A stretch of DNA of 64,000 bases from a virus (IMGVR_UViG_3300043425_000245); one strand, 5' to 3'; numbered from the stretch's first letter, positions 1 to 64,000 are shown. The notes: generated by a model from the letters alone, not told the origin. Made by a program: numbers and translations.

Positions 1-81
1 TGGTTGGAGAACCTAGAAGAAACGTATCACGACGTTGAACACTGGAAAATCAAGTTCCCAACTAATATCCCTCGATATTAA
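1..81 (+). CDS. 3' end of an upstream gene (partial, ...WLENLEETYHDVEHWKIKFPTNIPRY*)
   Basis: Open frame from position 1 ends at TAA 79-81 and is followed immediately by an intrinsic terminator. Confidence 0.4.
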   Translation, partial: WLENLEETYHDVEHWKIKFPTNIPRY

Positions 82-85
82 ACAA

Positions 86-107
86 AGCCCTCTCCGGAGG
101 GCTTTTT
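86..107 (+). terminator. Rho-independent terminator
   Basis: Stem AGCCCTC (86-92), loop TCCG, stem GAGGGCT (97-103), then a TTTTT run. Confidence 0.75.
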
Positions 108-161
108 AATTTGCGCCTATATATTACTACTGAACTGAAGTTCGTTATTGTGGAGAAAAAT

Positions 162-1109
162 ATGGAAACTATGAAAAGACCTAAAGCATTTTTTATGAAT
201 GGTGGAGCTGGAAGATTACTATGCTCAATTCCAGCGTTCGAAAAATATGAGCAAGAATCTGGCGATAAAGATTTTATTATCGTGTGTGAAGGTGGCACCG
301 ATGTATTCAAGGGTCACCCAACCCTAGATGCCCGCACTTATGATATTTGGCACAAGGGTTTATTCCAAGACAAATTAAAACACATGGATATTGTGTCACC
401 TGAACCATACAGAGTTTGGGAATACTACAACCAGAAGTGTAACCTATCTCAAGCGTTCGACATTGAGATCAACCAAAAGGGTATCAGAGATTTACCTAGA
501 CCTACACTACGTTTGTCTAAGGAAGAGCTGCTAACCGCTCGCGAACTAATCGCAAACATCAAGAAGCAAATCAAGAAAGAAAAGGTCATTGTGTTCCAAC
601 CGTTCGGTCGTGGAATTACACAAAAAGACGGATCGTTCGTTGACCCAACTAATCGTAGCTTTGAATTCAAAGACGTTAAGTCTATTATTAAAAAGCTACA
701 ACAAAAAGATTTTGCTGTTGTCATGATGGCTGAGTTTGGTATTGAACTTAAAGGTGAGAACCTTAAAGACGATGTTGCTATGCCTGAAATTCCAAGCGTT
801 CGTGTGTGGGCTGCTGTTATCAAATACGCAGATTATTTCTTAGGTTGCGACAGCCTTGGTCAACACTTAGCATATGCTGTTGGTAAGAAAGCAACTGTTG
901 TTACTGGTCCAACAGACCCTATAAATATCACGTATCCTAACTGTAAGGATTTTGATATTATCGACATGGGTGAACTTGATAGAGAATACGAACCAATTCG
1001 TATCACTCAAGATGAGCGTCTAATGCGCAAACATGAGATGATTATGACTATGACTGATGATATTGTAAATATTGTTATTAACTCTGTTATGGGAAAGAAA
1101 ACTAAATGA
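162..1109 (+). CDS. Glycosyltransferase family 9 (ADP-heptose:acceptor heptosyltransferase-like)
   Basis: C-terminal region ...YADYFLGCDSLGQHLAYAVGKKATVVTGPTDP... matches the WaaC/WaaF signature D(S/T)G.HLA.A.G.P.V.L(F/Y)GPTDP. Start chosen at ATG 162 (GGAG at 152-155); the ORF track starts at TTG 111. Confidence 0.65.
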   Translation: METMKRPKAFFMNGGAGRLLCSIPAFEKYEQESGDKDFIIVCEGGTDVFKGHPTLDARTYDIWHKGLFQDKLKHMDIVSPEPYRVWEYYNQKCNLSQAFDIEINQKGIRDLPRPTLRLSKEELLTARELIANIKKQIKKEKVIVFQPFGRGITQKDGSFVDPTNRSFEFKDVKSIIKKLQQKDFAVVMMAEFGIELKGENLKDDVAMPEIPSVRVWAAVIKYADYFLGCDSLGQHLAYAVGKKATVVTGPTDPINITYPNCKDFDIIDMGELDREYEPIRITQDERLMRKHEMIMTMTDDIVNIVINSVMGKKTK

Positions 1110-2971
1110 GTGAACTTAATACTGGATTGCCATTAAAAACTGGCTACATTGCAGCAATTGCCCGTGGACATAACTCAGGCGTTTGCTTACTTAAAGATGG
1201 TAAGGTTGTTTTCTCTATTGAAGAAGAACGACTATCTAGACGCAAATACGATGGTGGTCCATATGCGTCAATGGTTAAGATCTTAGACTATACTGATAAG
1301 ATTGATTACCTAGTTATCGCTCACACTCAGTCTGTTGCTGAAACTGCTGGTCGTGTCGACTTCTCAGGCGATGACGTTTACACTGGTCTTGCAAGAAAAC
1401 TAGGTTTAATTGACCGCAATGTTTTTGGACCAAATCACCCTCAAGTTGTTGACTTGAGTTTCATGCACCATAAGCTACACGCAGCTTGCGCTTTCTACCG
1501 CTCTGGTTGGGAAGATGCTGTTGCTCTTATTGTAGACGGTGCAGGTACTTTCATTGGGATGAATGTCAATAACACTCCACTAACTGTTTGGGAAGTTGAG
1601 TCTATTGTAGACTGCGCATACCCATCAAACTTTACAACTTTGTACAAACACTATGGTACTCGTGAACCAATCCCAGGTGCCTTGACTAGATTAGATTCTG
1701 CTATGTTTGGCGAACAAGGTTTAACTCATGAAGCCTTAATCAGCGACCGTGCAGGTATCGTTAAAGTTTACGAGGCTGTTACTGAGTATTGTGGATGGTC
1801 TAGCATTGAAGCTGGCAAGACAATGGGTCTATTCCCATATGGTGTTGACAACCCAGCAATTCCTAAGTTGTTTGAAACAGACAGCATTGTACCATTGTCA
1901 AACCGCAACCTAATTGTACCAACATATCCTAATGGTGCACGTGTAAATGCTGAATTGTTTGAAGCATTAAAGACAGACGAATCGTGCGTTGTTGAAGAAG
2001 AATGCAGCGATTGTTCTTGCACTCCACCTCAAGATGTAACCTTGTTACAGAACCGCAGAGACTTAGCTTACGCTTGTCAAACACAAACTCAAGACCAAGT
2101 TGTAGCTTTGATTAGAAAAGCTGCACAAATGTCTGGTAAAAAGCGTGTTGTTATTAGCGGTGGATATGGTTTGAATTGCGTTGCTAACTATCATTACCTA
2201 GACGCATTGAAAGAAGATGGTATCGAGATTTATTGCGAACCAGTTTCCAATGATGCAGGTACTGCTCTTGGCGCTGCCTTAATGTTCCACCGTGGTATCA
2301 CAAACGATGCAACAGTTGAATCTAGAGCTGAAACGCTATACCTTGGACCAGCATATTCTTACAGCGATGAAGAAATTTCTGCTGTCGCTGAAAAGTATGA
2401 CGCTGAGGTCTTAGAAGCCACTCACGCTGACGTTGTAGAGTTGTTGATTAAGAAGAACATCGTGGCGCAGTTTCAAGGTCGTTCAGAGAATGGTCCACGT
2501 GCTTTGGGTAACCGTTCGTTCTTGTTCGATCCACGCTTTGAAGATGGTAAAGACTTTGTTAACAGCGTTAAGCATCGCGAATACTTCCGTCCGTTTGCTG
2601 GTTCTATTCTTGAAGAACATGTACACGAGTGGTTTGACCTTCGCGGTATGAAGTCATCTCCAACTATGATGTACGCTGTAAACTGTCAACCAGGGATTGA
2701 AGAAAAGATTCCTTCTATTATTCACGTTGATGGTACTTGCCGCATTCAAACAGTTAACCCTGAACAGAACAAGCATTACTACGATTTGATTAATGAGTTC
2801 TACAAGAAGACTGGAACACCAATCGTATTCAACACAAGTTTCAACTTGGGTGGAGACCCTCTAGTAGAAACCTTGGACGATGCAGTTGCAACTCTTGCCA
2901 AGAGTGAAGTTGAATACCTGTACTTACCAGAATATGGTAAACTGATTAAGGTGTCCAACTACGAAGAATGA
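1106..2971 (+). CDS. NodU/CmcH/TobZ-family O-carbamoyltransferase
   Basis: N-terminal Kae1-like motif GHNSGVCLLKDGKVVFSIEEERLSRRKYDGG, compared with TobZ [27 protein letters not shown]. C-terminal motifs GRSENGPRALGNRSF, RPFAGS and PSIIHVDGTCRIQTV...IVFNTSFNLGGDPLV also match. ATGA overlap with the upstream gene. Confidence 0.85.
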   Translation: MSELNTGLPLKTGYIAAIARGHNSGVCLLKDGKVVFSIEEERLSRRKYDGGPYASMVKILDYTDKIDYLVIAHTQSVAETAGRVDFSGDDVYTGLARKLGLIDRNVFGPNHPQVVDLSFMHHKLHAACAFYRSGWEDAVALIVDGAGTFIGMNVNNTPLTVWEVESIVDCAYPSNFTTLYKHYGTREPIPGALTRLDSAMFGEQGLTHEALISDRAGIVKVYEAVTEYCGWSSIEAGKTMGLFPYGVDNPAIPKLFETDSIVPLSNRNLIVPTYPNGARVNAELFEALKTDESCVVEEECSDCSCTPPQDVTLLQNRRDLAYACQTQTQDQVVALIRKAAQMSGKKRVVISGGYGLNCVANYHYLDALKEDGIEIYCEPVSNDAGTALGAALMFHRGITNDATVESRAETLYLGPAYSYSDEEISAVAEKYDAEVLEATHADVVELLIKKNIVAQFQGRSENGPRALGNRSFLFDPRFEDGKDFVNSVKHREYFRPFAGSILEEHVHEWFDLRGMKSSPTMMYAVNCQPGIEEKIPSIIHVDGTCRIQTVNPEQNKHYYDLINEFYKKTGTPIVFNTSFNLGGDPLVETLDDAVATLAKSEVEYLYLPEYGKLIKVSNYEE

Positions 2972-3378
2972 AAATCTTTGTAAACGGATCATTTGATATT
3001 CTCCACAAGGGTCATCTAGGGATGCTGGAAACAGCGAAGTCTCTAGGTGACTTTCTTTTAGTGGCTATTGATTCAGATAGGAGAATAGCTGAATTAAAAG
3101 GTAGCGACCGCCCATTCAATAATCAAGAAAACCGTGTTGCCTTAATGGCTGCATTGAAGTGGGTAGACAAAGTCAAGGTATTTGACTCGGATGATGAACT
3201 AATAAATATCATGAGACAGTACGAACCTGACATTACATTAAAAGGTTCTGACTGGTTTGGTAAGCGTATAGTCGGTCACGAATATGCTGGTAATATTATT
3301 TTTTATGATAGAATAGATGATGAGTCAACCACAAACACCATTGAACGTTTTATTGCTAGGCGACACCTGCACCGATGA
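2968..3378 (+). CDS. D-glycero-beta-D-manno-heptose 1-phosphate adenylyltransferase (HldE domain II-like, stand-alone)
   Basis: FVNGSFDILHKGHLGMLETAKSLGDFLLVAIDSDRRIAELKGSDRPFNNQENRVALMAALKWVD aligns with E. coli HldE C-domain [64 protein letters not shown]. Confidence 0.85.
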   Translation: MKIFVNGSFDILHKGHLGMLETAKSLGDFLLVAIDSDRRIAELKGSDRPFNNQENRVALMAALKWVDKVKVFDSDDELINIMRQYEPDITLKGSDWFGKRIVGHEYAGNIIFYDRIDDESTTNTIERFIARRHLHR

Positions 3379-4075
3379 ATATTACATTGGTACTGTAAAC
3401 AGGATAAGCCCAGAAGCACCAATCCCCATTTTAGATTTCAAACACACCAAACAAACTCTTGGTATGGGTGGTAACGTTTACAACAATTTAATAAACCTTG
3501 GATGTAGCGTCACATCTTATCTTGGAGACTCTGGTGTTAAACAAAGGTTTATCGACAGCAAATCAAACCATCAACTGTTAAGGGTTGATTATCCTCCAAA
3601 ATATAAAACACAGTTACACGAGATTCAACCATTAAACTACGATCTAATTGTAGTGTCAGATTATGACAAAGGGTTTTTATCTTACGAGGATATAGCCAAA
3701 TTAAAACAACAATACACTTGCCCTATTTTTATTGATACCAAGAAAACTGACACGGCTCAGTTTGAAGGATGTTTTCTTAAAATCAACAGCTTAGAATACA
3801 GTAAACTTACGAGTCAATGTAGCGACATTATAGTGACTCATGGGTCAGAGAAAGTTGTTTTCAAGAACAAAGAATATAAAGTTCCAACTGTAGAAGCATT
3901 TGATGTTTGCGGAGCTGGAGATACTTTCCTAGCAGCACTTGCTGTTAAGTTTACCCAAACAAAGGATTGGGACGTTTCTATTGAATTTGCTATGGGTGCC
4001 TCAGCAATAACTGTAAGGCATCTTGGAGTTTATGCGCCAACGTATGAGGAGATTAATTATGAGATTACAAGGTAA
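3317..4075 (+). CDS. D-glycero-beta-D-manno-heptose 7-phosphate kinase (HldE domain I-like, PfkB family, stand-alone)
   Basis: LLLGDTCTDEYYIGTVNRISPEAPIPIL matches HldE [27 protein letters not shown]. PfkB motif VCGAGDTFLAALA matches VTGAGDTVIGVLA. The start overlaps the upstream gene by about 60 nt in another frame; exact start uncertain. Confidence 0.8.
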   Translation: MMSQPQTPLNVLLLGDTCTDEYYIGTVNRISPEAPIPILDFKHTKQTLGMGGNVYNNLINLGCSVTSYLGDSGVKQRFIDSKSNHQLLRVDYPPKYKTQLHEIQPLNYDLIVVSDYDKGFLSYEDIAKLKQQYTCPIFIDTKKTDTAQFEGCFLKINSLEYSKLTSQCSDIIVTHGSEKVVFKNKEYKVPTVEAFDVCGAGDTFLAALAVKFTQTKDWDVSIEFAMGASAITVRHLGVYAPTYEEINYEITR

Positions 4076-4424
4076 ACAAGAAAAAGGTTGGGGTCATGAA
4101 GACATCTGGGCAACCAACGATAAGTATTGTGGTAAGATGATGCACTTTAACGAGGACGCTAAGTTCTCAATGCACTTCCATAAAGACAAAGATGAAACAT
4201 GGTTTGTCATTAATGGTAAGTTTTTAGTTAGATACATAGACACAAGTAACGCTAAAATATTTGAAACTGTATTGGAACCAGGAGACGTTTGGCACAATCC
4301 GCCTCTCTTACCTCACCAGTTGTATTGTATAGAAAAAGGTACAATTTGTGAAGTCAGCACTCCAGATTCAGTTGAAGATAACTTTAGAGTTATGCCAGGT
4401 GACAGCCAGAAAGAAGAACAATGA
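4059..4424 (+). CDS. Cupin-fold protein (candidate sugar-nucleotide 3,5-epimerase or sugar-phosphate isomerase)
   Basis: Small cupin signature G.GHEDIW...HFH.DKDETWFVINGKF...EPGDVWHNPP..H. GAGGA RBS at 4046-4050 before ATG 4059. Embedded in the heptose operon with an ATGA overlap to the next gene. Confidence 0.5.
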   Translation: MRLQGKQEKGWGHEDIWATNDKYCGKMMHFNEDAKFSMHFHKDKDETWFVINGKFLVRYIDTSNAKIFETVLEPGDVWHNPPLLPHQLYCIEKGTICEVSTPDSVEDNFRVMPGDSQKEEQ

Positions 4425-5179
4425 AACTTTTAATTACAGGTTATAAGGGGTTCATCGGTAAAAATGCCGTTGAATACTTTGGAAAGAAGCACGATCTCGT
4501 ATTATACGAATGGGGTGATAAGTTTCCAGAACTAGACGGTATAGATAGAGTCTTACATTTTGGAGCTATCTCTTCAACCACTGAAACTAACGTGGAAAGA
4601 ATCATGGCTCAAAATTATGATTTTACTATCGGTCTGTTCGCTAAATGTCAAGCCAAAGGTATTCCAGTTCAGTTCTCTAGCTCGGCTTCTGTTTACGGGC
4701 AAGGCACTGAGTTCAAAGAAACTTCTAAAGTTGATCCAAAGACGCCATATGCTTGGTCAAAGTATATGGTTGAAAAGTATGCAACCAAGAATAAGCTAAA
4801 CGTTCAGTGTTTCCGTTATTTTAATGTATATGGACCACACGAAGAACATAAGGGTTCTCAAGCAAGCCCATACTATCAGTTTAAGAAACAAGCTGAGCAA
4901 AACGGTTCTATCAACGTATTCAAGGGTTCAGAGAACTATAAACGAGACTTTGTCCCAGTTCAAACAGTTCTGGAAATCCAAGAAAAGTTTATGACTATCC
5001 CAGAAGCTGGTATCTGGAACATCGGTACAGGTGAGGTAAAGAGTTTTATGGAGATCGCTGAGAGTTTCAACGTTCCCATTAATCAAGTTCCAATGCCTAA
5101 CTGGTTATCGGTTAGTTACCAAACCTACACTCGCGCCGACCTTACTAAGTTGCAACAAACCTTGCAGTTATATAAATAG
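4421..5179 (+). CDS. ADP-L-glycero-D-manno-heptose 6-epimerase-like (HldD/RfaD family, SDR)
   Basis: N-terminal LITGYKGFIGKN Rossmann motif. FNVYGPHEEHKGSQASPYYQFKKQAEQNGSINVFKGSENYKRDFVPVQTV aligns with HldD [44 protein letters not shown]. Confidence 0.8.
   Translation: MKLLITGYKGFIGKNAVEYFGKKHDLVLYEWGDKFPELDGIDRVLHFGAISSTTETNVERIMAQNYDFTIGLFAKCQAKGIPVQFSSSASVYGQGTEFKETSKVDPKTPYAWSKYMVEKYATKNKLNVQCFRYFNVYGPHEEHKGSQASPYYQFKKQAEQNGSINVFKGSENYKRDFVPVQTVLEIQEKFMTIPEAGIWNIGTGEVKSFMEIAESFNVPINQVPMPNWLSVSYQTYTRADLTKLQQTLQLYK
5171..5178 (+). promoter_or_regulatory. T4-type late promoter box TATAAATA upstream of gp13
   Basis: Exact TATAAATA about 30 nt upstream of ATG 5209. gp55 late sigma factor is encoded in this window. 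Confidence 0.5.
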
Positions 5180-5208
5180 ATAATTAAATAACTTTCAGGC
5201 AAACTACT

Positions 5209-6174
5209 ATGGCAGTTGCATCTAGAGAACAATTAAAACAATATGCGCTAAGAGCACTAGGTGCTCCAGTGTTAGAGATCAACGTTGAAAATAGTCAATT
5301 AGAAGACCGTCTAGATGAAGCGTTGGAATACTGGAATTTATACCACTACGAGGGTGTAGAGCAGATGTATTTGAAGCACCGCATTCGTGCTTCCACCCTA
5401 AATCTTCAATCAAATAATGGTACACAATTTGAAATCGCAGAAGTGATTACAGGTGTAACTTCTGGGGCTAAAGCCAAGGTTATCCCAGAATCTGGAAGCC
5501 AACCAACTAACGATAAGATCTTTGTTAGAAACGTTGTTGGTACTTTCTTGCCAGGAGAAACTATTACTGGTTCTTCTGGGCACACTGCCACTCTAGCTGA
5601 TTCCAACCCAGCCACTCTTGGCGAATACGATCTAAAATATATCACTGTACCTGATTATGTGTACGGTGTGACTAAGGTATTGAACATCGGTCAGGCTTCT
5701 TCTTCTAAGAACATCTTTGACTTACAATACCAACTACGTTTGAACGACTTGTATGACTTAACTTCTACAAGTATTGTTTATTACAAGACTACAATGAGCC
5801 ACTTGGCTATGTTGGACTTGGAATTGAACGGGCACGTCTTGTATCGTTTTAACCGTATGCAGAACCGTATGTACTTGGACATTAACTGGGAAACTGATGT
5901 TATCATCGGCGACTATATCTTAATCCAAGGATATCGTGCAATTGACCCGTCAACATACGTTCGTGTATTCTCCGAGCCATGGTTGAAACATTATGTTACA
6001 GCTTTGTTTAAAAAGCAATGGGCAGTTAACATTAAAAAGTTCTCTGGTCTACAATTGCCAGGCGGCGTGACTCTTGATGGTGATAAGCTATATGCCGAAG
6101 CTGTTAAAGAGATTGAAGACCTAGAAGACGAACTACAAACAAAATCAGCACCGCTTGACTTTTTCTTGGGGTAA
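5209..6174 (+). CDS. Neck protein gp13
   Basis: N-terminal ...LRALGAPVLEINVENSQLEDRLDEALEYWNLYHYEG... matches T4 gp13 ...[36 protein letters not shown]. C-terminal SGLQLPGGVTLDGDKLYAEA matches QGMMLPGGVTIDGDRFYSEG. Confidence 0.85.
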   Translation: MAVASREQLKQYALRALGAPVLEINVENSQLEDRLDEALEYWNLYHYEGVEQMYLKHRIRASTLNLQSNNGTQFEIAEVITGVTSGAKAKVIPESGSQPTNDKIFVRNVVGTFLPGETITGSSGHTATLADSNPATLGEYDLKYITVPDYVYGVTKVLNIGQASSSKNIFDLQYQLRLNDLYDLTSTSIVYYKTTMSHLAMLDLELNGHVLYRFNRMQNRMYLDINWETDVIIGDYILIQGYRAIDPSTYVRVFSEPWLKHYVTALFKKQWAVNIKKFSGLQLPGGVTLDGDKLYAEAVKEIEDLEDELQTKSAPLDFFLG

Positions 6175-6177
6175 TCA

Positions 6178-6927
6178 ATGGCAACAAATCCATACTTTAC
6201 CCAAGGTACTTCTAGCGAACAAGATCTTATCGAAGACATCATCATTGAGTCTTTGAAGATCTACGGTAAAGACTTCTTATACATTCCTCGCACTCAAGTA
6301 TCAACAGACCGTATCTTCGGCGAAGATCGTTTGTCTAAATTTGAACACGCATATCCAATCGAGATGTACTTTGATAACATCGAGAGTTTGGCTGGTCAAG
6401 GTGCTATGATTCAGAAGTTCGGTTTACTAATGGATCAGTCTGCAACTCTAACTGTTGCCCGTAAACGATGGACTGACCTAATCGGCGTCCATGGAACAAC
6501 GTATCTACCAAACAGACCAAACGAAGGTGATTTAATTTATTACCCTTTGACTAAAGGTTTGTTTGAAATCAAATTCGTTAAACACCAAGAGCCTTTCTAT
6601 CAACTAGGTCGCTTGTATACTTACAAGCTGGACGTTGAACTATTCCAATACAGTAGCGAGAAGATTGATACTGGTGTCCCTGAAGTTGATGTATTTGAAA
6701 ACCTCAAGTCGTTTGACGTTACTGTAAACCCTGAGGTTGAAGACGCTACTGGATTTGCAGATAATCAAACTTTCAAAGATAAAGCAGTATCTGAAAACGC
6801 TTTGTTCGACGAGTCTAACCCATTTGGTGAAGTTGGCACTGGTGGAGTTCCAGGATACTCGCGTGCCGCTGATACATCTACATTAACTGCTGATCAGACA
6901 ACAATTAAAACAGATAGGACAGTATAA
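6178..6927 (+). CDS. Neck protein gp14 (by position and size)
   Basis: Immediately follows gp13, as in T4-like genomes. Size 249 aa. Direct motif recognition is weak. Confidence 0.55.
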   Translation: MATNPYFTQGTSSEQDLIEDIIIESLKIYGKDFLYIPRTQVSTDRIFGEDRLSKFEHAYPIEMYFDNIESLAGQGAMIQKFGLLMDQSATLTVARKRWTDLIGVHGTTYLPNRPNEGDLIYYPLTKGLFEIKFVKHQEPFYQLGRLYTYKLDVELFQYSSEKIDTGVPEVDVFENLKSFDVTVNPEVEDATGFADNQTFKDKAVSENALFDESNPFGEVGTGGVPGYSRAADTSTLTADQTTIKTDRTV

Positions 6928-8207
6928 TGGCTAAGCAAACAGTCAACCTTGGAACCATGGCAGACAATAAGTCTGGTGATCCACTACGCACAGCGTTTGA
7001 AAAGATTAACGAAAACTTTGACGAGTTATATGCTAGTACACATAACACCAGTTCTTTGGTAAAACAAGGTGCGGGTTTAGAAGAACTTGGAGTTTTACAA
7101 GATACATACCAAGAATTGGTTATTCAGTTTGAAGAACAGTTGATGTCGATGGAGGGTGAAGAAGGATATCCTTTTGGCGTTCAGTTGCCAATAACAAATC
7201 CAACAGCAACATACGAAACGCTAATGAACCTTGGACCAAATACTACTCCTGGATTTGTATCATTAGCTGTAATTGCCAACACCATGGTGCAAGCGTATAC
7301 TGCATTTCAAGAAGCAGTTGTAAGCGCAGAAATTACTTCTGGCGATCTAACTCTAAGATTCAATAACCTTGGAGAGTTGGTATTCCCTGATGGCACTAAA
7401 CAAACAACAGCTTTTGTAGAAGAAACACCTAGCCTGATTAGCAGCGGTAATACTGCTCCAGGATCAGCTGTTGTGGCAAATGAGACATCTGTTGATGTTA
7501 ACTTCTCAGGTTCTGGTACAAAGTTTAAGTTTAAATCAAACGGAGATCTACAAGTTAGTAGTGGAGACATTGTAAACCAAAGTAACGTTTCTCTGTTTGC
7601 TAATAAAGTAACTGAACCAACGCCCTCTACGTTTGGCACTATCGCAACTGTTATATCTTCTCCAACACAGAATGTAAACTGGACTGCAGGTACTGGAATT
7701 GCTGGTGGTGTTTCTAATTCTAATATTGGTATCAGTATTACTAATGGTGTTCCTACTTTCACTATTAACGATGCAGGTGTGCCAGGAAGGTACGTTGGTG
7801 AGCAAATCTTTAATATCACAGGTTCTACTTTCGGCGGCACTGATGGTATTGACGATATGGCTATTATAGTTGACACTGTATCAGATAATGTAACTGAACT
7901 AGATGTAACTAAAGATGTGCACTACCTTGAAGAAGGCGATTATAACTTACCAGATGGTGTAGAAGGTAAAGTTATACAATTCGTCCCAAAGACAACTAGA
8001 AATGTTTGGTTGAGAGTAGCAAACCTAGCTTACATGGCTTACAATGAACAATCTCAATCATTTAATTTAAGAACTATTGGAACTGACTACTGGTTCAACC
8101 CATTCTATGTTCAAGATCAAGGTAGTGGTAGCCTTCAGTCTCAAGTAGTAACAACTGCCGTATTTATTGGTGGCGCTTGGAACTTCTCTAACGGAGTTAT
8201 TGATTAA
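6927..8207 (+). CDS. Extra structural fibre-like protein inserted between gp14 and gp15
   Basis: N-terminal GDPLRTAFEKINENFDELY motif resembles conserved N-terminal motifs of phage fibre/spike proteins. T/S/G/N-rich beta-type composition. No canonical T4 counterpart at this position. Confidence 0.35.
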   Translation: MAKQTVNLGTMADNKSGDPLRTAFEKINENFDELYASTHNTSSLVKQGAGLEELGVLQDTYQELVIQFEEQLMSMEGEEGYPFGVQLPITNPTATYETLMNLGPNTTPGFVSLAVIANTMVQAYTAFQEAVVSAEITSGDLTLRFNNLGELVFPDGTKQTTAFVEETPSLISSGNTAPGSAVVANETSVDVNFSGSGTKFKFKSNGDLQVSSGDIVNQSNVSLFANKVTEPTPSTFGTIATVISSPTQNVNWTAGTGIAGGVSNSNIGISITNGVPTFTINDAGVPGRYVGEQIFNITGSTFGGTDGIDDMAIIVDTVSDNVTELDVTKDVHYLEEGDYNLPDGVEGKVIQFVPKTTRNVWLRVANLAYMAYNEQSQSFNLRTIGTDYWFNPFYVQDQGSGSLQSQVVTTAVFIGGAWNFSNGVID

Positions 8208-8977
8208 TGTTAAACAATAGTGTATTTTATCACGGGATAGTTAGAAAATGTATTATCGGCTTCGGTCGTTTGTTTTCTAACATCTACATTGACCGCAGGA
8301 TTAGTGATCCAGTGAATGGTGAACAGGTTCAACGCATTCACGTTCCATTGTCTTACGCTCCGAAAGAAAAATGGTTAGTTCGTTTGGATGAAGACCCAAC
8401 ATTAGAGAACCACACTCTTACATCTCTACCAAGAATGTCTTTTGAAATTATCGCATATACTTACGATTCTTTGCGTAAAGTAAACCGTATGCAATATATG
8501 AAAAATGATGGTGTATCCACTAATGGTGATACTTCTACATCAATGGTAAGAACTCCAGTTCCATACAACATTGATATGTCTTTGTATATTGTAACAAAGA
8601 CTCAAGAAGACGCTCTTCAAATTATTGAGCAGATTCTTCCATGGTTTACTCCAGAATACTCTATGACTATTAATGCTGTAGATGATATGGGCATTAAGCT
8701 AGACGTTCCAGTCGTTCTAAACTCTGTTATTGTATCAGACGAATTTGAAGGTACGTTCCAACAACGTCGTTTTGTTATCCACACAATTAACTTCCAGATG
8801 AAAGTTTCTATGTTTGGTCCAGTTTCTCAACAAGGTGTTATTCTTCAAACTGACGCTAACGTTGGTATGAACACCAACCCAGCAACTCCAATTGATGTAA
8901 CTTACCGAGCAACGGGTGAATTTGGTCCAAATGGTGAACATATAATCACCAATGATGGGTGGATTAACGAACTCTAA
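8207..8977 (+). CDS. Tail sheath stabiliser / tail completion protein gp15
   Basis: GFGRLFSNIYIDRR...IHVPLSYAPKEKWL matches T4 gp15 LMGDLFSNIQIKRQ...IRVPITYASKEHFM. IEQILPWFTPEYS matches VEQILPYFQPHFN. Confidence 0.8.
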   Translation: MLNNSVFYHGIVRKCIIGFGRLFSNIYIDRRISDPVNGEQVQRIHVPLSYAPKEKWLVRLDEDPTLENHTLTSLPRMSFEIIAYTYDSLRKVNRMQYMKNDGVSTNGDTSTSMVRTPVPYNIDMSLYIVTKTQEDALQIIEQILPWFTPEYSMTINAVDDMGIKLDVPVVLNSVIVSDEFEGTFQQRRFVIHTINFQMKVSMFGPVSQQGVILQTDANVGMNTNPATPIDVTYRATGEFGPNGEHIITNDGWINEL

Positions 8978-8983
8978 TAATTT

Positions 8984-10561
8984 ATGGCTGAAATTTATAA
9001 TAGTAATGCGAACTTAAAAGCTGCTGGTATTACCTTCCAATTTACTCCTGACCAAGTTCAGGAGTATGTTAAGTGCGCCCAAGACCCGATCTACTTTATT
9101 GAAAACTACTGCTACATTGTTACACTTGACTATGGTTTAAAACTATTCAAGTTGTATGATTGTCAAAAGAAAAAGATTGACATCATCCATAATAATCGTC
9201 GTGTTATTCTAATGGAAGGTCGTCAGCAAGGTAAGACGACTTCTTCTGCTGCATACATTCTTTGGTACACCCTATTCCAAGCTAACAAACAAGTGGCTAT
9301 CTTGGCTAACAAAGCTGCAGCCGCACGTGAAGTTTTGGATCGTTATCAGACAATGTATGAGCACTTACCTAAGTGGATGCAGCAAGGTGTTACTGGTTGG
9401 AACAAGGGTGACATTGAACTAGAAAACGGTTCTAAGGTATTCACTGCCGCTACAGGTAAGTCTGGTATTCGTGGTAAGTCCGTTAACATGTTGTACGTTG
9501 ACGAAGCTGCGATTATTCCAAACAACGTTGCCGAAGAATTTTTTACTGCGGTTTACCCAACTATTTCTGCTGGTCAAACTACTAAGATTCTACTGTCGTC
9601 TACACCACTAGGTTACAACCACTTCTGGCGTTTCTGGAATGATGCTGAGAACGACCGTAACGGTTTCGTTCCGTTGTTTATTCCTTATTGGGAAATCCCA
9701 GGTCGCGATGCTGCGTGGGCTGAAGAACAAAAACGTATGCTTGGCGAACTCAAGTTCAACCAAGAGGTTTTATGTAACTTTCTAGGTTCTAGCTTAACGT
9801 TAATCCGTGCTGACGTTATCGCTAAAATGACAGTTGATCAACCTATCCTAAGCAAGGATGGTTTAGACGTATTTCAGAGACCACAAAAGAACCATACTTA
9901 TTGTGGTGTTATTGATATTGCTGCTGGCGTTGAAGGCGACTCTTCAACTATTCAAATGATTGATATTACGGAAACACCATATCGTATCGTGGCTAAGTAC
10001 AGAAGAAACGATATTACACCATTGTTGTTCCCGTCAGTAATCTTCAAAGTAGCTTCTGAATACAACAACGCATTTATCCTGATTGAAACAAACGTTTCTG
10101 ATCAGGTTGCTCAGATTATGCACCAAGAACTAGAATATGAGAATATTCTTATGGTTTCAAGAGCCAACGGTGTTCAGGCTATCGGTGGTGGTTTCGGTGG
10201 GCAGAAGTCTCAGTTAGGTGTTAATACTGACAAACGTGTTAAGCGTATCGGTTGCCATAACTTCAAAGCTATGGTTGAAGAAGATAAACTTCTTATTACA
10301 GATCCAGACACTATTTCTGAAATCTCTACATTTATTGAAAAACGTGGCTCTTATGAAGCTGACGAAGGGTATCATGATGACTTGGTTATGCCTTTAGTTC
10401 TGTTTGGTTGGCTGACAACTCAGTCTTATTTCAAAGAACTAAATAACATTAATATGCGCAAGATTATGTATGAAAAGCAAATTAAGGCTATCGAAGAAGA
10501 TTTGACTCCGTTTGGATTCTATGATGACGGTAAACCTGAAGCCGATCCTTTGAATTTTTGA
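8984..10561 (+). CDS. Terminase large subunit gp17
   Basis: Walker A LMEGRQQGKTT (T4 gp17 SRQLGKT), 525 aa, located between gp15 and gp18. No small-terminase gene precedes it. Confidence 0.8.
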   Translation: MAEIYNSNANLKAAGITFQFTPDQVQEYVKCAQDPIYFIENYCYIVTLDYGLKLFKLYDCQKKKIDIIHNNRRVILMEGRQQGKTTSSAAYILWYTLFQANKQVAILANKAAAAREVLDRYQTMYEHLPKWMQQGVTGWNKGDIELENGSKVFTAATGKSGIRGKSVNMLYVDEAAIIPNNVAEEFFTAVYPTISAGQTTKILLSSTPLGYNHFWRFWNDAENDRNGFVPLFIPYWEIPGRDAAWAEEQKRMLGELKFNQEVLCNFLGSSLTLIRADVIAKMTVDQPILSKDGLDVFQRPQKNHTYCGVIDIAAGVEGDSSTIQMIDITETPYRIVAKYRRNDITPLLFPSVIFKVASEYNNAFILIETNVSDQVAQIMHQELEYENILMVSRANGVQAIGGGFGGQKSQLGVNTDKRVKRIGCHNFKAMVEEDKLLITDPDTISEISTFIEKRGSYEADEGYHDDLVMPLVLFGWLTTQSYFKELNNINMRKIMYEKQIKAIEEDLTPFGFYDDGKPEADPLNF

Positions 10562-10637
10562 GTGAAAACTACTAAAAACTAAATAAAATTGTAGACAGTT
10601 TTTGTCTAGGCAATCATTATAAACAAGGAGAACAACA

Positions 10638-13538
10638 ATGCCGTTTCAATTATCTCCAGGCGTTGCAGTCGTAGAAAAAGACTTTACTTCTATCGTTCCT
10701 GCCGTAGCAACCTCCATCGGAGCGTTTGCTGGTCAGTTCGACTGGGGTCCAGTTTTGGAACCAATCACAATTACCTCAGAAGATGAGTTAGTTCGTCGTT
10801 TTGGTACACCAAACAACAATAACTTTGAGTCTTGGTTTACAGCCGCAAACTTCCTATCTTATTCTAATAATCTATTACTAGTTAGACAACAGACAACTAA
10901 CATGAAGAACGCTGTTGTTACTCCATCAGGTTCTTTGACAACTGTCACTATGGAAGAAACTGGTTCTGGATACAACTCTTTAAGCGCAGCTCCTGCTGTT
11001 GGTATCTTCACTGAAGGTTTGATTAAAGAGATTACAATCACTAACCAAGGTACTGGTTACACAAACCCACCAGGTGTTGAAATTTTGGGTGGTGAAGGTA
11101 CTGGCTTCATTGGTCAAGCTAACATTTCTAATGGTAAAGTAATCAGCGTAACAGTTGTTACACCAGGTTACAACTACGTTAATCCAGTTGTTACATTCAC
11201 TGGTGGTAGCGGTACAGGTGCTGCAGCGAATGCTACAACACAAAACGTACAAGAAGATGGTGGCGTACAACCTACTGCGGTTGCTACTCTTTCTGGTGGC
11301 GCTATCACTTCTATCGGTATTACAGCTTCTGGTTCTGGTTACACAACTGCTCCAACTGTTTCTGTTGTCCCAGGCAGCGGTGACACTGGTTCTGGATGTA
11401 CAGCTACTGCAGTTCTTTCTGGTTCTGCTATCCAAAGCGCATCTGTAAGCAACGGTGGTTCTGGCTACTCATCTCCAACAGTATCTTTCACTGGTGGTGG
11501 GGGTTCTGGCGCTCAAGGTGTTGCAGTTCTAGCTGGTGGTTTATCTTCTATCACTATTATCAACGCAGGTTCTGGTTACACAACTGAACCAACTATCACT
11601 ATCACTGGTGGCGGTGGTTCTGGCGCAACTGCAGTTGCAACAACTAACGGTAATATCATTACTGCTATTTCTATTGTTAGCGCAGGTTCTGGATACACTT
11701 CTGAGCCAGCTATCACTATTACTGGTGGTGGCGGTACTGGTGGTGTGGCTGACGCTGTTGTTGGTTACTCACAAATCGCTTCTATTACTATCCAAAACGG
11801 TGGTTCTGGATACACTTCTGCTCCAGTTGTAAACATTGAAGACCCAACAGGTGACGGTGCTTCTGCTACTGCAGTTATTGGTACTAGCTCTATCGCTTCT
11901 ATCAGTATCGTTTCTGGTGGTACTGGTTACAAGAAACTTCCAGTTGTTACTATCACTGGTGGCGGTGGTTCTGGTGCAACAGTTGGTGCGATCACTGTTG
12001 GTCCATCTTCTATCCAAAGCATCACAGTAACTGAAGGTGGTACTGGTCTTTCTGCTGCTCCAGCTGTTATTGTAGCTGATGCACCAGAAGGTGGTACAAC
12101 TGCTCTAGCCTCTGGTACAATTACTACTGCTGGTGTTGCTATCCTTAATGGTCAATTCTACTCTGCTAACTTTATCAATGGCGCTGGCGTTACTGGTGAG
12201 TGGGCTGCTAAGTACCCAGGAAAACTAGGTAACACTCTAAAAGTTTCTATGGCTGACTCTGCATCTTATGCTTCTTGGGCATATAGAGACGAGTTCGACG
12301 CTGCTCCAGGAACATCTGAAGGTGCTGCAGTTATCGGCGGTTCTAACGACGAAATGCACATTATCGTTATCGACGAAAAGGGTTATATCTCTGGCGTTGA
12401 AAACGCTGTTCTAGAAAAGTACGCTTTCGTATCTAAGGCTTCTGATAACAAGAAACCAGACGGTACAAACAACTACTACAAAGACGTTATCAACTCTCGT
12501 TCTGAGTGGTTGTGGTGGACTGATCACACTGACCAAGTTGTTGGTGGTTATGACGCTTCTAACTGGGGTCAACCAATGGCTGGAACTGCGTTCAAGTCAA
12601 TGACTGCGCCTCTAACACAATCTCTATCTGGTGGCTTCGATGATGCCTCTGGTACTGACGGTCAACGTATGACTGCTTATGAGATTTTTGCTAACGCTGA
12701 GTTGTATGATATCAACCTAATCATGGCTGGTAAAGCAAATCCAACTGTTGCAAATTACATCATCGACAACGTTGCATTGGAGCGTTTGGATGCTGTTGTG
12801 TTCGTATCTCCAGAAGACATTCAAACTGAACAAGTTATTATCGGTGATAATTCTTCTTCTGTTGATAAGATCATCGCTTATCGTAACGAGTTGAACTCTA
12901 ACTCTTACACTGTGCTTGATTCTGGCTTCAAATACCAATATGACCGCTACAACGACGTGTATCGTTGGGTTCCATTGAACGGTGACGTTGCTGGTCTATG
13001 TGCACGTACTGACTACACTAACGATCCATGGTGGTCTCCAGGTGGTCTAAACCGTGGTCAAATCAAGAACGTTGTTCGCTTGTCTTGCAACCCTAACCAA
13101 ACTAACCGTGACAACTTGTATCGTAACGCTGTTAACCCAGTTGTTACTTTCCCAGGTCAAGGTACTGTATTGTTCGGTGATAAGACTCTATTGGCTAAAC
13201 CAAGTGCTTTCGATCGTATCAACGTTCGTCGCTTGTTTATCGTTCTTGAGAAGTCTATCTCTACAGCTGCTAAATTCCAGTTGTTTGAGTTCAACGATGC
13301 GTTCACTCGCGGTCAGTTCAAGAACTTGATTGAGCCGTTCCTACGTGACGTACAAGGTCGTCGTGGTATTACTGACTTCCTAGTTAAGTGTGATGAGTCT
13401 AACAACACTGGTGAGGTTATCGATCGTAACGAATTCGTTGCCGATATCTTCGTTAAACCAACTCGTTCTATCAACTTTATTACTCTTAGCTTCGTTGCCG
13501 CTCGTTCAAGCATCGCCTTTAGCGAAATCGGTGGCTAA
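10638..13538 (+). CDS. Tail sheath protein gp18 with a large internal tandem-repeat insertion
   Basis: N-terminus MPFQLSPGVAVVEKDFTSIVPAVATSIGAFAGQFDWGP...LVRRFGTP...FLSYSNNLLLVR matches T4 gp18 MTLLSPGIELKETTVQSTVVNNSTGTAALAGKFQWGP...LVNTFGQP...FLQYGNDLRVVR. 966 aa versus 659 aa in T4. Confidence 0.85.
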   Translation: MPFQLSPGVAVVEKDFTSIVPAVATSIGAFAGQFDWGPVLEPITITSEDELVRRFGTPNNNNFESWFTAANFLSYSNNLLLVRQQTTNMKNAVVTPSGSLTTVTMEETGSGYNSLSAAPAVGIFTEGLIKEITITNQGTGYTNPPGVEILGGEGTGFIGQANISNGKVISVTVVTPGYNYVNPVVTFTGGSGTGAAANATTQNVQEDGGVQPTAVATLSGGAITSIGITASGSGYTTAPTVSVVPGSGDTGSGCTATAVLSGSAIQSASVSNGGSGYSSPTVSFTGGGGSGAQGVAVLAGGLSSITIINAGSGYTTEPTITITGGGGSGATAVATTNGNIITAISIVSAGSGYTSEPAITITGGGGTGGVADAVVGYSQIASITIQNGGSGYTSAPVVNIEDPTGDGASATAVIGTSSIASISIVSGGTGYKKLPVVTITGGGGSGATVGAITVGPSSIQSITVTEGGTGLSAAPAVIVADAPEGGTTALASGTITTAGVAILNGQFYSANFINGAGVTGEWAAKYPGKLGNTLKVSMADSASYASWAYRDEFDAAPGTSEGAAVIGGSNDEMHIIVIDEKGYISGVENAVLEKYAFVSKASDNKKPDGTNNYYKDVINSRSEWLWWTDHTDQVVGGYDASNWGQPMAGTAFKSMTAPLTQSLSGGFDDASGTDGQRMTAYEIFANAELYDINLIMAGKANPTVANYIIDNVALERLDAVVFVSPEDIQTEQVIIGDNSSSVDKIIAYRNELNSNSYTVLDSGFKYQYDRYNDVYRWVPLNGDVAGLCARTDYTNDPWWSPGGLNRGQIKNVVRLSCNPNQTNRDNLYRNAVNPVVTFPGQGTVLFGDKTLLAKPSAFDRINVRRLFIVLEKSISTAAKFQLFEFNDAFTRGQFKNLIEPFLRDVQGRRGITDFLVKCDESNNTGEVIDRNEFVADIFVKPTRSINFITLSFVAARSSIAFSEIGG
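10957..12090 (+). repeat. In-frame tandem repeats (about 10 units of 114-120 nt, 38-40 aa) inside gp18
   Basis: Recurring unit ...I(T/S)SI(T/S)IxxxG(S/T)GY(T/S)xxPx(V/I)TITGGGGSGAxAVAT... Recurring DNA cores ggttctggttacac / actggtggcggtggttctgg at 11333, 11455, 11569, 11686, 11800 and 11917. Confidence 0.8.
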
Positions 13539-13546
13539 TATTAGAT

Positions 13547-13570
13547 GAGGGGAAGAAATTCCCCTCGTTT
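13547..13570 (+). terminator. Intrinsic terminator after gp18
   Basis: GAGGGGAA-GAAA-TTCCCCTC hairpin followed by GTTTAAAA. Confidence 0.6.
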
Positions 13571-13608
13571 AAAACGAATAAATATAAGTAATAACAAGGA
13601 GATTTTAA

Positions 13609-14196
13609 ATGGCAAATATTGCTGACTTTAAAGCCCAGATGATCGGTGGTGGTGCACGTCCGAACCAATTCAGAGTTGAGTTGACTTTCCCATCATTCGT
13701 TACACTAGGTGTTATTGCTGGTCAGAGAGCACAGTTCCTATGCCGTGCTGCATCTTTACCTGCATCAACTATTGAAACAATTTCAATCCCGTATCGTGGT
13801 CGTCCAGTGAACTTCGCTGGTGAGCGTTCATTCCAACCTTGGACTGTTTCGATCTACAACGATACAACTTTCAACATCCGTAATGCTCTTGAGCAATGGC
13901 AATCTGGTATTCAACAATACAATACAACTAACGGTCGTACTAACCCTACTGACTATCAAGTTGACTTGTCTGTTCACCAGTTAGACCGTAACGGTGCAAC
14001 TATCAAATCGTACAAGTTTACTGATGCGTTCCCAACTAACATTGGCGCCATCACTCTTGACTACGAACAACAAAACGCTATTGAACAATTCGACGTTGAA
14101 TTCGTTTACAACTTCTTCACTTCTAATGAAGGTGCTGGTGCTAGCTTCGGTATTAATACTACTATCAATACTCCAGTTGGTAGCTTCCCAGTTTAA
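13609..14196 (+). CDS. Tail tube protein gp19
   Basis: ARPNQFRVEL...FLCRAASLPASTIETISIPYRGRPVNFAGERSFQPWTVSIYND matches T4 gp19 ARPNLFQVEI...FQCKATALPAGIVEKIPVGFMNRKINVAGDRTFDDWTVTVMND. An AATAAATA late-box-like sequence lies at 13577-13584. Confidence 0.85.
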   Translation: MANIADFKAQMIGGGARPNQFRVELTFPSFVTLGVIAGQRAQFLCRAASLPASTIETISIPYRGRPVNFAGERSFQPWTVSIYNDTTFNIRNALEQWQSGIQQYNTTNGRTNPTDYQVDLSVHQLDRNGATIKSYKFTDAFPTNIGAITLDYEQQNAIEQFDVEFVYNFFTSNEGAGASFGINTTINTPVGSFPV

Positions 14197-14216
14197 TCTA
14201 GAAGGATAAGTATATA

Positions 14217-15947
14217 ATGCAGCTTTTTGGCTTTGAAATCAAACGTGCGAAAGATGAGCAGGTTCTACCGATTCCTTCGGTAGTTCCTCCATCGAACCAA
14301 GACGGCTCCACCATAGTAAACACTGGCGTAAATGCTGGTGGATACTATGGCATGGTTGTCGACTTAGATGCATCCCTAAAAAACGAAAACGACCTTATTC
14401 GTCGATATCGTGAAATTTCCCAGTACACCGATTGTGATGCTGCTATTGAAGACATCATAAACGAGGCACTTATCTCCGATGAAACTAAACAACCTATCGA
14501 GATTATTCTTGATGACCTAAAAGTTTCAGCTGGAATTAAAAATAAAATCTCTGACGAGTTTAGAGAAGTCCTTAGACTATTAAAGTTTAATGACCGTGGT
14601 CATGAGATCTTCCGTCAATGGTATGTTGATGGACGTTTATATTACCAAGTCTTACTGGACGAAACTAACGTCAAGGCTGGTATTCAAGAATTACGATATA
14701 TTGATCCACGTAAGATTCGCAAGATCAAGAATATCAAAAAAGAAAAGACACCTCAAGGTGTTGAAATTGTTAGAACTATGGAAGAGTTCTACCTTTACAA
14801 TGATAAGGGTATGAGCGAGCAGTCTACACAAGGTGTAAAACTTCCAATTGATTCTGTGGTTCACTGTCCATCAGGTGTTATGGATATGAACTCTGGTATG
14901 ACGCTTTCCCATTTACACAAAGCGATCAAGCCAACTAACCAATTAAAGATGATTGAAGACTCTTTAGTCATCTATCGTATTTCACGTGCACCAGAACGTA
15001 GAATTTTCTATGTTGACGTTGGTAACTTACCAAAGCTAAAAGCTGAACAGTATGTTAACGACATCATGAACAAGTTCCGTAACAAGATTGTTTATGACGC
15101 AACTACTGGTGAAACACGTGACGATCGCCGTCACCTATCTATGATGGAAGACTTCTGGATGCCTCGCCGTGAAGGTGGTAAAGGTACAGAGATTTCTACT
15201 CTACCAGGTGGTCAAAACTTAGGTGCGATCGAAGACATCGAATACTTCCAGAACAAACTATACCATTCATTGAACGTTCCTGTTAGCCGTATGCAACAGT
15301 CTGAAGGTTTTAGTATTGGTCGTTCAAACGAAATTACTCGTGATGAAGTTAAGTTCAACAAGTTTATTGTTAGACTTCGCAAGAAGTTTGCCGTACTGTT
15401 CTTGGAATCTCTAAAGGTTCAACTAGTTGCAAAGAACATTATCAACATTAGAGAGTGGGACGATATTCGTCAAGGTATTCGTTTTGACTACCTAGAAGAT
15501 AACCACTACGCTGAACTAAAAGACGCTGAATTACTAACACAACGTGTTACTCTATTACAACAGATTGAACCATTCATTGGTCGTTTCTACTCTGACGAGT
15601 GGATCAAGCGTAACCTATTGCGCATGACTGATGATCAAATTGAGTTGATGGATAAGCAAATTCAAGCAAGTCTACAAACTAATATCACGTTCGCTCAGAA
15701 CAAGGGTGACCAACAGTTGGCTCAACAACAGCCTACTATGGAATTCCAAGCTCAACAGCAACAGGCTCAAATGCAACAACAAGCTGCAATGCAGCAAGGG
15801 CAAGCTGCTCCAGCCGCACAACCAGCTACTGCTCAACAGAAGGCTGCTTCTGAAGCAAAAGCTCAAAAGTCTGCTGATAAGAGCGAAAAGCGTGAAGGTA
15901 AAACTACTGCCACTGGCGAACAAAAAAGCGGCAATTGGCCACAATAA
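14217..15947 (+). CDS. Portal vertex protein gp20
   Basis: FRQWYVDGRLYY matches T4 gp20 FRRWYVDSRIFF. LSHLHKAIKPTNQLKMIEDSLVIYRISRAPERRIFYVDVGNLP matches [40 protein letters not shown]. Confidence 0.9.
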   Translation: MQLFGFEIKRAKDEQVLPIPSVVPPSNQDGSTIVNTGVNAGGYYGMVVDLDASLKNENDLIRRYREISQYTDCDAAIEDIINEALISDETKQPIEIILDDLKVSAGIKNKISDEFREVLRLLKFNDRGHEIFRQWYVDGRLYYQVLLDETNVKAGIQELRYIDPRKIRKIKNIKKEKTPQGVEIVRTMEEFYLYNDKGMSEQSTQGVKLPIDSVVHCPSGVMDMNSGMTLSHLHKAIKPTNQLKMIEDSLVIYRISRAPERRIFYVDVGNLPKLKAEQYVNDIMNKFRNKIVYDATTGETRDDRRHLSMMEDFWMPRREGGKGTEISTLPGGQNLGAIEDIEYFQNKLYHSLNVPVSRMQQSEGFSIGRSNEITRDEVKFNKFIVRLRKKFAVLFLESLKVQLVAKNIINIREWDDIRQGIRFDYLEDNHYAELKDAELLTQRVTLLQQIEPFIGRFYSDEWIKRNLLRMTDDQIELMDKQIQASLQTNITFAQNKGDQQLAQQQPTMEFQAQQQQAQMQQQAAMQQGQAAPAAQPATAQQKAASEAKAQKSADKSEKREGKTTATGEQKSGNWPQ

Positions 15948-15965
15948 CACTATGAAGGAAAAATT

Positions 15966-16154
15966 ATGTCTACAACATTAGAATTAATTAACGCTATCGC
16001 GAGCGGTAATGCAGTTGACACTGAAGGTGCTTTTAACGCAGCTATGGCAGAAAAGATTTCTGCAAAGCTAGACGATTTGCGTGTTAACATCGCGCACAAT
16101 ATGTTTAACGCTGTTGCACCACAAGAAGAATCTGGCGCAGAAGAACAAGAGTAA
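15966..16154 (+). CDS. Prohead core protein gp67-like
   Basis: 62-aa acidic protein immediately downstream of the portal gene, as T4 gene 67. Confidence 0.5.
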   Translation: MSTTLELINAIASGNAVDTEGAFNAAMAEKISAKLDDLRVNIAHNMFNAVAPQEESGAEEQE

Positions 16155-16155
16155 T

Positions 16156-16581
16156 ATGCACTTTAAGCAATTCATTTCTACTATGAGACAGAAACATCAA
16201 GAGCAGCAGAACGCTTCTCTTGTTGAAGAAGTCACTAAAGAAATTTATGAAGAAATACCAAACACCAAGGTAGCTGAGATCATCAAAGAGTATCACGAAG
16301 TAAAAGTTACTGATACGCTTATTGAATCATACTTGGAATTGGCTTCATCTAATATCTTTTCAGTAGATCCAGTTATCTGCGAGTTGCGCAAGTACAACAA
16401 ATTAGACCGCTTGGTCGAAGGTAAACTAAACTACACGTTGAATGACGGTACAGTAATTGCTATTAGCGAGTCAACGCAAGATTACCTAAATACCTTATTA
16501 TGTAATCAAAACGAAATAATTGAGTATATGAGAGAGTCTAAACAGAACTTCTTATATGTACTTGAAAGAATCGGGGAATAA
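16156..16581 (+). CDS. Prohead core protein gp68-like
   Basis: Position between gp67 and gp21. Start taken at ATG 16156, one nucleotide after the gp67 stop. Confidence 0.45.
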   Translation: MHFKQFISTMRQKHQEQQNASLVEEVTKEIYEEIPNTKVAEIIKEYHEVKVTDTLIESYLELASSNIFSVDPVICELRKYNKLDRLVEGKLNYTLNDGTVIAISESTQDYLNTLLCNQNEIIEYMRESKQNFLYVLERIGE

Positions 16582-16584
16582 CAA

Positions 16585-17013
16585 ATGGCAATGACATTTA
16601 CCACTGTCAAGAATACTAACCAAGAGACTGTGATTCACTTCACATCTTCTGCTGCTGAGTCAGGCACTATTACTATTGCCGATTTGGCTGCTGCTTCTCA
16701 AGCACGTAACTCTGATACACCTAACGTTACAATCGTTAAGTGGAGCGTGCATGGAGAGCTTGGTTCTAAAGTAACTATCAATCGCAATAGCAAAATCGTT
16801 ATTGCTTGCGCTCCAGAGAATGCTCCATATATGGAAGCTAACTCTTGGGGTATTCCAATCAACAACGATGCTACTTACGATATCGTTGTAACTAACGGTG
16901 CAGCTAAAGACGTATCAGGTTTCTTGGTATTGCGTAAAGTTGCTGGTTGGTCAACTAAAGTTGAAACTGCTACTTATAGCGTTTATGATGATACAACTGC
17001 AGTAGGAAGCTAA
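16585..17013 (+). CDS. Hypothetical protein, paralog of 61803..62288 (conserved C-terminus ...GW(S/T)(T/S)KVET..YS(V/I)YD(D/N)TTAVGS)
   Basis: Full-length similarity to ORF 61803..62288: TVKNTNQETVIHF vs ILKNTETEAVVKF; C-termini KVAGWSTKVETATYSVYDDTTAVGS vs KMGWTSKVETSQFSIYDNTTAVGS. Inserted between gp68 and gp21. Confidence 0.6.
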   Translation: MAMTFTTVKNTNQETVIHFTSSAAESGTITIADLAAASQARNSDTPNVTIVKWSVHGELGSKVTINRNSKIVIACAPENAPYMEANSWGIPINNDATYDIVVTNGAAKDVSGFLVLRKVAGWSTKVETATYSVYDDTTAVGS

Positions 17014-17014
17014 A

Positions 17015-17665
17015 ATGAAACTAATTAAAGAAGTATTCGACACAACTAATCTTATCGTTGAAGGTAAAAACGGTAAGAAGGATTACTTTATTGAAGGTAT
17101 CTTCCTTCAATCAGCTCTAAAGAACCGCAACGGTCGTATGTATCCAGAACATGTTATGGATAGAGAAGTCGGTCGTTATATGCAAGAGTCAGTAAAAATG
17201 AATCGCGCATACGGTGAATTAGGTCACCCAGATACTCCAAGCATTAATCTTGACCGTGTATCCCACATGATCGTTGACCTTCGTAAAGAAGGTACTAACT
17301 ACATTGGTCGCGCAAAGATTATGGAAACCCCAATGGGTAATATTGCACGTGGTCTACTAGACGGCGGAGCAAACCTTGGTGTTTCATCCAGAGCACTTGG
17401 TTCATTAAAAATGAACAATGAAGGTGTTAATGTGGTGCAAGATGACTTCATGTTATCTACTGCCGCTGACATCGTTGCTGACCCATCTGCTCCAGACGCT
17501 TATGTCCGTGGTATCATGGAAAGCAAGGAGTGGGCTTTTGTGGATGGAAAATTTGTGGAAAGAGATATTGAGGAAACTCAGAAGTTTATTCGTAAGGCAT
17601 CAAGCAAGCAATTGCAAGAAGCTAAAGTAATAGCCTTCCAACATTTCCTGAGTAAAATTAAATAA
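17015..17665 (+). CDS. Prohead core protein protease gp21
   Basis: YFIEGIFLQSALKNRNGRMYPEHV matches T4 gp21 LYIEGIFMQAEVVNRNKRLYPKRI. GELGHPDTPSINLDR matches GELNHPPRANVDP. Confidence 0.85.
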   Translation: MKLIKEVFDTTNLIVEGKNGKKDYFIEGIFLQSALKNRNGRMYPEHVMDREVGRYMQESVKMNRAYGELGHPDTPSINLDRVSHMIVDLRKEGTNYIGRAKIMETPMGNIARGLLDGGANLGVSSRALGSLKMNNEGVNVVQDDFMLSTAADIVADPSAPDAYVRGIMESKEWAFVDGKFVERDIEETQKFIRKASSKQLQEAKVIAFQHFLSKIK

Positions 17666-17667
17666 TT

Positions 17668-17675
17668 TATAAATA
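17668..17675 (+). promoter_or_regulatory. T4-type late promoter box TATAAATA upstream of gp22
   Basis: Exact TATAAATA 35 nt upstream of ATG 17710. Confidence 0.5.
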
Positions 17676-17709
17676 ATCTTATAGAACTATCCAGTTAGGA
17701 GAACAACCG

Positions 17710-18741
17710 ATGTCAATCGAACAAAAAATCGCCGAACTTCTTGCTGAGTCACGCAAGGCTCAGGAGATCCAAGAAGAAAAAGTTAAACCAGATGGCGCAC
17801 AAGGTGGTAGCGATTCTACTACTCAAGGTGCACATGCTGCTGACAAATCTGGTAACCCATCTAAGGGTGACGCAGTTAAACCAACACATGCTGGTGAAAA
17901 CCCAGACGTAGCACGTAACAACGTGACTGACGAAAAGCAAGCCGAAGTTTCTCACGAAGCTGGCGCTTTCAACCCAAAGAATGGTGACCGCACTTCTATC
18001 CGTCAAGGTGACGCAGTTAAGGCTGGCGTTAAAGAAGACATGGACGCACTATTCACTGGTGAAGAACTAACAGAAGAATTTAAAGAGAAAGCTACTACAA
18101 TCTTTGAAGCAGCCGTTATGGTTCGCGTTAAAGATGAAGTTGCCCGTCTTGAAGAAGAATTTGCAGCAAAGCTAGAAGAAGCTACTGCACAACAAATTGA
18201 GGGTCTTGTTGAACAAGTTGATGGATACCTTGGCTATATCGCCGAGCAGTGGATTGCACAGAATGAATTAGCCCTTGAAAATGGCATTAAGTCCGAAATC
18301 GTTGAGAGCTTCATCACTGGTATGAAGGGTCTATTCGAAGAACATTATATTGATGTTCCAGAAGAGAAGTATGACGTACTAGGTGAGATGGAAGAAACTA
18401 TTGCTTCTCTAGAAGCAAAGTTGAACGAGCAAGTAGAAACTAACGTTGCTTTAACTAAGCAATTGTCTGAGTCTGCTAAAGCTCAAATCGTAGCAGAAGC
18501 TGCTGAAGGTCTATCAGACGTTGAAGCAGAAAAGTTCCAAGGTCTAGTTGAAGAACTAACTTTTGAATCTGCTGAAGTGTTCGCAACTAAAGTAAAGACT
18601 TTACGTGAGAGCTATTTCACTAAACAAACTACTGAAGTTAAGTCAGTTGTAACTGACACTCCAGTCGAAACTCTAACTGAAGAGAAGAAAGTAGAAATCG
18701 ATCCTTTGATGGCTCGCTACGTTTCTGCTCTAACTAAATAA
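17710..18741 (+). CDS. Prohead core scaffold protein gp22
   Basis: Acidic coiled-coil-rich protein (EE/EA/KA periodicity) between gp21 and gp23. Confidence 0.7.
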   Translation: MSIEQKIAELLAESRKAQEIQEEKVKPDGAQGGSDSTTQGAHAADKSGNPSKGDAVKPTHAGENPDVARNNVTDEKQAEVSHEAGAFNPKNGDRTSIRQGDAVKAGVKEDMDALFTGEELTEEFKEKATTIFEAAVMVRVKDEVARLEEEFAAKLEEATAQQIEGLVEQVDGYLGYIAEQWIAQNELALENGIKSEIVESFITGMKGLFEEHYIDVPEEKYDVLGEMEETIASLEAKLNEQVETNVALTKQLSESAKAQIVAEAAEGLSDVEAEKFQGLVEELTFESAEVFATKVKTLRESYFTKQTTEVKSVVTDTPVETLTEEKKVEIDPLMARYVSALTK

Positions 18742-18742
18742 T
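18734..18742 (+). promoter_or_regulatory. Candidate late promoter (CTAAATAAT) overlapping the gp22 stop, upstream of gp23
   Basis: CTAAATAAT resembles the boxes at 17668 (TATAAATAAT), 59285 (CTAAATAAT) and 10579 (CTAAATAAA). Only 6/8 match to TATAAATA. Confidence 0.3.
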
Positions 18743-18767
18743 CTTTTTATCTTAAAGGAAAATAGAA

Positions 18768-20093
18768 ATGACAACTCGTCAACAACTAATGGAAAAATGG
18801 GCACCAGTCCTTAATCACGAAGGTGCACCAAAGATCGCTGATAACTACCGTAAGGAAGTTACTGCTGTTCTACTAGAAAACCAAGAGCGCGAAATGCGCA
18901 AGCAAGCTGAAGCACTTTTCGAAACTGCTCCAACTAACTCTACTGGTGGCCAAATTGGCGTAGTAGGTTCTGGCGCTGGTATCGGCGGTGTTGCTGGTTT
19001 CGACCCAGTGTTGATCAGCTTGGTTCGCCGTGCTATGCCTCAACTTATCGCTTATGATATCGCTGGTGTTCAGCCAATGACTCAACCAACTGGCTTGATC
19101 TTCGCAATGAAGTCTCGCTATGGTTCTCCAAGCGGCAACGAAGCTCTATTCAACGAAGCTGATACTGACTACTCTGGTACTGGTACTCACTCTACTACTC
19201 TAGACGGTGACACTCTAGCATCTCAAACTAACGGTACTGGTCTAGCGACTACTGCTGCTGAGCGTTTGGGTCAAGGTGGTTCTGGTGACGGTACTTTCGG
19301 TCAAATGGCATTCTCTATCGAGAAGACTTCTGTAACTGCAAAGACTCGCGCTTTGAAGGCAGAATACTCTATCGAACTAGCACAAGACATGAAGTCTGTG
19401 CATGGTTTGGACGCTGAAGGCGAATTGTCTAACATTTTGTCTGCAGAAATCTTGACTGAAATCAACCGTGAAGTTGTGCGTACTGTGTACCGTACTGCTA
19501 AGGTTGGTGCTCAAGTTGGTACTGCTACTGCTGGTACTTTCGACTTGGACGTTGACTCTAACGGTCGTTGGTCTGTTGAAAAGTTCAAAGGTCTATTGTT
19601 CCAAATCGAACGCGAAGCGAACGCTGTTGGTCAATTGACACGTCGTGGTCGCGCGAACTTCATCATCACTTCTGCTGACGTTGCGTCTGCATTGGCGATG
19701 GCTGGTGTTCTTGACTACACTCCTGCTTTGAACGGTAATAACAGCTTGAACGTAGATGACACTTCTACTACTTTCGCTGGTGTTCTAAACGGCAAGTACA
19801 AAGTTTATGTTGATCCATATGCAGCTAACATCTCTGCTAACCAATACTTCGTTTGCGGTTACAAGGGTACTTCTGCTTTCGACGCTGGCTTGTTCTACTG
19901 CCCATACGTTCCTCTACAAATGGTTCGTGCTGTTGATCCAAACAGCTTCCAACCAAAGATTGGCTTCAAGACTCGTTACGGTCTAGTTGCTAACCCATTC
20001 GTTAACTTGGATGATGGCACTTCTGGTCAAGACAACTTGACTTCTGATGCTAACTACTACTACCGTAAAGTTAAGGTTACTAACCTAATGTAA
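18768..20093 (+). CDS. Major capsid protein gp23
   Basis: LISLVRRAMPQLIAYDIAGVQPMTQPTGLIFAMKSRYG matches T4 gp23 ISMVRRAIPHLIAFDICGVQPMNSPTGQVFALRAVYG. Confidence 0.9.
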   Translation: MTTRQQLMEKWAPVLNHEGAPKIADNYRKEVTAVLLENQEREMRKQAEALFETAPTNSTGGQIGVVGSGAGIGGVAGFDPVLISLVRRAMPQLIAYDIAGVQPMTQPTGLIFAMKSRYGSPSGNEALFNEADTDYSGTGTHSTTLDGDTLASQTNGTGLATTAAERLGQGGSGDGTFGQMAFSIEKTSVTAKTRALKAEYSIELAQDMKSVHGLDAEGELSNILSAEILTEINREVVRTVYRTAKVGAQVGTATAGTFDLDVDSNGRWSVEKFKGLLFQIEREANAVGQLTRRGRANFIITSADVASALAMAGVLDYTPALNGNNSLNVDDTSTTFAGVLNGKYKVYVDPYAANISANQYFVCGYKGTSAFDAGLFYCPYVPLQMVRAVDPNSFQPKIGFKTRYGLVANPFVNLDDGTSGQDNLTSDANYYYRKVKVTNLM

Positions 20094-20140
20094 TCGGCTA
20101 AGTCGGTTTTAAAGAAGCCGACGTAGAAGCGGTAATTTCA

Positions 20141-20166
20141 GGGGATCTTTCGGGATCCCCTTTTTC
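20141..20166 (+). terminator. Intrinsic terminator after gp23
   Basis: GGGGATC-TTTCGG-GATCCCC followed by TTTTTT. Confidence 0.75.
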
Positions 20167-20172
20167 ATGGAG

Positions 20173-20180
20173 TATAAATA
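20173..20180 (+). promoter_or_regulatory. T4-type late promoter box TATAAATA 5 nt before ATG 20186
   Basis: Exact TATAAATA. The predicted late start site would fall at or adjacent to the ATG. Confidence 0.45.
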
Positions 20181-20185
20181 CAAGT

Positions 20186-20722
20186 ATGGCACTATCTGAT
20201 TCTCTATACCCAAACAATCTTAACCCGTTATCACCCAACGGATTTAACTTCAGCATCTCAAAATTACCTGAAGTTTCTTTCTTCTGTCAACGTGTTACGA
20301 TCCCATCAATCACACTAGCATCTATTGATAGAGCGACACCGTTCATTAATACGCCAATCCCAGGTGAAATTATGACGTTCTCTGAATTGACTCTTCAGTT
20401 CCTAGTTGATGATAAGATGTCAAATTATAAGTCTATCTTCAATTGGATGGTAGCTTTAGGTTATCCAGAAGATCATATTCAATACTCAAATTATATGAAC
20501 TCGCAAAACGGTACTATATACTCTGAGTTAGCTAGAAACTATTCTGATGCGACTGTATCAGTTTTAGATGCTCAAAACAACCCAACTAATTCATTTAAGT
20601 TTTACGACATCTTCCCTATCTCTTTAGACCCTGTTCAGTTTGAAGCGACAGCGATGGACGTTAACTATGTGATTGGTTCTGCAACTTTTAAATATTCATA
20701 CTTTACAATAGACAATACTTAA
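20186..20722 (+). CDS. Tail-tube-fold paralog (gp19 family; possibly baseplate tube initiator/cap gp48/gp54-like)
   Basis: LSPNGFNFSI...VSFFCQRVTIPSITLASIDR parallels gp19 ARPNQFRVEL...AQFLCRAASLPASTIETISIP. C-terminal FKFYDIFP parallels YKFTDAFP. Confidence 0.45.
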   Translation: MALSDSLYPNNLNPLSPNGFNFSISKLPEVSFFCQRVTIPSITLASIDRATPFINTPIPGEIMTFSELTLQFLVDDKMSNYKSIFNWMVALGYPEDHIQYSNYMNSQNGTIYSELARNYSDATVSVLDAQNNPTNSFKFYDIFPISLDPVQFEATAMDVNYVIGSATFKYSYFTIDNT

Positions 20723-20746
20723 TTTCGCCGAAGGCGTGGAGATATT

Positions 20747-21184
20747 ATGACACTTGATGAGATACAAAATGAATGGGAAAAGGATGCCGTGATTGATGAC
20801 AATTATCTCGGCGAGAATGCAACCCATACCCCAAAACTACATTCCAAATACTTGAAGTTACTTATTGGTGTAAAACTCAAATACACTAAACTTCAAGCAG
20901 ACTACAATCAACTCCGTAAAAACAAATTCCGCTACTATCGAGGTGAACTTGGTAGAGATGAACTGCAGCAGCTTGGTTGGAATCAGTGGCAAGGTGTTAA
21001 ACCTTTAAAGAACGAAATGGATGAGTTCTTAAACGGTGACTCTGAACTATGCACATTAAAGGTTCGAGCAGAGTACCTTGAAACAATGATTTATCTTTTA
21101 GAATCTATCTTAGGACAGCTTAAAGCCAGAGACTGGCAAATTAAATCCGCCATTGAGTGGAAGAGATTCTTAGCTGGTATGTAA
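20747..21184 (+). CDS. uvsY: Recombination mediator UvsY
   Basis: MTLDEIQNEWEKDAVIDDNYL matches T4 UvsY MRLEDLQEELKKDVFIDSTKL. Similar length, with C-terminal ...AIEWKRFLAG vs ...HIQDMRAFEAGK. Confidence 0.75.
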   Translation: MTLDEIQNEWEKDAVIDDNYLGENATHTPKLHSKYLKLLIGVKLKYTKLQADYNQLRKNKFRYYRGELGRDELQQLGWNQWQGVKPLKNEMDEFLNGDSELCTLKVRAEYLETMIYLLESILGQLKARDWQIKSAIEWKRFLAGM

Positions 21185-22677
21185 TGACTACTTTATACGC
21201 AGAAAAACTAGATGAAGTTTACATGCGTGTTTTTGGCGACGCTTCCGTTGAACAAGAACTAGCAGACTTCTTTACTTACGAATACCCAGGAGCAAGGTTT
21301 ACTCCACAATTTAAAGCACGGTTGTGGGACGGTAAGGTGCGCTTATACGACCAATTCCGTAAAACCTTATACATTGGTTTGTATGAATACCTAGAGAAGT
21401 TCTGTGAACGTAACGGTTATGAATTACAATCAAAAGGTAGAGTGTTTGGTGGCAACGAAGAAGTTAGTATGGACGTTATCAAAGAGTTTACCGATTGGTT
21501 AAACTTAAGAGGTCGCGGACAACCTATTGAAATCCGAGACTATCAACTTGAAGCTGTATACACTGCTTTGAATAAGCAACGTACATTACTGTTATCTCCA
21601 ACGGCATCAGGTAAGTCGCTAATCATTTACAGCACAATGCGTTGGCATATCAATAACAAACGTAAGATCGTTTTGATTGTACCAACTACTTCGCTTGTTG
21701 AGCAAATGTATGCTGACTTTGAAGACTACTCTTCAGCTAACGGTTTTGATGTTAAGAACCACTGTCAGAAACTATACAGCGGTTTCCCTAAAGAGTTTAC
21801 CAAAGACGTACTGATCACTACATGGCAGTCTATCTACCTGCAACCTAAGTCATGGTTCAAACAGTTTGATGTTATCTTTGGTGATGAGGCTCACCAATTT
21901 AAAGCTAAATCGTTGACAACTATCATGGAGAAACTTGATACAGTTGAGCACCGTATTGGTACAACTGGTACGTTAGATAACAAGAAGATTCATCAGCTAG
22001 TGCTTGAAGGTGTGTTTGGACCAGTACACCGTGTAACCACTACCAAAGCACTAATGGATTCAGGGAAATTATCTGCGCTAAATATAACGTGTCTGATAAT
22101 GAAATATAGCGAAGAGATTCGTAAAGAACGTAATAAGAACACGTACCAAGATGAAATGGACTTTCTTGTTGGCAATGAAAAGCGTAACAAGTTTATCCGT
22201 AACCTGGCAGTAAATTCTAACGGCAATACGCTGGTTCTTTTTCAATACGTTGAAAAGCACGGCAAAGTTCTATACGATCTTATAAGTAATAAAGTAGCAG
22301 AAGGTCGCCACGTATTCTTTGTACACGGTGGCACTGACGTCACTGATCGTGAATCAATTCGTCATATTACAGAAAAAGAAAGTGATGCGATTATCATCGC
22401 TTCATATGGAACTTTCTCGACAGGTATTAATATTCCTTCTATTGAGAACGTTATCTTTGCTTCGCCAAGTAAGTCAAAGATTCGTAACCTTCAATCTATT
22501 GGTCGAGGTTTGCGTTTGAAAGATGGAAAGGTTGCCTGCAACTTGTACGATATTGCAGATGACTTGCATTGGAAGTCTTGGAAGAATCATACATTGAATC
22601 ATGCAGCTGAACGCTACAAAACGTATGTTGAAGAAGAATTTAAATTGAAAATGGTGGAAGTGAACTTATATGGATAA
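21184..22677 (+). CDS. uvsW: ATP-dependent DNA helicase UvsW (SF2)
   Basis: Walker A SPTASGKSL and DEAH-type box FGDEAHQF. N-terminal region parallels T4 UvsW. Alternative upstream start at 21157. Confidence 0.8.
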   Translation: MTTLYAEKLDEVYMRVFGDASVEQELADFFTYEYPGARFTPQFKARLWDGKVRLYDQFRKTLYIGLYEYLEKFCERNGYELQSKGRVFGGNEEVSMDVIKEFTDWLNLRGRGQPIEIRDYQLEAVYTALNKQRTLLLSPTASGKSLIIYSTMRWHINNKRKIVLIVPTTSLVEQMYADFEDYSSANGFDVKNHCQKLYSGFPKEFTKDVLITTWQSIYLQPKSWFKQFDVIFGDEAHQFKAKSLTTIMEKLDTVEHRIGTTGTLDNKKIHQLVLEGVFGPVHRVTTTKALMDSGKLSALNITCLIMKYSEEIRKERNKNTYQDEMDFLVGNEKRNKFIRNLAVNSNGNTLVLFQYVEKHGKVLYDLISNKVAEGRHVFFVHGGTDVTDRESIRHITEKESDAIIIASYGTFSTGINIPSIENVIFASPSKSKIRNLQSIGRGLRLKDGKVACNLYDIADDLHWKSWKNHTLNHAAERYKTYVEEEFKLKMVEVNLYG

Positions 22678-23140
22678 GCAGTATGTTGTTGTCAAACTAA
22701 TTTCTGGTGAAACAGTAATGGCAACTTTTGAGGGTGAAGACGAGAAACATGTCAAGATTGATTACCCTATTCAAATCAAGACTACAATAATCCCAGAGCT
22801 GGGACGAGAATCAATATCGGCATCTCCACTATGCCAGTTCTCTGATGCGACAACGTTCGTTCTTGAAAAAGGACATATCGTTTACATTAAGAAATTGCAT
22901 TCGCAATTCATCTCGCATTACAAAAACTTCATAAAGTCTTACGAAGAAGCGTTGATCCCAACAACGAGATCTTCCATCCAAGAGAAGCTCAGCGAATACT
23001 TCGACGATGCAGAGCATCTTACGATAGACGAGATCAACCGAAGGATCGAGATGCTTGAAGCTATCGCTGGAGGAGACATCCCAGAAGAAGAACTAGACGT
23101 TATGCTTTCCGTTATGGAAGGTAACGATACAGTACATTAG
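22670..23140 (+). CDS. Hypothetical protein (UvsW.1 position)
   Basis: ORF with ATGA-type overlap to uvsW. No recognisable motif. Confidence 0.4.
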   Translation: MDKQYVVVKLISGETVMATFEGEDEKHVKIDYPIQIKTTIIPELGRESISASPLCQFSDATTFVLEKGHIVYIKKLHSQFISHYKNFIKSYEEALIPTTRSSIQEKLSEYFDDAEHLTIDEINRRIEMLEAIAGGDIPEEELDVMLSVMEGNDTVH

Positions 23141-23244
23141 AATCACTCATATCAAACCCAACACGGTTATTATATTGGGGTGGCAAGTAAAAGGCAAATA
23201 TATTTTGATCCTCTAGTTCTTGTAAGTTCTCAAGATATAAAAAC

Positions 23245-23273
23245 TTGCCTTTTGTAGTGCTATCAACTATAAT
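23245..23273 (+). promoter_or_regulatory. Early sigma70-like promoter (TTGCCT-N17-TATAAT) for gp55
   Basis: Member of a 7-copy promoter family in this window. Confidence 0.55.
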
Positions 23274-23311
23274 ATGAACATGCCTCTATTTTAAAAGAGG
23301 AAATATATTTA

Positions 23312-23869
23312 ATGGCACACTATGTAAACAACGCAGACTTTCTCGCTGCCCTTATTGCCCATAAGGAAAATGTAGAAAAAGCAAAAGAAGCTGGGTTACC
23401 AAAACCGATTATTCCAAACTACGTTGGTGACTGTATTCTCAAAATTGCTAACCACTTAGCATACAAACCCAACTTTATCAATTATTCTTATCGAGACGAC
23501 ATGGTACTTGATGGGATTGAAAACTGCATCCAATACTTGGACAACTTCAACCCTGATAAATCAAGCAACCCATTCGCATACTTCACCCAAATTATCTACT
23601 ACGCTTTTCTTCGCAGGATCGCTAAAGAAAAGAAGCAATCATATATCAAGGGTATGTTAATTCAGAACATGCCGTTCGACGCTTTCGAGTTACAAGAAGG
23701 CGATGATGGTGAATACCACAACCAATATCTAGAGTTCATGCAGCAGCATGGAACGTTTGACGATTCTTTTATTCAACGTAAAGAAAAGAAAAAGAAAGCA
23801 AAGACAAACACTCTTGATGAGTTTATTGAAGACACTAACAACTATGGTGAGGAAGGTGTAGAAGAATGA
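23312..23869 (+). CDS. Late-transcription sigma factor gp55
   Basis: NPFAYFTQIIYYAFLRRIAKEKK matches T4 gp55 [23 protein letters not shown]. Confidence 0.8.
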   Translation: MAHYVNNADFLAALIAHKENVEKAKEAGLPKPIIPNYVGDCILKIANHLAYKPNFINYSYRDDMVLDGIENCIQYLDNFNPDKSSNPFAYFTQIIYYAFLRRIAKEKKQSYIKGMLIQNMPFDAFELQEGDDGEYHNQYLEFMQQHGTFDDSFIQRKEKKKKAKTNTLDEFIEDTNNYGEEGVEE

Positions 23870-24921
23870 AGGTAGCAATTATCACAGACCAACACTTTGG
23901 CGCTCGCAACGATAGTATCGCATTCCTAGATTACTTTGAGAAGTTTTATAATGACGTCTTCTTTCCTACACTTGCTGAACATAACATTAATACCGTTCTT
24001 GTTCTTGGTGACACCTTTGATCGTCGCAAGTATGTTAACTTCTACGCACTCCAAAGAGCGAAAGCGATGTTTTTTGATCGTCTTGCTAACGCAGGTATCA
24101 CTGTTCATATGCTTGCTGGTAACCACGATACTTACTTCAAAAATACCAATGACGTAAACTCACCAGACTTGCTATTGCGCGAGTATGACAATATCAACGT
24201 GATTGATCACCCTGCTACAATCTACGTTGATGAAACCCCAATCTGTATGATGCCTTGGATTTGTCCAGAGAACTACAAAGACTCTATCGACACTATCAAT
24301 GATACCAAAGCTGAAATCTGTATGGGTCACTTTGAAATCGCAGGCTTTGCAATGTATAGAGGTATGGAATCTCATGATGGTCTTTCTAAAGAAACATTCG
24401 ATAAGTTTGATATGGTTTTTAGCGGGCATTATCATCACAAGTCTGATGATGGGCATATCTACTACGTCGGAAACCCCTATGAACTTACTTGGCAAGACTA
24501 CAACGATCCCCGAGGGTTTCACCTGTTTGATCTTGGAAGTAGAAAGCTCACCTTCATCCGAAATCCTTATAGTATGTTTGCCCGAGTCGAATATAACGAT
24601 AAAGAGCAAGAGCCTGTCGATCTAGATACATTAGACTTACAAGGTAAGTATGTCAAACTTGTAGTTGTAAACAAGACTGACTATTATAAATTTGACCGCT
24701 TCGTTCAAAAGTTATATAATAAGGGTTGCCACGATATTAAGGTCGTGGAAGATATGTCTGAATTCCAAGAGGGTGAAATTGATGAGTCAATCAACCTTGA
24801 GGATACCTTGTCAGTTCTTGGTCACTACGTTGACTCTATTGAAACTGATTTAGATAAAGAAAAGATTAAAACATATATGCGTGCTTTATATACTGAAGCC
24901 GTCAACGTTGAGGTTGTTTGA
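23866..24921 (+). CDS. Recombination endonuclease subunit gp47 (Mre11/SbcD-like)
   Basis: Phosphoesterase motifs DQHFG, LGDTFD, GNHD, GHFE and GHYH. Colinear with T4 gp47. Confidence 0.85.
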   Translation: MKVAIITDQHFGARNDSIAFLDYFEKFYNDVFFPTLAEHNINTVLVLGDTFDRRKYVNFYALQRAKAMFFDRLANAGITVHMLAGNHDTYFKNTNDVNSPDLLLREYDNINVIDHPATIYVDETPICMMPWICPENYKDSIDTINDTKAEICMGHFEIAGFAMYRGMESHDGLSKETFDKFDMVFSGHYHHKSDDGHIYYVGNPYELTWQDYNDPRGFHLFDLGSRKLTFIRNPYSMFARVEYNDKEQEPVDLDTLDLQGKYVKLVVVNKTDYYKFDRFVQKLYNKGCHDIKVVEDMSEFQEGEIDESINLEDTLSVLGHYVDSIETDLDKEKIKTYMRALYTEAVNVEVV

Positions 24922-26639
24922 TGATTGTATTTGAATCCATTGAATGGAAAAACTTTTTATCAACTGGTAATTCTGCCAACAAAGTTCTGCTAAACAAATC
25001 CACCACTACTCTTATCATTGGTAAGAACGGTGAAGGTAAGTCTACTATCTTAGACGCATTGTGCTTTGCTTTGTTTGGCAAACCCTTTAGAAATATTAAC
25101 AAGGGTCAGCTAATTAACTCGATCAACGGTAAGAACTGCTTGGTTGAGATTCTATTCAGTGTACATGGTAAGTCATATAAAGTTATCCGTGGTATCAAAC
25201 CTAACAAGTTTGAAATCTGGTGCGATGACGAACTCATCAACCAAGACGCTGCTGCTAAAGATTATCAAAAGGTTCTTGAGCAGCAAATTTTAAAGCTGAA
25301 CTACAAAACCTTCACACAGGTTGTTATCTTAGGCTCAGCTTCTTTTGTTCCATTCATGCAGTTGTCTTCAGCACAACGTAGAGAAGTTATTGAGGACATT
25401 CTTGATATTCGTATCTTCTCTACCATGAATCAGTTATTGAAGGAGAAGGCTAGTGATACGAAGGCAGAAATTGCTAGGATCGAAACCGAGATTGCGAATG
25501 CAAAAACTAAAGTCGAAGCACAAAATGCAATTATTAAAACTATCTCGGATGCGAGGGCAGATAATATTAGATCCATCCAAGAGAAAATCGCAAGCAGCGC
25601 TAAAGAAGTTGAGCGAAATCAACTCGAGGTTGATGAGCTTATCGGACAAATTGGAAATCTTAAGAATCAGATTGAGGACAAGAAGAAAGTACAAGAAGAT
25701 ATCGAAAAGGCAAAGTCAATCAGAAGTAAGCTGCACAACAAGATTGAAACAGCAGAACACCATAAAGAATTTTTTACTTCACATGATGTATGCCCCTCTT
25801 GTGCTCAGGGTATCCCCCATGAACACAAAGAGTCAATCCTCAGCGATCTCAACGCAAAGGTTGATGATCAAAATTCTAAAGTTGCTGAACTCGAAACCGT
25901 TCTTGGGTCTCTCAATGAAAGACTATCTAACATTAACGAAGTGTTGGACCAGATTACAGAAAAGAACATCGAGTTATCAACAAAGAACTCCGCTATCACC
26001 CTTATTAACAAACAGATTACTTCCCTCGAAAGAGAGATTGAAACTCATCAAACGAACACGACAAATCTTGATGAAGAGAAAGCCAAGCTGAAACAGTTAG
26101 CTGAAGATGCTATGGGTAAGATCAAATCCAAGACTGCTCTTCAAGAACATCGTAACCTTGAAGAAGTTGCTTCGTTGTTGTTAAAAGATACTGGCATTAA
26201 GACAGCTATCATCCGTGAATACTTACCCGTGATGAATAAACTCATCAACAAGTATCTCCAAGCAATGGATGCTTACATTCACTTTGAACTTGATGAGTCT
26301 TTCAATGAATCTGTGAAGAGTCGTTTCCGCGATGACTTTACTTATGCTAGTTTCTCTGAAGGTGAAAAGATGCGCATCGACTTGTCTATCCTTTTCACTT
26401 GGCGTCAAATTGCTAAGATGAAGAACTCGGTGAACACTAACCTGTTGCTGTTGGATGAGATCTTTGATTCTTCGTTAGACACAGCTGGTACTGACTACTT
26501 CTTGAATCTAATGAATACTTTGGGTGAAAACTCCAACGTCTTTGTTATCTCCCATAAGGGTGATCAGCTGTTCGATAAGTTCCGTTCGGTCATCAAATTC
26601 GAGAAGCGTAACGACTTTTCGGTCATCGCAACCCCTTGA
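24918..26639 (+). CDS. Recombination ATPase gp46 (Rad50/SbcC-like)
   Basis: Walker A GKNGEGKST, long central coiled coil, C-terminal LLLDEIFDS (Walker B/D-loop). Confidence 0.85.
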   Translation: MMIVFESIEWKNFLSTGNSANKVLLNKSTTTLIIGKNGEGKSTILDALCFALFGKPFRNINKGQLINSINGKNCLVEILFSVHGKSYKVIRGIKPNKFEIWCDDELINQDAAAKDYQKVLEQQILKLNYKTFTQVVILGSASFVPFMQLSSAQRREVIEDILDIRIFSTMNQLLKEKASDTKAEIARIETEIANAKTKVEAQNAIIKTISDARADNIRSIQEKIASSAKEVERNQLEVDELIGQIGNLKNQIEDKKKVQEDIEKAKSIRSKLHNKIETAEHHKEFFTSHDVCPSCAQGIPHEHKESILSDLNAKVDDQNSKVAELETVLGSLNERLSNINEVLDQITEKNIELSTKNSAITLINKQITSLEREIETHQTNTTNLDEEKAKLKQLAEDAMGKIKSKTALQEHRNLEEVASLLLKDTGIKTAIIREYLPVMNKLINKYLQAMDAYIHFELDESFNESVKSRFRDDFTYASFSEGEKMRIDLSILFTWRQIAKMKNSVNTNLLLLDEIFDSSLDTAGTDYFLNLMNTLGENSNVFVISHKGDQLFDKFRSVIKFEKRNDFSVIATP

Positions 26640-26663
26640 TTCTACAGGGGTTCAAGAAATCGC

Positions 26664-26692
26664 TTGCCTTTTATTCCAAAATGAGCTATAAT
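26664..26692 (+). promoter_or_regulatory. Early sigma70-like promoter (AAATCGCTTGCCT-N17-TATAAT)
   Basis: Shares the leader cttttattccaaaaNNNNNtataatacttgtat with the promoter at 28891. Confidence 0.6.
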
Positions 26693-26715
26693 ACTTGTAT
26701 TGATAGGAGTTTATT

Positions 26716-28851
26716 ATGGAAATTAAGGCAACCGACCTTTCCGCTCGACTGCTTGCTACTGAGAACCTGACTGTTGTTCGTAGCAACGCACCGACTGCGT
26801 CTTTTGATATCAAATCACGTGTACTGACCCTTCCGATGTGGAAGGACATGACCCCTGAGATCGAGGATATGCTCGTGGGTCATGAAGTTGGTCACGCTCT
26901 CTATACCCTCGACAAATACATCAAACCTATTCAGGAACAACCCAAGCTGAAATCATACATGAACATTCTTGAAGATGTTCGTATTGAGAAGCTCATCAAA
27001 CGCAAGTATCCTGGTCTGCGCAAGCGCATGAACGAAGGTTACAAGCAACTCAACGACAAGGACTTCTTTGGTGTTTCCAAAGTTGCTTCTCTGGACGCAC
27101 TCAACCTTATTGACCGCATCAACCTGTATTTCAAAGCAGGTTTCCAGTGTGGTGTTAAGTTTGACCAAGACGAAAAGCCTTTCGTCAACCGTGCCGAACG
27201 CACTGAATCTATTGACGAAGTTATCGAACTTGCTAAAGACATCTACAAGTTTGCTAAAGAGCAAGCCGAAAAGAAAAAGCAAGAACGTGCAGCTGCTGGC
27301 GAAGATGAAGGTGATGATGGTGACGGTGAACCTGATTATATCGACGACCTCGATATTGACGGCGACGACTGGCATGCAGAAGAAGATGACGGTGAACCCG
27401 AAGAAGGTGAAAAGTCTGCCAAGGGTAAAGGTGCTGGTCAAAATCAAACTGAAGAAGATCTTGAGTCTGTGACCGACCGTGCGTTCGCTGAACGTCTTGA
27501 AGAGTTGGCTGATCAATCTACTGAGTATCGCTATCATAAAGTTGAACCGCTTGGCTTTGATCCAATCATTGGTTACAAACAAGTTTTGAAAGACTTGGAC
27601 TTTGACTTCACCAACGTTTCCGTTGGTTCATATTATCACAACCGTGTTTATGGTTCTAAGTCTGAAGAACAATTCGCTCAAAAGCAAACTGCTGCTGTAA
27701 ACAAGTTTAAGACTGACTCCGTGAGTTCGGTTAACTACTTGGTCAAAGAATTTGAAATGAAGAAGTCTGCTCAGCTGTATAAGCGTGCTCAGGTTTCTAA
27801 GATTGGTTCTTTGGATATGCGTAAGGTTTTTGCCTACCAACTGCAAGACGACTTGTTCAAGCGTGTGACTACTATCCCACAGGGTAAAAACCACGGCATG
27901 ATTATGATGATCGACTGGTCTGGTTCCATGGCTAACGTCATTGACGATACAATCAAACAGGTTATCAACCTTGCTATGTTCTGTAACAAGGCTCAGATTC
28001 CATACCGTGTGTTTGCTTTCACTAGCCAGTACGTTGACCGTGACAGCGATGTGTATCATAAACGATACAAGAGGTCTTCGCAACTTCGCGATCGTATCAT
28101 TAAGGACTCGAATGATTCCGTGCTCGATCCTGGTCACTTCAGCCTGTTGGAATTGTTCTCTAACCGTATGTCTACTTCTGAGTTCAATGGTATGATCAAG
28201 AAGTTGCTTGACCCACGTGTTTTCTGGCACAAGGGTTACGACCTTGGTGGTACTCCGTTGAACGAAGCCTTGTTGTGGGTTTACAGCAACATCGGCGAGT
28301 ACATGAAGAACAATCGTATCGAAAAGATGAACTTCATTACTTTGTCTGATGGTTGTGGTGGCTCGTTGCAAGCGTCTGGTGGTATCAGCCGTTATAGCTA
28401 TGGCAACAAGGTTAAGCACCTTGTGCGCGACCCTGTGACAAAGAAGACTTATCCGTTCGGTTACGATGCTGGTCAACAAACTGAAACCTTGTTGAAGATG
28501 ATCAAAGACCGTTACGACATCCGCACGATTGGTTTCTACATCTGTTCAAACCGTCGTAGTAGTTTGAATGCTGCCATCAAAGATAACCTGTTTGGATTTA
28601 ATGGTAATGTAGAGAACGTTATTGACGAGATGCGTAAAGAGTTCAAACGTCAAGGTTTTTACTCTATGCAAGGTACTGGTCGCGACGACTTGTTCATTGT
28701 CCCAGCTGAGTCGACTAAAATCGACGAAAGCGAACTGATTGTTGAATCGGATATGTCGGCTCGTCGTTTGGCTACAAATCTTGGAAAATTCCTGAATACC
28801 AAGAAAACTAGCCGAATCTTGCTGAGCCGATTCATCGGGTACGTTGCCTAA
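26716..28851 (+). CDS. CobT-like protein (vWA domain with acidic D/E-rich linker)
   Basis: Acidic stretch EDEGDDGDGEPDYIDDLDIDGDDWHAEEDDGEPEEGE plus C-terminal vWA-like MIDWSGSM (DxSxS MIDAS). Paired with a CobS-like AAA+ gene. Confidence 0.6.
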   Translation: MEIKATDLSARLLATENLTVVRSNAPTASFDIKSRVLTLPMWKDMTPEIEDMLVGHEVGHALYTLDKYIKPIQEQPKLKSYMNILEDVRIEKLIKRKYPGLRKRMNEGYKQLNDKDFFGVSKVASLDALNLIDRINLYFKAGFQCGVKFDQDEKPFVNRAERTESIDEVIELAKDIYKFAKEQAEKKKQERAAAGEDEGDDGDGEPDYIDDLDIDGDDWHAEEDDGEPEEGEKSAKGKGAGQNQTEEDLESVTDRAFAERLEELADQSTEYRYHKVEPLGFDPIIGYKQVLKDLDFDFTNVSVGSYYHNRVYGSKSEEQFAQKQTAAVNKFKTDSVSSVNYLVKEFEMKKSAQLYKRAQVSKIGSLDMRKVFAYQLQDDLFKRVTTIPQGKNHGMIMMIDWSGSMANVIDDTIKQVINLAMFCNKAQIPYRVFAFTSQYVDRDSDVYHKRYKRSSQLRDRIIKDSNDSVLDPGHFSLLELFSNRMSTSEFNGMIKKLLDPRVFWHKGYDLGGTPLNEALLWVYSNIGEYMKNNRIEKMNFITLSDGCGGSLQASGGISRYSYGNKVKHLVRDPVTKKTYPFGYDAGQQTETLLKMIKDRYDIRTIGFYICSNRRSSLNAAIKDNLFGFNGNVENVIDEMRKEFKRQGFYSMQGTGRDDLFIVPAESTKIDESELIVESDMSARRLATNLGKFLNTKKTSRILLSRFIGYVA

Positions 28852-28890
28852 GCCTGTAGGAGTAAGGCTCTTGAGGTCTCAAAAAAGAGC

Positions 28891-28919
28891 TTTACTTTTA
28901 TTCCAAAAACAGGTATAAT
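28891..28919 (+). promoter_or_regulatory. Early sigma70-like promoter (TTTACT-N17-TATAAT)
   Basis: Same family. Preceded by an imperfect hairpin at 28867-28890. Confidence 0.55.
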
Positions 28920-28940
28920 ACTTGTATAGTCTGATAAATT

Positions 28941-30095
28941 ATGGAGAATTTGATGAGTAAAGACACCCTGTTTCAAAGCGAGTTCGAGGCTAAGATGAAT
29001 GAAATGTACCCTGACGCACTGTCCAGCGGTACTGTAAAGAATCAAGAATTGCTGTCAGTTATGAAAGCACTTGGTACGACTAAGCAACCAAAGTGGTTGA
29101 TGGTCAATAAAGTAGGTCGTGGCTTGTATGCTGTCTCTGGTAGCAAGTCCAATGTTGTTATGAAGGAAGAACCCGTGAGTTCATTTGAAGTTGACTATAC
29201 GAACACTGAGTCGTTGATCCCCAAGAAAGACCCTAATTTTGTTCCATTCGGTAACTTTACCGATCTTGAGAACATCATCAAGTCTCAAATCTTTTACCCT
29301 GCTTACATTTCTGGTCCAACTGGTAATGGTAAGTCCACGATGGTGGAACAGATTTGTGCCAAGCACAAACGTCCCCTGATTCGTGTCAACCTTAACATGA
29401 TGGTTGACGAAGAACAACTGATTGGTTCCAAGACCTTGCAAGAAGGCAACGTTGAGATCGTTGAAGGACCAGTTCTTATCGCTATGCGCTCTGGCACTAC
29501 TCTGTTGCTGGACGAAATTGACGCAGGTGCTGCTAACACCCTGCTTTGCTTGCAACCTATTCTCGAGGGCAAGCCATACTACTTCAAGCTGAAGAATGAG
29601 ATGATCGTTCCAGCCAAGGGTTTTAACATTATCGCCACTGCCAACACCAAAGGTAAAGGTTCAGACGATGGTCGCTATATTGGTACCAACATTCTGAACG
29701 AAGCCTTCTTGGAGCGTTTCGCTGTTACGTTCAACCAAGAATATCCTTCAGCTAAGATTGAAGGTAAGATTGTTGAAAACCTGATGACCTCGTACGAATG
29801 TCTGGATAAAACCTTCGCCGAAAACTTGGTGAAGTGGGCTGATGCTATCCGCAAGACTTTCGATGACGGTGGTGTTGATGAAACAATTACGACTCGTCGT
29901 ATGACCCACATCGTTCGTGCCTTTGCGATCTTCAAGAAACAAGATAAGGCTATCGAACTTTGTTGCAATCGCTTCGATGCTGCAACGAAAGCTGCATTCA
30001 TCGACTTGTATGACAAGATTGCAAACCCTGAGCCTGAAGTGGTCATGGCACCACCGATCGCTGCAAACCCAGAATCGGAAGAAATTCCGTTCTAA
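28941..30095 (+). CDS. CobS-like AAA+ ATPase (MoxR family)
   Basis: Walker A YISGPTGNGKST, Walker B LLLDEIDA, MoxR-like context with CobT. Alternative start ATG 28953. Confidence 0.7.
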   Translation: MENLMSKDTLFQSEFEAKMNEMYPDALSSGTVKNQELLSVMKALGTTKQPKWLMVNKVGRGLYAVSGSKSNVVMKEEPVSSFEVDYTNTESLIPKKDPNFVPFGNFTDLENIIKSQIFYPAYISGPTGNGKSTMVEQICAKHKRPLIRVNLNMMVDEEQLIGSKTLQEGNVEIVEGPVLIAMRSGTTLLLDEIDAGAANTLLCLQPILEGKPYYFKLKNEMIVPAKGFNIIATANTKGKGSDDGRYIGTNILNEAFLERFAVTFNQEYPSAKIEGKIVENLMTSYECLDKTFAENLVKWADAIRKTFDDGGVDETITTRRMTHIVRAFAIFKKQDKAIELCCNRFDAATKAAFIDLYDKIANPEPEVVMAPPIAANPESEEIPF

Positions 30096-30102
30096 AAATC
30101 GC

Positions 30103-30131
30103 TTGACTTTAATTCAAAGTTCAGGTATAAT
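30103..30131 (+). promoter_or_regulatory. Early sigma70-like promoter (AAATCGCTTGACT-N17-TATAAT)
   Basis: Same family. Followed at 30140-30160 by a GGGG-N7-CCCC-TTTCTT hairpin. Confidence 0.6.
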
Positions 30132-30182
30132 TAATGTATGGGGTGAAATTCCCCTTTCTTGAAAACTGATAAAGGATATATT

Positions 30183-30680
30183 ATGTTGAAGTTCTCTGCT
30201 CTTTCTCTCGCTCAAAAGAAGTGTGTTGTTGCTCTCATCGAGCATACCCCTGCTCTTAAAAAGACAGGTCAGATTACACTGAAGGAAGTTACATCCATCA
30301 CCCAAGACCTCGCTCAAATGCGCGAGCAGGGTGCTATGAAGATTGGCTATCCTAACTGGCTGTTCAAAGCCAATAAGATCGAGAAGGGTTTGTATCAACT
30401 CCCAGTTCCTACTACCGCAGAATTGTCTGCATACCAGCAAGAAATGGATGCTAAGTTGAACCCTGTTAAGAAAGCCAAGGCAAAGGTAGCCAAGCTGGCT
30501 CAAGCCAAGGTTGTTAAGACTAAGCCTGTGAAGGCTAAGAAAGTTGCTGCAAAGGCAACTGAGGACGAAAGTGATATCAGTGGTTCTCGTTTGAACCGTA
30601 TCATCGAGGAATCTGCGGAGTACGACCAAGACGTCGAAGACTTCAACGCTATCCTCCGCGAAAACGGCATCGAAGTCTAA
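30183..30680 (+). CDS. Hypothetical DNA-binding protein with Lys/Ala-rich (histone H1-like) segment
   Basis: KKAKAKVAKLAQAKVVKTKPVKAKKVAAKA repeat. ATG 30183 preceded by AAAGGAT. Confidence 0.5.
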   Translation: MLKFSALSLAQKKCVVALIEHTPALKKTGQITLKEVTSITQDLAQMREQGAMKIGYPNWLFKANKIEKGLYQLPVPTTAELSAYQQEMDAKLNPVKKAKAKVAKLAQAKVVKTKPVKAKKVAAKATEDESDISGSRLNRIIEESAEYDQDVEDFNAILRENGIEV

Positions 30681-30688
30681 TTCACACT

Positions 30689-30724
30689 CCGTGTAGGTAA
30701 CACCATCGCCTACACGGTTCTTTC
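30689..30724 (+). terminator. Intrinsic terminator
   Basis: CCGTGTAGG / CCTACACGG 9-bp stem with an 11-nt loop, followed by TTCTTTCGTC. Confidence 0.6.
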
Positions 30725-30753
30725 GTCATGATGGTATATTATGGAGGACATTT

Positions 30754-31014
30754 ATGTCTAAACACGCTAAACTTTTGAATCATCTCCAAAACGGTCACGA
30801 AGTGACTTCAAAACAAATCACTGGCACATTCGGTATTAAGAATGCTGGTCGCGCAGTTCACTATCTCCGTGAACAAGGTCATTGCGTTTACGCAAACAAA
30901 GTCACTCTATCTGATGGCACCGAGGGTACTAAGTACCGCATTGGTAAGCCATCTCGCCGTATGGTCGCTCTTGCAAATGCAGTTATGGGTTCAGCTGCGT
31001 TTACTCGCCAATAA
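30754..31014 (+). CDS. Small putative (winged) HTH DNA-binding protein
   Basis: LTSKQITGTFGIKNAGRAVHYLREQGHCVY helix-turn-helix-like segment. Confidence 0.35.
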   Translation: MSKHAKLLNHLQNGHEVTSKQITGTFGIKNAGRAVHYLREQGHCVYANKVTLSDGTEGTKYRIGKPSRRMVALANAVMGSAAFTRQ

Positions 31015-31322
31015 TGAGCGACAACCTTCCTACTGGACGTAAGTTCGATGGCGACAAACTTCGCTACGATCTTATTCCACCTCTAGCCCAAGAGGAAATG
31101 GTGAAGGTTCTGACGTTTGGTGCTCAGAAATATGCTCCCGATAATTGGCAGCTTGTTCCTGACTCCAAACGTCGTTACTTTGCTGCTATGCAAAGGCACG
31201 TGTGGGCATGGAAGATGGGTGAACAGGTTGACCCAGAATCTGGTATTCACCACTTGGCTCACGCAATGTGTTGCTTAATGTTCTTGTATGAACATGACGT
31301 GAAATATTCTAAAGAAATTTAA
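31014..31322 (+). CDS. dATP/dGTP pyrophosphohydrolase-like N-terminal domain protein (DUF5664-type)
   Basis: KFDGDKLRYDLIPP..A.EEMVKVLTFGAQKYAPDNW...AAMQRHVWAWKMGEQVDPESGIHHLAHAMCCLMFL matches the family pattern K.R.DL(I/L)P..A...VA.VL.FGA.KY...NW...AA.RH..AW..GE..D.ESG..HLAHA.C.L.FL. Confidence 0.5.
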   Translation: MSDNLPTGRKFDGDKLRYDLIPPLAQEEMVKVLTFGAQKYAPDNWQLVPDSKRRYFAAMQRHVWAWKMGEQVDPESGIHHLAHAMCCLMFLYEHDVKYSKEI

Positions 31323-31337
31323 TCAGGAAATTATATA

Positions 31338-32681
31338 ATGGAAATCGCAATCATCCCTACCGTTCTGGCAGTTTTGGCTATTGCCGCTGTTGTCATCTCT
31401 GCAATCTGGGTTGTTAACCTTCGCCGTGTTGTTAGCACCAATGAAGTACACATCATTCAGAGCGCAAGTAAAACCGTTTCTTATGGTAAAGACCAAGAAG
31501 CAGGTAACACTTACTATGAGTGGCCAGCTTGGATCCCTGTAATTGGTATCAACGTTATCAAACTGCCTGTGTCTGTGTTCAGCCTTCGCTTGAAGGATTA
31601 TGAGGCATATGACAACGGTCGCTTGCCTTTCGTACTTGACCTAGAAGCGTTCTTCCGTATTGAAAACTCTAACGTTGCTGCTCAACGTGTTGCTGGTTAT
31701 CAAGAACTGAATGCTCAGTTGCTTTCTATCCTTCAAGGTGCTGCTCGTACCATCCTTGCTTCTAAGACTATTGAAGAAATCATGCAAGGTCGTTCTGAGT
31801 TCGGTGATGCCTTTACCAAAGAAGTTAATGAACAACTGAAGGCGTGGGGTGTTACTACTGTTAAGAACATCGAACTGATGGACATTCGCGACAGCCGAGA
31901 AAGCCAAGTTATCCAGAACATCATGGATAAGAAGAAGTCTGAGATTGAGAAAGAATCTCGTATCGTTGTGGCTTCTAACATGAAGGCTGCTCAAAACGCT
32001 GAAATTGACGCAGCACGAGAAATCGAACTGAACAAACAAATGGCTGCTGAACAAGTTGGTATCCGTACAGCTGAAAAAGACAAAGCCGTTGGTATCGCTA
32101 ATGAAATGTCTCAGCAAGATATTAAGGCTCAGCAAAAGGTTACAACCGAAAAAGCTATGGAAGTTGCCCGTGTTCAAGAAGTTAAGATGGCTGAAATCGC
32201 CAAAGACGTGAACGTGGTTAAAGCTGAAGAACAAAAGCAAACTGACGTTATCTCTGCTGAAGGTCAGAAGCAAAAGACTGTGTTGGTTGCTGAAGGTCAA
32301 CTTGAAGCTGAAAAGCGTAAAGCTGAGGCTGTGTTGGTGAACGGTCAGGCTAAAGCTGAAGCTGAGAAGCTGTTGCAACTTGCCCCTGTTGAGGCTCAGA
32401 TTGTTCTGGCTAAAGAAATTGGTGAAAACCAAAGCTATCAACAATACCTTATCACTATCCGTCAGGTTGAAGCTAATCAAGCTATCGGTGTTGAACAAGC
32501 TCGTGCTTTGGATAAGGCTGACATCAAGGTTATCGCTAACAGCGGTACAGTAACTGGTGGTATCAGTTCTCTTGGTGAATTGTTCACCTCTCAAGGTGGT
32601 AGCAATGTAGGTGCTGCTCTTGAAGGGCTTGCTCAAAGCGAAGTCGGCAAGCAATTGCTGGATAAGTTTGTAAGCAAATAA
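31338..32681 (+). CDS. SPFH (band-7 / flotillin / prohibitin-like) membrane protein
   Basis: N-terminal TM helix IAIIPTVLAVLAIAAVVISAIWVV, SPFH-type core, and a long A/E/K-rich coiled coil (AEGQLEAEKRKAEAVLVNGQAKAEAEK). Confidence 0.65.
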   Translation: MEIAIIPTVLAVLAIAAVVISAIWVVNLRRVVSTNEVHIIQSASKTVSYGKDQEAGNTYYEWPAWIPVIGINVIKLPVSVFSLRLKDYEAYDNGRLPFVLDLEAFFRIENSNVAAQRVAGYQELNAQLLSILQGAARTILASKTIEEIMQGRSEFGDAFTKEVNEQLKAWGVTTVKNIELMDIRDSRESQVIQNIMDKKKSEIEKESRIVVASNMKAAQNAEIDAAREIELNKQMAAEQVGIRTAEKDKAVGIANEMSQQDIKAQQKVTTEKAMEVARVQEVKMAEIAKDVNVVKAEEQKQTDVISAEGQKQKTVLVAEGQLEAEKRKAEAVLVNGQAKAEAEKLLQLAPVEAQIVLAKEIGENQSYQQYLITIRQVEANQAIGVEQARALDKADIKVIANSGTVTGGISSLGELFTSQGGSNVGAALEGLAQSEVGKQLLDKFVSK

Positions 32682-32686
32682 ATTTG

Positions 32687-32713
32687 AATTGTAGCTGGAA
32701 ACCAGCTACAATT
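32687..32713 (+). terminator. Perfect 12-bp inverted repeat (AATTGTAGCTGG-AAA-CCAGCTACAATT), probable terminator
   Basis: Strong hairpin 6 nt after the stop. The U-tract is displaced about 10 nt downstream. Confidence 0.5.
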
Positions 32714-32742
32714 CTACCTATACCTTTTAATATGGAGAAATA

Positions 32743-33408
32743 ATGAAACTATCTAAAGACACCCTTGCACTTTTTAAAAACTATGCTGGTATTAATAGCA
32801 ACTTGCTTTTGAAAGCTGGTAGCAAACTTTCCACTATCTCTTCTCAGAAGAACGTTATGTCTGACGTAACTGTTACTGAGACTTTCCCAGTTGACTTCGG
32901 TATCTACGATCTTAACGAATTCCTTGGCGCGATGTCGATCTTTGAAGATCCTGAGTTGGAGTTTAGCGATAAGGTTTGTAAGATTACCCAAGGTAACATG
33001 AGCATCAAATACTTCGCAGCTGATGCGTCTGTTTTGACTGCTCCAACTAAGAGCATCACTTTCCCTGAAGCTGAAGTTAACTTCGAGTTGTCTAACCAGA
33101 TGTTGACTATGATTCAACGCACATCTTCAGTGTTGAAAGCCTCTGACGTTTCTATCGTTGGCGAGGCTGGTAAAATCACTATCGTTGTTGGTGATAAGAA
33201 GAATGCTACTGGTAACTCGTTCAGTGAACCAGTTGGTACTACTGATAAGACTTTCAAGGTAAACTTGAAGGTTGAAAACTTAAAGATGATCCCTGGCGAT
33301 TATTCTGTTAGTGTTTCAAGCAAGAAAATCTCTCGCTTTAAGTCTAGCACTAACAGTGACTTGGTTTATTATGTTGCTGTAGAAGCGGATTCCACCTTCG
33401 ACTTCTAA
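32743..33408 (+). CDS. Sliding clamp gp45
   Basis: MKLSKDTLALFKNYAGINSNLLLKAG matches T4 gp45 MKLSKDTTALLKNFATINSGIMLKSG. C-terminal YYVAVEADSTFDF matches YVVALEADSTHDF. Confidence 0.9.
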   Translation: MKLSKDTLALFKNYAGINSNLLLKAGSKLSTISSQKNVMSDVTVTETFPVDFGIYDLNEFLGAMSIFEDPELEFSDKVCKITQGNMSIKYFAADASVLTAPTKSITFPEAEVNFELSNQMLTMIQRTSSVLKASDVSIVGEAGKITIVVGDKKNATGNSFSEPVGTTDKTFKVNLKVENLKMIPGDYSVSVSSKKISRFKSSTNSDLVYYVAVEADSTFDF

Positions 33409-33420
33409 GTGTGACTGTTC

Positions 33421-33450
33421 GGGGAGAGAGAAATCTCTCCCCATTTTTAT
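33421..33450 (+). terminator. Intrinsic terminator after gp45
   Basis: GGGGAGAGA-GAAA-TCTCTCCCC followed by ATTTTTATTTT. Confidence 0.75.
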
Positions 33451-33467
33451 TTTATTATGGAGTTATT

Positions 33468-34421
33468 ATGATTGAACAACAAAAAGACCAATTCTTGTGG
33501 GTTGAAAAGTATCGCCCGCAAAACATCGACGACTGTATTCTTCCTGATGCATTGAAGAAAACTTTTAAAGATTACGTCGCTCAAGGTCAACTCCCACATA
33601 TGCTTTTGTGTGGCACAGCTGGTATTGGTAAGACTACTATTGCCAAAGCCTTGTGTAATGAGATTGGCGCTGAATATATTATCCTGAACGGTTCGGACAC
33701 TGGTGGTCACATCGACACACTGCGTACAACTATCAAAGGCTTTGCTACATCCGTTTCTTTGACTGACTCTAAGAAGGTTGTTATCTTAGACGAAGCTGAC
33801 TATCTACAAGCCAACTCTACGCAACCTGCTCTTCGTAACTACATGGAAGAGTTCTCGGCTAACTGTCGTTTCATCTTTACTTGTAACTATAAGAACAAGA
33901 TCATTGAGCCTCTGCATTCTCGTTGTGCGGTTGTAGAGTTTAAAATTGAAACCAAAGATAAGCAACAGATTGCTGCTCAGTTCTTCAAACGTGCTACTCA
34001 GATTCTTAAACAAGAAGGTGTGGAGTTTGACCCAAAGGTTGTAGCTGAACTTGTTACTAAGCACTTCCCAGACTGGCGTCGTGTGTTGAACGAACTTCAA
34101 CGTTACTCTGTTTCTGGTAAGATTGACTCAGGTATCTTGGTGAACATGTCTCATGATTCATTTAAGCAGCTTGTTGGCTTCATGAAGGATCGCGACTTTA
34201 CAGAAGTTCGTAAATGGGTCGCTAAGAACGCAGACGCAGATACTACTGCTTTGTTCCGTGAGTTCTACGATAACGCAATGGAATACATTGAGCCTTCTAC
34301 TATTCCTAACTTGGTTCTTGTGCTTGCCGACTATCAATACAAGGCAGCTTTTGTAGCCGATCATGAGTTGAACATCATGGCTGCTATGACCGAACTGATG
34401 GTACAATGTAAATTCAAGTGA
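33468..34421 (+). CDS. Clamp loader large subunit gp44 (AAA+)
   Basis: Walker A CGTAGIGKTT, Walker B VVILDEADY, sensor region FIFTCN. GGAG RBS before ATG 33468. Confidence 0.85.
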   Translation: MIEQQKDQFLWVEKYRPQNIDDCILPDALKKTFKDYVAQGQLPHMLLCGTAGIGKTTIAKALCNEIGAEYIILNGSDTGGHIDTLRTTIKGFATSVSLTDSKKVVILDEADYLQANSTQPALRNYMEEFSANCRFIFTCNYKNKIIEPLHSRCAVVEFKIETKDKQQIAAQFFKRATQILKQEGVEFDPKVVAELVTKHFPDWRRVLNELQRYSVSGKIDSGILVNMSHDSFKQLVGFMKDRDFTEVRKWVAKNADADTTALFREFYDNAMEYIEPSTIPNLVLVLADYQYKAAFVADHELNIMAAMTELMVQCKFK

Positions 34422-34428
34422 GGGTAAC

Positions 34429-34746
34429 ATGGAATTTTTAATTCTAGCAGGTGCTCTTGTTGTTGGTTTCATTGCTGGTTGGAATGGGCGTGAGCGTCAC
34501 GCTATGAATACCATTCATAAACTTCTAGAAGAAGCAGAGGCAGTTGAAGAATCTGCTGACAAACCCGAGCGCATGCGCTTAGAACGTCATGGTGAGGTTA
34601 TCTATGCGTTCACGGATGAGACTGATACATTCATTGCTCAAGGTTCAACTCTTGAGGAGTTGGATGATGCTATTCAAAAGAGATTCCCAGGGAAGAAATT
34701 CCTAATCAGGGAATCCAACCTTGAAGAAATTGAGTTGAAAACATGA
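34429..34746 (+). CDS. Hypothetical small membrane-anchored protein
   Basis: N-terminal TM helix FLILAGALVVGFIAGW. Inserted between gp44 and gp62. Confidence 0.4.
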   Translation: MEFLILAGALVVGFIAGWNGRERHAMNTIHKLLEEAEAVEESADKPERMRLERHGEVIYAFTDETDTFIAQGSTLEELDDAIQKRFPGKKFLIRESNLEEIELKT

Positions 34747-35123
34747 ACATCTTTGATATTATCAACGCAATTAATTCCACCAAAGAAGACTTATTTAAAA
34801 ACGACCCTCAAGCGATCAAGGAATATAAACCTTTCATGATCAATCGAGGTCTATCTTATTTCCACGACACAGTTGTTCAGGCTAACACTATGAACCAACA
34901 CCATTCTATTCCAAACGAATGGCAATTTGCGTTTTTACTAAATAGTGTAACCAAGAAGAAAAGGTTCTCTAAGTGGCACAAAGCAGAAGCTGCCACAGAA
35001 TCTTTGAAGTTGGTTCAGGAATATTACGGGTATTCCAGTGAAAAAGCCAAGGATGCTTTGAGCGTCCTTTCCGATGAACAATTGAATGAAATAAAACAAA
35101 AATTAAATAAAGGTGGAAAATAA
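34743..35123 (+). CDS. Clamp loader small subunit gp62
   Basis: Position between gp44 and regA. YKPFMINRGLS resembles T4 gp62 YSKFMVENALS. Confidence 0.55.
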   Translation: MNIFDIINAINSTKEDLFKNDPQAIKEYKPFMINRGLSYFHDTVVQANTMNQHHSIPNEWQFAFLLNSVTKKKRFSKWHKAEAATESLKLVQEYYGYSSEKAKDALSVLSDEQLNEIKQKLNKGGK

Positions 35124-35551
35124 TGTCAGAAATGATTTACTATGACTGGACACCCGATTCTATGCTAGAGGTAACTCTTGCTGAACCAGATAACTTCTTG
35201 AAGGTTCGTGAGACTCTTACACGTATCGGTATTGCGTCTAAGAAAGATAACACACTATACCAATCTTGCCATATCTTACATAAGCAAGGTCGTTATTTTA
35301 TTGTACACTTCAAAGAACTCTTTGCCTTAGATGGTAAAGATTCTAATATCACTTCAGGTGATATTGAGCGTAGAAATGCTATCGCTGGTTTGCTTCAAGA
35401 CTGGGATCTAATTAAGATCGTACAGGCTAGTAAAGCAGAACAGAAAGCATCTCTATCTCAAATCAAAGTTGTCGCTTTTAAAGAAAAGAGCGAATGGAAT
35501 TTGGTAGCCAAATACAACATTGGTAAGAAAGTTCGCCCACAAAGCGAATAA
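35123..35551 (+). CDS. regA: Translational repressor RegA
   Basis: FLKVRETLTRIGIASKKDNTLYQSCHILHKQGRYFIVHFKELFALDGK matches T4 RegA FLKVKETLTRMGIANNKDKVLYQSCHILQKKGLYYIVHFKEMLRMDGR. Confidence 0.9.
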   Translation: MSEMIYYDWTPDSMLEVTLAEPDNFLKVRETLTRIGIASKKDNTLYQSCHILHKQGRYFIVHFKELFALDGKDSNITSGDIERRNAIAGLLQDWDLIKIVQASKAEQKASLSQIKVVAFKEKSEWNLVAKYNIGKKVRPQSE

Positions 35552-35643
35552 ATAGTTTTGTCCCACTACCTTGGGAACCGTTTGACGTTCACGGTATAAG
35601 GCGTCGCCCAGCAGCCTTGGCTCTGGTTAAACAAACCAAGGAT

Positions 35644-35670
35644 GACTATGCCTTCGGGGTAGTCGTTTAA
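35644..35670 (+). terminator. Hairpin with UUCG tetraloop (GACTATgCC-TTCG-GGGTAGTC) then a GTTTAATT run; candidate terminator or 5'-UTR structure
   Basis: Located in the 144-nt regA-hsp20 intergenic region. A second hairpin, CCTTGG-N15-CCAAGG, lies at 35615-35641. Confidence 0.35.
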
Positions 35671-35674
35671 TTAA

Positions 35675-35689
35675 CTCGCTTAATAGGAG
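35675..35689 (+). promoter_or_regulatory. ROSE-like SD-sequestering stem (CUCgCU-UAAU-AGGAG, bulged G) in the hsp20 5' UTR
   Basis: The AGGAG SD (35685-35689) can pair with CUCGCU (35675-35680), leaving G35678 bulged. This is the architecture of ROSE RNA thermometers that control ibpA-type small heat-shock genes. Confidence 0.3.
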
Positions 35690-35695
35690 AAAACC

Positions 35696-36178
35696 ATGAC
35701 AAGCAAACAATTCATCCCTTCGTTCTTTAGTCAAGACGCTTTCAAGGACTTTGATAAGTTCTTCGTAGGATTCGACGACCAATTGGTAAAGATGCAGAAA
35801 CTGCACGACGACATTACCAAGAACATCCCCAACTATCCTCCATACAACATCAAGAAGATTGATGAGACTCATTACGTCATTGAGATGGCTGTCGCTGGCT
35901 TTGGTCAGACTGACTTAGACATCGAGATTGATGGTGGTAAGTTGATCGTCAAGGGAAATGTTAATACAACTGAACCAGAAGAAAACTTCTTATTCAAGGG
36001 TATTGCTGCTCGTGCGTTCACTCGTACTTTCGCACTTAACGACCAAGTGGAAGTTAAGGATGCTGAAATCTTCAATGGTATGCTTAAGATCGCTCTTGAG
36101 CGTCTTATCCCAGAAGAAAAGAAAGCTAAGAAAGTCGCAGTCAAAGAACGTGGCGGAAAGCAATTCTTGAACGACTAA
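35696..36178 (+). CDS. Small heat-shock protein (IbpA/Hsp20, alpha-crystallin family)
   Basis: PPYNIKKIDETHYVIEMAVAGFGQTDLDIEIDGGKLIVKG...LERLIPEEKKAKKVAV aligns with IbpA [39 protein letters not shown]...LERVIPEAKKPRRIEI. Confidence 0.9.
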   Translation: MTSKQFIPSFFSQDAFKDFDKFFVGFDDQLVKMQKLHDDITKNIPNYPPYNIKKIDETHYVIEMAVAGFGQTDLDIEIDGGKLIVKGNVNTTEPEENFLFKGIAARAFTRTFALNDQVEVKDAEIFNGMLKIALERLIPEEKKAKKVAVKERGGKQFLND

Positions 36179-36183
36179 GAGGT

Positions 36184-36209
36184 AGGGGAGGAAACTCCCC
36201 TTTCGTTTT
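36184..36209 (+). terminator. Intrinsic terminator after hsp20
   Basis: AGGGGAG-GAAA-CTCCCCT followed by TTCGTTTT. Confidence 0.7.
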
Positions 36210-36773
36210 ATGTTAGTAAGAAAATTAACTGTACTAGATGCACAACGTATTATTCATAATCTAACTTCACTCCAAGGTGAAGATCGTAGACTACGATTTG
36301 GTATGATGTGCAATGATGATTACATAAGAGATTATGTTACAAAGTCTTTTGAACAAGACTCTAAGTGGTTTGGCGTTGATCATATTGATGGGCATTTGGT
36401 AGCTACTTGCCACGCTGCCATCGTAAACAATGAAGCTGAACTAGGTTGTTGCGTTGATGAAGACTTCCGTGGTGAAGGTTTGGCTCAACAGATGTTCGAT
36501 AGAGCTGTAACATGGTTGCGCACAAAAGGTATCACCAACGTGTTCATGCATTGCCTAACTGAAAACGCAGCTATGCGTCACATCGCTCGAAAGAATGAGA
36601 TGACCGTGGTTAGTGGTTATGGTGATACAGATGCTAACGTTCAGGTTGAACCCGCAACGCCAGCGACTATCTTAAAAGATGCGTACATGGATAGAATCGC
36701 CATGTACGATATGTATTATAAGAACAACTATCGTTTGTTCGACTTTTACTGGAATCGACAATCTCATACCTAA
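36210..36773 (+). CDS. GNAT-family N-acetyltransferase
   Basis: Motif A VDEDFRGEGLAQQMFDRAV (R-x-x-G-x-G/A). Confidence 0.6.
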   Translation: MLVRKLTVLDAQRIIHNLTSLQGEDRRLRFGMMCNDDYIRDYVTKSFEQDSKWFGVDHIDGHLVATCHAAIVNNEAELGCCVDEDFRGEGLAQQMFDRAVTWLRTKGITNVFMHCLTENAAMRHIARKNEMTVVSGYGDTDANVQVEPATPATILKDAYMDRIAMYDMYYKNNYRLFDFYWNRQSHT

Positions 36774-36781
36774 ATAAAGGT

Positions 36782-36988
36782 ATGATGAAAGCAAGAGTAT
36801 CCCCAAATCTATTATCCTTCATTACGGTTCGACGTGGTGATTGGGTATTGAAATTATCCGTGTTTAAAACAAAACATGTTTTGTTAATTGCTCAGAATTA
36901 TTATGCCACTGAACAAATTATAATCAAACATTTTAAACATCATGATGAAGCCGCAGATTTTATTGAAACATTAATTATTGAGGAATAA
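36782..36988 (+). CDS. Hypothetical protein
   Basis: ORF only. Confidence 0.3.
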   Translation: MMKARVSPNLLSFITVRRGDWVLKLSVFKTKHVLLIAQNYYATEQIIIKHFKHHDEAADFIETLIIEE

Positions 36989-36989
36989 T

Positions 36990-37295
36990 ATGAGCAACGT
37001 AAAAGTATTTAAATTGATTAACGGTGAAGAAATAATTTCCGAGATTCATGATCATAATGTAAACCATTTTGAATTAAAGAATCCCGCGAATATTATGTTA
37101 CAACCAACTCAGAATGGTCAAATGGGTGTAGGTATTGCTCCATATATGCCATATGCAGACGGTAATGTAAAACTTTACAAGAGTTCTATTGCTTCTGAAG
37201 CAACCCCTGAACAGAACATGATTAACGAGTATAATCGGATCTTTGGGGCTGGAATCGAGATTGCCCCAGCCAGTGTCCTAGCTGGACTCCGATAA
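36990..37295 (+). CDS. Hypothetical protein
   Basis: ORF with TAATATG-type coupling to the upstream ORF. Confidence 0.35.
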   Translation: MSNVKVFKLINGEEIISEIHDHNVNHFELKNPANIMLQPTQNGQMGVGIAPYMPYADGNVKLYKSSIASEATPEQNMINEYNRIFGAGIEIAPASVLAGLR

Positions 37296-37312
37296 GCCCT
37301 ATAAAGCCCTCT

Positions 37313-37338
37313 AAACCACCCTCTCGGGTGGTTTTTTT
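37313..37338 (+). terminator. Intrinsic terminator
   Basis: AAACCACCC-TCTC-GGGTGGTTT followed by TTTTT. Confidence 0.75.
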
Positions 37339-37352
37339 ACATCAAAAATCGC

Positions 37353-37381
37353 TTTACTTTAATTCAGAAATAGGGTATAAT
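37353..37381 (+). promoter_or_regulatory. Early sigma70-like promoter (AAATCGCTTTACT-N17-TATAAT)
   Basis: Same family as 30103. Precedes ATG 37388. Confidence 0.6.
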
Positions 37382-37387
37382 TATCTT

Positions 37388-37597
37388 ATGAAACTAGTAA
37401 AAGAAACCACTGTTTGGAAAGACGTACCACGTCAACCCAACCACACCTATCTTATGAACGATTCCATGTCCAAGATCTATGCATACTTTAAGTGGCATAA
37501 TCCTAAAGACTTCGTCATGCTAAAGACGCCTCTTAGTATTGACCGACGCTATCGTACTTTCAAAGTGATCCAATCTGGAATTAAGGATAAAAAATGA
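37388..37597 (+). CDS. Hypothetical protein
   Basis: ATG 37388 just downstream of the promoter. ATGA overlap with the ligase gene. Confidence 0.4.
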   Translation: MKLVKETTVWKDVPRQPNHTYLMNDSMSKIYAYFKWHNPKDFVMLKTPLSIDRRYRTFKVIQSGIKDKK

Positions 37598-38883
37598 ATT
37601 TGAATGCTTTCTTTGAACAACTCGCTGCTAACTCTTCGCGCAATTATAAGATTGAGCAACTTGAAGCGAATCGCAATGATAAGGTTCTTCGTGAAGTTGT
37701 TCGTCTAGCCCTTGACCCCTTCACCCAGTTTTACATTCGTAAGATTCCGAAGTATGGACGAAACGCAGATACTGCTAACATTCCTTGGGCTCTTGATAAA
37801 CTGTATGACTTGTCTCAACGTTTCGTTACAGGTAATGCAGCCATCGCGCACCTGACTAACATTCTTGAGTCACTTGAACCAGAAGACGCTAAAGTTATTG
37901 AACGAATCATTCAGAAGGATCTAAAATGTGGAGTATCAACGTCAACCGCAAACGCAGTGTGGACTGGCTTGCTGAAAGAATATCCAGTAATGTTGTGCAG
38001 CCAGTTCGAGCAAAAGCTGGTGGACAAAGTAAAGTTCCCCGCACTGGTACAACTCAAGATGGACGGCATGCGCTTCAACGCAATCGTTCGCGATGGTAAG
38101 GTAGAATATCGGAGCCGAAATGGAAAAGAAATCCAACTGTTGGGAAATCTCGACGCTGACTTTATCGCTCTTGCTGGCGACGTTGACTGCGTGTTTGATG
38201 GCGAGTTGCTTGTCACTAGTGATACTGGGATCTTGGATCGCCAGACAGGTAACGGTATTCTGAACAAAGCTAACAAGGGTACAATCTCTGCTGGTGAAGC
38301 CTCGCTTGTTCGAGCAACTGTGTGGGACGTTATTCCTTTCTTGTACTTTCAAGATGGTGAATGCACCACTCCATACGGCACTCGCTTTAATTCTTTGAAT
38401 ACCCTGATCAATAAGATTGAACCCGAGAAGGTTTCTACTGTTAAAAGCTGGGAAGTTGAAGACTACGAAACTGCCAAAGCCTTGTTCGAAGAAATGCTTC
38501 AGCGTGGCGAAGAAGGTATCATCCTGAAAGATAAAGCAGGTATCTGGGAAAACAAACGTTCTAAGACTCAGATTAAATTCAAGGGTGAACTTGAATGTGA
38601 CCTGAAGATTGTTGGCATCGAAGAAGGCACTGGCAAGTATGCTGGTATGCTCGGTGCCATTCAATGCGAATCTTCTGATGGCGTTATTAAGGTTTCCGTT
38701 GGTTCAGGTTTTACTGACGCTCAACGCAAGTCCCTTGGTAAAGAAATCATCGGTAAGGTAGCAGCGGTCAAGTACAACATGCGTATCAGTAACCGAGCAG
38801 GTGAAGAGTCGTTGTTCTTGCCTATCGTTTTGGAAATTCGTTTTGATAAGGATGAAGCAGATGCCAGCACTCAAATTAAATGA
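37594..38883 (+). CDS. ATP-dependent DNA ligase (T4 gp30-like)
   Basis: MNLNAFFEQLAANSSRNYKIEQLEANRNDKVLREVVRLALDPFTQFYIRKIPKY matches T4 ligase MILKILNEIASIGSTKQKQAILEKNKDNELLKRVYRLTYSRGLQYYIKKWPKP. Motif I VQLKMDGMRFN (KxDG). Confidence 0.9.
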   Translation: MNLNAFFEQLAANSSRNYKIEQLEANRNDKVLREVVRLALDPFTQFYIRKIPKYGRNADTANIPWALDKLYDLSQRFVTGNAAIAHLTNILESLEPEDAKVIERIIQKDLKCGVSTSTANAVWTGLLKEYPVMLCSQFEQKLVDKVKFPALVQLKMDGMRFNAIVRDGKVEYRSRNGKEIQLLGNLDADFIALAGDVDCVFDGELLVTSDTGILDRQTGNGILNKANKGTISAGEASLVRATVWDVIPFLYFQDGECTTPYGTRFNSLNTLINKIEPEKVSTVKSWEVEDYETAKALFEEMLQRGEEGIILKDKAGIWENKRSKTQIKFKGELECDLKIVGIEEGTGKYAGMLGAIQCESSDGVIKVSVGSGFTDAQRKSLGKEIIGKVAAVKYNMRISNRAGEESLFLPIVLEIRFDKDEADASTQIK

Positions 38884-39055
38884 ACGTCGTAAATTCGATA
38901 TGAATAACAAGGAAGATGTAGAGATCTATAAACATTTCCTTGTTCATAATGATTGGAAGATTGTGGGCAGCTGTCCCTTTGAATTGGAATATCCATATAC
39001 AAGTGTTCCAGATATGATTAAAGATAAACTGATTAGAAAGTTTTTGAAGGTGTAA
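38861..39055 (+). CDS. Hypothetical small protein
   Basis: AAGGA RBS before ATG 38861. Overlaps the ligase 3' end. Confidence 0.3.
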   Translation: MPALKLNERRKFDMNNKEDVEIYKHFLVHNDWKIVGSCPFELEYPYTSVPDMIKDKLIRKFLKV

Positions 39056-39056
39056 A

Positions 39057-39527
39057 ATGAATAAGATGTACGTGTTGGTTGGTGTTCCTGGTTCTGGTAA
39101 GTCCACTTGGGTGGCTAATCAGAAGTGGGCAAAAGATATGCCTATTGTATCCACTGACCGATTCGTGGATGCTTATGCAGAACAAGAAGGTAAAACATAC
39201 TCAGAAGTCTTTCAAGAGTATATGCCTATTGCCGTGAAGTTGATGGCTAACCAAGTCTTGATTTGTCAAGCAAACAAAAAAGATTTGATTTGGGATCAAA
39301 CTTCAACTACAATAGAAACACGTGCTAAGAAATTGCGCATGTTGCCTGAGTATTACAAAATTGCAGTTGTGTTTAAGACACCGCCGACTGCAGAGTTACA
39401 GAAGCGTTTGGCTTCTCGCCCAGGAAAGAATGTTCCATGGGACGTTGTGTCTAAGATGGCTTCTCAATTGGAAGCTGAGCCACCTTCTTTAGAAGAAGGT
39501 TTTGATGAGATTTGGTATGCGGAGTAA
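39057..39527 (+). CDS. Polynucleotide 5'-kinase, kinase domain only (T4 Pnk N-domain-like)
   Basis: MYVLVGVPGSGKSTWVANQ matches T4 Pnk IILTIGCPGSGKSTWAREF. ELQKRLASRPGKNVPWDVVSKMASQLE matches [28 protein letters not shown]. No phosphatase domain. Confidence 0.7.
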   Translation: MNKMYVLVGVPGSGKSTWVANQKWAKDMPIVSTDRFVDAYAEQEGKTYSEVFQEYMPIAVKLMANQVLICQANKKDLIWDQTSTTIETRAKKLRMLPEYYKIAVVFKTPPTAELQKRLASRPGKNVPWDVVSKMASQLEAEPPSLEEGFDEIWYAE

Positions 39528-39529
39528 GT

Positions 39530-40066
39530 ATGAACGAAGCTGAAAAGTATGATGCTTTCATTAAGCGTCTAGAAGAAATTTATCCACGAGCAATGCGCAA
39601 TGTATATTGTGGCGTATCTATCAATGAAGGTTGGTATCATATCACCACATTGCTCCTGAATCAAATGTACAACCACGTTGCTGCAAAACGTCGCCGTCGA
39701 GCGCATGATCTTATGTTGAATCGTGCCATCAAGAAAGGTTATGATGCCACGCTAAAGATTATCGCTGGTGATAAAGAGCCAAGCCAATATATGATTGAAC
39801 GTGCTCAAGAGTATGTGGAAAATGGTCCATATGAACCTGAGCCATATGTTCATCATATTGAGGTTCATCAGATCAAAGAGAAGTTCGGTGGACTCCGTTT
39901 CTACTTTGAAGGTGGTGATGAATACTGTCGTGGTCTAGAAACAATGGCTGAGATTTGGGCTGGACGTACATGTGAAGTTTGTGGTGAAACTGGTCGCCAA
40001 CGTTCTGGTGGTTGGGTTCGTACCTTGTGTGATAAGCACGAAGAAGAATATCAAAAGAGAAAATAA
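39530..40066 (+). CDS. Hypothetical protein with C-terminal CxxC zinc-ribbon-like motif
   Basis: GGAG RBS before ATG 39530. C-terminal CEVCGETG...C. Confidence 0.4.
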   Translation: MNEAEKYDAFIKRLEEIYPRAMRNVYCGVSINEGWYHITTLLLNQMYNHVAAKRRRRAHDLMLNRAIKKGYDATLKIIAGDKEPSQYMIERAQEYVENGPYEPEPYVHHIEVHQIKEKFGGLRFYFEGGDEYCRGLETMAEIWAGRTCEVCGETGRQRSGGWVRTLCDKHEEEYQKRK

Positions 40067-40401
40067 TGCGTGAATATAATCCTGACCGTTGGGTCATGCT
40101 GAAGTTTAACCACAACGGTGAAGTGATTTATAAGATCCTCGGTTCGTGGTATGGTGGTTATGCCCGTGGTGACAGTTGGAAGCTGAACAGCGGTGTAACC
40201 AAGATTGAAGAAGACGGACAGACTTTTCTGTTCCATGGTTCAAGTGGTAGCGTGTATCGTTGCCATAAGAACGGGTATGGTATGAGTGGTTACACCTCTG
40301 GTGTTTATGCTAGTTTCCAGAAGGAAGTCAGCGAAGCTGAGGGTGTGACGCTTGAGTTGCTGCCTGAAGAAACTAATTTTATGGAGATTCATTATGAGTA
40401 A
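40066..40401 (+). CDS. Hypothetical protein
   Basis: ORF with start-stop coupling. Confidence 0.35.
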   Translation: MREYNPDRWVMLKFNHNGEVIYKILGSWYGGYARGDSWKLNSGVTKIEEDGQTFLFHGSSGSVYRCHKNGYGMSGYTSGVYASFQKEVSEAEGVTLELLPEETNFMEIHYE

Positions 40402-40837
40402 GTGGACATTAGAAGTTCAAGAGTCGCCTACTGGCGATCAGTTTATTGAGTTCCCGCCAGAGGCTTTGGAACAAGTCGGTTGGAAAGAAGGCGACGAGAT
40501 CGAGTGGACAGACAACGGCGACGGTTCTTGGACTTTGACCAAGAAAGAAGAAGAAAAGGTTTGGGTGATGGTTGAAGCACTACAGACTTTCCGTATGCGT
40601 TATATGGTTCAAGTCCCTGCCTCTAGTCCAGAGTGGGCTCTTGATACTGTGACCTGCAACGAAGCTAAAGAGTTTTCTCAACTTGCTCTACCTGAAGTTA
40701 TTTCTTCTCATAGAGTTATGACTGAAGAAGAAGCATTGGCTATGTGTGATGTTGATAATGACTACACTAAGTCTTGGACTAAAGAACAAAAGATTAAAGC
40801 CTTCTTCACGAAGGATGGTGAAGAGGTAGAACGATAA
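40394..40837 (+). CDS. Hypothetical acidic protein
   Basis: ATG 40394 overlapping the upstream stop. Confidence 0.35.
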   Translation: MSKWTLEVQESPTGDQFIEFPPEALEQVGWKEGDEIEWTDNGDGSWTLTKKEEEKVWVMVEALQTFRMRYMVQVPASSPEWALDTVTCNEAKEFSQLALPEVISSHRVMTEEEALAMCDVDNDYTKSWTKEQKIKAFFTKDGEEVER

Positions 40838-41397
40838 TGTTTATGTTTGACGTTGAAACCCTTGGAGTTGATTCCAACTCTGTGGTGCTATCCGCTGGTC
40901 TCATCTACTTTGAAGGTGGTGAGACTTATCAAGAACTGTTAGACAAAGCATGTTTTGTAAAGTTCAAAGCTAAAGAACAGGTAGCTGCAAAACGTTCAGT
41001 TGACCTCAGTACTCTTGAATGGTGGAAGAACCAACATGAGTATGTTCGAGGCTGCGCTCTTGAACCTTCTTCCGATGACCTTACAGTTGAGCAGGGTTTC
41101 ACTGTCTTGCATAACTATATGAACAAGGTTCCAAATGCCCAAAAGAAAACAATGTGGGCTCGTGGTTCTCTGGATCAAATTGTAATTGATCACTTGGCAA
41201 AGAAATTTGACTGCCAACCAATTACAGGGTATAATATGTGGAGAGATGTAAGAACAGCTGTTGATATTTTATACGGTACAACTAACGGATATGTTGAGGT
41301 TAATCAACCTGACTTCCAACGTGCCGCTGTAATCAAACACCACCCTGTTCATGATTGCGCTCTCGATATTATGCAATTAATGTATGGAAAAGGTTAA
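40837..41397 (+). CDS. dexA: Exonuclease A (DexA-like, DEDD 3'-5' exonuclease)
   Basis: MFMFDVETLG matches T4 DexA MFDFIIDFETMG. WWKNQ conserved. C-terminal HPVHDCALDIMQLM matches HDSIHDCAKDIVMQM. Confidence 0.75.
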   Translation: MFMFDVETLGVDSNSVVLSAGLIYFEGGETYQELLDKACFVKFKAKEQVAAKRSVDLSTLEWWKNQHEYVRGCALEPSSDDLTVEQGFTVLHNYMNKVPNAQKKTMWARGSLDQIVIDHLAKKFDCQPITGYNMWRDVRTAVDILYGTTNGYVEVNQPDFQRAAVIKHHPVHDCALDIMQLMYGKG

Positions 41398-43883
41398 TGG
41401 AATTTTATACAAACGTACAAGTCGCTGGTGATAAGGTTTTAGTTCGTGGTTACGAAAACGGACGACCTTACCAGCGACGCATTGATTTTATGCCAACCCT
41501 TTTTGTTAATGCAAAGGGTAAATCTAAATGGCAAACTCTGGATGGCACTTATGTTGATGAAGTGCAACCAGGGAGCATTCGTGAGTCTCGCGACTTCATG
41601 AAGCGTTACGATGGGGTGCAAGGCTTCAACGTTTATGGTCAGACTAACTACGGTCTGCAATACATCAGTGATACATACGACTATGATATCAACTGGGATA
41701 TGGAACAACTCAAAGTCTTTACGATTGACATCGAAACCAAGACTGAAGAAGGCTTCCCAAATATTGTCACAGCTAACGAAGAAATCCTTTTGATCACGGT
41801 CAAAGACCTGACATCAAAGCGCATCATCACTTTCGGTGTTGGTGCTTTCGTTCATAATCGCGACGATGTAGTTTATATCAACTGCGCTTCAGAGCAACAC
41901 TTGCTCAAAGAGTTTATCATCTGGTGGCAACAAAACTACCCTGACATTATTACTGGTTGGAACACCGACTTCTTCGACACACCTTATTTGATTCGTCGAA
42001 TGATTCGTGAACTTGGCGAAGCACTCGCCAAGAAGATCTCTCCATGGGGTATGATTACTGAACGCAAAACGTTCATCAAAGGCAATGAAGAAATCCACTA
42101 TGATGTTTCTGGTATTAGTCAGCTTGACTATCTCGAGTTGTACAAAAAGTATACTTACTCCAAGCAAGAATCCTACCGATTGGATTACATTGCAGAGCAG
42201 GAACTAGGCGACAAGAAGAAAGAGAATCCTGGTGATACTTTCCGTGACTTCTATACAAACCACTGGCAACAGTTCGTTGAGTATAACATTCATGACGTAG
42301 AACTGGTTGACCGTCTTGAAGATAAGATGCGTCTAATCGAACTTCACTTGACCATGGCTTACCAAGCCAAAATTAACTACGAAGACGTCTACTCGCAAGT
42401 TCGTATGTGGGATGCTATCATCTACAATCACCTTCGTAAGAAGAACATTGTTATCCCAATGAAAGAACACAGCGGTAAGTCTGAACAGTTTGAAGGTGCT
42501 TTCGTTAAAGACGTACAGGTTGGTTTACATAAGTGGGTTGTTTCTTTTGACTTGAACTCATTGTATCCTCACTTGATCATGCAGTACAATATCTCCCCTG
42601 AGACTTTGACTCATGAAAAGATCTCTGTTACTGTTGACAAACTACTCAATCAAGAGATTGACACATCACACGCACACAAACGTGATTTGACCGTAACTGC
42701 AAATGGTTGGTGCTATCGTAAAGACATCAAAGGGTTTATGCCTGAGTTGATGGAACAGATGTATGCTAACCGTTCAAAGTTCAAAAAGCAGATGCTTGGT
42801 GTTCAACAAAAGTATGAACACGACAAAGGTAATAACGACCTGCGCAAAGAAATCAGCCGACTGAATAACCTTCAGATGGCTATGAAGATTGCTTTGAACT
42901 CTGCTTACGGTGCTATGGGTAACCAGTACTTCCGCTATTTCGATATTCGTATGGCTGAGGGTATTACAACTTCTGGACAGTTGTCCATTCAATGGATGGC
43001 CAACGAGTTCAACCGATACCTGAACAAGATCCTAAAGACCGAAGGTAAAGACTTTGTTATCGCTATTGATACTGACTCAATCTATCTGACATTGGAAGAA
43101 TTGGTTGAGCACTTTGCTGGTGATAAAGATACAAATGGTAAGATCAAGTACATGGACAAGATTTGCGAAGATATCTTCCAACCGTTCATTGATACAACTT
43201 ATCAGAAACTTGCCGAGTACATGAACGCATATTCTCAGAAGATGATTATGAAGCGTGAAGTTTTGGCTGACAAAGGTCTTTGGGTTGCAAAGAAGAACTA
43301 TGTGCTTAACGTGCATAACTCTGAAGGTGTTCAGTATGCAACTCCAAAGCAAAAGGTTCTTGGTTTAGCGATGGTTCGTTCTTCGACACCAGCCGTTATT
43401 CGTAAAGAACTGAAGAAGTCCATCAACGTTATTCTAGATGGCAGTGAAAAGGTTGTACAGAAGTATATCGCTGATTACAAGAACGAGTTCTTGACATACC
43501 CTGTTGAAGCTATCGCTTTCCCTCGTGGTGTGTCTGGTTTGAAGCAATATGCTGGTTCTCCGATCTATCAGAAGGGTACACCGATCGCCGTCCGTGCAGC
43601 TCTACTATATAATCACTACGTGAAGAAATTTGGCATCGACAAGAAATATCCATTGATTCGTGAGGGTGATAAGATTAAATTCGTTTATCTAAGAACACCA
43701 AACCCATTCCACGAAAACGTCATCGCCTTCCTGCAAGAACTCCCTAAAGAGTTCAATCTGGATTCTTTCATAGACTACGACACACAATTTGACAAGACAT
43801 TTGTAGAACCATTAAAGACAATTATTGAACCGTTGAACTGGCGTGCTGAGGAAACAGCATCCCTTGAAGACTTCTTCGGATAA
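41397..43883 (+). CDS. DNA polymerase gp43 (family B)
   Basis: MEFYTNVQV... matches MKEFYISIE. Exo I FTIDIETKTEEGFP. Pol motif SAYGAMGNQYFRYFD matches SLYGALGNIHFRYYD. Motif C IAIDTDSIY. C-terminus ETASLEDFFG matches EKASLDFLFG. Confidence 0.95.
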   Translation: MEFYTNVQVAGDKVLVRGYENGRPYQRRIDFMPTLFVNAKGKSKWQTLDGTYVDEVQPGSIRESRDFMKRYDGVQGFNVYGQTNYGLQYISDTYDYDINWDMEQLKVFTIDIETKTEEGFPNIVTANEEILLITVKDLTSKRIITFGVGAFVHNRDDVVYINCASEQHLLKEFIIWWQQNYPDIITGWNTDFFDTPYLIRRMIRELGEALAKKISPWGMITERKTFIKGNEEIHYDVSGISQLDYLELYKKYTYSKQESYRLDYIAEQELGDKKKENPGDTFRDFYTNHWQQFVEYNIHDVELVDRLEDKMRLIELHLTMAYQAKINYEDVYSQVRMWDAIIYNHLRKKNIVIPMKEHSGKSEQFEGAFVKDVQVGLHKWVVSFDLNSLYPHLIMQYNISPETLTHEKISVTVDKLLNQEIDTSHAHKRDLTVTANGWCYRKDIKGFMPELMEQMYANRSKFKKQMLGVQQKYEHDKGNNDLRKEISRLNNLQMAMKIALNSAYGAMGNQYFRYFDIRMAEGITTSGQLSIQWMANEFNRYLNKILKTEGKDFVIAIDTDSIYLTLEELVEHFAGDKDTNGKIKYMDKICEDIFQPFIDTTYQKLAEYMNAYSQKMIMKREVLADKGLWVAKKNYVLNVHNSEGVQYATPKQKVLGLAMVRSSTPAVIRKELKKSINVILDGSEKVVQKYIADYKNEFLTYPVEAIAFPRGVSGLKQYAGSPIYQKGTPIAVRAALLYNHYVKKFGIDKKYPLIREGDKIKFVYLRTPNPFHENVIAFLQELPKEFNLDSFIDYDTQFDKTFVEPLKTIIEPLNWRAEETASLEDFFG

Positions 43884-43899
43884 GACACAAAGGATAAAT

Positions 43900-44148
43900 A
43901 TGAAACTATTAAAATTCCACGCTACATGGTGCCAACCATGTAAAATGCTAAGCAAGGTCATGGAAGGTACTGACCTTGGCGTTGAAGTCGAGAACGTGGA
44001 CATCGACGAAAATATGGAACTCGCTAAGAAGTATTCGGTACGTGGAGTACCAATGCTTGCTCTAGTTGAGGACGATGGTACTGTTATTCGTACAAAGAGC
44101 GGTATGATGATGGAAGCCGAATTAATTAAATTCGTGAAAGGTGAATAA
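43900..44148 (+). CDS. Thioredoxin/glutaredoxin-like protein (WCQPC)
   Basis: MKLLKFHATWCQPCK active-site motif. About 83 aa. Confidence 0.7.
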   Translation: MKLLKFHATWCQPCKMLSKVMEGTDLGVEVENVDIDENMELAKKYSVRGVPMLALVEDDGTVIRTKSGMMMEAELIKFVKGE

Positions 44149-44149
44149 T

Positions 44150-45220
44150 ATGAGCTTGCTTGAAAAGATTAAAAAGAACTCCACTATCAAGGATACTTCT
44201 ATCCTTGCCAAATCTAAATTCTTCACTAAGAAGGATATGATCCCAACTTCAATCCCAGTAATCAACGTTGCGTTGTCTGGTCGATTCGACGGTGGCTTGA
44301 CCCCAGGACTTACAATGTGGGCTGGTCCATCTAAGCACTTTAAGACTGCTTTCAGCTTGTTAATGGCTAAAGCGTATCAGGACAAATATGATGATGCTGT
44401 TGTTCTTTTCTATGATTCTGAGTTTGGTACTCCTCAGTCCTACTTTGATTCTTTCGGTATTGATACTGAGCGAGTTATTCACACCCCTATCACCGACATC
44501 GAACAACTGAAGTTCGACTTGATGCAGCAAATGAATAACATCGAACGTGGTGAACACGTTATTGTTATCATCGACTCTATCGGTAACTTGGCTTCTAAGA
44601 AAGAAGTTGAAGATGCGTTAGACGGTAAGTCTGTTGCGGATATGTCCCGTGCCAAGCAGTTGAAGTCTTTGTTCCGTATGGTAACACCGCACTTGACTTT
44701 GAAAGACATTCCAATGGTAGTTGTTAACCACACCTACATGGAAATTGGTATGTTCCCGAAAGCTATCGTTGGTGGTGGTACTGGTTCATATTACTCTGCT
44801 GATAACATCTACATCTTAGGTCGTCAGCAAGAAAAAGAAGGTACTGAAGTCGTCGGCTACAACTTTATTATCAACGTTGAAAAATCTCGTCATGTTAAAG
44901 AAAAATCTAAAATCCCTGTGTCCGTATCTTTTGACGGTGGTATTAGCAAGTGGAGCGGTCTACTTGATCTTGCACTCGAATCAGGACATGTTATCAAGCC
45001 TAGCAATGGTTGGTATTCAAAGGTAAATGTTGAGACTGGTGAAGTCGAAGACAAGAAGTATCGAATCAAAGATACTGATACCAAAGAGTTCTGGATGCCA
45101 GTGTTACAAACAAAGTCATTCTATGACTTCGTTAAGGACAAGTATTCAATTGGTCAAATTGAAATGGTAAGTGATGAGTCTATCGACAAAGAACTTGCTG
45201 AATTGGACCACGAAGAATGA
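44150..45220 (+). CDS. uvsX: Recombinase UvsX (RecA-like)
   Basis: FFTKKDMIPTSIPVINVALSGRFDGGLTPGLTMWAGPSKHFKT matches T4 UvsX FFNEKDVVRTKIPMMNIALSGEITGGMQSGLLILAGPSKSFKS. Long colinear identity through ...VKEKSK...FDGGI. Confidence 0.95.
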   Translation: MSLLEKIKKNSTIKDTSILAKSKFFTKKDMIPTSIPVINVALSGRFDGGLTPGLTMWAGPSKHFKTAFSLLMAKAYQDKYDDAVVLFYDSEFGTPQSYFDSFGIDTERVIHTPITDIEQLKFDLMQQMNNIERGEHVIVIIDSIGNLASKKEVEDALDGKSVADMSRAKQLKSLFRMVTPHLTLKDIPMVVVNHTYMEIGMFPKAIVGGGTGSYYSADNIYILGRQQEKEGTEVVGYNFIINVEKSRHVKEKSKIPVSVSFDGGISKWSGLLDLALESGHVIKPSNGWYSKVNVETGEVEDKKYRIKDTDTKEFWMPVLQTKSFYDFVKDKYSIGQIEMVSDESIDKELAELDHEE

Positions 45221-45522
45221 TCAAAGCGTACGAACTCTTGGATGAAGACGTTGAAGGAAATCAGTTAATTCGCTTGACTTCCAACGAATATTCAGGTATA
45301 ATTTATACTTACGGTAGAGTTCGTTTGCTTGAAGAAGAAGACCAACTGCGTGTTCAGTTTGAATATGACATTCAAGAGAACCCAGTTGGCGTTCTTGATC
45401 CAAGCAAGTTCAGAAATCACATTGGTGATATTCTGATTGATCTACTCGAAGAAAACTTATTAAAGAATAACATAGTATACACTGGCGGAACTGATGAGAA
45501 TCGAACAACAAATTCTGAGTAA
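45217..45522 (+). CDS. Hypothetical protein (T4 gene 40 position) carrying an internal promoter
   Basis: ORF between uvsX and gp41. Contains the promoter at 45275-45302. Confidence 0.4.
   Translation: MIKAYELLDEDVEGNQLIRLTSNEYSGIIYTYGRVRLLEEEDQLRVQFEYDIQENPVGVLDPSKFRNHIGDILIDLLEENLLKNNIVYTGGTDENRTTNSE
45275..45302 (+). promoter_or_regulatory. Early sigma70-like promoter (AATTCGCTTGACT-N16-TATAAT) embedded in a coding region
   Basis: Same conserved upstream element (TCGCTTGACTT) as the promoters at 30103 and 26664. Positioned to drive gp41. Confidence 0.5.
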
Positions 45523-46888
45523 TTTGATTCATGATGAGCACTATTGTCGTAAGGTCATTCCATTCCTAAAGCGTGAGTATTTTTCCGATCGTAAAGAATC
45601 GGTGATCATCACTGAGATCATCGACTTCTTTAACAAATACAATAAATCCCTAACACCTGAAATTCTAGCGATTGAAGTTTCAAACGCAAAAGGTGTTACC
45701 GACAAAGAAGTTGGCGACATTGGTGAGTACATCAAGACTTTGGTCAAGGCACCCGTAAACGAAGACTGGTTACTTACAAGCACTGAGAAGTTCTGTAAAG
45801 ACCGAGCCGTTTATTTGGCTATCATGAACTCCATTAAGATCTTTGAGGGTAAAGATCCTACGCATGGACAAGACGCAATCCCTCACCTATTATCTGACGC
45901 ACTTGCTGTATCTTTTGACAGCCATGTGGGTCACGACTACTTGGATGACTTCGCTCATCGCTATGACTTTTATCATCGCATTGAAGAGAAGATTCCATTC
46001 GACTTGGATATGTTCAACAAGATTACCAAGGGTGGTCTGAGCCGTAAGACTTTGAACATCGCACTGGCTGGTACTGGTGTTGGTAAGTCCTTGTTTATGT
46101 GTCACGTTGCAGCTGGCGCACTAACTGCAGGTCGTAACGTTCTCTACATTACTATGGAAATGTCAGAAGAACGTATCGCTGAACGTATTGACGCAAACCT
46201 TTTGAACTTGACTATGGATGAATTGAAGGTTGTCGACAAAGACATCTTTGAATCACGCATTGATAAACTGAAGAAAAAGACTCAAGGTAAACTAATCGTC
46301 AAAGAATATCCAACCGCTTCTGCTCATGCTGGTCACTTCCGTGCATTGCTAGAAGAACTTAAACTCAAACGTGAATTTGTTCCAGATATCGTGTTTATAG
46401 ATTATCTAAATATTTGTTCCTCTCAGAGGATGAAAGCTGGTGCGAATGTTAATTCATATACGTTTGTGAAGGCGATTGCTGAAGAGCTTCGTGGTTTGGC
46501 TGTTGAATATAATGTACCCATTGTTTCAGCCACACAAACTACCCGTTCTGGATATGGTAGTTCAGACCCAGGACTTGAAGATACTTCTGAATCGTTCGGT
46601 CTACCTGCGACAGCTGACTTTATGTTTGCTTTGGTTTCAAGTGAAGAACTAGAAAACCTGAATCAGATTATTGTCAAGCAGTTGAAGAACCGTTACAACG
46701 ACCCGAATTACTATAAACGATTTGTGGTTGGTATTGATAGAAGTAAGATGAAATTATATGATGTTGAAGCATCTGCCCAAGAAGGCTTGGCTGACGCTGG
46801 ACACGTCAAAGATGACAAACCATTATTTGATAAGAGTGGTTTTGGTTCCAGAATGCAGTCTGAGAATTTTAGCGGATTTAAGTTTTAA
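45494..46888 (+). CDS. Replicative DNA helicase gp41 (DnaB-like)
   Basis: QQILSNLIHDEHYCRKVIPF matches T4 gp41 EIILSHLIFDQAYFSKVWPY. Walker A AGTGVGKSL matches AGVNVGKSL. GLPATADFMFALV matches GLPATADFMLAVI. Confidence 0.9.
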   Translation: MRIEQQILSNLIHDEHYCRKVIPFLKREYFSDRKESVIITEIIDFFNKYNKSLTPEILAIEVSNAKGVTDKEVGDIGEYIKTLVKAPVNEDWLLTSTEKFCKDRAVYLAIMNSIKIFEGKDPTHGQDAIPHLLSDALAVSFDSHVGHDYLDDFAHRYDFYHRIEEKIPFDLDMFNKITKGGLSRKTLNIALAGTGVGKSLFMCHVAAGALTAGRNVLYITMEMSEERIAERIDANLLNLTMDELKVVDKDIFESRIDKLKKKTQGKLIVKEYPTASAHAGHFRALLEELKLKREFVPDIVFIDYLNICSSQRMKAGANVNSYTFVKAIAEELRGLAVEYNVPIVSATQTTRSGYGSSDPGLEDTSESFGLPATADFMFALVSSEELENLNQIIVKQLKNRYNDPNYYKRFVVGIDRSKMKLYDVEASAQEGLADAGHVKDDKPLFDKSGFGSRMQSENFSGFKF

Positions 46889-46899
46889 GGAGAAACGAA

Positions 46900-48273
46900 A
46901 TGAGTATTGATGCTGGAAGAAATGTGAAGGTAGTTGTATTAGAAGCCCCAGAGGTTGTGCCTCGCCCAGATTTAGTTGGTACATGGTTGGATGAAACTCA
47001 TTACCACACACTGGTTGAGTCTGATATGGATTTGTACTTGCCTGCAAAGTGCGCCACAGACTTATCTGATCCAGATTGCAACAAGCAATGTAGTGGTTGC
47101 GCAAAAGGTCTTGATGAACGTAACATCGTTTTCAAGTTCCGTAAGAACTACTTCAGTGATGAAATGACAAAGTCTGCTTACGAAGGTCTTCGTGACGCAG
47201 CTACTGAAACTCAGAACCGTGGTACTGCTGCTGGTCCACGTGGTGAGAAGCTACAAGGTCGCGACTGGGTTACAGCGTATCAATGGGATATTATTGAAGC
47301 CTTTAAGAAGGGTGCTGGTAACTTGTTGGGTGAAGACCCGATTGAAGCTATCCAAACTAAATATGCCGAAGGTCGTGACCAAGCGTCTAACCGTGCTCAA
47401 GTATGGCTCCGCGATTCAGTTGCAGATGCTGGGTTCCAATTTGATGACTGGGTTGAAACAACTCGCCGTAAACCTGCAGCTGAAGCGTCAGCTGATGCAG
47501 CTTGGGTTGAAGACAATCTAATCTCTAAGACTACTTACGCAAACCCAGTGAACTCTGGTATTGCTGGTTGGTACGATCGTTATCCACGTATCCCTTATGG
47601 TCGTGCAACTTCTTACACTGAGAAGCAATTCGATAAGTTCAAGAAGTCTTACCCATACCTTCAGCATCTGTCTAAAGCGTTCGCTGAATTGTTACCATGG
47701 CGTTATGGCAACCAGAAAGCCGCTGCGGATAAGATTGATCCACGCTTCTTGGTCCCAAATACTCCATTCAGTACAATTACTGTAAACCGTAACTTCAGAA
47801 CTGCAGCCCACTATGACCCCGCAAATATGGATGATGGTTTCGCTAATATCTGCGTGTTTAGTAACTCTGATAATTATAGAGGTGCTTACTTGGTATTCCC
47901 CGAGATTGGTTATGCTGTTAACATTCGTCCAGGTGATTTACTGTTCGTTAATAACATGGCTGGTCTGCATGGTAATACTGAATTGATTCTGGATGACCCT
48001 AATGCTGAACGTATCTCTATCATTGCATTCTTCCACGAAGGTATGTTGACTCTTGGTTCTATGGAGTATGAAAATGCTCGTCGTAAGTTCGTTGATCACT
48101 GCAAGAACGATGTTAACAACCCTCACTATCGCCCACGCTTTAACGGTGTATACGCTGGAATGTGGGAAAGCCAAGAGTGGTATGACTTCTGTAAGAAAGA
48201 AGTTGGCGAAGCAGAAACCTTGAAGATGCATCCAGAATCTAATGCTTCTTCACTAGATGAGTTCTTTGCCTAA
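46900..48273 (+). CDS. TET/JBP-family 2OG-Fe(II) dioxygenase (5-methylpyrimidine or thymine oxidase) with N-terminal Cys-cluster region
   Basis: AAHYDPANMDDGFANICVFSN gives H-x-D-x-x-N (TET2 AHRDLHNMQNGSTLVCTL). LHGNTELI matches THGSILIE. ERISIIAFFH matches TET2 NRISLVFYQH (2OG-binding Arg and terminal His). N-terminal CATDLSDPDCNKQCSGC cysteine cluster. Confidence 0.75.
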   Translation: MSIDAGRNVKVVVLEAPEVVPRPDLVGTWLDETHYHTLVESDMDLYLPAKCATDLSDPDCNKQCSGCAKGLDERNIVFKFRKNYFSDEMTKSAYEGLRDAATETQNRGTAAGPRGEKLQGRDWVTAYQWDIIEAFKKGAGNLLGEDPIEAIQTKYAEGRDQASNRAQVWLRDSVADAGFQFDDWVETTRRKPAAEASADAAWVEDNLISKTTYANPVNSGIAGWYDRYPRIPYGRATSYTEKQFDKFKKSYPYLQHLSKAFAELLPWRYGNQKAAADKIDPRFLVPNTPFSTITVNRNFRTAAHYDPANMDDGFANICVFSNSDNYRGAYLVFPEIGYAVNIRPGDLLFVNNMAGLHGNTELILDDPNAERISIIAFFHEGMLTLGSMEYENARRKFVDHCKNDVNNPHYRPRFNGVYAGMWESQEWYDFCKKEVGEAETLKMHPESNASSLDEFFA

Positions 48274-48980
48274 TGTGTGCCGTAATTGGAGCAGTTATTA
48301 AGAATCCTTCTCTGAAGGATTTTGAAGCCCTGAAGCGTGTGTTCGTCGAGTCTAAGATTCGTGGTATGCACGCAACAGGTATGTCATTCTTACCAAAGTG
48401 GACTGATGATATTGTTACAATTAAGGAAGCTATCCCAGCGGATCAGTTCGTTGAGAAGCATATGCATAACGACAACTTCAAAGAGTTCATTAACAAGGAT
48501 GGTAACTTATATCTGATCGGTCACTGTCGTTACTCGACATCTGATTTGGAATATAACCAACCTATGGCCAATGCAGACAAATCAATTGTCCACAATGGTG
48601 TTATCACTCAAGAGCTTCCAGAACACTGGAAAGAGTTGTATGGTTATGACTGCGCAACAAAGAATGATTCTGAGTTAGTCCTGCATTCAAACGATCCTCT
48701 TGATGAGTTCAACAATATGTCCATGGCAGTTTGTACTCTCACGGCTTCTCCTAAAGAGTTGACTGTTTATCGCAATGGTAAGCGTCCATTATATTTGACT
48801 ACTCTATCGAATGGTAGTATAATTACCTCTACAGCAGATATTGCCAAACGTGCTAATTTGTATTTTCCAAACATGGAAATTCCAATGGACACATATATCA
48901 CGTTTGACTCAGCCTTAACTATGAGGATGCAACTTGTTAAAACAGGAAACAAGGATTTACAGAATGTACAACAAAAGTGA
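48273..48980 (+). CDS. Class-II glutamine amidotransferase / Ntn-hydrolase-like protein (N-terminal Cys nucleophile)
   Basis: Starts MCAVIGAV (Cys2 nucleophile as in MCGIVG GATase-II). Immediately followed by an amidoligase gene, the conserved PF12224 neighbourhood. Confidence 0.6.
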   Translation: MCAVIGAVIKNPSLKDFEALKRVFVESKIRGMHATGMSFLPKWTDDIVTIKEAIPADQFVEKHMHNDNFKEFINKDGNLYLIGHCRYSTSDLEYNQPMANADKSIVHNGVITQELPEHWKELYGYDCATKNDSELVLHSNDPLDEFNNMSMAVCTLTASPKELTVYRNGKRPLYLTTLSNGSIITSTADIAKRANLYFPNMEIPMDTYITFDSALTMRMQLVKTGNKDLQNVQQK

Positions 48981-49836
48981 TTTTACATATGGTATGGAGA
49001 TAGAGTGGGGAGATGTTCCCCGCTCTTTTTCAATTCCGGAACAACTAGGTTCTTGGGAATACTCCGAGCGTGACATTATCAACCTTCGTGCACCATACGC
49101 AAACGTGTGCGCCGATCCGTTGGGTGTTGAACCGCCAATGGGTGGTGAGATTAACACCAAGCCAACTAGAACTTGGCAAGACCAAGTTGATCGTTATTTT
49201 GAACTGAAAGATTTATTCAATGAACAAGGTCACGACCCAACTGTTGGTGTTACTGCTCATACCCATATTCATTGCCGTGTCCCAGGTCTTCGTGATGATA
49301 TTGATGCACTGAAGCGTCTAACAAAATACATCAAAGAGAATCAAGCTGCAGCCATTGAACATGTATATGGCTTCTTTGAGCACAACCAGATGAAGGGTGC
49401 CAAAGGTTCTAAGATGTATCTGAAGTTTGATGGTGGTCGCCCAATGCCTGACTACATGAGCGATAACATTATCAACCTAGCAACTGACTTTGATTCTTTT
49501 ATCAAGATGCACGCCGCAGGTAAAGATGGTGTATCAATGGGTCGTCCATTCCGTTTCGCTATTAACATGTATGCGTTGAAGCATATTGACACTGTAGAGT
49601 TTCGATTGTTCCGTGGCACGTTAGATCGTACTGAACTAGAATCATGCTTCCGTTTTGTTGAAGACTTCCTTGATGCTGCATTGAATGATGGTCCAAGCGT
49701 AAACGATCTTATTTCTGAACGTGGTTATAAGTTCCCTCCGATGCAATGGGACTTGGCTCAGTTTATCGGTTGGGAAAAGACTAAGCACCCAGAAGAACGT
49801 GGCAAGAAAGTGAGAACATACGTTGAAGTTGAATAA
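48964..49836 (+). CDS. Amidoligase-family enzyme (glutamine-synthetase/GCS2-like)
   Basis: Conserved gene-pair context with the GATase-II-like protein. E/H-rich catalytic region ...TAHTHIHCRVPG...VEFRLFRGT. AAGGA RBS before ATG 48964. Alternative starts 48934 and 48994. Confidence 0.5.
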   Translation: MYNKSDFTYGMEIEWGDVPRSFSIPEQLGSWEYSERDIINLRAPYANVCADPLGVEPPMGGEINTKPTRTWQDQVDRYFELKDLFNEQGHDPTVGVTAHTHIHCRVPGLRDDIDALKRLTKYIKENQAAAIEHVYGFFEHNQMKGAKGSKMYLKFDGGRPMPDYMSDNIINLATDFDSFIKMHAAGKDGVSMGRPFRFAINMYALKHIDTVEFRLFRGTLDRTELESCFRFVEDFLDAALNDGPSVNDLISERGYKFPPMQWDLAQFIGWEKTKHPEERGKKVRTYVEVE

Positions 49837-50374
49837 GTGTACTCGTGACCAATTCATCAAAGCTATCTCTGATGATAAGGCTGACAAGTTTGCTAAGACT
49901 TTCGTGGCCAAAGCAGACATGCAGGAACAGTGGGATGATTGTATCGGTGCCTTCAACGAAGAAGGTGAACTGATGGCTGCTATCATTACCACTATCTCTA
50001 AGCGTAAACCTTTCGTTGCTAATCTACAGCTGCTTCACACCTTTGCTAAACACAGGGGTCAGGGAGCAGCTAAAGCGTTATGTGAAGCATCACTTCGTCA
50101 TGTTAAGAGTAAGCAAGCGTTGTACTTTCGTGTATCGTCAGAACCAGAATCAGTTGGCTTCTATGAGAAGATTGGTTTCAAGTTCTGGGGTAAACAAAAG
50201 TCTGGTTGTCAGTTGAGTATTTTCCGAATTGATGGCGATACCTTCTTCGAGGGAGACTACGACTATACAGACCAGATGATCAACGGAGCCATCCATAAAA
50301 AGGGAAAAGGTGGGTGTGTAGAGGTATTTGACCTCACCGAAGCCCAGAAACCCCTGACTCTAGAAGGGTTTTGA
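49823..50374 (+). CDS. GNAT-fold acetyltransferase
   Basis: HTFAKHRGQGAAKALCEASL (R-x-x-G-x-A motif A). ...FYEKIGF typical GNAT C-terminus. TTG start in the ORF track; the true start may be downstream. Confidence 0.5.
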   Translation: MKLNKCTRDQFIKAISDDKADKFAKTFVAKADMQEQWDDCIGAFNEEGELMAAIITTISKRKPFVANLQLLHTFAKHRGQGAAKALCEASLRHVKSKQALYFRVSSEPESVGFYEKIGFKFWGKQKSGCQLSIFRIDGDTFFEGDYDYTDQMINGAIHKKGKGGCVEVFDLTEAQKPLTLEGF

Positions 50375-50379
50375 GGGTA

Positions 50380-50408
50380 TTTACTTTTATTCAAGAATAT
50401 AGTATAAT
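50380..50408 (+). promoter_or_regulatory. Early sigma70-like promoter (TTTACT-N17-TATAAT)
   Basis: Same family. Precedes ATG 50436. Confidence 0.55.
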
Positions 50409-50435
50409 ATATCTATAACTTGAAAAGGATTTATT

Positions 50436-51722
50436 ATGATTCATACCACTAACTTCTATCTCTACGCTTGGTTGAAACCAGAACCATATACAGTAAATAT
50501 GGGTAAGAAGGTTTCTCAGAAAACCTCTTATGTTTCATCAGCGTCATCTCAAGAGTTTTGGAATGATTTTGGTAATGCGAAACTACAACAATATTGTATT
50601 TTTGAATCTGATGATGAAGCCGTGGTCAGTGCGGCTGAATGGTGGGGTTTAGATTATGGTATGAAAGTTTTGGGTAAAGGTAAGTTCTACAACAAATCTA
50701 ACAACGCTCACCGTGGCGATCAATCATTAGTAACAGAAGAAATCAAACAGAAGATCGTTGACTTCTATGATGGTAAACTGAAGCCAGACGTTAATGTTGA
50801 TACATTCTCTCTTGGTCGAAACATTATCGACAAAGTTGAGAACGGTTTTTACCCAATCGTACAATTTCCAGTATATAAGTTGGTTGAGATGCAACGCAAC
50901 CAAGCACGTGCAATTGAACAGAACGTTGTTACTGAAGACCAGATTGTTCGAGCATATAATGATGACCCGAAACAAGTATTGCGCGATATTACACCAGCGA
51001 CGTTAGTAAAGCGACCAGATGGTAGTCTTGAAATTGTTAACGGACATACCCGCATCGGCGCTGCTTCTAAGTGTCGTGGGTGGAACGAGATTCCTGTTTG
51101 TATTGTAGAAGAGTCTGAATTTGGTGATACAGAGAAAGATATTGCTACTAATATCTTGCTTGCTGGTAGTTATGCCAACCGTCGAAGCCCTGTCATCACT
51201 AAAGAAAATACTGATGAAGACCTTATGTTCCAGATGGAAAACTATTTGGTCATTCAGGAGATGGACGCATCCGTTGAAACTGCTCAACCGTATATCCGCG
51301 AGGTTCTTACTGCGGAATTTACAAAGAGCGCAGGTTCTAAGCGAGCAGCATCAGGTATCGTCACTAAGATTTTTAATAAGTACGAGAAACAGAAGAACGA
51401 AATGTCAATTGCTAAGAACATGATTGTTTATAGCGACGCTGAACTTCGTACATACTGTTATCAGAAATATGAGAAACACGGCATCGCCGCTGTTCACTCA
51501 ACTATGAGTAGCATGGCTCACTTTGACCCACTTGGTTTTATTTTCCACCACGCGAGTCACATGAATACTCTTCCAAAGAAACTCGCTATTGTTCTTCACT
51601 CCAGGACAAAAGATGAATATGTAAAAGGACAAGCAGCTGGTAAAGTTGCAGCGATGCAAAAGGTCATTGATGGTTATAAATTACCTATCACGATTGATGT
51701 CCTGCCAGCATTTGAAGAATAA
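50436..51722 (+). CDS. ParB/Sulfiredoxin-fold (ParB-like nuclease domain) protein
   Basis: DGSLEIVNGHTRIGAASKCRGWNEIPVCIV resembles the ParB-Srx core (DG.HR..A, IP). About 428 aa. Confidence 0.45.
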   Translation: MIHTTNFYLYAWLKPEPYTVNMGKKVSQKTSYVSSASSQEFWNDFGNAKLQQYCIFESDDEAVVSAAEWWGLDYGMKVLGKGKFYNKSNNAHRGDQSLVTEEIKQKIVDFYDGKLKPDVNVDTFSLGRNIIDKVENGFYPIVQFPVYKLVEMQRNQARAIEQNVVTEDQIVRAYNDDPKQVLRDITPATLVKRPDGSLEIVNGHTRIGAASKCRGWNEIPVCIVEESEFGDTEKDIATNILLAGSYANRRSPVITKENTDEDLMFQMENYLVIQEMDASVETAQPYIREVLTAEFTKSAGSKRAASGIVTKIFNKYEKQKNEMSIAKNMIVYSDAELRTYCYQKYEKHGIAAVHSTMSSMAHFDPLGFIFHHASHMNTLPKKLAIVLHSRTKDEYVKGQAAGKVAAMQKVIDGYKLPITIDVLPAFEE

Positions 51723-52741
51723 TGGATTACAGACTAAAAGAAAACAGAAGAGAAGCCTTCATCCGCTGGTACGCATGGTCAATGAAATATGATGACTGTG
51801 ACCCAGCGGTTTGGGCTACAAACTATCTTCATAAACGTTATGAACATAATGACGAAGAACGTATTTGGTTTGCATGGTTATATGGTAACACATATCAACT
51901 GCCAACTGCTTGGGTTCTTAAGAATGAATTCCCTGACTACGAACTTGCCACGGTAGATCGTATCACTCAATGGAATACAACCAACTACAAACGACTCCGT
52001 TACCAGACTGATACGAAATGGAACAAGGGTCATCTTCCAGCAATGTTTGAATCGTATCAAAATTTTATTGGAAAGAAGACTCAACGTGAAACACTCGAAT
52101 CGTACTACGTCGGTGATGCTAAAGAAAACTTTGATGCTCTGTGGAGCGTTCTTAAGTCAAGGCTTCATAAGTTTGGTCGTTATTCTACTTGGTTCTATAT
52201 GCAGCATCTTAAGCACACTGCTGGTATTAACATTGAGCCTAGTTCTCTTATGTTGGATGATTATGATGGTTCCCGTTCTCATCGTAATGGATTACTTTTT
52301 GCCGCTGGGCGTGATAACGATGTTGATCGAAAACTCACTGGAAGCGAGTATGGAGACCTTGAAGCATTTGGCGAGGGAATCAGGGTTGAAATGCTAGACA
52401 GGTTTCCTGAACTAGCAAATCAAATTGACTTCTTTACTATGGAAACCTGTCTGTGTTCTTTCAAGAAAATCTTTAGAGCAAAGCACGGTCGCTATCTTGG
52501 ATATTACCTTGACCGTCAAGCTGAAGAGATTATCAAAGCTGAAGGTGATGGATGGTATGGTATTGATTGGAATGTTATGTGGCAATCTCGAAATGAAACA
52601 ATCGACTTGCGACTAGACCACAAGAATGGCATCAATAAAGAAAAGTTTACTTTCTTCCTGAACTCAGGTAAAATAGATAACTTAGAATGGATGTTTGAAG
52701 ATGAAGAAAAACCCTTAATGGGATTGGAGATGTTTACATGA
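51722..52741 (+). CDS. Hypothetical protein in the modification cassette
   Basis: ATGG overlap with the upstream gene. Trp/Tyr-rich. No motif I can assign from sequence alone. Confidence 0.4.
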   Translation: MDYRLKENRREAFIRWYAWSMKYDDCDPAVWATNYLHKRYEHNDEERIWFAWLYGNTYQLPTAWVLKNEFPDYELATVDRITQWNTTNYKRLRYQTDTKWNKGHLPAMFESYQNFIGKKTQRETLESYYVGDAKENFDALWSVLKSRLHKFGRYSTWFYMQHLKHTAGINIEPSSLMLDDYDGSRSHRNGLLFAAGRDNDVDRKLTGSEYGDLEAFGEGIRVEMLDRFPELANQIDFFTMETCLCSFKKIFRAKHGRYLGYYLDRQAEEIIKAEGDGWYGIDWNVMWQSRNETIDLRLDHKNGINKEKFTFFLNSGKIDNLEWMFEDEEKPLMGLEMFT

Positions 52742-53175
52742 ACCCAGATGACGTATTAAATGATGTGATGCAAGGAAGTCTTACATTAAGCGACGGCAAT
52801 TATTCTGTTGTAACAAATAGCGGTCTTGCACCAATTGGTATTAGTAGTTGGTCGGCTCATAATGCTATGACTGCTGCTACACCTCTCCCAAAGATTACAC
52901 GCACAGTGGATGAGATTATGGATGAGCATAGCCTCAACCGTATCGCTGTTGATCATAAAGTAACTGCTCAAGAGCTATTGAAGCTACAAGAGGTTGCCCA
53001 TGATTATGCCTCTGAGATTAAAGAGAACATCGCCAAGAACTTAGCACGTGATATTGCCAAGAAGGTTATGTTCAAAAAGAAACACGATAAGGATGCTGAC
53101 GTTCATCACTTCATCGGTCGTGTTTGGGTATTCACTGATGAAGAATTGAAAGAGTTACTGAATAATGTTCATTGA
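52738..53175 (+). CDS. Hypothetical protein
   Basis: Coupled ORF. Confidence 0.35.
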   Translation: MNPDDVLNDVMQGSLTLSDGNYSVVTNSGLAPIGISSWSAHNAMTAATPLPKITRTVDEIMDEHSLNRIAVDHKVTAQELLKLQEVAHDYASEIKENIAKNLARDIAKKVMFKKKHDKDADVHHFIGRVWVFTDEELKELLNNVH

Positions 53176-53770
53176 TAAAATTAAAGCGAATGATGAAGTC
53201 ACCATTCAACTTATTAGAGCGGAGAAAAAAGTGAGAAAACTTATTGCTGTTGGTGGTAGCCCAGGAACTGGCAAGACCACGTTGTTCCGTAAGTATATGG
53301 AAAGTAAAGTATTCCAACCAGTTGAACCAGCCAAGCTAGTTTCAGCCATGTATAATACTGAGCGTGATCTATACATCCTTGGTAAGTATGAAGAAGGCGA
53401 AGTGTTCGCTGGAACCGACCGTCTTTCTATGGCAGTTCAGCCAGCCATGCAGGAGTGGATCGCTTCCCATAACTGTAACGTTCTATTTGAAGGTGACCGT
53501 ATCTTCAATCAGTCTTTCCTAGAGTTCGCCATGGGTCTCCCAGATACCGAGCTTCATATCGTATTCCTGAACGCACCTAAGACAGTTCTCGAACAGCGAT
53601 ATAAAGATCGTGGTTCTGATCAGTCCGAGCAATTCCTAAGAGGTCGCGAAACTAAATATAGTAACCTGTTATCAAATTTTGACTTGATGCCTTATATTAC
53701 TGAGTTTGCAAATACTAACTTAGAGGAACAAGCGAAAGTCTTAGCCTTCCTAGAAGGACAATTAGGGTAA
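53165..53770 (+). CDS. P-loop kinase / NTPase
   Basis: Walker A LIAVGGSPGTGKTTLF, Walker B-like LFEGDR. About 200 aa. Not convincingly T4 gp1-like. Confidence 0.5.
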   Translation: MFIDKIKANDEVTIQLIRAEKKVRKLIAVGGSPGTGKTTLFRKYMESKVFQPVEPAKLVSAMYNTERDLYILGKYEEGEVFAGTDRLSMAVQPAMQEWIASHNCNVLFEGDRIFNQSFLEFAMGLPDTELHIVFLNAPKTVLEQRYKDRGSDQSEQFLRGRETKYSNLLSNFDLMPYITEFANTNLEEQAKVLAFLEGQLG

Positions 53771-53794
53771 GGTTTAGGCTTTCTAGGAGGTCAA

Positions 53795-54502
53795 ATGAAT
53801 TTCCTAGAACAATCTAACTTTGACTGGATGGAAATGCTCAACTTCACTGAGCGTCCATTCCGAGCTAAACTCAACCCATCAAAAATATGGAGAGACCTAG
53901 ACGAGTATGAAAATAACTCCGTCGGTCTCTCCAACTACTTTAAGAAGTGGAGAACTAAAGTAGAGTTCAGACAACCTCTGAAGAAATCGTGGTCAAAATA
54001 CGTTGCTGTCGGTGGCGAGTATTCTCCAGATGACCGTCAATGTTGTATCCAGATATATTCTTTTGACTTCGATAAACATAAATTTGAAGTCAAGACTTGG
54101 AACAAATTCAAGTATCGTGTCATACAAACCTTAATGCATGAGATGATCCACTTCATGCAGTACGATCGTCGCAATGACGAGTACAGTAATTATGTCCTGC
54201 CGCACAAGAAGGTTGGACACTCTCTAAAAGACGCTGAACGTTCATACCTATCTGAGTTTGATGAGATACAAGCATACGCTCATTGTGTCTATCTAGACTT
54301 TAAAATGAACAGACCAAACGTTTCATTAGAAACTTTATTGGCCAGAGTCAATAACAAACGAGACTCTTCAACGCTACATTATATCCTTAAGACCTTTGAT
54401 TACGATTTTAAAAACAATTATGCCATACCAAAACTAATGCAGCATATTGTTAAGTGGGATAGGAAATATAAACTAAATAGTCAGTATGTCAATAAGGGAT
54501 AG
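53795..54502 (+). CDS. HExxH zinc-metallopeptidase-like protein
   Basis: LMHEMIHFMQYD HExxH motif. No further family assignment. Confidence 0.4.
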   Translation: MNFLEQSNFDWMEMLNFTERPFRAKLNPSKIWRDLDEYENNSVGLSNYFKKWRTKVEFRQPLKKSWSKYVAVGGEYSPDDRQCCIQIYSFDFDKHKFEVKTWNKFKYRVIQTLMHEMIHFMQYDRRNDEYSNYVLPHKKVGHSLKDAERSYLSEFDEIQAYAHCVYLDFKMNRPNVSLETLLARVNNKRDSSTLHYILKTFDYDFKNNYAIPKLMQHIVKWDRKYKLNSQYVNKG

Positions 54503-54504
54503 TA

Positions 54505-55830
54505 ATGGCTAAACTGGCTGTAAAAGATTTTAAAGGTAAGCACGGCGAAACACGTATCATTGCCCTGCTTGAAAAACTGATTGAAGGTGTAAAATCTCCG
54601 TTTACCACTGCGGACGGTAAACAACAACCATTCAACCGAATCTCTTATCCAGACCCACGTACTGGTAAACTAGTTTCTAAGAACGCACTTGACTTGGCAG
54701 ACTCTGCTGACATCGCCAACGTTATTCGAGCAGGTTCAGTTTCATTTAAACAAATCAACTTAACGTATGAACGAAACGGGCAAGTTTCTGCTCTAGTACC
54801 TCTGAGTGATATCATGAAGACCGAAGACTTCGGTGGTAAGAGCAACCGTGGTGATATGGCTGAGATTATCTTTAGCGCAGCTATTGCTTGCCGATTCTTA
54901 AATAAGAACCAAGCTGTTATTGATAGTGACGTATTGGATATGATCAAACGTCTTAACGATACTGACACAAGACAGGTTATTGGTCCACTAAAATCGCCAA
55001 ACAAAGAACCAAAGGTTGTTGATGATTTGTACTGGGAAGTAAACTCTGCGCTTATTAACATTAAAGCGTTGAAGAACCCTCGACATATCAAGAACTTGAA
55101 AAGTATTATTAACTCCAGCGTTAAGTACGCCAACTCAACTACTGTTGCTGCAAACGCAAAAGTTGTTTATGAAAACAGCTTATATAACAGGATAGAAGTA
55201 AAAGCAATTGGTGTAGTTGCACAGAATGACACCAAGGTTGACGTTTACGTTGAAATTGATAATAAGAAAGTTAATATCAACGTTTCGCTAAAAGCAGCTG
55301 GCGCAAAACAATTTGGCCAAGTTGGTGGTGGTGGTTTAGATAAACAAAAAGACCTTTGGGAAACTCTCTTAGATTTAAAAGTCTCGCCAGCTTTAGAAAA
55401 GAAATATTACATGGTTCTGAAATCAGACGGATTAATTGCAGCAAATACTGAGGTGTACAAAGGTATGGTTGCTGAGTTCAACCGCAAGATGACTTCCAAC
55501 CAAGAGGCAGTTTACAATAGCCTTGCTGATGGTCTAATGTATTTTGGAACAAGGAATGATCCAACAGTGGATATGGTATCATTAAGCAACAAAGAGGCTA
55601 TGATTTATAAGTTTGGTAACTTATCTCAAGCTCTAAGGCTAAAGAACCGAGAACTAAAAGCAGTTTTTGTTTCTAATAAAAGTAAACCAGAAGTGAGATT
55701 TCAAGACGTGAAAACAGGTTCTATCTTATTCACCGTTAGACTAAAGGGTGAAACAAAGAACAACTATGTTCGCCACTATATTGAAAAGGGTAAGATGATG
55801 ACAGAACTAGTTGGTTTGGTCGCAGCCTAA
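54505..55830 (+). CDS. Hypothetical protein
   Basis: 441-aa ORF. No recognisable motif. Confidence 0.4.
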   Translation: MAKLAVKDFKGKHGETRIIALLEKLIEGVKSPFTTADGKQQPFNRISYPDPRTGKLVSKNALDLADSADIANVIRAGSVSFKQINLTYERNGQVSALVPLSDIMKTEDFGGKSNRGDMAEIIFSAAIACRFLNKNQAVIDSDVLDMIKRLNDTDTRQVIGPLKSPNKEPKVVDDLYWEVNSALINIKALKNPRHIKNLKSIINSSVKYANSTTVAANAKVVYENSLYNRIEVKAIGVVAQNDTKVDVYVEIDNKKVNINVSLKAAGAKQFGQVGGGGLDKQKDLWETLLDLKVSPALEKKYYMVLKSDGLIAANTEVYKGMVAEFNRKMTSNQEAVYNSLADGLMYFGTRNDPTVDMVSLSNKEAMIYKFGNLSQALRLKNRELKAVFVSNKSKPEVRFQDVKTGSILFTVRLKGETKNNYVRHYIEKGKMMTELVGLVAA

Positions 55831-55866
55831 ATATAAAGATATATTGATGGATCAAAAGGAATTCTA

Positions 55867-57102
55867 ATGTTAAATTTTAAAAGTTTCTTAAAGGAATCGC
55901 TTCTCCAAGAAGAGTTGCTCCTAGAAGCTAATCATACTAAAGATGTTGAAAACGACGACAAGGGTAAAATGCACGAACTACTTCTAGCGAAGTATCTTCA
56001 CCCTGATTCAACTCTTCCAGAACATCACCGCTCAGAGTCTGAAAACGAAGACCACGCTGGTACTCCAACTCAAGTTCACGATCGTCTTAAGAAAAAGATG
56101 GGTGACGCTGCATACTCTCAGATCGACGAACACGCAAAACAAACTGCTAAATCTATTCACGCTCACCTGAAGTCAGCTGGACACGTTGGTGAAGGGCAAC
56201 ACATCGGGCGAGTATTCTGGACATCAAACGCTGATAAGCCAGGAAAGCCAGGAGACCACGAAAAGACTACTGGTGTTAAAGACGTAAACTCCAACGCTGA
56301 CGTTATTGTTCGTGTCCACGATAAAGACGGTAAGACTGTTGGTCACGTTGGTGTATCTGCCAAGTATGGTTCACATAAACCAAACTATCGCAATCCTGGT
56401 CTAGATTCTATGGAGAAGACTGCTGGTCTTCAAAAGGGTTCTTTAAAGAAGCTATCCGACAACCACCATGCGCATATGGAAGAACTTGGTTACAATGGTC
56501 CAGCGACTCAACGTCACATTCAATACAAAATTGATAAGATGGGTATTGATAAGGCTCGTGCTGAACACTCTAAGTTTGAAGGTTTGTTGGCAAAGGGTAA
56601 GACCCTAAGTTCAAAGAATAAAGTCACACACGAACATCTTGCAAAATACATTTCTGCGCATGACGCATTAAAGCCTACTGAACAAGCAGCGTTTGAACAG
56701 AAAGCTCAGACAAGAGCAGCGACTGCCGAGGTATCAGCGCTGCACGCTAAACGTGCCATGGCTAAACACTTCTCTGAAAGTATGGCTAAGAAGTCTGATG
56801 ATGAGTTACGTGATATTGTTCGTCAACACGTATCCGCACCAACTCATATCCCGCATATCGTTGCTCACTCCAAAGTAAAAGATAGTGGTGATGCTGAATC
56901 GCACGTTGTTCCATCACACAGTATTGCGGATGATCACTTAGCCAACTTTGATAAGCTACACGTTGTACACAATGGCGGTATCTCTACTGTGATCAAAGGT
57001 GTCCATAAGAAGACTGGTAAAGTAACAAACGTTGGTTCTTTCACCATGAAGGGTTCTTCTGGTCCACACAAAGGTGTCGCTGGCACATTCTCATTGAGCT
57101 AA
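55867..57102 (+). CDS. Candidate capsid-targeted internal protein A (His-rich)
   Basis: N-terminus MLNFKSFLKE fits the T4 capsid targeting sequence pattern (T4 IPIII MKTYQEFIAE) and ends with a gp21-type L-x-E cleavage site. About 9% His. A TATAAAGA/CTAAATA box lies at 55827-55839. Confidence 0.5.
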   Translation: MLNFKSFLKESLLQEELLLEANHTKDVENDDKGKMHELLLAKYLHPDSTLPEHHRSESENEDHAGTPTQVHDRLKKKMGDAAYSQIDEHAKQTAKSIHAHLKSAGHVGEGQHIGRVFWTSNADKPGKPGDHEKTTGVKDVNSNADVIVRVHDKDGKTVGHVGVSAKYGSHKPNYRNPGLDSMEKTAGLQKGSLKKLSDNHHAHMEELGYNGPATQRHIQYKIDKMGIDKARAEHSKFEGLLAKGKTLSSKNKVTHEHLAKYISAHDALKPTEQAAFEQKAQTRAATAEVSALHAKRAMAKHFSESMAKKSDDELRDIVRQHVSAPTHIPHIVAHSKVKDSGDAESHVVPSHSIADDHLANFDKLHVVHNGGISTVIKGVHKKTGKVTNVGSFTMKGSSGPHKGVAGTFSLS

Positions 57103-57103
57103 T

Positions 57104-58882
57104 ATGATCAATTTTCTAAATTTCTTATTAGAAGCTGAAGAGGAAGGTGCTAAACTAAAGCACATTCACCACGCTGAAGACCGTCCACTTCTACACGGAG
57201 AAGATGGCTTTGAACACGCTTATGGTGCTCTTCAAGCAGCGCACCATCACACTGTACAAGGGCTTCAGTCTCATAAGATGACAATGAAGTATGATGGTTC
57301 TCCATCAGTTGTGTTTGGTCACCACCCCGAGAACGGTAAGTTCTTTGTGGCATCTAAGTCAGCGTTCAATAAGAACCCAAAGATTAACTACACTCCAGAA
57401 GATGTAGATGCTAACCACGGACATGCTCCTGGTCTAGCCGATAAGCTAAAGTCTGCTCTTAAGCACTTCCCTAAAGTTTCTCCAAAGTCTGGTGTATATC
57501 AAGGCGACTTGATGTTTACTCACGATGACTTAAAGAAGAAAGGTGATAAGGTTTCGTTCACACCTAACACTATCACTTATACAGCCAAGGGTGATAAGGC
57601 TGAAGCTATTAAGAAGTCTAAGATTGGTGTAGTTGTTCATACCAAATACGAAGGTGATAAACTAAGCAGCATGTCTGCTCACCATAACGTTTCCGGAAGT
57701 GATTTCGGTCAACACCCAGACGTATTCCATCACACTGCTGATTATGATGCTTCTGGGGCTCACTATTCTAAGCAGTCTCAAGATTCGTTTAACAAACATA
57801 TGTCCGCTGCTCGTGCTATTCACGCTGAGCATAAGGGTAAGATGTACAAAGCTACATCTATGCACCATGGAGACGGTGGACATCTAGCCACATACATCAA
57901 CCAAACTGTGCGCGAAGGTACTACACCAGACGCTGAAGGTTTGAAGACTCATATCGCTGGTAAGTATGAGAAGATGGTTTCTAAGCTAAAGACTGAAAAA
58001 GCTCAGAACGCTAAACTGGATGAACTAAAAGGTCACTTGGATCATATCAAGAAGAACCAAGGTCACTACGATAACCTATTGAAGATGCACGGTCACCTTC
58101 AGTCTGCCAAGAACGAACTTGTTAAGTCTCTAGAATCTAACGAAGGTTCTTACGAACACGCTATCAATGGCGAGGCTTCTAAACCTGAAGGCTTCGTTTA
58201 TAACCATACACATAATGGTGTTACAGAACCTACTAAGCTGGTCAACCGTGCAGAGTTTGCCCGTCAAAACTTATTGAAGGCTCGTACTCCTTCAAAAGAA
58301 GCTGTTGAGAAGCATGGCGTTCTAGCCTTTGGTCGTATGAACCCGCCAACTGTTGGTCATGAACAAGTTATCAACAAAGTCAAAGAAGTAGCCAAAGCTC
58401 ACAACGGTGATCATAAGGTTGTTCTATCACATAGCCATGATGAAAAGAAAAACCCTTTACCTGCTGATGTTAAAGTAACACACGCTCGTAATGCTTTCCC
58501 AGGAACAAACATTGAAGCTGCTTCTAAAGAGAAGCCAACTATTCTTCACCATGCTGCTGACATGTACGCTAAAGGTACTCGTCACTTACACGTTGTTGCT
58601 GGTTCTGATCGTACAGAAGAATACGAAAAGTTACTGAATAAGTATAACGACGGTTCTGAACATAAACACGGCGCATACAAGTTCAAGTCAATCACAGTTC
58701 ACTCGTCTGGTGAACGTGACCCAGACGCTGAGGGTACTGCTGGAGTATCAGGTACTAAGATGCGCGAATTAGCAGCTGCTGGAAAACAAAAAGAGTTCCA
58801 CGCTGGTTTACCAACACACATGAAAGACTTACACAAGTCTGCTCTTTATAATGATTTAAGAAAACATATGGGGGCAAAATGA
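57104..58882 (+). CDS. Candidate internal protein B: KxDG (RNA/DNA-ligase-like) N-domain fused to HxGH nucleotidyltransferase domain
   Basis: N-terminus MINFLNFLLE (CTS-like). Motif-I-like MKYDGSPSVVFG. C-terminal region AFGRMNPPTVGHEQ (NadM/NMNAT-like GRFxPxHxGH variant). Confidence 0.5.
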   Translation: MINFLNFLLEAEEEGAKLKHIHHAEDRPLLHGEDGFEHAYGALQAAHHHTVQGLQSHKMTMKYDGSPSVVFGHHPENGKFFVASKSAFNKNPKINYTPEDVDANHGHAPGLADKLKSALKHFPKVSPKSGVYQGDLMFTHDDLKKKGDKVSFTPNTITYTAKGDKAEAIKKSKIGVVVHTKYEGDKLSSMSAHHNVSGSDFGQHPDVFHHTADYDASGAHYSKQSQDSFNKHMSAARAIHAEHKGKMYKATSMHHGDGGHLATYINQTVREGTTPDAEGLKTHIAGKYEKMVSKLKTEKAQNAKLDELKGHLDHIKKNQGHYDNLLKMHGHLQSAKNELVKSLESNEGSYEHAINGEASKPEGFVYNHTHNGVTEPTKLVNRAEFARQNLLKARTPSKEAVEKHGVLAFGRMNPPTVGHEQVINKVKEVAKAHNGDHKVVLSHSHDEKKNPLPADVKVTHARNAFPGTNIEAASKEKPTILHHAADMYAKGTRHLHVVAGSDRTEEYEKLLNKYNDGSEHKHGAYKFKSITVHSSGERDPDAEGTAGVSGTKMRELAAAGKQKEFHAGLPTHMKDLHKSALYNDLRKHMGAK

Positions 58883-59280
58883 TTTCGTTTAAAGACTACC
58901 TAGAAGAAAAGAAAAAAGATCCATGCTGGACTGGTTATGAAGCCATCGGTATGAAAGAAAAGAACGGTAAGAAAGTTCCAAACTGCGTTCCAGTTAAAGA
59001 AGAAAACGAACTGGATGAAGCAGCAACTGCAGACGGCAAAGGTCATAAGTCTGCAACTGGTGGTCTTACTCAAAAGGGTCGCGATGCTTACAATCGCGAA
59101 CACGGTAGCAACCTAAAGGCACCTGTAACTACTCCACCTTCTAAACTAAAGAAGGGCAGCAAAGCTGCTAACCGTCGCAAGTCTTTCTGTGCACGTATGT
59201 CTGGCGTAGATGGTCCAATGAAGAAACCAAATGGCGAACCTACTCGAAAGGCTCTTGCCTTAAGAAAGTGGAACTGCTGA
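58879..59280 (+). CDS. Candidate internal protein C (small, basic)
   Basis: N-terminus MISFKDYLEE (CTS-like). Lys/Arg-rich. Confidence 0.45.
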   Translation: MISFKDYLEEKKKDPCWTGYEAIGMKEKNGKKVPNCVPVKEENELDEAATADGKGHKSATGGLTQKGRDAYNREHGSNLKAPVTTPPSKLKKGSKAANRRKSFCARMSGVDGPMKKPNGEPTRKALALRKWNC

Positions 59281-59319
59281 TACGCTAAATAATACTGTTA
59301 CTAATTATTGATGGATTAA

Positions 59320-61800
59320 ATGAAGAACTATAAAGAACTCCTAAGCGAGCTACCATCCAAGTCCGTGGTTTTCACATGCGGAAGATTCAATCCCCCTAAC
59401 GTGGGTCATGAGCTTGAGATCAAGGTAGTCCGTAAATTAGCGAGTCAGCGCAAAGCTGATCACTTCATTTTTGTATCTTCGGTACAAGACGCTAAAAAGA
59501 ATCCATTAGAAATTAGTAAAAAGATGCAGTATTTGGGAAGTCTATTCCCAAATACAAAATTCGTACATAAAGAGATAGATACTATCGGCTCTGTCCTTAA
59601 AAAGTACAAGAGTGTTACTTTAGTGACCCCAACTGATAACGTTGAATACTATAAGAAAGCGTTGAAGAAAGTTGGTATCACTGATGTTGAGATTGTTAAG
59701 GCTGGAGATACTTGCCCTGATGAAGACGACAAGCTATTGAAGTTGGCATCAAAGGGTGAATTTGTATCGTTTAAAAACAGTCTACCAACAACAGTCAGAG
59801 AATTAGACGGTAAGCGTCTAATGAATGATATTCGTATTGGCTTGAACCTTGAGCCAATCAGAGAACAAATTAACTTGGTTAAGGACGACCTGCGTGAACA
59901 GTATTTCCGTGGTGAGATTTTTAACGAAGGTGATATCGTTGAAAGCGATAATACAGTATATAAAATTATCAAACGTGGCTCTAATCATTTGCTGTTACAG
60001 AATGAAGCTGGTTTAAAAGTGAGTAAATGGATTCAAGACGTACAACTAACCGAAAGAGAATTTATGTTAGACGAAAAACTATTACAAGAAGCTGACGCTG
60101 CTGCAGCCACTGGTTTGGCCACTGGTAACAAAGAAGCTAAGAAAGCACAAGCTGATACAGAGAAGATGAAACTTGCTCTTGATCAAGCCAAGGAAAAAGA
60201 AGACCTAGCCAAGCAACAAGAACGCGAGCGCCAGAATCTTAAGAACATCCCAGAAGAATGCGGTTGCAAAGATTCTCCAGTTGTTGATAAGTCTAAGAAG
60301 TATAACATCGCTAAGTCTATCATGAGTCTAAGTGACTTCCGTAAGTCTACTGGTCAAATGACTAAAGATGAGACTGAGATTGCTGATAAAGTAAAAGATG
60401 GTCTAGTTGGTAACTCTCACTTACATACTGACCACAGTATGCGTCACCGTAAAGTAAAGTATCACTTGGGTGAAGGTAACGGCTACGATGATAACCGTAC
60501 TGGATTTGCTAAGAAGCCTCGCGAAGACGATGAGTACCACAACGAACCAAAACCAAAGTTCAAAGCTAAGTCTCTGTTAGATCGTCCACACACTGTTCAC
60601 ATTGACGGCAAGCCATGGAAGAAGTTCGACAACGGTCACCAAGCCCAAGCTGCCGCTAAGACGCTACGTGCTAAAGGTAAGAAAGCTAATGCTATCGCTC
60701 ACTTCAGAGAAGAAGTTGTGAATGAAGTTAACAAACATTCAACTCTTGGTAGGATTCTTCGTGGTCATGAGTTGAAGAAAAAGGTAGATTCTTCTTTTGA
60801 AAAGATCGGTGACGCCCAAAAGAAAGGTGTTGATGGTAGCAAAGCATTTAGAGACCATGAGCGATACGCTAACCTAGAACGTCCAGGCACTTGGACAAAG
60901 GTTAAAGAAGAAACTGATGAGCAACAAGCTACTCGTACTGCTCAACTAAAGCGTTTCAAAGATCAAGCTAAAGAATCTAAGCTAACTGAAGCACAAGTTG
61001 ATGAAGCAGTAAAGACAAAGGTTAAAACTGTGAACGTTGATAAAGTTCACACAGCTGGTCAAGAACCTCACGAAGAAAAGTTTGAGACAGTTAAAGAAGA
61101 AGCTGTAACTGAGGGGTATTTTGTTCATAGAGAAAAAGATACAAAGTTACACTTTAATACAGTAGCTCAGTTAAGACAATCTAAAACACCTTCTCATTTA
61201 AAAGTTACAGATCATAAACACAACCATTTAGGTACTGTTGCTGACGTTTTGAGAAATCAAACTTTATATAAAACCGAAGAAACTGAATTTGATGACATCG
61301 ATGATAATGAATTAGCTTCTCTAGTTGAAGCTGATATGGATGCTTTAACTGAAGATGATTTCTTCGAAGCATATGATGATGAAGAACTAGCAATCATCGA
61401 CGATGAGACTGGCGAAGAAATCGAAGCCGTTGATTCAGTCACTGAAGAAGCTCTGATGGAAGTTCTATCTAGAGTTGAACGTATCCGTGCTAAAGCTCGC
61501 ATGCGTCGCAGTCAAACTAAGCGTGAGCGTAGAGAGAAGGTTGCTCTACGTCAACTATCAACACCGCAAGTAGCAAACAAGCGTGCTCGTCGTATGGCTG
61601 TTTCTGCTCTTAAGAAGCGTCTTCTAAGAGGACAAAATGCTTCTAAGATCTCCGTTGGTGAGAAAGAACGTGTTGAGCGTTTCATCCAACAACGTCGTAA
61701 AGTTGTAGACCGTCTAGCTGCACGTATGGTTTCTCGTGTTAAACAAGTAGAAAAAGCTCGTATGTCTCACAAGAAATATACTAAACCAGCAGGTATCTAA
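59320..61800 (+). CDS. Candidate internal protein D: HxGH nucleotidyltransferase domain plus long charged coiled-coil and basic tail
   Basis: N-terminus MKNYKELLSE (CTS-like). TCGRFNPPNVGHE nucleotidyltransferase motif paralogous to internal protein B. E/K-rich low-complexity centre. Arg-rich C-terminus. Confidence 0.5.
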   Translation: MKNYKELLSELPSKSVVFTCGRFNPPNVGHELEIKVVRKLASQRKADHFIFVSSVQDAKKNPLEISKKMQYLGSLFPNTKFVHKEIDTIGSVLKKYKSVTLVTPTDNVEYYKKALKKVGITDVEIVKAGDTCPDEDDKLLKLASKGEFVSFKNSLPTTVRELDGKRLMNDIRIGLNLEPIREQINLVKDDLREQYFRGEIFNEGDIVESDNTVYKIIKRGSNHLLLQNEAGLKVSKWIQDVQLTEREFMLDEKLLQEADAAAATGLATGNKEAKKAQADTEKMKLALDQAKEKEDLAKQQERERQNLKNIPEECGCKDSPVVDKSKKYNIAKSIMSLSDFRKSTGQMTKDETEIADKVKDGLVGNSHLHTDHSMRHRKVKYHLGEGNGYDDNRTGFAKKPREDDEYHNEPKPKFKAKSLLDRPHTVHIDGKPWKKFDNGHQAQAAAKTLRAKGKKANAIAHFREEVVNEVNKHSTLGRILRGHELKKKVDSSFEKIGDAQKKGVDGSKAFRDHERYANLERPGTWTKVKEETDEQQATRTAQLKRFKDQAKESKLTEAQVDEAVKTKVKTVNVDKVHTAGQEPHEEKFETVKEEAVTEGYFVHREKDTKLHFNTVAQLRQSKTPSHLKVTDHKHNHLGTVADVLRNQTLYKTEETEFDDIDDNELASLVEADMDALTEDDFFEAYDDEELAIIDDETGEEIEAVDSVTEEALMEVLSRVERIRAKARMRRSQTKRERREKVALRQLSTPQVANKRARRMAVSALKKRLLRGQNASKISVGEKERVERFIQQRRKVVDRLAARMVSRVKQVEKARMSHKKYTKPAGI

Positions 61801-61802
61801 TA

Positions 61803-62288
61803 ATGTCAAAAATTCATATCCTTAAAAACACAGAGACAGAAGCCGTTGTTAAGTTCTATACAATGGAGTCTGCTGGTGAAACTCTTGACCTAAGTCTAAG
61901 CACTTGGTTGACTACTCCTACGCAAGTGTATGTCGCTGGCGCAGGCGATTCTTCAGAATCTGACGGACACTTTGCTCAGTATACAGGTTCACATGTTTAC
62001 ATTACTGGTATCTGGTGGGGTCTTAAGAAAGACAAACAACTTGATATCACTCGTATTTTAAACGGTGGTACTGGTTTGGTTCATAGCCATTACTTCTTTA
62101 CTAACTGCGGTCAACACGAGTTTGATCACCACGGTTTCGCTGATCGTATCTATGCCGATAAAGACTTTAGATTAGTATTTGATGGTCCAGGGCACTGTAT
62201 TCTTAAACTTCGTAAAATGGGTTGGACTTCTAAAGTTGAAACTTCTCAGTTCTCTATTTACGATAACACAACTGCAGTAGGAAGCTAA
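61803..62288 (+). CDS. Hypothetical protein, paralog of 16585..17013
   Basis: See the feature at 16585. Shared N-terminal and C-terminal blocks. Confidence 0.55.
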   Translation: MSKIHILKNTETEAVVKFYTMESAGETLDLSLSTWLTTPTQVYVAGAGDSSESDGHFAQYTGSHVYITGIWWGLKKDKQLDITRILNGGTGLVHSHYFFTNCGQHEFDHHGFADRIYADKDFRLVFDGPGHCILKLRKMGWTSKVETSQFSIYDNTTAVGS

Positions 62289-62289
62289 G

Positions 62290-62730
62290 ATGGAAGAACT
62301 AACCGCATCTCTACACATCGCTCTTGCTAATACGTTCGTTATGTATTTCAAGGCGCACTCTTATCACTGGAACGTTGAAGGTAGAGACTTCATTCAACAC
62401 CACGATTTCCTAAACGATCTGTACACAGAACTACATGATGCAGTTGACCCATCAGCTGAACGTATCCGTGTTATCAGTCAATATGCTCCGCATAGCCTTA
62501 AAGACCTTCTAGAGTCTTCAACTATTGAGGAAGACGCAGACGTACCTTCTTCTGCCGATGAGATGTTCCAAAACCTTTTAGATGCAAACTCTAAAGTGAT
62601 CGATAGCCTAAATAAAGTATTCGAGTTAGCAACAGCAGCTAATAAGCAAGGTATTGCCGATTTTGCAGCTTCTCGCTTAGATACTCACGATAAACATGGT
62701 TGGTTCTTGAAATCAATCTTAAAGGGTTAA
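62290..62730 (+). CDS. Dps-like ferritin-fold protein (DNA protection during starvation family)
   Basis: FVMYFKAHSYHWNVEGRDFIQHHDFLNDLYTELHDAVDPSAERIRVISQ matches Dps [45 protein letters not shown]. C-terminus DKHGWFLKSIL matches DKFLWFIESNI. Confidence 0.7.
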   Translation: MEELTASLHIALANTFVMYFKAHSYHWNVEGRDFIQHHDFLNDLYTELHDAVDPSAERIRVISQYAPHSLKDLLESSTIEEDADVPSSADEMFQNLLDANSKVIDSLNKVFELATAANKQGIADFAASRLDTHDKHGWFLKSILKG

Positions 62731-62731
62731 T

Positions 62732-63466
62732 ATGTCATTAAAAGAAGATACAGTATCTGCCGATCGTAAAGAACGTATTATTTTCGATCCAGAGGCTTGG
62801 AGAAAGTCTGATAAGTCTGGTAGAAAGACTTCAGCTATTACTTCGCGCCAGAACTTCGATAACGAGAAGTTTACTCGTAATGCAAAAGACAAGGTCGACG
62901 AAGGTACTATCCAACCTAGTGGTGATTCTAAAGTAGACTCAGCTGGTCCAACTCAGTCTGATACTATCTCTGATACCAAAAAGGTTAAGAAGTCAAATAA
63001 TGCACAAATCGAATTTGTTACTGGTAACGATCAACCTGTTGGTTCTGCCAGTACAGCTATTGGTAGCGCACAAGCTACTGGTAGAAAAATTGCAGAAGCA
63101 TTGATCAGTAAAATTATGGCAGAGAAGTGCTCAGATGCTTCTAAAGATGTTAAGAAAAAAACTGTTAAAAAAGAGGAGACTAACATGTCTGAAAAACTAA
63201 CTTACGCTCAGTTCGTTGAGCAACTTCTAGAGTATACACCTGGTCCTGGCGGCAGAACTGTTGTTAAGGGACGTTCATATGGCGCATCTTATGATGCAGG
63301 TGAAGATGAAGACGATAAGCCAGCAAAGCCAGCAGCTGACGCTCCAAAGCGTGGTCGTGGTCGCCCAGCAGGTTCTAAATCTGGTGCAAACCAAAAAGTA
63401 ACAAAAGGTAAGTCTTACGGTGGTATTGCTACTCACTCTTTGAACCTACCAAACTCTAACAGATAA
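62732..63466 (+). CDS. Hypothetical protein with C-terminal AT-hook (PKRGRGRPAGSK)
   Basis: Canonical RGRP AT-hook core. Otherwise low complexity, S/T/K-rich. Confidence 0.45.
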   Translation: MSLKEDTVSADRKERIIFDPEAWRKSDKSGRKTSAITSRQNFDNEKFTRNAKDKVDEGTIQPSGDSKVDSAGPTQSDTISDTKKVKKSNNAQIEFVTGNDQPVGSASTAIGSAQATGRKIAEALISKIMAEKCSDASKDVKKKTVKKEETNMSEKLTYAQFVEQLLEYTPGPGGRTVVKGRSYGASYDAGEDEDDKPAKPAADAPKRGRGRPAGSKSGANQKVTKGKSYGGIATHSLNLPNSNR

Positions 63467-63480
63467 TCAAGGAGAATACC

Positions 63481-64000
63481 ATGACACTATGGGCAAAAAC
63501 TGACGCAGATAACTCTCGTCCAAAATACCTAAACTCTGCTGATCTAGCAAAGTGTATCTTTGTTGATATCACTGAAGCTCAACAAGCAACAAACAAGAAG
63601 CGTGGTCTTACACACGGTGGCTGGTGGTTGTATAGCACTTACACTGATTCACAAGGTACTACTCGCCATAAGGCTGAGTGTCTAGTTGCTCTAGCAGAAA
63701 CTGCTCTAGCAGCTGGTGACCGTGCCGATGATACTAAGGCAGCTGACGCTACTTACACTATCACTATTGGTACTCAACCTGCTGACCAAGAAACTGCAGG
63801 TGGTGCAGCTACATTCACTGTGGCAGCTACTGTATCTTCTGGTGGTGGTACTCTAGCATACCAATGGCAAGTTAAGGCAGTTGGTGAAGCTAACTGGGCT
63901 GATGTAGATGGCGAAACTGCTTCTTCATTGGTTCTTGCTGCTCAAGAAGCTGGCAACACTGGTGACCAATACCGTGTTAAGATTACTTCTGCTAACGGTG
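63481..64000 (+). CDS. Ig-like-domain protein (5' partial, continues beyond window)
   Basis: GGAG RBS before ATG 63481. TYTITIGTQPADQETAGGAATFTVAATVSSGGGTLAYQWQ resembles phage Ig-like (Big_2/I-set, Hoc-type) repeats. Confidence 0.45.
   Translation, partial: MTLWAKTDADNSRPKYLNSADLAKCIFVDITEAQQATNKKRGLTHGGWWLYSTYTDSQGTTRHKAECLVALAETALAAGDRADDTKAADATYTITIGTQPADQETAGGAATFTVAATVSSGGGTLAYQWQVKAVGEANWADVDGETASSLVLAAQEAGNTGDQYRVKITSANG

Follow-up and report, generated by a model that had tools for sequence, protein, structure and literature searches.

The GATase, amidoligase and GNAT genes that follow a TET/JBP gene in the viral contig IMGVR_UViG_3300043425_000245 are most likely part of a nine-gene operon for thymidine hypermodification in an uncultured T4-like phage. 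We analysed a stretch of 64,000 nt from this contig (hereafter the window), which closely matches none of 50,697 phage records. The gene set of thymidine hypermodification clusters of the kinase and ADDT type (Lee 2018/2021), namely a 5-hmU source, a 5-hmdU kinase and an amino-acid:DNA transferase (ADDT) with a catalytic Cys, is present by Pfam matches. The analysis directly established the reality of the genes, their family and fold assignments, the structure of the operon and the co-occurrence patterns.

Gene products of the operon

The first gene (46,900–48,273, + strand) encodes a TET/JBP-family Fe(II)/2-oxoglutarate 5-methylpyrimidine dioxygenase, predicted to convert T to 5-hmU in DNA. 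The match to Pfam Tet_JBP (E 3.2e-23) confirmed the TET/JBP enzyme that an earlier, sequence-only reading of this DNA had placed upstream of the other three genes. The protein also matches phrog_24024 (E 8e-144), shows an HxD motif (AAHYD) and a distal His in its translation, and has 41–43% identity to proteins from the T4-like phages Cr30, DLP_6 and C48C1. Its stop codon overlaps the ATG of the GATase gene (TAATG), and the three overlapping ORFs of the trio, all on the + strand, extend over 48,273–50,374. The GATase ORF (48,273–48,980) encodes 235 a.a. with the N-terminus MCAVIGAV; the amidoligase ORF (48,964–49,836, 290 a.a.) shares 17 nt with the end of the GATase ORF, the earlier reading having already described an overlap here; and the GNAT ORF (49,823–50,374, 183 a.a.) starts at a TTG and overlaps the amidoligase stop by 14 nt. 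The longest-ORF listing puts the amidoligase start at TTG 48,934, but since the homologues are mostly 290–294 a.a. long, we take ATG 48,964 as the true start. The dN/dS values of 0.05–0.15 for each trio gene in pairwise comparisons place the three under strong purifying selection, far beyond chance ORFs.

Judged from its Cys, profile matches, conserved residues and predicted four-layer fold, the GATase is a stand-alone class-II (Ntn) glutamine amidotransferase, and a predicted nitrogen donor. It exceeds the Pfam cut-offs for GATase_6 (E 1.5e-10, 41.7 bits; cut-off 27) and GATase_7 (27.9 bits; cut-off 25). The N-terminal MC is invariant in 19 close and 10 distant homologues, and the invariant residues comprise C2, R30-G31, R86, N95-Q96-P97, H107-N108-G109, D132 and E134. 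The motif region aligns with the glutaminase domain of E. coli GlmS (1xff), with R86, N108, G109 and D132 at GlmS Arg73, Asn98, Gly99 and Asp123, which we take to be the glutamine-binding and oxyanion residues. In a Foldseek search with the AF2 model (pLDDT 87), the best matches were GlmS, PurF and EgtC (probability 1.00, E 1e-9 to 1e-7). The GATase thus shares the Ntn fold, the Cys1 nucleophile and the four residue equivalents with the glutaminase domains of PurF and GlmS, but, unlike these enzymes, it has no fused acceptor (synthase) domain detectable by Pfam or Foldseek in its 235 a.a. It consists of a glutaminase domain only, and its partner must be a separate protein.

The amidoligase scored 15.5 bits against Pfam PF12224, below the gathering cut-off of 22, and 17 of 20 close homologues matched weakly; more distant relatives pass this cut-off (P0327, 33.7 bits; P0319, 25.0; P0260, 24.9). 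Its fold is that of the GS/GCL/PafA catalytic domain, and E12, E14, E62, H101, H103, E212 and R214 are invariant across three clades, as read from the alignment rather than from superposition on GS ligands. No sequence-level PDB match was found, and the protein is far smaller than GS, gamma-glutamylcysteine ligase, YbdK (GCS2) and PafA, with ~10–14% identity. We assign it to the glutamine-synthetase (GS)-fold carboxylate-amine ligases of the Amidoligase_2 superfamily and predict that it carries out an ATP-dependent acylation step. The family is essentially viral, with 350 clusters among 1.84 billion representatives and two close matches in 185,579 species genomes. Its homologues occur in clusters with a thymidylate-synthase homologue, a 5-hmdU kinase and an ADDT in phage Simon and ~12 viral contigs. 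Natural fusions join GNAT, amidoligase and 5-hmdU kinase (P0262, with its cluster member P0405 from a second source, and P0250), and in one partial protein, read from its sequence, an amidoligase is joined to the C-terminus of an ADDT.

The GNAT N-acetyltransferase matches Pfam Acetyltransf_10 (E 1.8e-12, 47.8 bits; cut-off 23.6) and Acetyltransf_1 (E 5.8e-8), and its translation contains HRGQGAAK, the acetyl-CoA motif A (R/Q-x-x-G-x-G/A). The family calls of the sequence-only reading for the trio are thus upheld by Pfam, residue and fold evidence.

That reading had overlooked the pathway-defining genes further downstream, which encode the ParB-like protein, the ADDT and the P-loop kinase. The ParB-like gene (50,436–51,722, + strand) lies 2.2 kb downstream of the TET/JBP gene and encodes a ParB N-terminal/CTPase-fold domain, a candidate dioxygenase activator. 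A profile built from 22 homologues matches the N-domains of Noc/ParB PDB chains (7ng0, E 2.8e-5), 11 of the 22 match Pfam ParB_N, and the PHROG ParB-like match has an E value of 6e-4; across sibling loci this slot is hypervariable, being filled, replaced or empty. The ADDT (alias aGPT-Pplase clade 2; 51,722–52,741, + strand; Pfam ADDT, E 1.9e-21) is separated from the kinase by a conserved 145-a.a. ORF (52,738–53,175, + strand), which has no Pfam, PHROG or NCBIfam match and is syntenic in many sibling loci at 31–99% identity. The P-loop kinase (Ploopntkinase3; 53,165–53,770, + strand; Pfam PF18751, E 2.5e-9), a predicted 5-hmdU DNA kinase, always adjoins the ADDT in related loci. The last gene (53,795–54,502, + strand) encodes a conserved HExxH protein with a weak, sub-cut-off match to Pfam SprT-like (E 0.022) confined to the region of the HEMIH motif; it is syntenic 3' of the kinase in most window-type loci, although whether it belongs to the system is uncertain.

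Gene co-occurrence across viral loci

The order TET-GATase-amidoligase-GNAT recurs in ~70 non-redundant IMG/VR loci, at protein identities down to 44–64%. We compared 150 non-redundant viral loci; these were gathered with the amidoligase or GATase as bait, and the counts are therefore no unbiased census. The comparison of TET neighbourhoods that the sequence-only reading had called for bore out the recurrent order, but the amidoligase proved optional among the 150 loci. The constant core consists of GATase, ADDT, kinase and a GNAT. A GNAT is present in 74 of the 76 non-redundant ADDT-bearing loci with this amidoligase (the other two carry a second amidoligase instead) and lies directly 3' of the amidoligase in all listed orders, the pair behaving as one optional cassette.

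In at least 15 non-redundant loci, with the order TET-GATase-GNAT'-ADDT-kinase, the GATase is present without an amidoligase of any kind; conversely, at least 12 loci have an amidoligase without a GATase and carry a FAD glycine-lyase (DAO) instead. GATase occurs in 106 of the 127 ADDT-bearing loci, DAO in 12 and both in none, so that the two are mutually exclusive. The product of the FAD lyase is 5-aminomethyl-dU (PMC8989533, PMC11472151). One locus (L152) has the order kinase-GATase-ADDT::GNAT, the last being a fusion, and in three others (L151, L153 and L124) the GATase adjoins the ADDT and the amidoligase-GNAT pair follows the ADDT. These loci, together with those that lack an amidoligase, support the view that the GATase belongs with the ADDT rather than with the amidoligase, as far as gene content and order can tell. 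In the minimal clusters, the phosphorylated base held by the ADDT is the sole activated electrophile that the predicted enzymes would provide. The claim that GATase and amidoligase form a functional unit was accordingly not sustained: the Amidoligase_2 and GAT-II genes did not co-occur as an obligate pair.

The ADDTs, that of the window included, were aligned to gp46 of PaMx11, at an identity of just 14–17%. The window protein retains D24, E243, T244 and the catalytic C247 (E-T-x-x-C motif), with Tyr at gp46 W146 and Phe at K150, the residues that hold glycine in gp46 (PMC11472151). Every GATase-linked ADDT carries Y and F at these positions, whereas the DAO-linked ADDTs keep W146 and K150. 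PaMx11 makes 5-acetylaminomethyl-dU with gp46 (ADDT), gp47 (FAD lyase), gp48 (GNAT) and gp49 (5-hmdU kinase) (Lee et al. 2021, PMC8989533; structures in PMC11472151), and its GNAT acetylates 5-aminomethyl-dU in DNA (PMC8989533). The window shares with PaMx11 the kinase, ADDT and GNAT logic, the four conserved ADDT residues and, by prediction, a 5-aminomethyl-dU intermediate and an N-acylation end step. The two differ in the 5-hmU source, a TET/JBP dioxygenase in the window and a dUMP hydroxymethylase in PaMx11; in the class-II glutaminase that stands in place of the FAD lyase; in the additional ATP-dependent amidoligase; in the two glycine-holding residues missing from the window ADDT; and in the GNAT, which resembles gp48 only generically (31% over 62 a.a.).

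A candidate pathway to a modified thymidine

We propose that the trio carries out the tailoring steps in a post-replicative thymidine-hypermodification operon with the order TET/JBP-GATase-amidoligase-GNAT-ParB-like-ADDT-orf145-kinase. Drawn by analogy and from sequence, the six-step model as a whole has, in our estimate, an even chance of being correct. In its first three steps, modelled on published homologues, the dioxygenase, probably aided by the ParB-like protein, would oxidise thymine in DNA to 5-hydroxymethyluracil, the P-loop kinase would phosphorylate the hydroxymethyl group, and the ADDT would form a covalent Cys-C6 intermediate with expulsion of the phosphate. Comparative genomics suggests the remaining three. 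The glutaminase would hydrolyse glutamine, and the ammonia would act as the nucleophile that yields 5-aminomethyl-dU from 5-phosphomethyl-dU, replacing the glycine and FAD-lyase route of PaMx11. This step would be PurF-like in that ammonia would take the place of a phosphate ester leaving group, except that the acceptor enzyme would be the separate ADDT on DNA and the ammonia channel is hypothetical. The GS-fold amidoligase would then convert a free carboxylic acid into an acyl phosphate at the expense of ATP and couple it to the amine, the acid being by family precedent most likely an amino acid, possibly through the gamma-carboxyl of glutamate. Finally, the GNAT would acetylate the remaining amino group. 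The idea of an oxidised pyrimidine that is decorated in several steps and acetylated late, first suggested by the sequence-only reading, fits all the evidence.

The lineage may carry an undescribed base in which an amide bond links 5-aminomethyluracil to an amino acid or another acid, with N-acetylation to follow, a suggestion we make tentatively and with more doubt than conviction. Its gamma-glutamyl version would have a nucleoside mass of ~386 u, or ~428 u when acetylated. If the lineage does carry it, its glutamine amidotransferase would be the first to supply nitrogen to a DNA-base transferase, and its amidoligase the first ATP-dependent ligase to form an amide on a base within DNA. Related loci such as L123, which stacks two amidoligases and an ATP-grasp ligase, could assemble short peptide-like chains on thymine.

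The gene combination has already been noted in Lee 2021 and O'Toole 2026, where the GATase and amidoligase were left uncharacterised. O'Toole et al. 2026 (PMC13229309) described TET/JBP genes co-localised with a ParB homologue, GATase, P-loop kinase and ADDT, characterised the dioxygenase/ParB step alone, and left the downstream enzymes aside. The window shares this set of co-localised genes with their ParB-dependent 5mYOX clade C1 clusters; the likeness is drawn from gene content, and the ParB slot in the window's lineage is variable and sometimes empty.

Alternative routes and roles

GS-fold enzymes use ammonia as an acceptor, and the GATase and amidoligase could on this precedent form a two-component glutamine-dependent amidotransferase: the ADDT would add an amino acid such as Gly or Glu, the amidoligase would phosphorylate its free carboxylate, ammonia from the GATase would convert this to a carboxamide, and the GNAT would acetylate the amine. 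In the window, the GATase gene overlaps the amidoligase gene and not the ADDT gene, which counts against our model, as do a GATase_6-Amidoligase_2 fusion (P0327) and the LUZ24-like phages, which pair GATase with amidoligases without any ADDT. The two-gene neighbourhood described for Amidoligase_2, invoked by the sequence-only reading, is real in the latter (gp16, COOH-NH2 ligase; gp18, amidoligase; gp19, GATase; gp21, RimK; gp22, gamma-glutamyl cyclotransferase), where, as in the window, a class-II GATase lies beside a GS-fold amidoligase in the phage early/replication region. However, LUZ24 has no nearby dioxygenase, ADDT or kinase, its GATase is 510 a.a. long with an extra C-terminal part and ~25% identity to that of the window, and the two genes are separable in the window's family, so that comparative genomics does not support the pairing as a unit here. 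P0327 is a lone sequence on a single 2.7-kb contig, and the GATase-linked ADDTs lack the glycine-holding residues. With each gene found alone and the GATase adjoining the ADDT where the order differs, we consider the two-component enzyme unlikely.

GS-fold ligases (PuuA) and GNATs (SpeG) also work on free polyamines. The amidoligase, GNAT and GATase might build an unusual free amine, such as a diamine carrying an acetyl or gamma-glutamyl group, for the ADDT to attach to the phosphorylated base in the way that PhiW-14 attaches putrescine. The PhiW-14 transferase has a Tyr at position 146, for which a putrescine-binding role was suggested (PMC11472151), and the Tyr shared by the GATase-linked ADDTs would therefore fit an amine other than ammonia. 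Yet the GNAT and lyase of PaMx11 work on the DNA polymer, amidoligases are fused to DNA-acting enzymes (the 5-hmdU DNA kinases and the ADDT fragment), and the GATase would have no role in the minimal clusters, making this route quite improbable.

Still less probable is a transient gamma-glutamyl cycle like that of EgtA/EgtC in ergothioneine synthesis, in which the amidoligase would add a gamma-glutamyl group to the base amine and the Ntn enzyme would later remove it without producing ammonia. Structurally, EgtC ranks among the nearest matches to the GATase (TM ~0.63), the glutamine/gamma-glutamyl binding residues are intact, and GS-fold ligases typically activate the glutamate gamma-carboxyl; nevertheless, either enzyme occurs without the other, and masking followed by unmasking appears purposeless on its face in a four-enzyme minimal cluster.

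The sequence-only reading had allowed for either thymidine or cytidine hypermodification. The TET enzymes of some phages oxidise 5mC (Burke 2021, as described in papers citing it), and the 64 kb inspected are part of a ~160–175 kb genome, in which a methyltransferase encoded elsewhere could supply 5-methylcytosine for oxidation, with the adduct on 5-hmC. We rate this cytosine route as very improbable. Phage 5mYOX enzymes associated with ParB proved to be T-dioxygenases (PMC13229309), and in L151 and L153 the same GATase-ADDT-amidoligase-GNAT module is accompanied by a 5-hmdU DNA kinase and a thymidylate-synthase homologue. No strong C5-methyltransferase or thymidylate-synthase-family match was found among the scanned ORFs of the window (for one family list, among 25 of 55 entries). 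From the neighbouring ADDT and kinase genes, the association with ParB and this lack of a strong C5-methyltransferase match in the 64-kb window, we infer that thymine is the target, and the thymidine half of the earlier suggestion is the better supported one.

Finally, Iyer and colleagues are said to have proposed in 2009 a peptide tag or metabolite role for phage Amidoligase_2/GAT-II systems, and the LUZ24-like gene set, with its RimK and cyclotransferase but no ADDT or kinase, would suit a role unrelated to DNA; for the trio we regard this as extremely improbable, since it lies inside the operon, between dioxygenase and ADDT, in every related locus, and fusions link members of the family with the domains of 5-hmdU DNA kinases and of TET-associated glycosyltransferases.

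The overlapping trio and its protein families

The window is phage DNA with every gene on the + strand, and the three open reading frames singled out by a sequence-only reading are all present and are real genes. The GATase gene (48273−48980, +; class II (Ntn) glutamine amidotransferase, 235 a.a., N-terminus MCAVIGAV) starts within a TAATG that combines its start codon with the stop codon of the TET/JBP dioxygenase gene (TET). It overlaps the amidoligase gene (48964−49836, +) by 17 nt, which in turn overlaps the GNAT gene (49823−50374, +; 183 a.a.) by 14 nt, and pairwise dN/dS values of 0.05−0.15 indicate strong purifying selection on all three. The longest amidoligase frame begins at TTG 48934; since most homologues are 290−294 a.a. 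long, we placed the start at ATG 48964 (290 a.a.), as had been proposed. In a comparison with the viral locus L023, the amidoligase (86% identity) was far more conserved than the surrounding genes (TET, 51%; GATase, 62%; GNAT, 62%; amino-acid:DNA transferase (ADDT), 76%), suggesting an unusually tight constraint on the enzyme.

The GATase scored above the Pfam thresholds of both GATase_6 and GATase_7, and its C2, R86, N108-G109 and D132, invariant in close and distant homologues alike, match the motifs of the GlmS glutaminase domain. Its AF2 model (pLDDT 87) resembles GlmS, PurF and EgtC, and the protein consists of the glutaminase domain alone, without an acceptor domain. The class II amidotransferase call, made from the MCAVIGAV start, is thus borne out by the Pfam matches, the invariant C2 and the fold. 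Searches of the PDB with the single GATase sequence and its profile gave nothing significant, and the best alignment (GlmS 1xff, E 0.15) served for the motif comparison only. An NCBIfam search returned just sub-threshold matches of the GATase to the AsnB and PurF glutaminase domains, and no match for the amidoligase, ADDT, TET or ParB-like proteins. The GNAT, read as such from the beginning, passes several GNAT models in Pfam. The amidoligase call fared less evenly: the window protein itself stays under the Pfam Amidoligase_2 threshold (15.5 bits vs 22), but more distant members of its family pass it, many phage proteins annotated as amidoligases are matched by the amidoligase model, and three distant clades share invariant acidic, His and Arg residues. 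The amidoligase profile had 0 matches among PDB sequences even at E 10, so that a fold comparison was needed for this protein.

The surrounding operon and its phage lineage

The trio is the middle of a longer operon. TET (46900−48273, +) lies upstream, and downstream follow a ParB-like protein (50436−51722, +; profile matches to the Noc and ParB N-domains), the ADDT (51722−52741, +; Pfam E 2e-21), a conserved 145-a.a. ORF without a family match that overlaps both of its neighbors (52738−53175, +), and a P-loop kinase of the Ploopntkinase3 family (53165−53770, +). Kinase and ADDT are the pair defining the thymidine-hypermodification pathways solved for phages M6, ViI and PaMx11 (PMC8989533), and recent work has demonstrated thymine dioxygenase activity of phage TET/JBP enzymes associated with ParB (PMC13229309); we consider cytosine a less likely target of the system.

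The 145-a.a. ORF is syntenic in many related loci (31−99% identity) and missing from others. Beyond the kinase, a 235-a.a. HExxH protein (53795−54502, +) carries a HEMIH motif and a sub-threshold, SprT-like match, and is syntenic 3′ of the kinase in most loci of the window type. Because the ADDT uses a covalent Cys-DNA intermediate, a candidate role for this product, and an attractive idea, is that of a putative SprT/Wss1-like protease freeing trapped enzyme-DNA crosslinks. The ParB-like gene, preceded by a 61-nt AT-rich spacer (50375−50435) with a TATAAT-like box, occupies a hypervariable slot. In L003 (9503−10858) it is barely alignable to that of the window (E 6.6e-8), whereas the flanking genes, Trx aside, are 96−100% identical; in L044 (9480−10766) it is 93% identical, with cluster genes at only 34−83%; and in some siblings, such as L011, the slot is empty. 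Judged from these alignments, the variation looks like cassette exchange.

Elsewhere in the window, the Pfam summary (the best 25 of 55 families) and the translations identify a T4-like myovirus, with gp23, gp20, gp19, gp15, RegA, UvsY, UvsW and clamp-loader genes and, just upstream of the operon, PolB, a UvsX-like protein and a DnaB-like helicase. Megablast of the entire cluster against 50,697 phage records gave no match, and therefore there is no cultured close relative among them. The IMG/VR contig 3300017978_000154 is nearly identical to the window, related contigs reach 160−175 kb, so that the window shows 64 kb of a genome of roughly that size, and metagenomic homologues of the system number in the hundreds; the T4-like lineage to which it belongs is abundant in the environment. 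Cr30 and DLP_6 were considered as cultured models and set aside: their TET homologues are 42−43% identical, but the annotated neighbors include no GATase, amidoligase or ADDT genes.

Within window positions 1−37295, the structural and early region, several unexpected families came up when the ORFs were scanned with Pfam as a batch: ferritin, HSP20, an NAD-dependent epimerase, a cytidylyltransferase-like protein, a dATP/dGTP diphosphohydrolase N-terminal domain (PF18909) and both domains (N and C) of a NodU/CmcH-type carbamoyltransferase. A link to nucleotide or DNA modification is conceivable for the diphosphohydrolase and the carbamoyltransferase. Two large proteins (57104−58882 and 59320−61800) have weak cytidylyltransferase-like matches; the former contains a strong DUF6267 domain (E 1.5e-95), homologues of which are also present in sibling loci, a few kb 3′ of the cluster.

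Core and cassette among viral loci

Three baits were used to collect loci: the amidoligase of the window, a profile that also took in the phage Simon amidoligase (30% identical), and a profile of the GATase. The sample is biased accordingly. In IMG/VR, no relatives turned up when the Simon or the Vibrio phage amidoligase served alone as the query; an alignment-based scan succeeded, and the same kind of scan of genome contigs yielded only two close matches, both on MAG contigs. Gene annotation relied on phmmer comparisons with the proteins of the window and of Simon, with key unknowns checked by Pfam.

The 150 non-redundant loci fall into architectures (a) to (h). The trio recurs, tied to ADDT and kinase, in type (a), the window type (TET-GATase-amidoligase-GNAT-(ParB-like)-ADDT-kinase; 53 complete loci and many partial ones). 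Type (b) is TET-GATase-GNAT′-ADDT-kinase, without an amidoligase and with a distinct 212-a.a. GNAT (15 ADDT-bearing loci, 14 in exact order), and type (c) is TET-GATase-(glycosyltransferase)-Simon-type amidoligase-LMW phosphatase-ADDT-kinase. Thymidylate synthase homologues (TS) appear in type (d), GATase-ADDT-amidoligase-GNAT-5-hmdU kinase-TS (L151 and L153); type (e), GATase-ADDT-Simon-type amidoligase-kinase-TS (L124); type (f), HMUD2 kinase-GATase-ADDT::GNAT fusion-TS (L152); and type (g), ADDT-DAO-Simon-type amidoligase-LMW phosphatase-5-hmdU kinase-TS, which contains an FAD glycine-lyase/oxidase (DAO) and no GATase (phage Simon and 12 contigs). Type (h) is ATP-grasp (R2K)-GATase-amidoligase-second amidoligase-ADDT-kinase (L123).

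Wherever the 5-hmU comes from, the amidoligase family is linked to its chemistry. Fusions join family members to 5-hmdU DNA kinase domains, GNAT, LMW phosphatase or TET-associated glycosyltransferase; a GNAT+amidoligase+kinase fusion comes from two independent sources (contigs of 78 kb and 82 kb), and one partial protein has, by our reading of its sequence, an apparent ADDT C-terminus. Window-type amidoligase and GNAT occur together in 74 of 76 loci, forming a cassette that is present or absent as a unit. The GATase abuts the ADDT wherever the gene order differs and, among the 127 ADDT-bearing loci, GATase (106 loci) and DAO (12 loci) never share a locus.

These regularities bear on the main rival explanation, which builds on the pairing made in the sequence-only reading and has GATase and amidoligase together amidate a carboxylate. 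The two genes overlap here, they adjoin in the LUZ24-type neighborhood (amidoligase gp18 beside GATase gp19), and one GATase-amidoligase fusion exists on a single 2.7-kb contig. However, each occurs without the other among the compared loci, which speaks against a fixed two-gene unit.

Proposed chemistry and its relation to published pathways

In PaMx11, the ADDT adds glycine, an FAD enzyme cleaves it to leave 5-aminomethyl-dU, and a GNAT acetylates the amine (PMC8989533, PMC11472151). Aligned with PaMx11 gp46, the ADDT keeps D24, E243, T244 and the catalytic C247. W146 and K150, which hold glycine in the gp46 crystal structure (PMC11472151), are kept in DAO-linked ADDTs and are Y and F in all GATase-linked ADDTs; the alignment, at just 14−17% identity, is anchored by a conserved FG motif. 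This residue switch supports a change of nucleophile, as far as such an alignment can be read. Types (b) and (f) retain kinase, ADDT and GNAT with a glutaminase in place of the FAD enzyme, and there the ADDT is the only candidate partner of the GATase, because a glutaminase on its own has to work with an enzyme holding an activated electrophile. The GNAT was also considered as an orthologue of PaMx11 gp48, which was rejected, as the two share only generic GNAT similarity.

Beyond family and fold, the functions of these proteins are what we infer. The trio very probably tailors a thymine adduct in DNA; a role unrelated to DNA is less likely, as are the synthesis of a free amine that is then transferred to DNA and an EgtA/EgtC-like gamma-glutamyl mask. 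The GATase has an even chance of feeding the ADDT: it would deliver ammonia to the phosphorylated base, with an exocyclic-methylene intermediate as the electrophile, in the net reaction 5-phosphomethyl-dU + Gln → 5-aminomethyl-dU + Glu + Pi, as in PurF, giving the same amine as glycine plus lyase. More tentatively, the amidoligase may acylate 5-aminomethyl-dU, phosphorylating a carboxylate and joining it to the aminomethyl amine as its fold does elsewhere. In what is presumably the final step, the GNAT would cap the amino group so introduced.

The gene combination is already known. Lee et al. (2021) described contigs that carry TET_JBP genes together with those for 5-hmdU kinase and ADDT (PMC8989533), and according to O'Toole et al. 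(2026), GATases, P-loop kinases and ADDTs are consistent companions of ParB-dependent dioxygenases (PMC13229309). GATase and amidoligase families beside such genes have been in print twice, with functions not yet known according to the first paper, and the characterized tailoring enzymes in an August 2026 paper are radical-SAM isomerases, PLP decarboxylases, FAD lyases and acetyltransferases only. The locus is a published, uncharacterized variant of the kinase/ADDT pathways. The dissection of core and cassette, the exclusivity of GATase and lyase, the ADDT residue switch and the fusion evidence are new, and together they allow concrete, falsifiable predictions. A loose gene association thereby acquires specific testable roles: the GATase as nitrogen donor of the ADDT in a new route to 5-aminomethyl-dU, and the amidoligase-GNAT pair as a plug-in cassette lengthening the amine. 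Thymidine hypermodifications shield the DNA of phages against restriction and CRISPR nucleases, and they are a source of DNA-labeling enzymes; if true, these roles would enlarge DNA chemistry by two classes of enzymes and by adducts that are amide-linked and peptide-like.

Several loci vary the arrangement further. The proposed core is at its most compact in L152 (2051−5060), with HMUD2 kinase, GATase and an ADDT::GNAT fusion (Pfam ADDT, 4.7e-20; C-terminal Acetyltransf_1, 4.5e-8). On a 201-kb viral contig, L123 (5694−8939) has an R2K ATP-grasp ligase, GATase, and window-type and Simon-type amidoligases before ADDT and kinase; having three consecutive ATP-dependent amide ligases, this locus may assemble a chain on the base. 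The Simon-type amidoligase is nearly always followed by (L103, 3716−5124), and sometimes fused to (proteins P0319 and P0340), an LMW phosphotyrosine-phosphatase/ArsC-fold protein, a second fixed module parallel to amidoligase-GNAT. Type (c) clusters insert a GT-B glycosyltransferase between GATase and amidoligase (L103, 2644−3726) and have a GT-A-like gene after the kinase (6675−7472), and the amidoligases P0358 and P0340 are fused to TET-associated glycosyltransferase (TAGT) domains; amide and sugar decoration may thus be combined in some lineages. Some amidoligase-less loci have a second small 2OG-Fe(II) oxygenase (PF13759, E 4e-21) immediately upstream of, and abutting, the GATase (L164, 5323−5928). 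The only other cultured-phage amidoligase homologue, that of Vibrio phage 2.275.O (L002, MG592671), lies beside 7-deazaguanine genes (region 7866−13074), with a QueF-like reductase, QueC, an Ntn 'nucleophile aminohydrolase' and GTP cyclohydrolase I as neighbors, and therefore amidoligase and Ntn-amidotransferase modules may also tailor deazaguanine DNA modifications.

Follow-up and report, generated by a model that had tools for sequence, protein, structure and literature searches.

A shared 10-residue T4-type N-terminal tag on four adjoining genes of a marine T4-like phage

Why do four adjoining genes of an uncultured marine T4-like phage, all on the + strand, encode proteins that begin with the same 10-residue T4-type tag? 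Their coordinates, strands, lengths and N-termini in the 64-kb stretch of DNA analysed here (the window) are exactly as a previous sequence-only reading had claimed:

55867..57102, + strand: ORF1, 411 aa, starting MLNFKSFLKE
55867..55896, + strand: leader 1, MLNFKSFLKE, predicted cut after E10, mature N-terminus S11
57104..58882, + strand: ORF2, 592 aa, starting MINFLNFLLE
57104..57133, + strand: leader 2, MINFLNFLLE, predicted cut after E10, mature N-terminus A11
58879..59280, + strand: ORF3, 133 aa, starting MISFKDYLEE
58879-58908, + strand: leader 3, MISFKDYLEE, at the ORF3 start
59320..61800, + strand: ORF4, 826 aa, starting MKNYKELLSE
59320-59349, + strand: leader 4, MKNYKELLSE, at the ORF4 start

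The genes are tightly spaced: ORF1 ends at 57102 and ORF2 begins at 57104, ORF2 and ORF3 overlap by 4 nt (58879-58882), and a 39-nt gap lies 5' of ORF4. When the relaxed pattern ^M..[FYW]..[FYLIMW][LIVMT].[ED] was applied on either strand to every ATG, GTG or TTG followed by 40 or more codons, it matched only these four starts among the 1757 candidates (1289 + 468) in the window, which bears out the claim that no other ORF there has the motif; widening position 4 to aliphatic residues added no further real gene start in the window. Across the 20,562 residues of the 69 window proteins there are 18 instances of the core heptad, of which 4 begin at residue 4, as against 0.06 expected there (Poisson P ~5e-7, with adjacency not yet counted). 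The leaders are identical at 16-22 of 30 nucleotides and differ in their codons (TTA/CTA, TTT/TAT, TTC/TAC/CTC); their conservation is at the protein level.

Residues 4 and 7 of the leaders are F/F in ORF1 and ORF2, F/Y in ORF3 and Y/L in ORF4, compared with Y/F in T4 IPIII, and each leader is a predicted propeptide within the ~10-20 residue range that ends in [L/I]-x-E (F-L-K-E10, F-L-L-E10, Y-L-E-E10 and L-L-S-E10, respectively). The T4 record gives MKTYQEFIAE as the N-terminus of both IPII and IPIII, MELITELFDE as that of Alt and MAKINELLRE as that of gp24; the ORF4 leader has M1, K2, Y4, E6 and E10 in common with IPIII. On the T4 segments scanned, the relaxed pattern recovers IPII and IPIII, and the form widened at position 4 also recovers gp24 and Alt, and matches gp48 besides. 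Mapping in T4 IPIII has shown that residues 4 and 7 drive targeting while 8 and 10 drive processing, and that Asp at position 10 of the capsid-targeting sequence (CTS) blocks processing and still allows targeting (PMC9026906); the positions conserved in the window leaders are these same four. Cleavage is less certain here than targeting, because no more than 4-5 residues separate E10 from the first beta-strand in the ORF4 family, ORF4 included, and because the P1' residues of ORF4 (L) and ORF3 (K) are unlike those of five T4 sites, which are A (IPII, IPIII, gp23), S (gp24) and D (Alt). The leaders lie outside the Pfam domains and the AlphaFold-folded domains; the AF2 models of ORF1 and ORF2 draw the leader as a short helix, with pLDDT < 50 for residues 1-20 of ORF1 and 1-16 of ORF2, where Pfam DUF6267 begins at residue 19.

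The head machinery that such leaders would need is encoded in the same window:

15966..16154, + strand: gp67-like small prohead core protein, 62 aa with an acidic tail, its likeness to T4/KVP40 gp67 judged by eye
17015..17665, + strand: gp21-type prohead core serine protease, the predicted leader remover (Peptidase_S77, PF03420, E = 5.8e-39)
17710..18741, + strand: gp22-type scaffolding core protein, to which the leaders are predicted to dock (T4_CASP, PF25623, E = 5.8e-71)
18768-20093: gene for the major capsid protein (MCP; PF07068, Gp23)
18915..18923, + strand: L50-F51-E52, the predicted MCP maturation site, aligned with T4 gp23

The genome thus has a gp21-family protease, a gp22-type core protein, which contains 17 [LI]-x-E sites, and an MCP with a predicted L-x-E site. 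L50-F51-E52 aligns column for column with T4 gp23 L63-T64-E65/A66 (the slash marking the cut), and the L and E are invariant in T4, the window, Melnitz (FLSE/A) and S-SM1 (ILTE/T). In Melnitz the predicted MCP site FLSE/A is the very tetrapeptide that ends the leader MQGFKTFLSE/A.

Two CTAAATA sequences near the block could be T4-type late-promoter-like elements:

55827..55833, + strand: CTAAATA, 40 nt upstream of ORF1
59285..59291, + strand: CTAAATA, 35 nt upstream of ORF4

The sequence is also found upstream of the MCP gene (18734) and of the gene at 54505. CTAAATA is itself a short motif, and since TATAAATA is not enriched in the window these elements are suggestive only, hinting weakly at a late-promoter role.

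ORF1, a basic protein with 9.2% His, belongs to a family for which no match was detected among the Pfam, PHROG and NCBIfam models. Its structure model points to an MspI/HinP1I-like PD-(D/E)xK restriction-endonuclease-like fold, and hence a predicted nuclease, with a conserved catalytic-type motif, D..SxK, that may correspond to the D ... (D/E/Q/N/S)-x-K on adjacent strands expected of this family. It has no detectable sequence similarity to MspI or HinP1I and differs from them in two additions, a central helical region and a beta domain at the C-terminus; a methyltransferase that would pair with it has not been identified. The predicted fold is new, and is the first fold-level assignment for the ORF1 family. 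Among 120 ORF1 homologues (52-95% identity), F4 is found in 113, F7 in 109, L8 in 108 and E10 in 112, and positions 4 and 7 are conserved in > 90%.

ORF2 is a fusion of two domains:

57158..58279, + strand: N-terminal domain, DUF6267, covalent nucleotidyltransferase (RNA-ligase-like) fold
58313..58882, + strand: C-terminal domain, NMNAT/NadD/cytidylyltransferase-like HxGH nucleotidyltransferase

The DUF6267 domain combines the nucleotidyltransferase fold with a motif I lysine in an invariant KxDG (K62, D64, G65), and in its EGFV motif E362, G363 and V365 are invariant and F364 nearly so. It shares fold, KxDG and EGFV with the Rnl2/Rnl5-type RNA ligases (T4 Rnl2, Naegleria NgrRnl, trypanosome REL1), but has no sequence-level match to them, is split by a ~120-residue helical insertion and is fused to the NMNAT-like domain. 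It is RNA-ligase-like and may have ligase activity; this reading and that of the fusion are new, and provide the first fold-level assignment for DUF6267. Across the DUF6267 family the leader keeps its core F-x-x-[FY]-L-x-E, with 0-2 extra N-terminal residues. Both the C-terminal domain of ORF2 and the N-terminal domain of ORF4 (approximately residues 14-257; PF01467, phrog_3041/395) have a Rossmann-like fold with a G-x-F-x-P-x-x-x-G-H motif, and that of ORF4 is likewise NMNAT/cytidylyltransferase-like.

ORF4 is the orthologue of cyanophage T4-GC190, annotated "cytidylyltransferase" (BLASTP 7e-26 to S-SM1 SSM1_190 and 2.5e-29 to Syn9 gp184). T4-GC190 is homologous to the C-terminal domain of ORF2 as well, carries the same leader and lies in a syntenic position, between replication genes and primase/nrd genes, but lacks the extra ~570-residue charged tail of ORF4, in which an acidic stretch (651-700, net -23) is followed by a basic C-terminus. 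Throughout the ORF4 family the leader stands 10 residues ahead of the LPSKT beta-1 strand. ORF3 is a DUF6321 protein (PF19846, E = 6.9e-27); in Melnitz, a sequence resembling its leader, followed by a CW motif, is found in frame inside a longer gene, gene 18. Some refinement of the sequence-only reading is needed for composition: ORF1 is His-rich as it claimed, though not specially so, with ORF2 at 9.5% His, and ORF3 is indeed basic (pI 9.9), but not alone in this, the mature forms of all four proteins having pI 9.0-9.9.

Beyond the window, the leader is nearly invariant in hundreds of metagenomic homologues, on unrelated folds. Syntenic leader-bearing blocks comprise four genes in Melnitz, gp184 and gp186 in Syn9, and IMG/VR loci L004-L025, with gene content at the locus varying among relatives. 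The tagged cargo in these relatives includes a P-loop kinase, a HAD phosphatase (a weak match, below Pfam's cut-off) and an Alt-like ADP-ribosyltransferase, and the leader is found on several clusters of cargo unrelated to one another. It is near-invariant in the cytidylyltransferase (CTase) family, one subgroup having MKKYRQLVES with L-x-E at residues 7-9. The CTase homologues of jumbo phages that are not T4-type either begin at beta-1 itself (K64-1, MNKCIITFGRINP) or have no E. Locus L014 encodes DUF6267 and CTase as separate genes, each with its own leader (MLSFVTFLKEE and MKSFLELVEEKE), whereas the fused ORF2 of the window has a single one. Leader and cargo fold vary independently, and split and fused genes are as a transferable module would have them.

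Mass spectrometry of purified virions has found some leader-bearing orthologues. In the 174-kb genome of S-SM1 only two annotated genes have the motif, SSM1_190 (MKKFSAFLNE) and SSM1_192 (MLSFKELQEK), and both appear in its virion proteome, with peptide counts of 25 and 7 (Table S8 of PMC3037559); given that 41 of 234 CDS were detected, the expectation for both by chance is ~0.03. The leaderless S-SM1 DUF6267 gene (T4-GC71), which lies between the detected genes, is absent from the same table. The motif is not required for virion association, because several virion-detected S-SM1 neighbours (GC1453, GC1454, GC425, GC426) are without it. S-CREM2 gp154, a CTase starting MKNFSSFLTE, was detected in the same way, though its authors warn of late proteins so abundant that they may co-purify with virions. 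The virion proteomes of S-PM2, Syn9 and S-SCSM2R did not show the CTase. The cyanophage CTase virion literature searched gives no mechanism, and contamination is considered by some authors; no peptide-level N-terminal data were found in the literature searched.

Taken with the head machinery, the homologues and the modularity of the leader, these virion data support the earlier proposal of a T4-type capsid-targeting leader with a gp21 L/I-x-E site, marking a block of internal proteins. It is quite probable, in our judgement, that the four genes form a block, probably late-expressed, encoding leader-targeted, gp21-type-cleaved, capsid-internal cargo that is probably ejected with the DNA. Each protein would carry the capsid-targeting sequence M-x-x-[F/Y]-x-x-[F/Y/L]-[L/I]-x-E at its N-terminus; the hydrophobic positions 4 and 7 would dock it onto the gp22/gp67 scaffolding core during prohead assembly; the gp21-type protease would cut after E10 at [L/I]-x-E; and the basic mature proteins, freed in the head, would remain with the DNA and probably exit with it at infection. 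The predicted enzymatic cargo would be the ORF1 nuclease, the RNA-ligase-like and NMNAT-like ORF2 and a second NMNAT-like protein, ORF4, along with the small basic ORF3. Three things are our inference: that the proteins of this particular phage are packaged and cut, that they enter the host, and that the enzymes may serve there in anti-defence or host takeover.

Targeting to the prohead core could also be real for proteins that serve as assembly, scaffold or DNA-condensing parts and are then degraded or retained, not delivered as effectors. This is unlikely in our estimation. The T4 core proteins gp67, gp68 and gp22 are likewise processed by gp21, the ORF at the gp68 position of the window starts MHFKQFISTM, similar to the leader core, and the ORF4 tail, acidic and then strongly basic, resembles core or DNA-binding proteins in composition, as does basic ORF3; however, BLASTP of that tail against gp67 and gp68 gave nothing significant, the enzyme domains predicted in three of the four are well folded, conserve catalytic-type motifs (KxDG, HxGH, D..SxK) and would have no obvious substrate within the capsid, and orthologue peptides persist in mature virions. 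The short helix of the AF2 models, and the strongly conserved CTase-family leader that directly abuts the catalytic domain, would suit an intrinsic element as well, for instance an amphipathic helix that serves in oligomerisation, membrane association or regulation and has no link to the capsid. That is quite improbable for a leader that is found on unrelated folds, is absent from the CTase homologues of non-T4-type phages, comes and goes as genes split and fuse, shares its final L-x-E with the MCP maturation site, agrees with the T4 CTS at every functionally mapped residue and tracks virion detection in S-SM1.

It is very improbable indeed that the leaders are alike owing to a signal in the nucleotides (one for starting translation, or a recombination hot-spot by which modules are shuffled) or to a recent duplication of gene starts instead of selection on the peptide. 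T-even internal-protein genes sharing an N-terminal signal sequence form variable loci (Repoila et al. 1994, as cited elsewhere), and gene content differs between relatives here too; but the limited nucleotide identity and different synonymous codons of the leaders speak against such an origin, as does the persistence of the peptide pattern in homologues of only 30-60% identity, and a role in recombination could be secondary and compatible with packaging.

We place the four proteins in the known T4 internal-protein system as probable new members. T4 internal proteins are GmrSD inhibitors. The N-terminal leaders of IPI, IPII and IPIII are likewise 10 residues long, aromatic at position 4 and hydrophobic at 7, with L/I at 8 and E at 10; they too are basic when mature and encoded by clustered, variable genes in a genome with gp21/gp22-type head machinery. 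In contrast, the window cargo, a set of candidates for packaging, is 13-93 kDa, with three predicted enzyme folds (IPII has 100 aa and IPIII 193 aa), its leader consensus prefers F-x-x-F-L-x-E, and it shows no sequence similarity to the T4 proteins outside the leader. T4 Alt is a parallel in being a large enzyme with an N-terminal gp21-cleaved propeptide for loading that is injected with the DNA; it is also processed C-terminally (PMC9026906). There is no ADP-ribosyltransferase among the four window proteins. The sequence-only reading was right to find this cargo different from the internal proteins of T4, with the exception that in one relative (L025) an Alt-like ADP-ribosyltransferase carries the leader MKSFAELRE (PF03496 at 1.6e-9, compared with 5.8e-36 for T4 Alt). 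The giant phages phiKZ and SPN3US also have multiple head-internal ejection proteins, which a gp21-related protease cuts at a motif whose last residue is E, but these are not T4-type phages and most of their propeptides are ~100 residues or longer, not 10.

A further possibility, which we regard as doubtful, is that the block supplies a first strike of enzymes packaged in advance, acting before any phage gene expression. If so, a nuclease would sit in the capsid beside the phage DNA and, after injection, would cut unmodified host DNA; the phage DNA may be protected by hypermodification, because a cluster of Tet/JBP, amino-acid:DNA-transferase and kinase genes lies immediately upstream of the block. 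The capsid would also hold RNA "healing and sealing" enzymes (the RNA-ligase-like domain here, the tagged kinase and phosphatase in relatives), the NMNAT-like enzymes would repair cleaved tRNA or resynthesise NAD+, and anticodon-nuclease and NAD-depleting abortive-infection systems would be neutralised at entry.

For the recurrence of "cytidylyltransferase" in cyanomyovirus virion proteomes, between packaging and contamination of which the authors did not decide, the leader and its cleavage site offer a mechanism. The T4 capsid-targeting system would extend to abundant marine T4-like phages, including cyanophages, the Methylophilales phage Melnitz and uncultured relatives, and by the N-terminal rule M-x-x-[F/Y]-x-x-Φ-[L/I]-x-E candidates for injection can be listed in one genome after another. 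With enzymes as the predicted cargo, the delivery of repair or counter-defence enzymes along with the DNA of marine phages becomes directly testable.

The window belongs to an uncultured T4-like myovirus of marine origin. Its major capsid protein shares about 63% identity with the counterparts in the Methylophilales phage Melnitz, the Pelagibacter phage HTVC008M and several cyanomyoviruses. Two IMG/VR contigs, L004 and L010, are nearly identical (99%), and the second protein of the block shows 100% identity with an NCBI-derived protein across the 402 N-terminal residues searched, both proteins being 592 aa long. Among 50,697 phage records, no DNA-level match to the block was found by megablast and no homologue of ORF1 by tblastn. 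The lengths and N-termini of the four genes are exactly those given in the sequence-only reading:

55867-57102, + strand: ORF1, 411 aa, MLNFKSFLKE, with an MspI/HinP1I-like fold
57104-58882, + strand: ORF2, 592 aa, MINFLNFLLE, a DUF6267 and NMNAT-like fusion
58879-59280, + strand: ORF3, 133 aa, MISFKDYLEE, a basic DUF6321 protein
59320-61800, + strand: ORF4, 826 aa, MKNYKELLSE, NMNAT/cytidylyltransferase-like

When all potential start codons followed by 40 or more codons were scanned on both strands (1757 starts), the relaxed pattern ^M..[FYW]..[FYLIMW][LIVMT].[ED] matched only these four, as that reading had held, and widening position 4 to aliphatic residues added no real gene start in the window. 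Of the 18 copies of the core heptad in the 69 window proteins (20,562 residues), four begin at residue 4, where 0.06 would be expected (Poisson P ~5e-7). The shared leader is genuine and far exceeds what chance would give. The four leaders have only 16-22 of 30 nucleotides in common and use different synonymous codons; selection therefore acts on the peptide. Applied to segments of T4, the relaxed pattern recovers IPII and IPIII, and the widened one gp24 and Alt as well, plus gp48. Both gp24 and Alt have known gp21-processed N-termini.

The 101-aa ORF at 45217-45522, which lies between a 359-aa ORF (44141-45220, putative uvsX) and a DnaB-like, gp41-like helicase gene and has no Pfam match, begins MIKAYELLDE, the leader pattern displaced by one residue. 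It is probably unrelated, though it would be a candidate under a looser scan.

In T4, the first ten residues of IPIII, MKTYQEFIAE, suffice for incorporation into the head, with residues 4 and 7 serving in targeting and residues 8 and 10 in processing (PMC9026906). These same positions are the ones conserved here, with F or Y at 4, F, Y or L at 7, L at 8 and E at 10, which bears out the proposed likeness to the T4 capsid targeting sequence; the ORF4 leader has five residues identical to that of IPIII. The predicted L/I-x-E protease site at residue 10 is likewise consistent with the L-x-E of the phage's own capsid protein, where L50-F51-E52|T53 aligns with the T4 gp23 cleavage site L63-T64-E65|A66, L and E being invariant. 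The Melnitz capsid protein has FLSE|A at the aligned site, and a Melnitz leader, MQGFKTFLSE|A, finishes with this very tetrapeptide. The window contains a complete T4-type head module, from portal to Gp23:

14217-15947: portal
15966-16154: small, acidic gp67-like protein
17015-17665: S77 prohead protease
17710-18741: T4_CASP scaffold
18768-20093: Gp23

The ORF in the gp68 position (16156-16581), between the gp67-like and protease genes, has no significant similarity to gp68; it begins MHFKQFISTM, in which the leader core F-K-x-F-I appears one residue earlier and without the glutamate. Just 5' of the protease gene, a 142-aa ORF (16585-17013) has nearly the same C-terminus, GW[ST][ST]KVET..[YF]S[VI]YD[DN]TTAVGS, as a 161-aa ORF directly after ORF4 (61803-62288); the two look like paralogues, and neither has a Pfam, PHROG or NCBIfam match.

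The leader is conserved within each family and also behaves as a separable module. It stays almost unchanged as MLNFKSFLKE in the 120 ORF1 homologues examined (52-95% identical), is kept as F-x-x-[F/Y]-L-x-E in the DUF6267 family and as MK[D/N]Y[K/R]QL[I/L][K/R]E in the cytidylyltransferase (CTase) family; one CTase subgroup has MKKYRQLVES, with L-x-E still present one position earlier. It recurs in syntenic blocks of Melnitz (four consecutive genes), Syn9 (gp184 and gp186) and IMG/VR relatives, while the proteins stripped of it fall into several unrelated clusters. In the relative L014, DUF6267 and CTase are separate genes with one leader each, whereas the fused ORF2 has a single leader. CTase homologues from non-T4-type jumbo phages either start right at the first beta-strand (K64-1) or have no glutamate, and residues 1-16 of ORF2 and 1-20 of ORF1 lie outside both the Pfam domains and the AlphaFold fold (pLDDT <50). 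In the corresponding block of a more distant relative, the 167-kb contig L025, the leader is found on a HAD-type phosphatase, on a CTase (MKTFRSVVLEA), on a 195-aa protein (MKTFQQLRTEA) and on an ADP-ribosyltransferase of the same Pfam family as T4 Alt, the classic enzyme loaded by such a leader. Scanning the whole Melnitz genome gave the four block genes, a P-loop kinase gene (MKTFAELQEG) and one further annotated start, that of gene 97 (92 aa, MDVFQFIGEV). The Melnitz CTase gene (gene 18, L003 7583-9535) also has at residues ~328-371 an internal KKFKDMFGEE-DPCWDTHKQVGTKKKNGKEVPNCVP resembling the ORF3 leader plus CW motif in an in-frame fusion (59% identity over 44 residues); this stretch could mark an internal cleavage site or be what is left of two fused genes.

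Some experimental evidence, though indirect, comes from the virion proteomes of relatives. When the entire 174-kb genome of S-SM1 was assembled and searched, the motif turned up in just two annotated genes, SSM1_190 (CTase, T4-GC190, MKKFSAFLNE) and SSM1_192 (T4-GC1455, MLSFKELQEK). Both belong to the 41 proteins detected in purified virions of S-SM1, at peptide counts of 25 and 7 respectively (Sullivan et al. 2010, PMC3037559, Table S8); about 0.03 would be expected by chance. The leaderless DUF6267 protein SSM1_189 (T4-GC71), encoded between virion-detected SSM1_188 and SSM1_190-192, is absent from that table. S-CREM2 gp154, a virion-detected CTase, begins MKNFSSFLTE; the authors of that study remarked on the frequent detection of CTases in virions of cyanophages without deciding whether it was real. 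Evidence on the other side is limited: the CTase was not detected in the virion proteomes of S-PM2, Syn9 or S-SCSM2R, and some virion-detected neighbours in S-SM1 have no motif.

A block of T4-type, leader-bearing internal proteins, as first proposed, is thus the best-supported reading, and the mechanism is that of T4. We consider it quite probable that the four proteins are targeted into the head; we are less confident of cleavage exactly at E10, above all in ORF4, because the site there abuts the fold. We infer that they would also be ejected and act as effectors.

The mature forms of all four would have pI values of 9.0-9.9. ORF4, a T4-GC190 orthologue, varies in its long, charged C-terminal tail, being 826 aa here against 700 aa in L010 (12217-14319, beside an ORF2 homologue 99% identical) and 586-740 aa elsewhere among relatives (L005-L012). 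Homology of this tail to the gp68/gp67 core proteins of T4, KVP40 and PHG25 was considered and rejected, the BLASTP matches not being significant and the likeness compositional only. Sequence searches of the PDB with ORF1, ORF2 and ORF4, profiles included, gave nothing useful, and there were no NCBIfam matches. Relatives also bear the leader on a HAD-type phosphatase (FDIDDTL; a weak Pfam match, below cut-off) and an AAA_33/zeta-toxin-like P-loop kinase (1.4e-14), at L013 9241-9855, L025 11451-12101 and L034 44345-45013 (Melnitz gene 118). Alongside the ligase-like DUF6267 protein, the tagged kinase and phosphatase suggest a set for RNA end-healing and sealing.

The T4 late promoter TATAAATA occurs four times in the window (2.8 expected), never at the block; CTAAATA is suggestive only as a late-promoter-like element. 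The gene preceding the block (54505-55830) shows no BLASTP similarity to its positional counterparts, Syn9 gp182 and S-SM1 GC1453. Genes around the block include:

46900-48273: Tet/JBP 2OG-Fe dioxygenase (PF12851, 3e-23)
48273-48980: glutamine amidotransferase
49823-50374: GNAT acetyltransferase
51722-52741: amino-acid:DNA transferase (PF18724, 2e-21)
53165-53770: P-loop nucleotide kinase 3
62290-62730: Dps/ferritin-like, leaderless, after the block (PF00210, 6e-23)

The stretch 46900-53770, immediately upstream, looks like a DNA hypermodification cluster, and the phage DNA is probably hypermodified. The Dps/ferritin-like gene may be a conserved neighbour of the block; in L025 the ORF just after the CTase gene (13983-14411) has an N-terminus similar to it by eye.

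CCGG is depleted in the window (3 observed, 41 expected), as is GGCC (9 against 58). Self-protection from the MspI-like ORF1 was considered for CCGG and rejected as specific evidence, since S-SM1 has none (140 expected), yet tblastn found an ORF1 homologue in no phage record; S-PM2 and Syn9 are similarly depleted, and the depletion is therefore lineage-wide and no specific evidence for the specificity of ORF1. Melnitz has one CGCG (64 expected) and is less depleted in CCGG (17 against 61); the record of this almost CGCG-free genome annotates an M.HhaI-like cytosine methylase gene (L037 4010-5227).

On such targeting sequences in cyanophages and other marine T4-like phages, our literature search, whose incomplete coverage omitted Weigele 2007, Clokie 2008 and Comeau 2007, gave papers on T4 and giant phages only. 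Relative to that literature, what is new is the extension of the capsid-targeting system to marine T4-like phages, its enzymatic cargo, and an explanation for the virion-associated "cytidylyltransferase".
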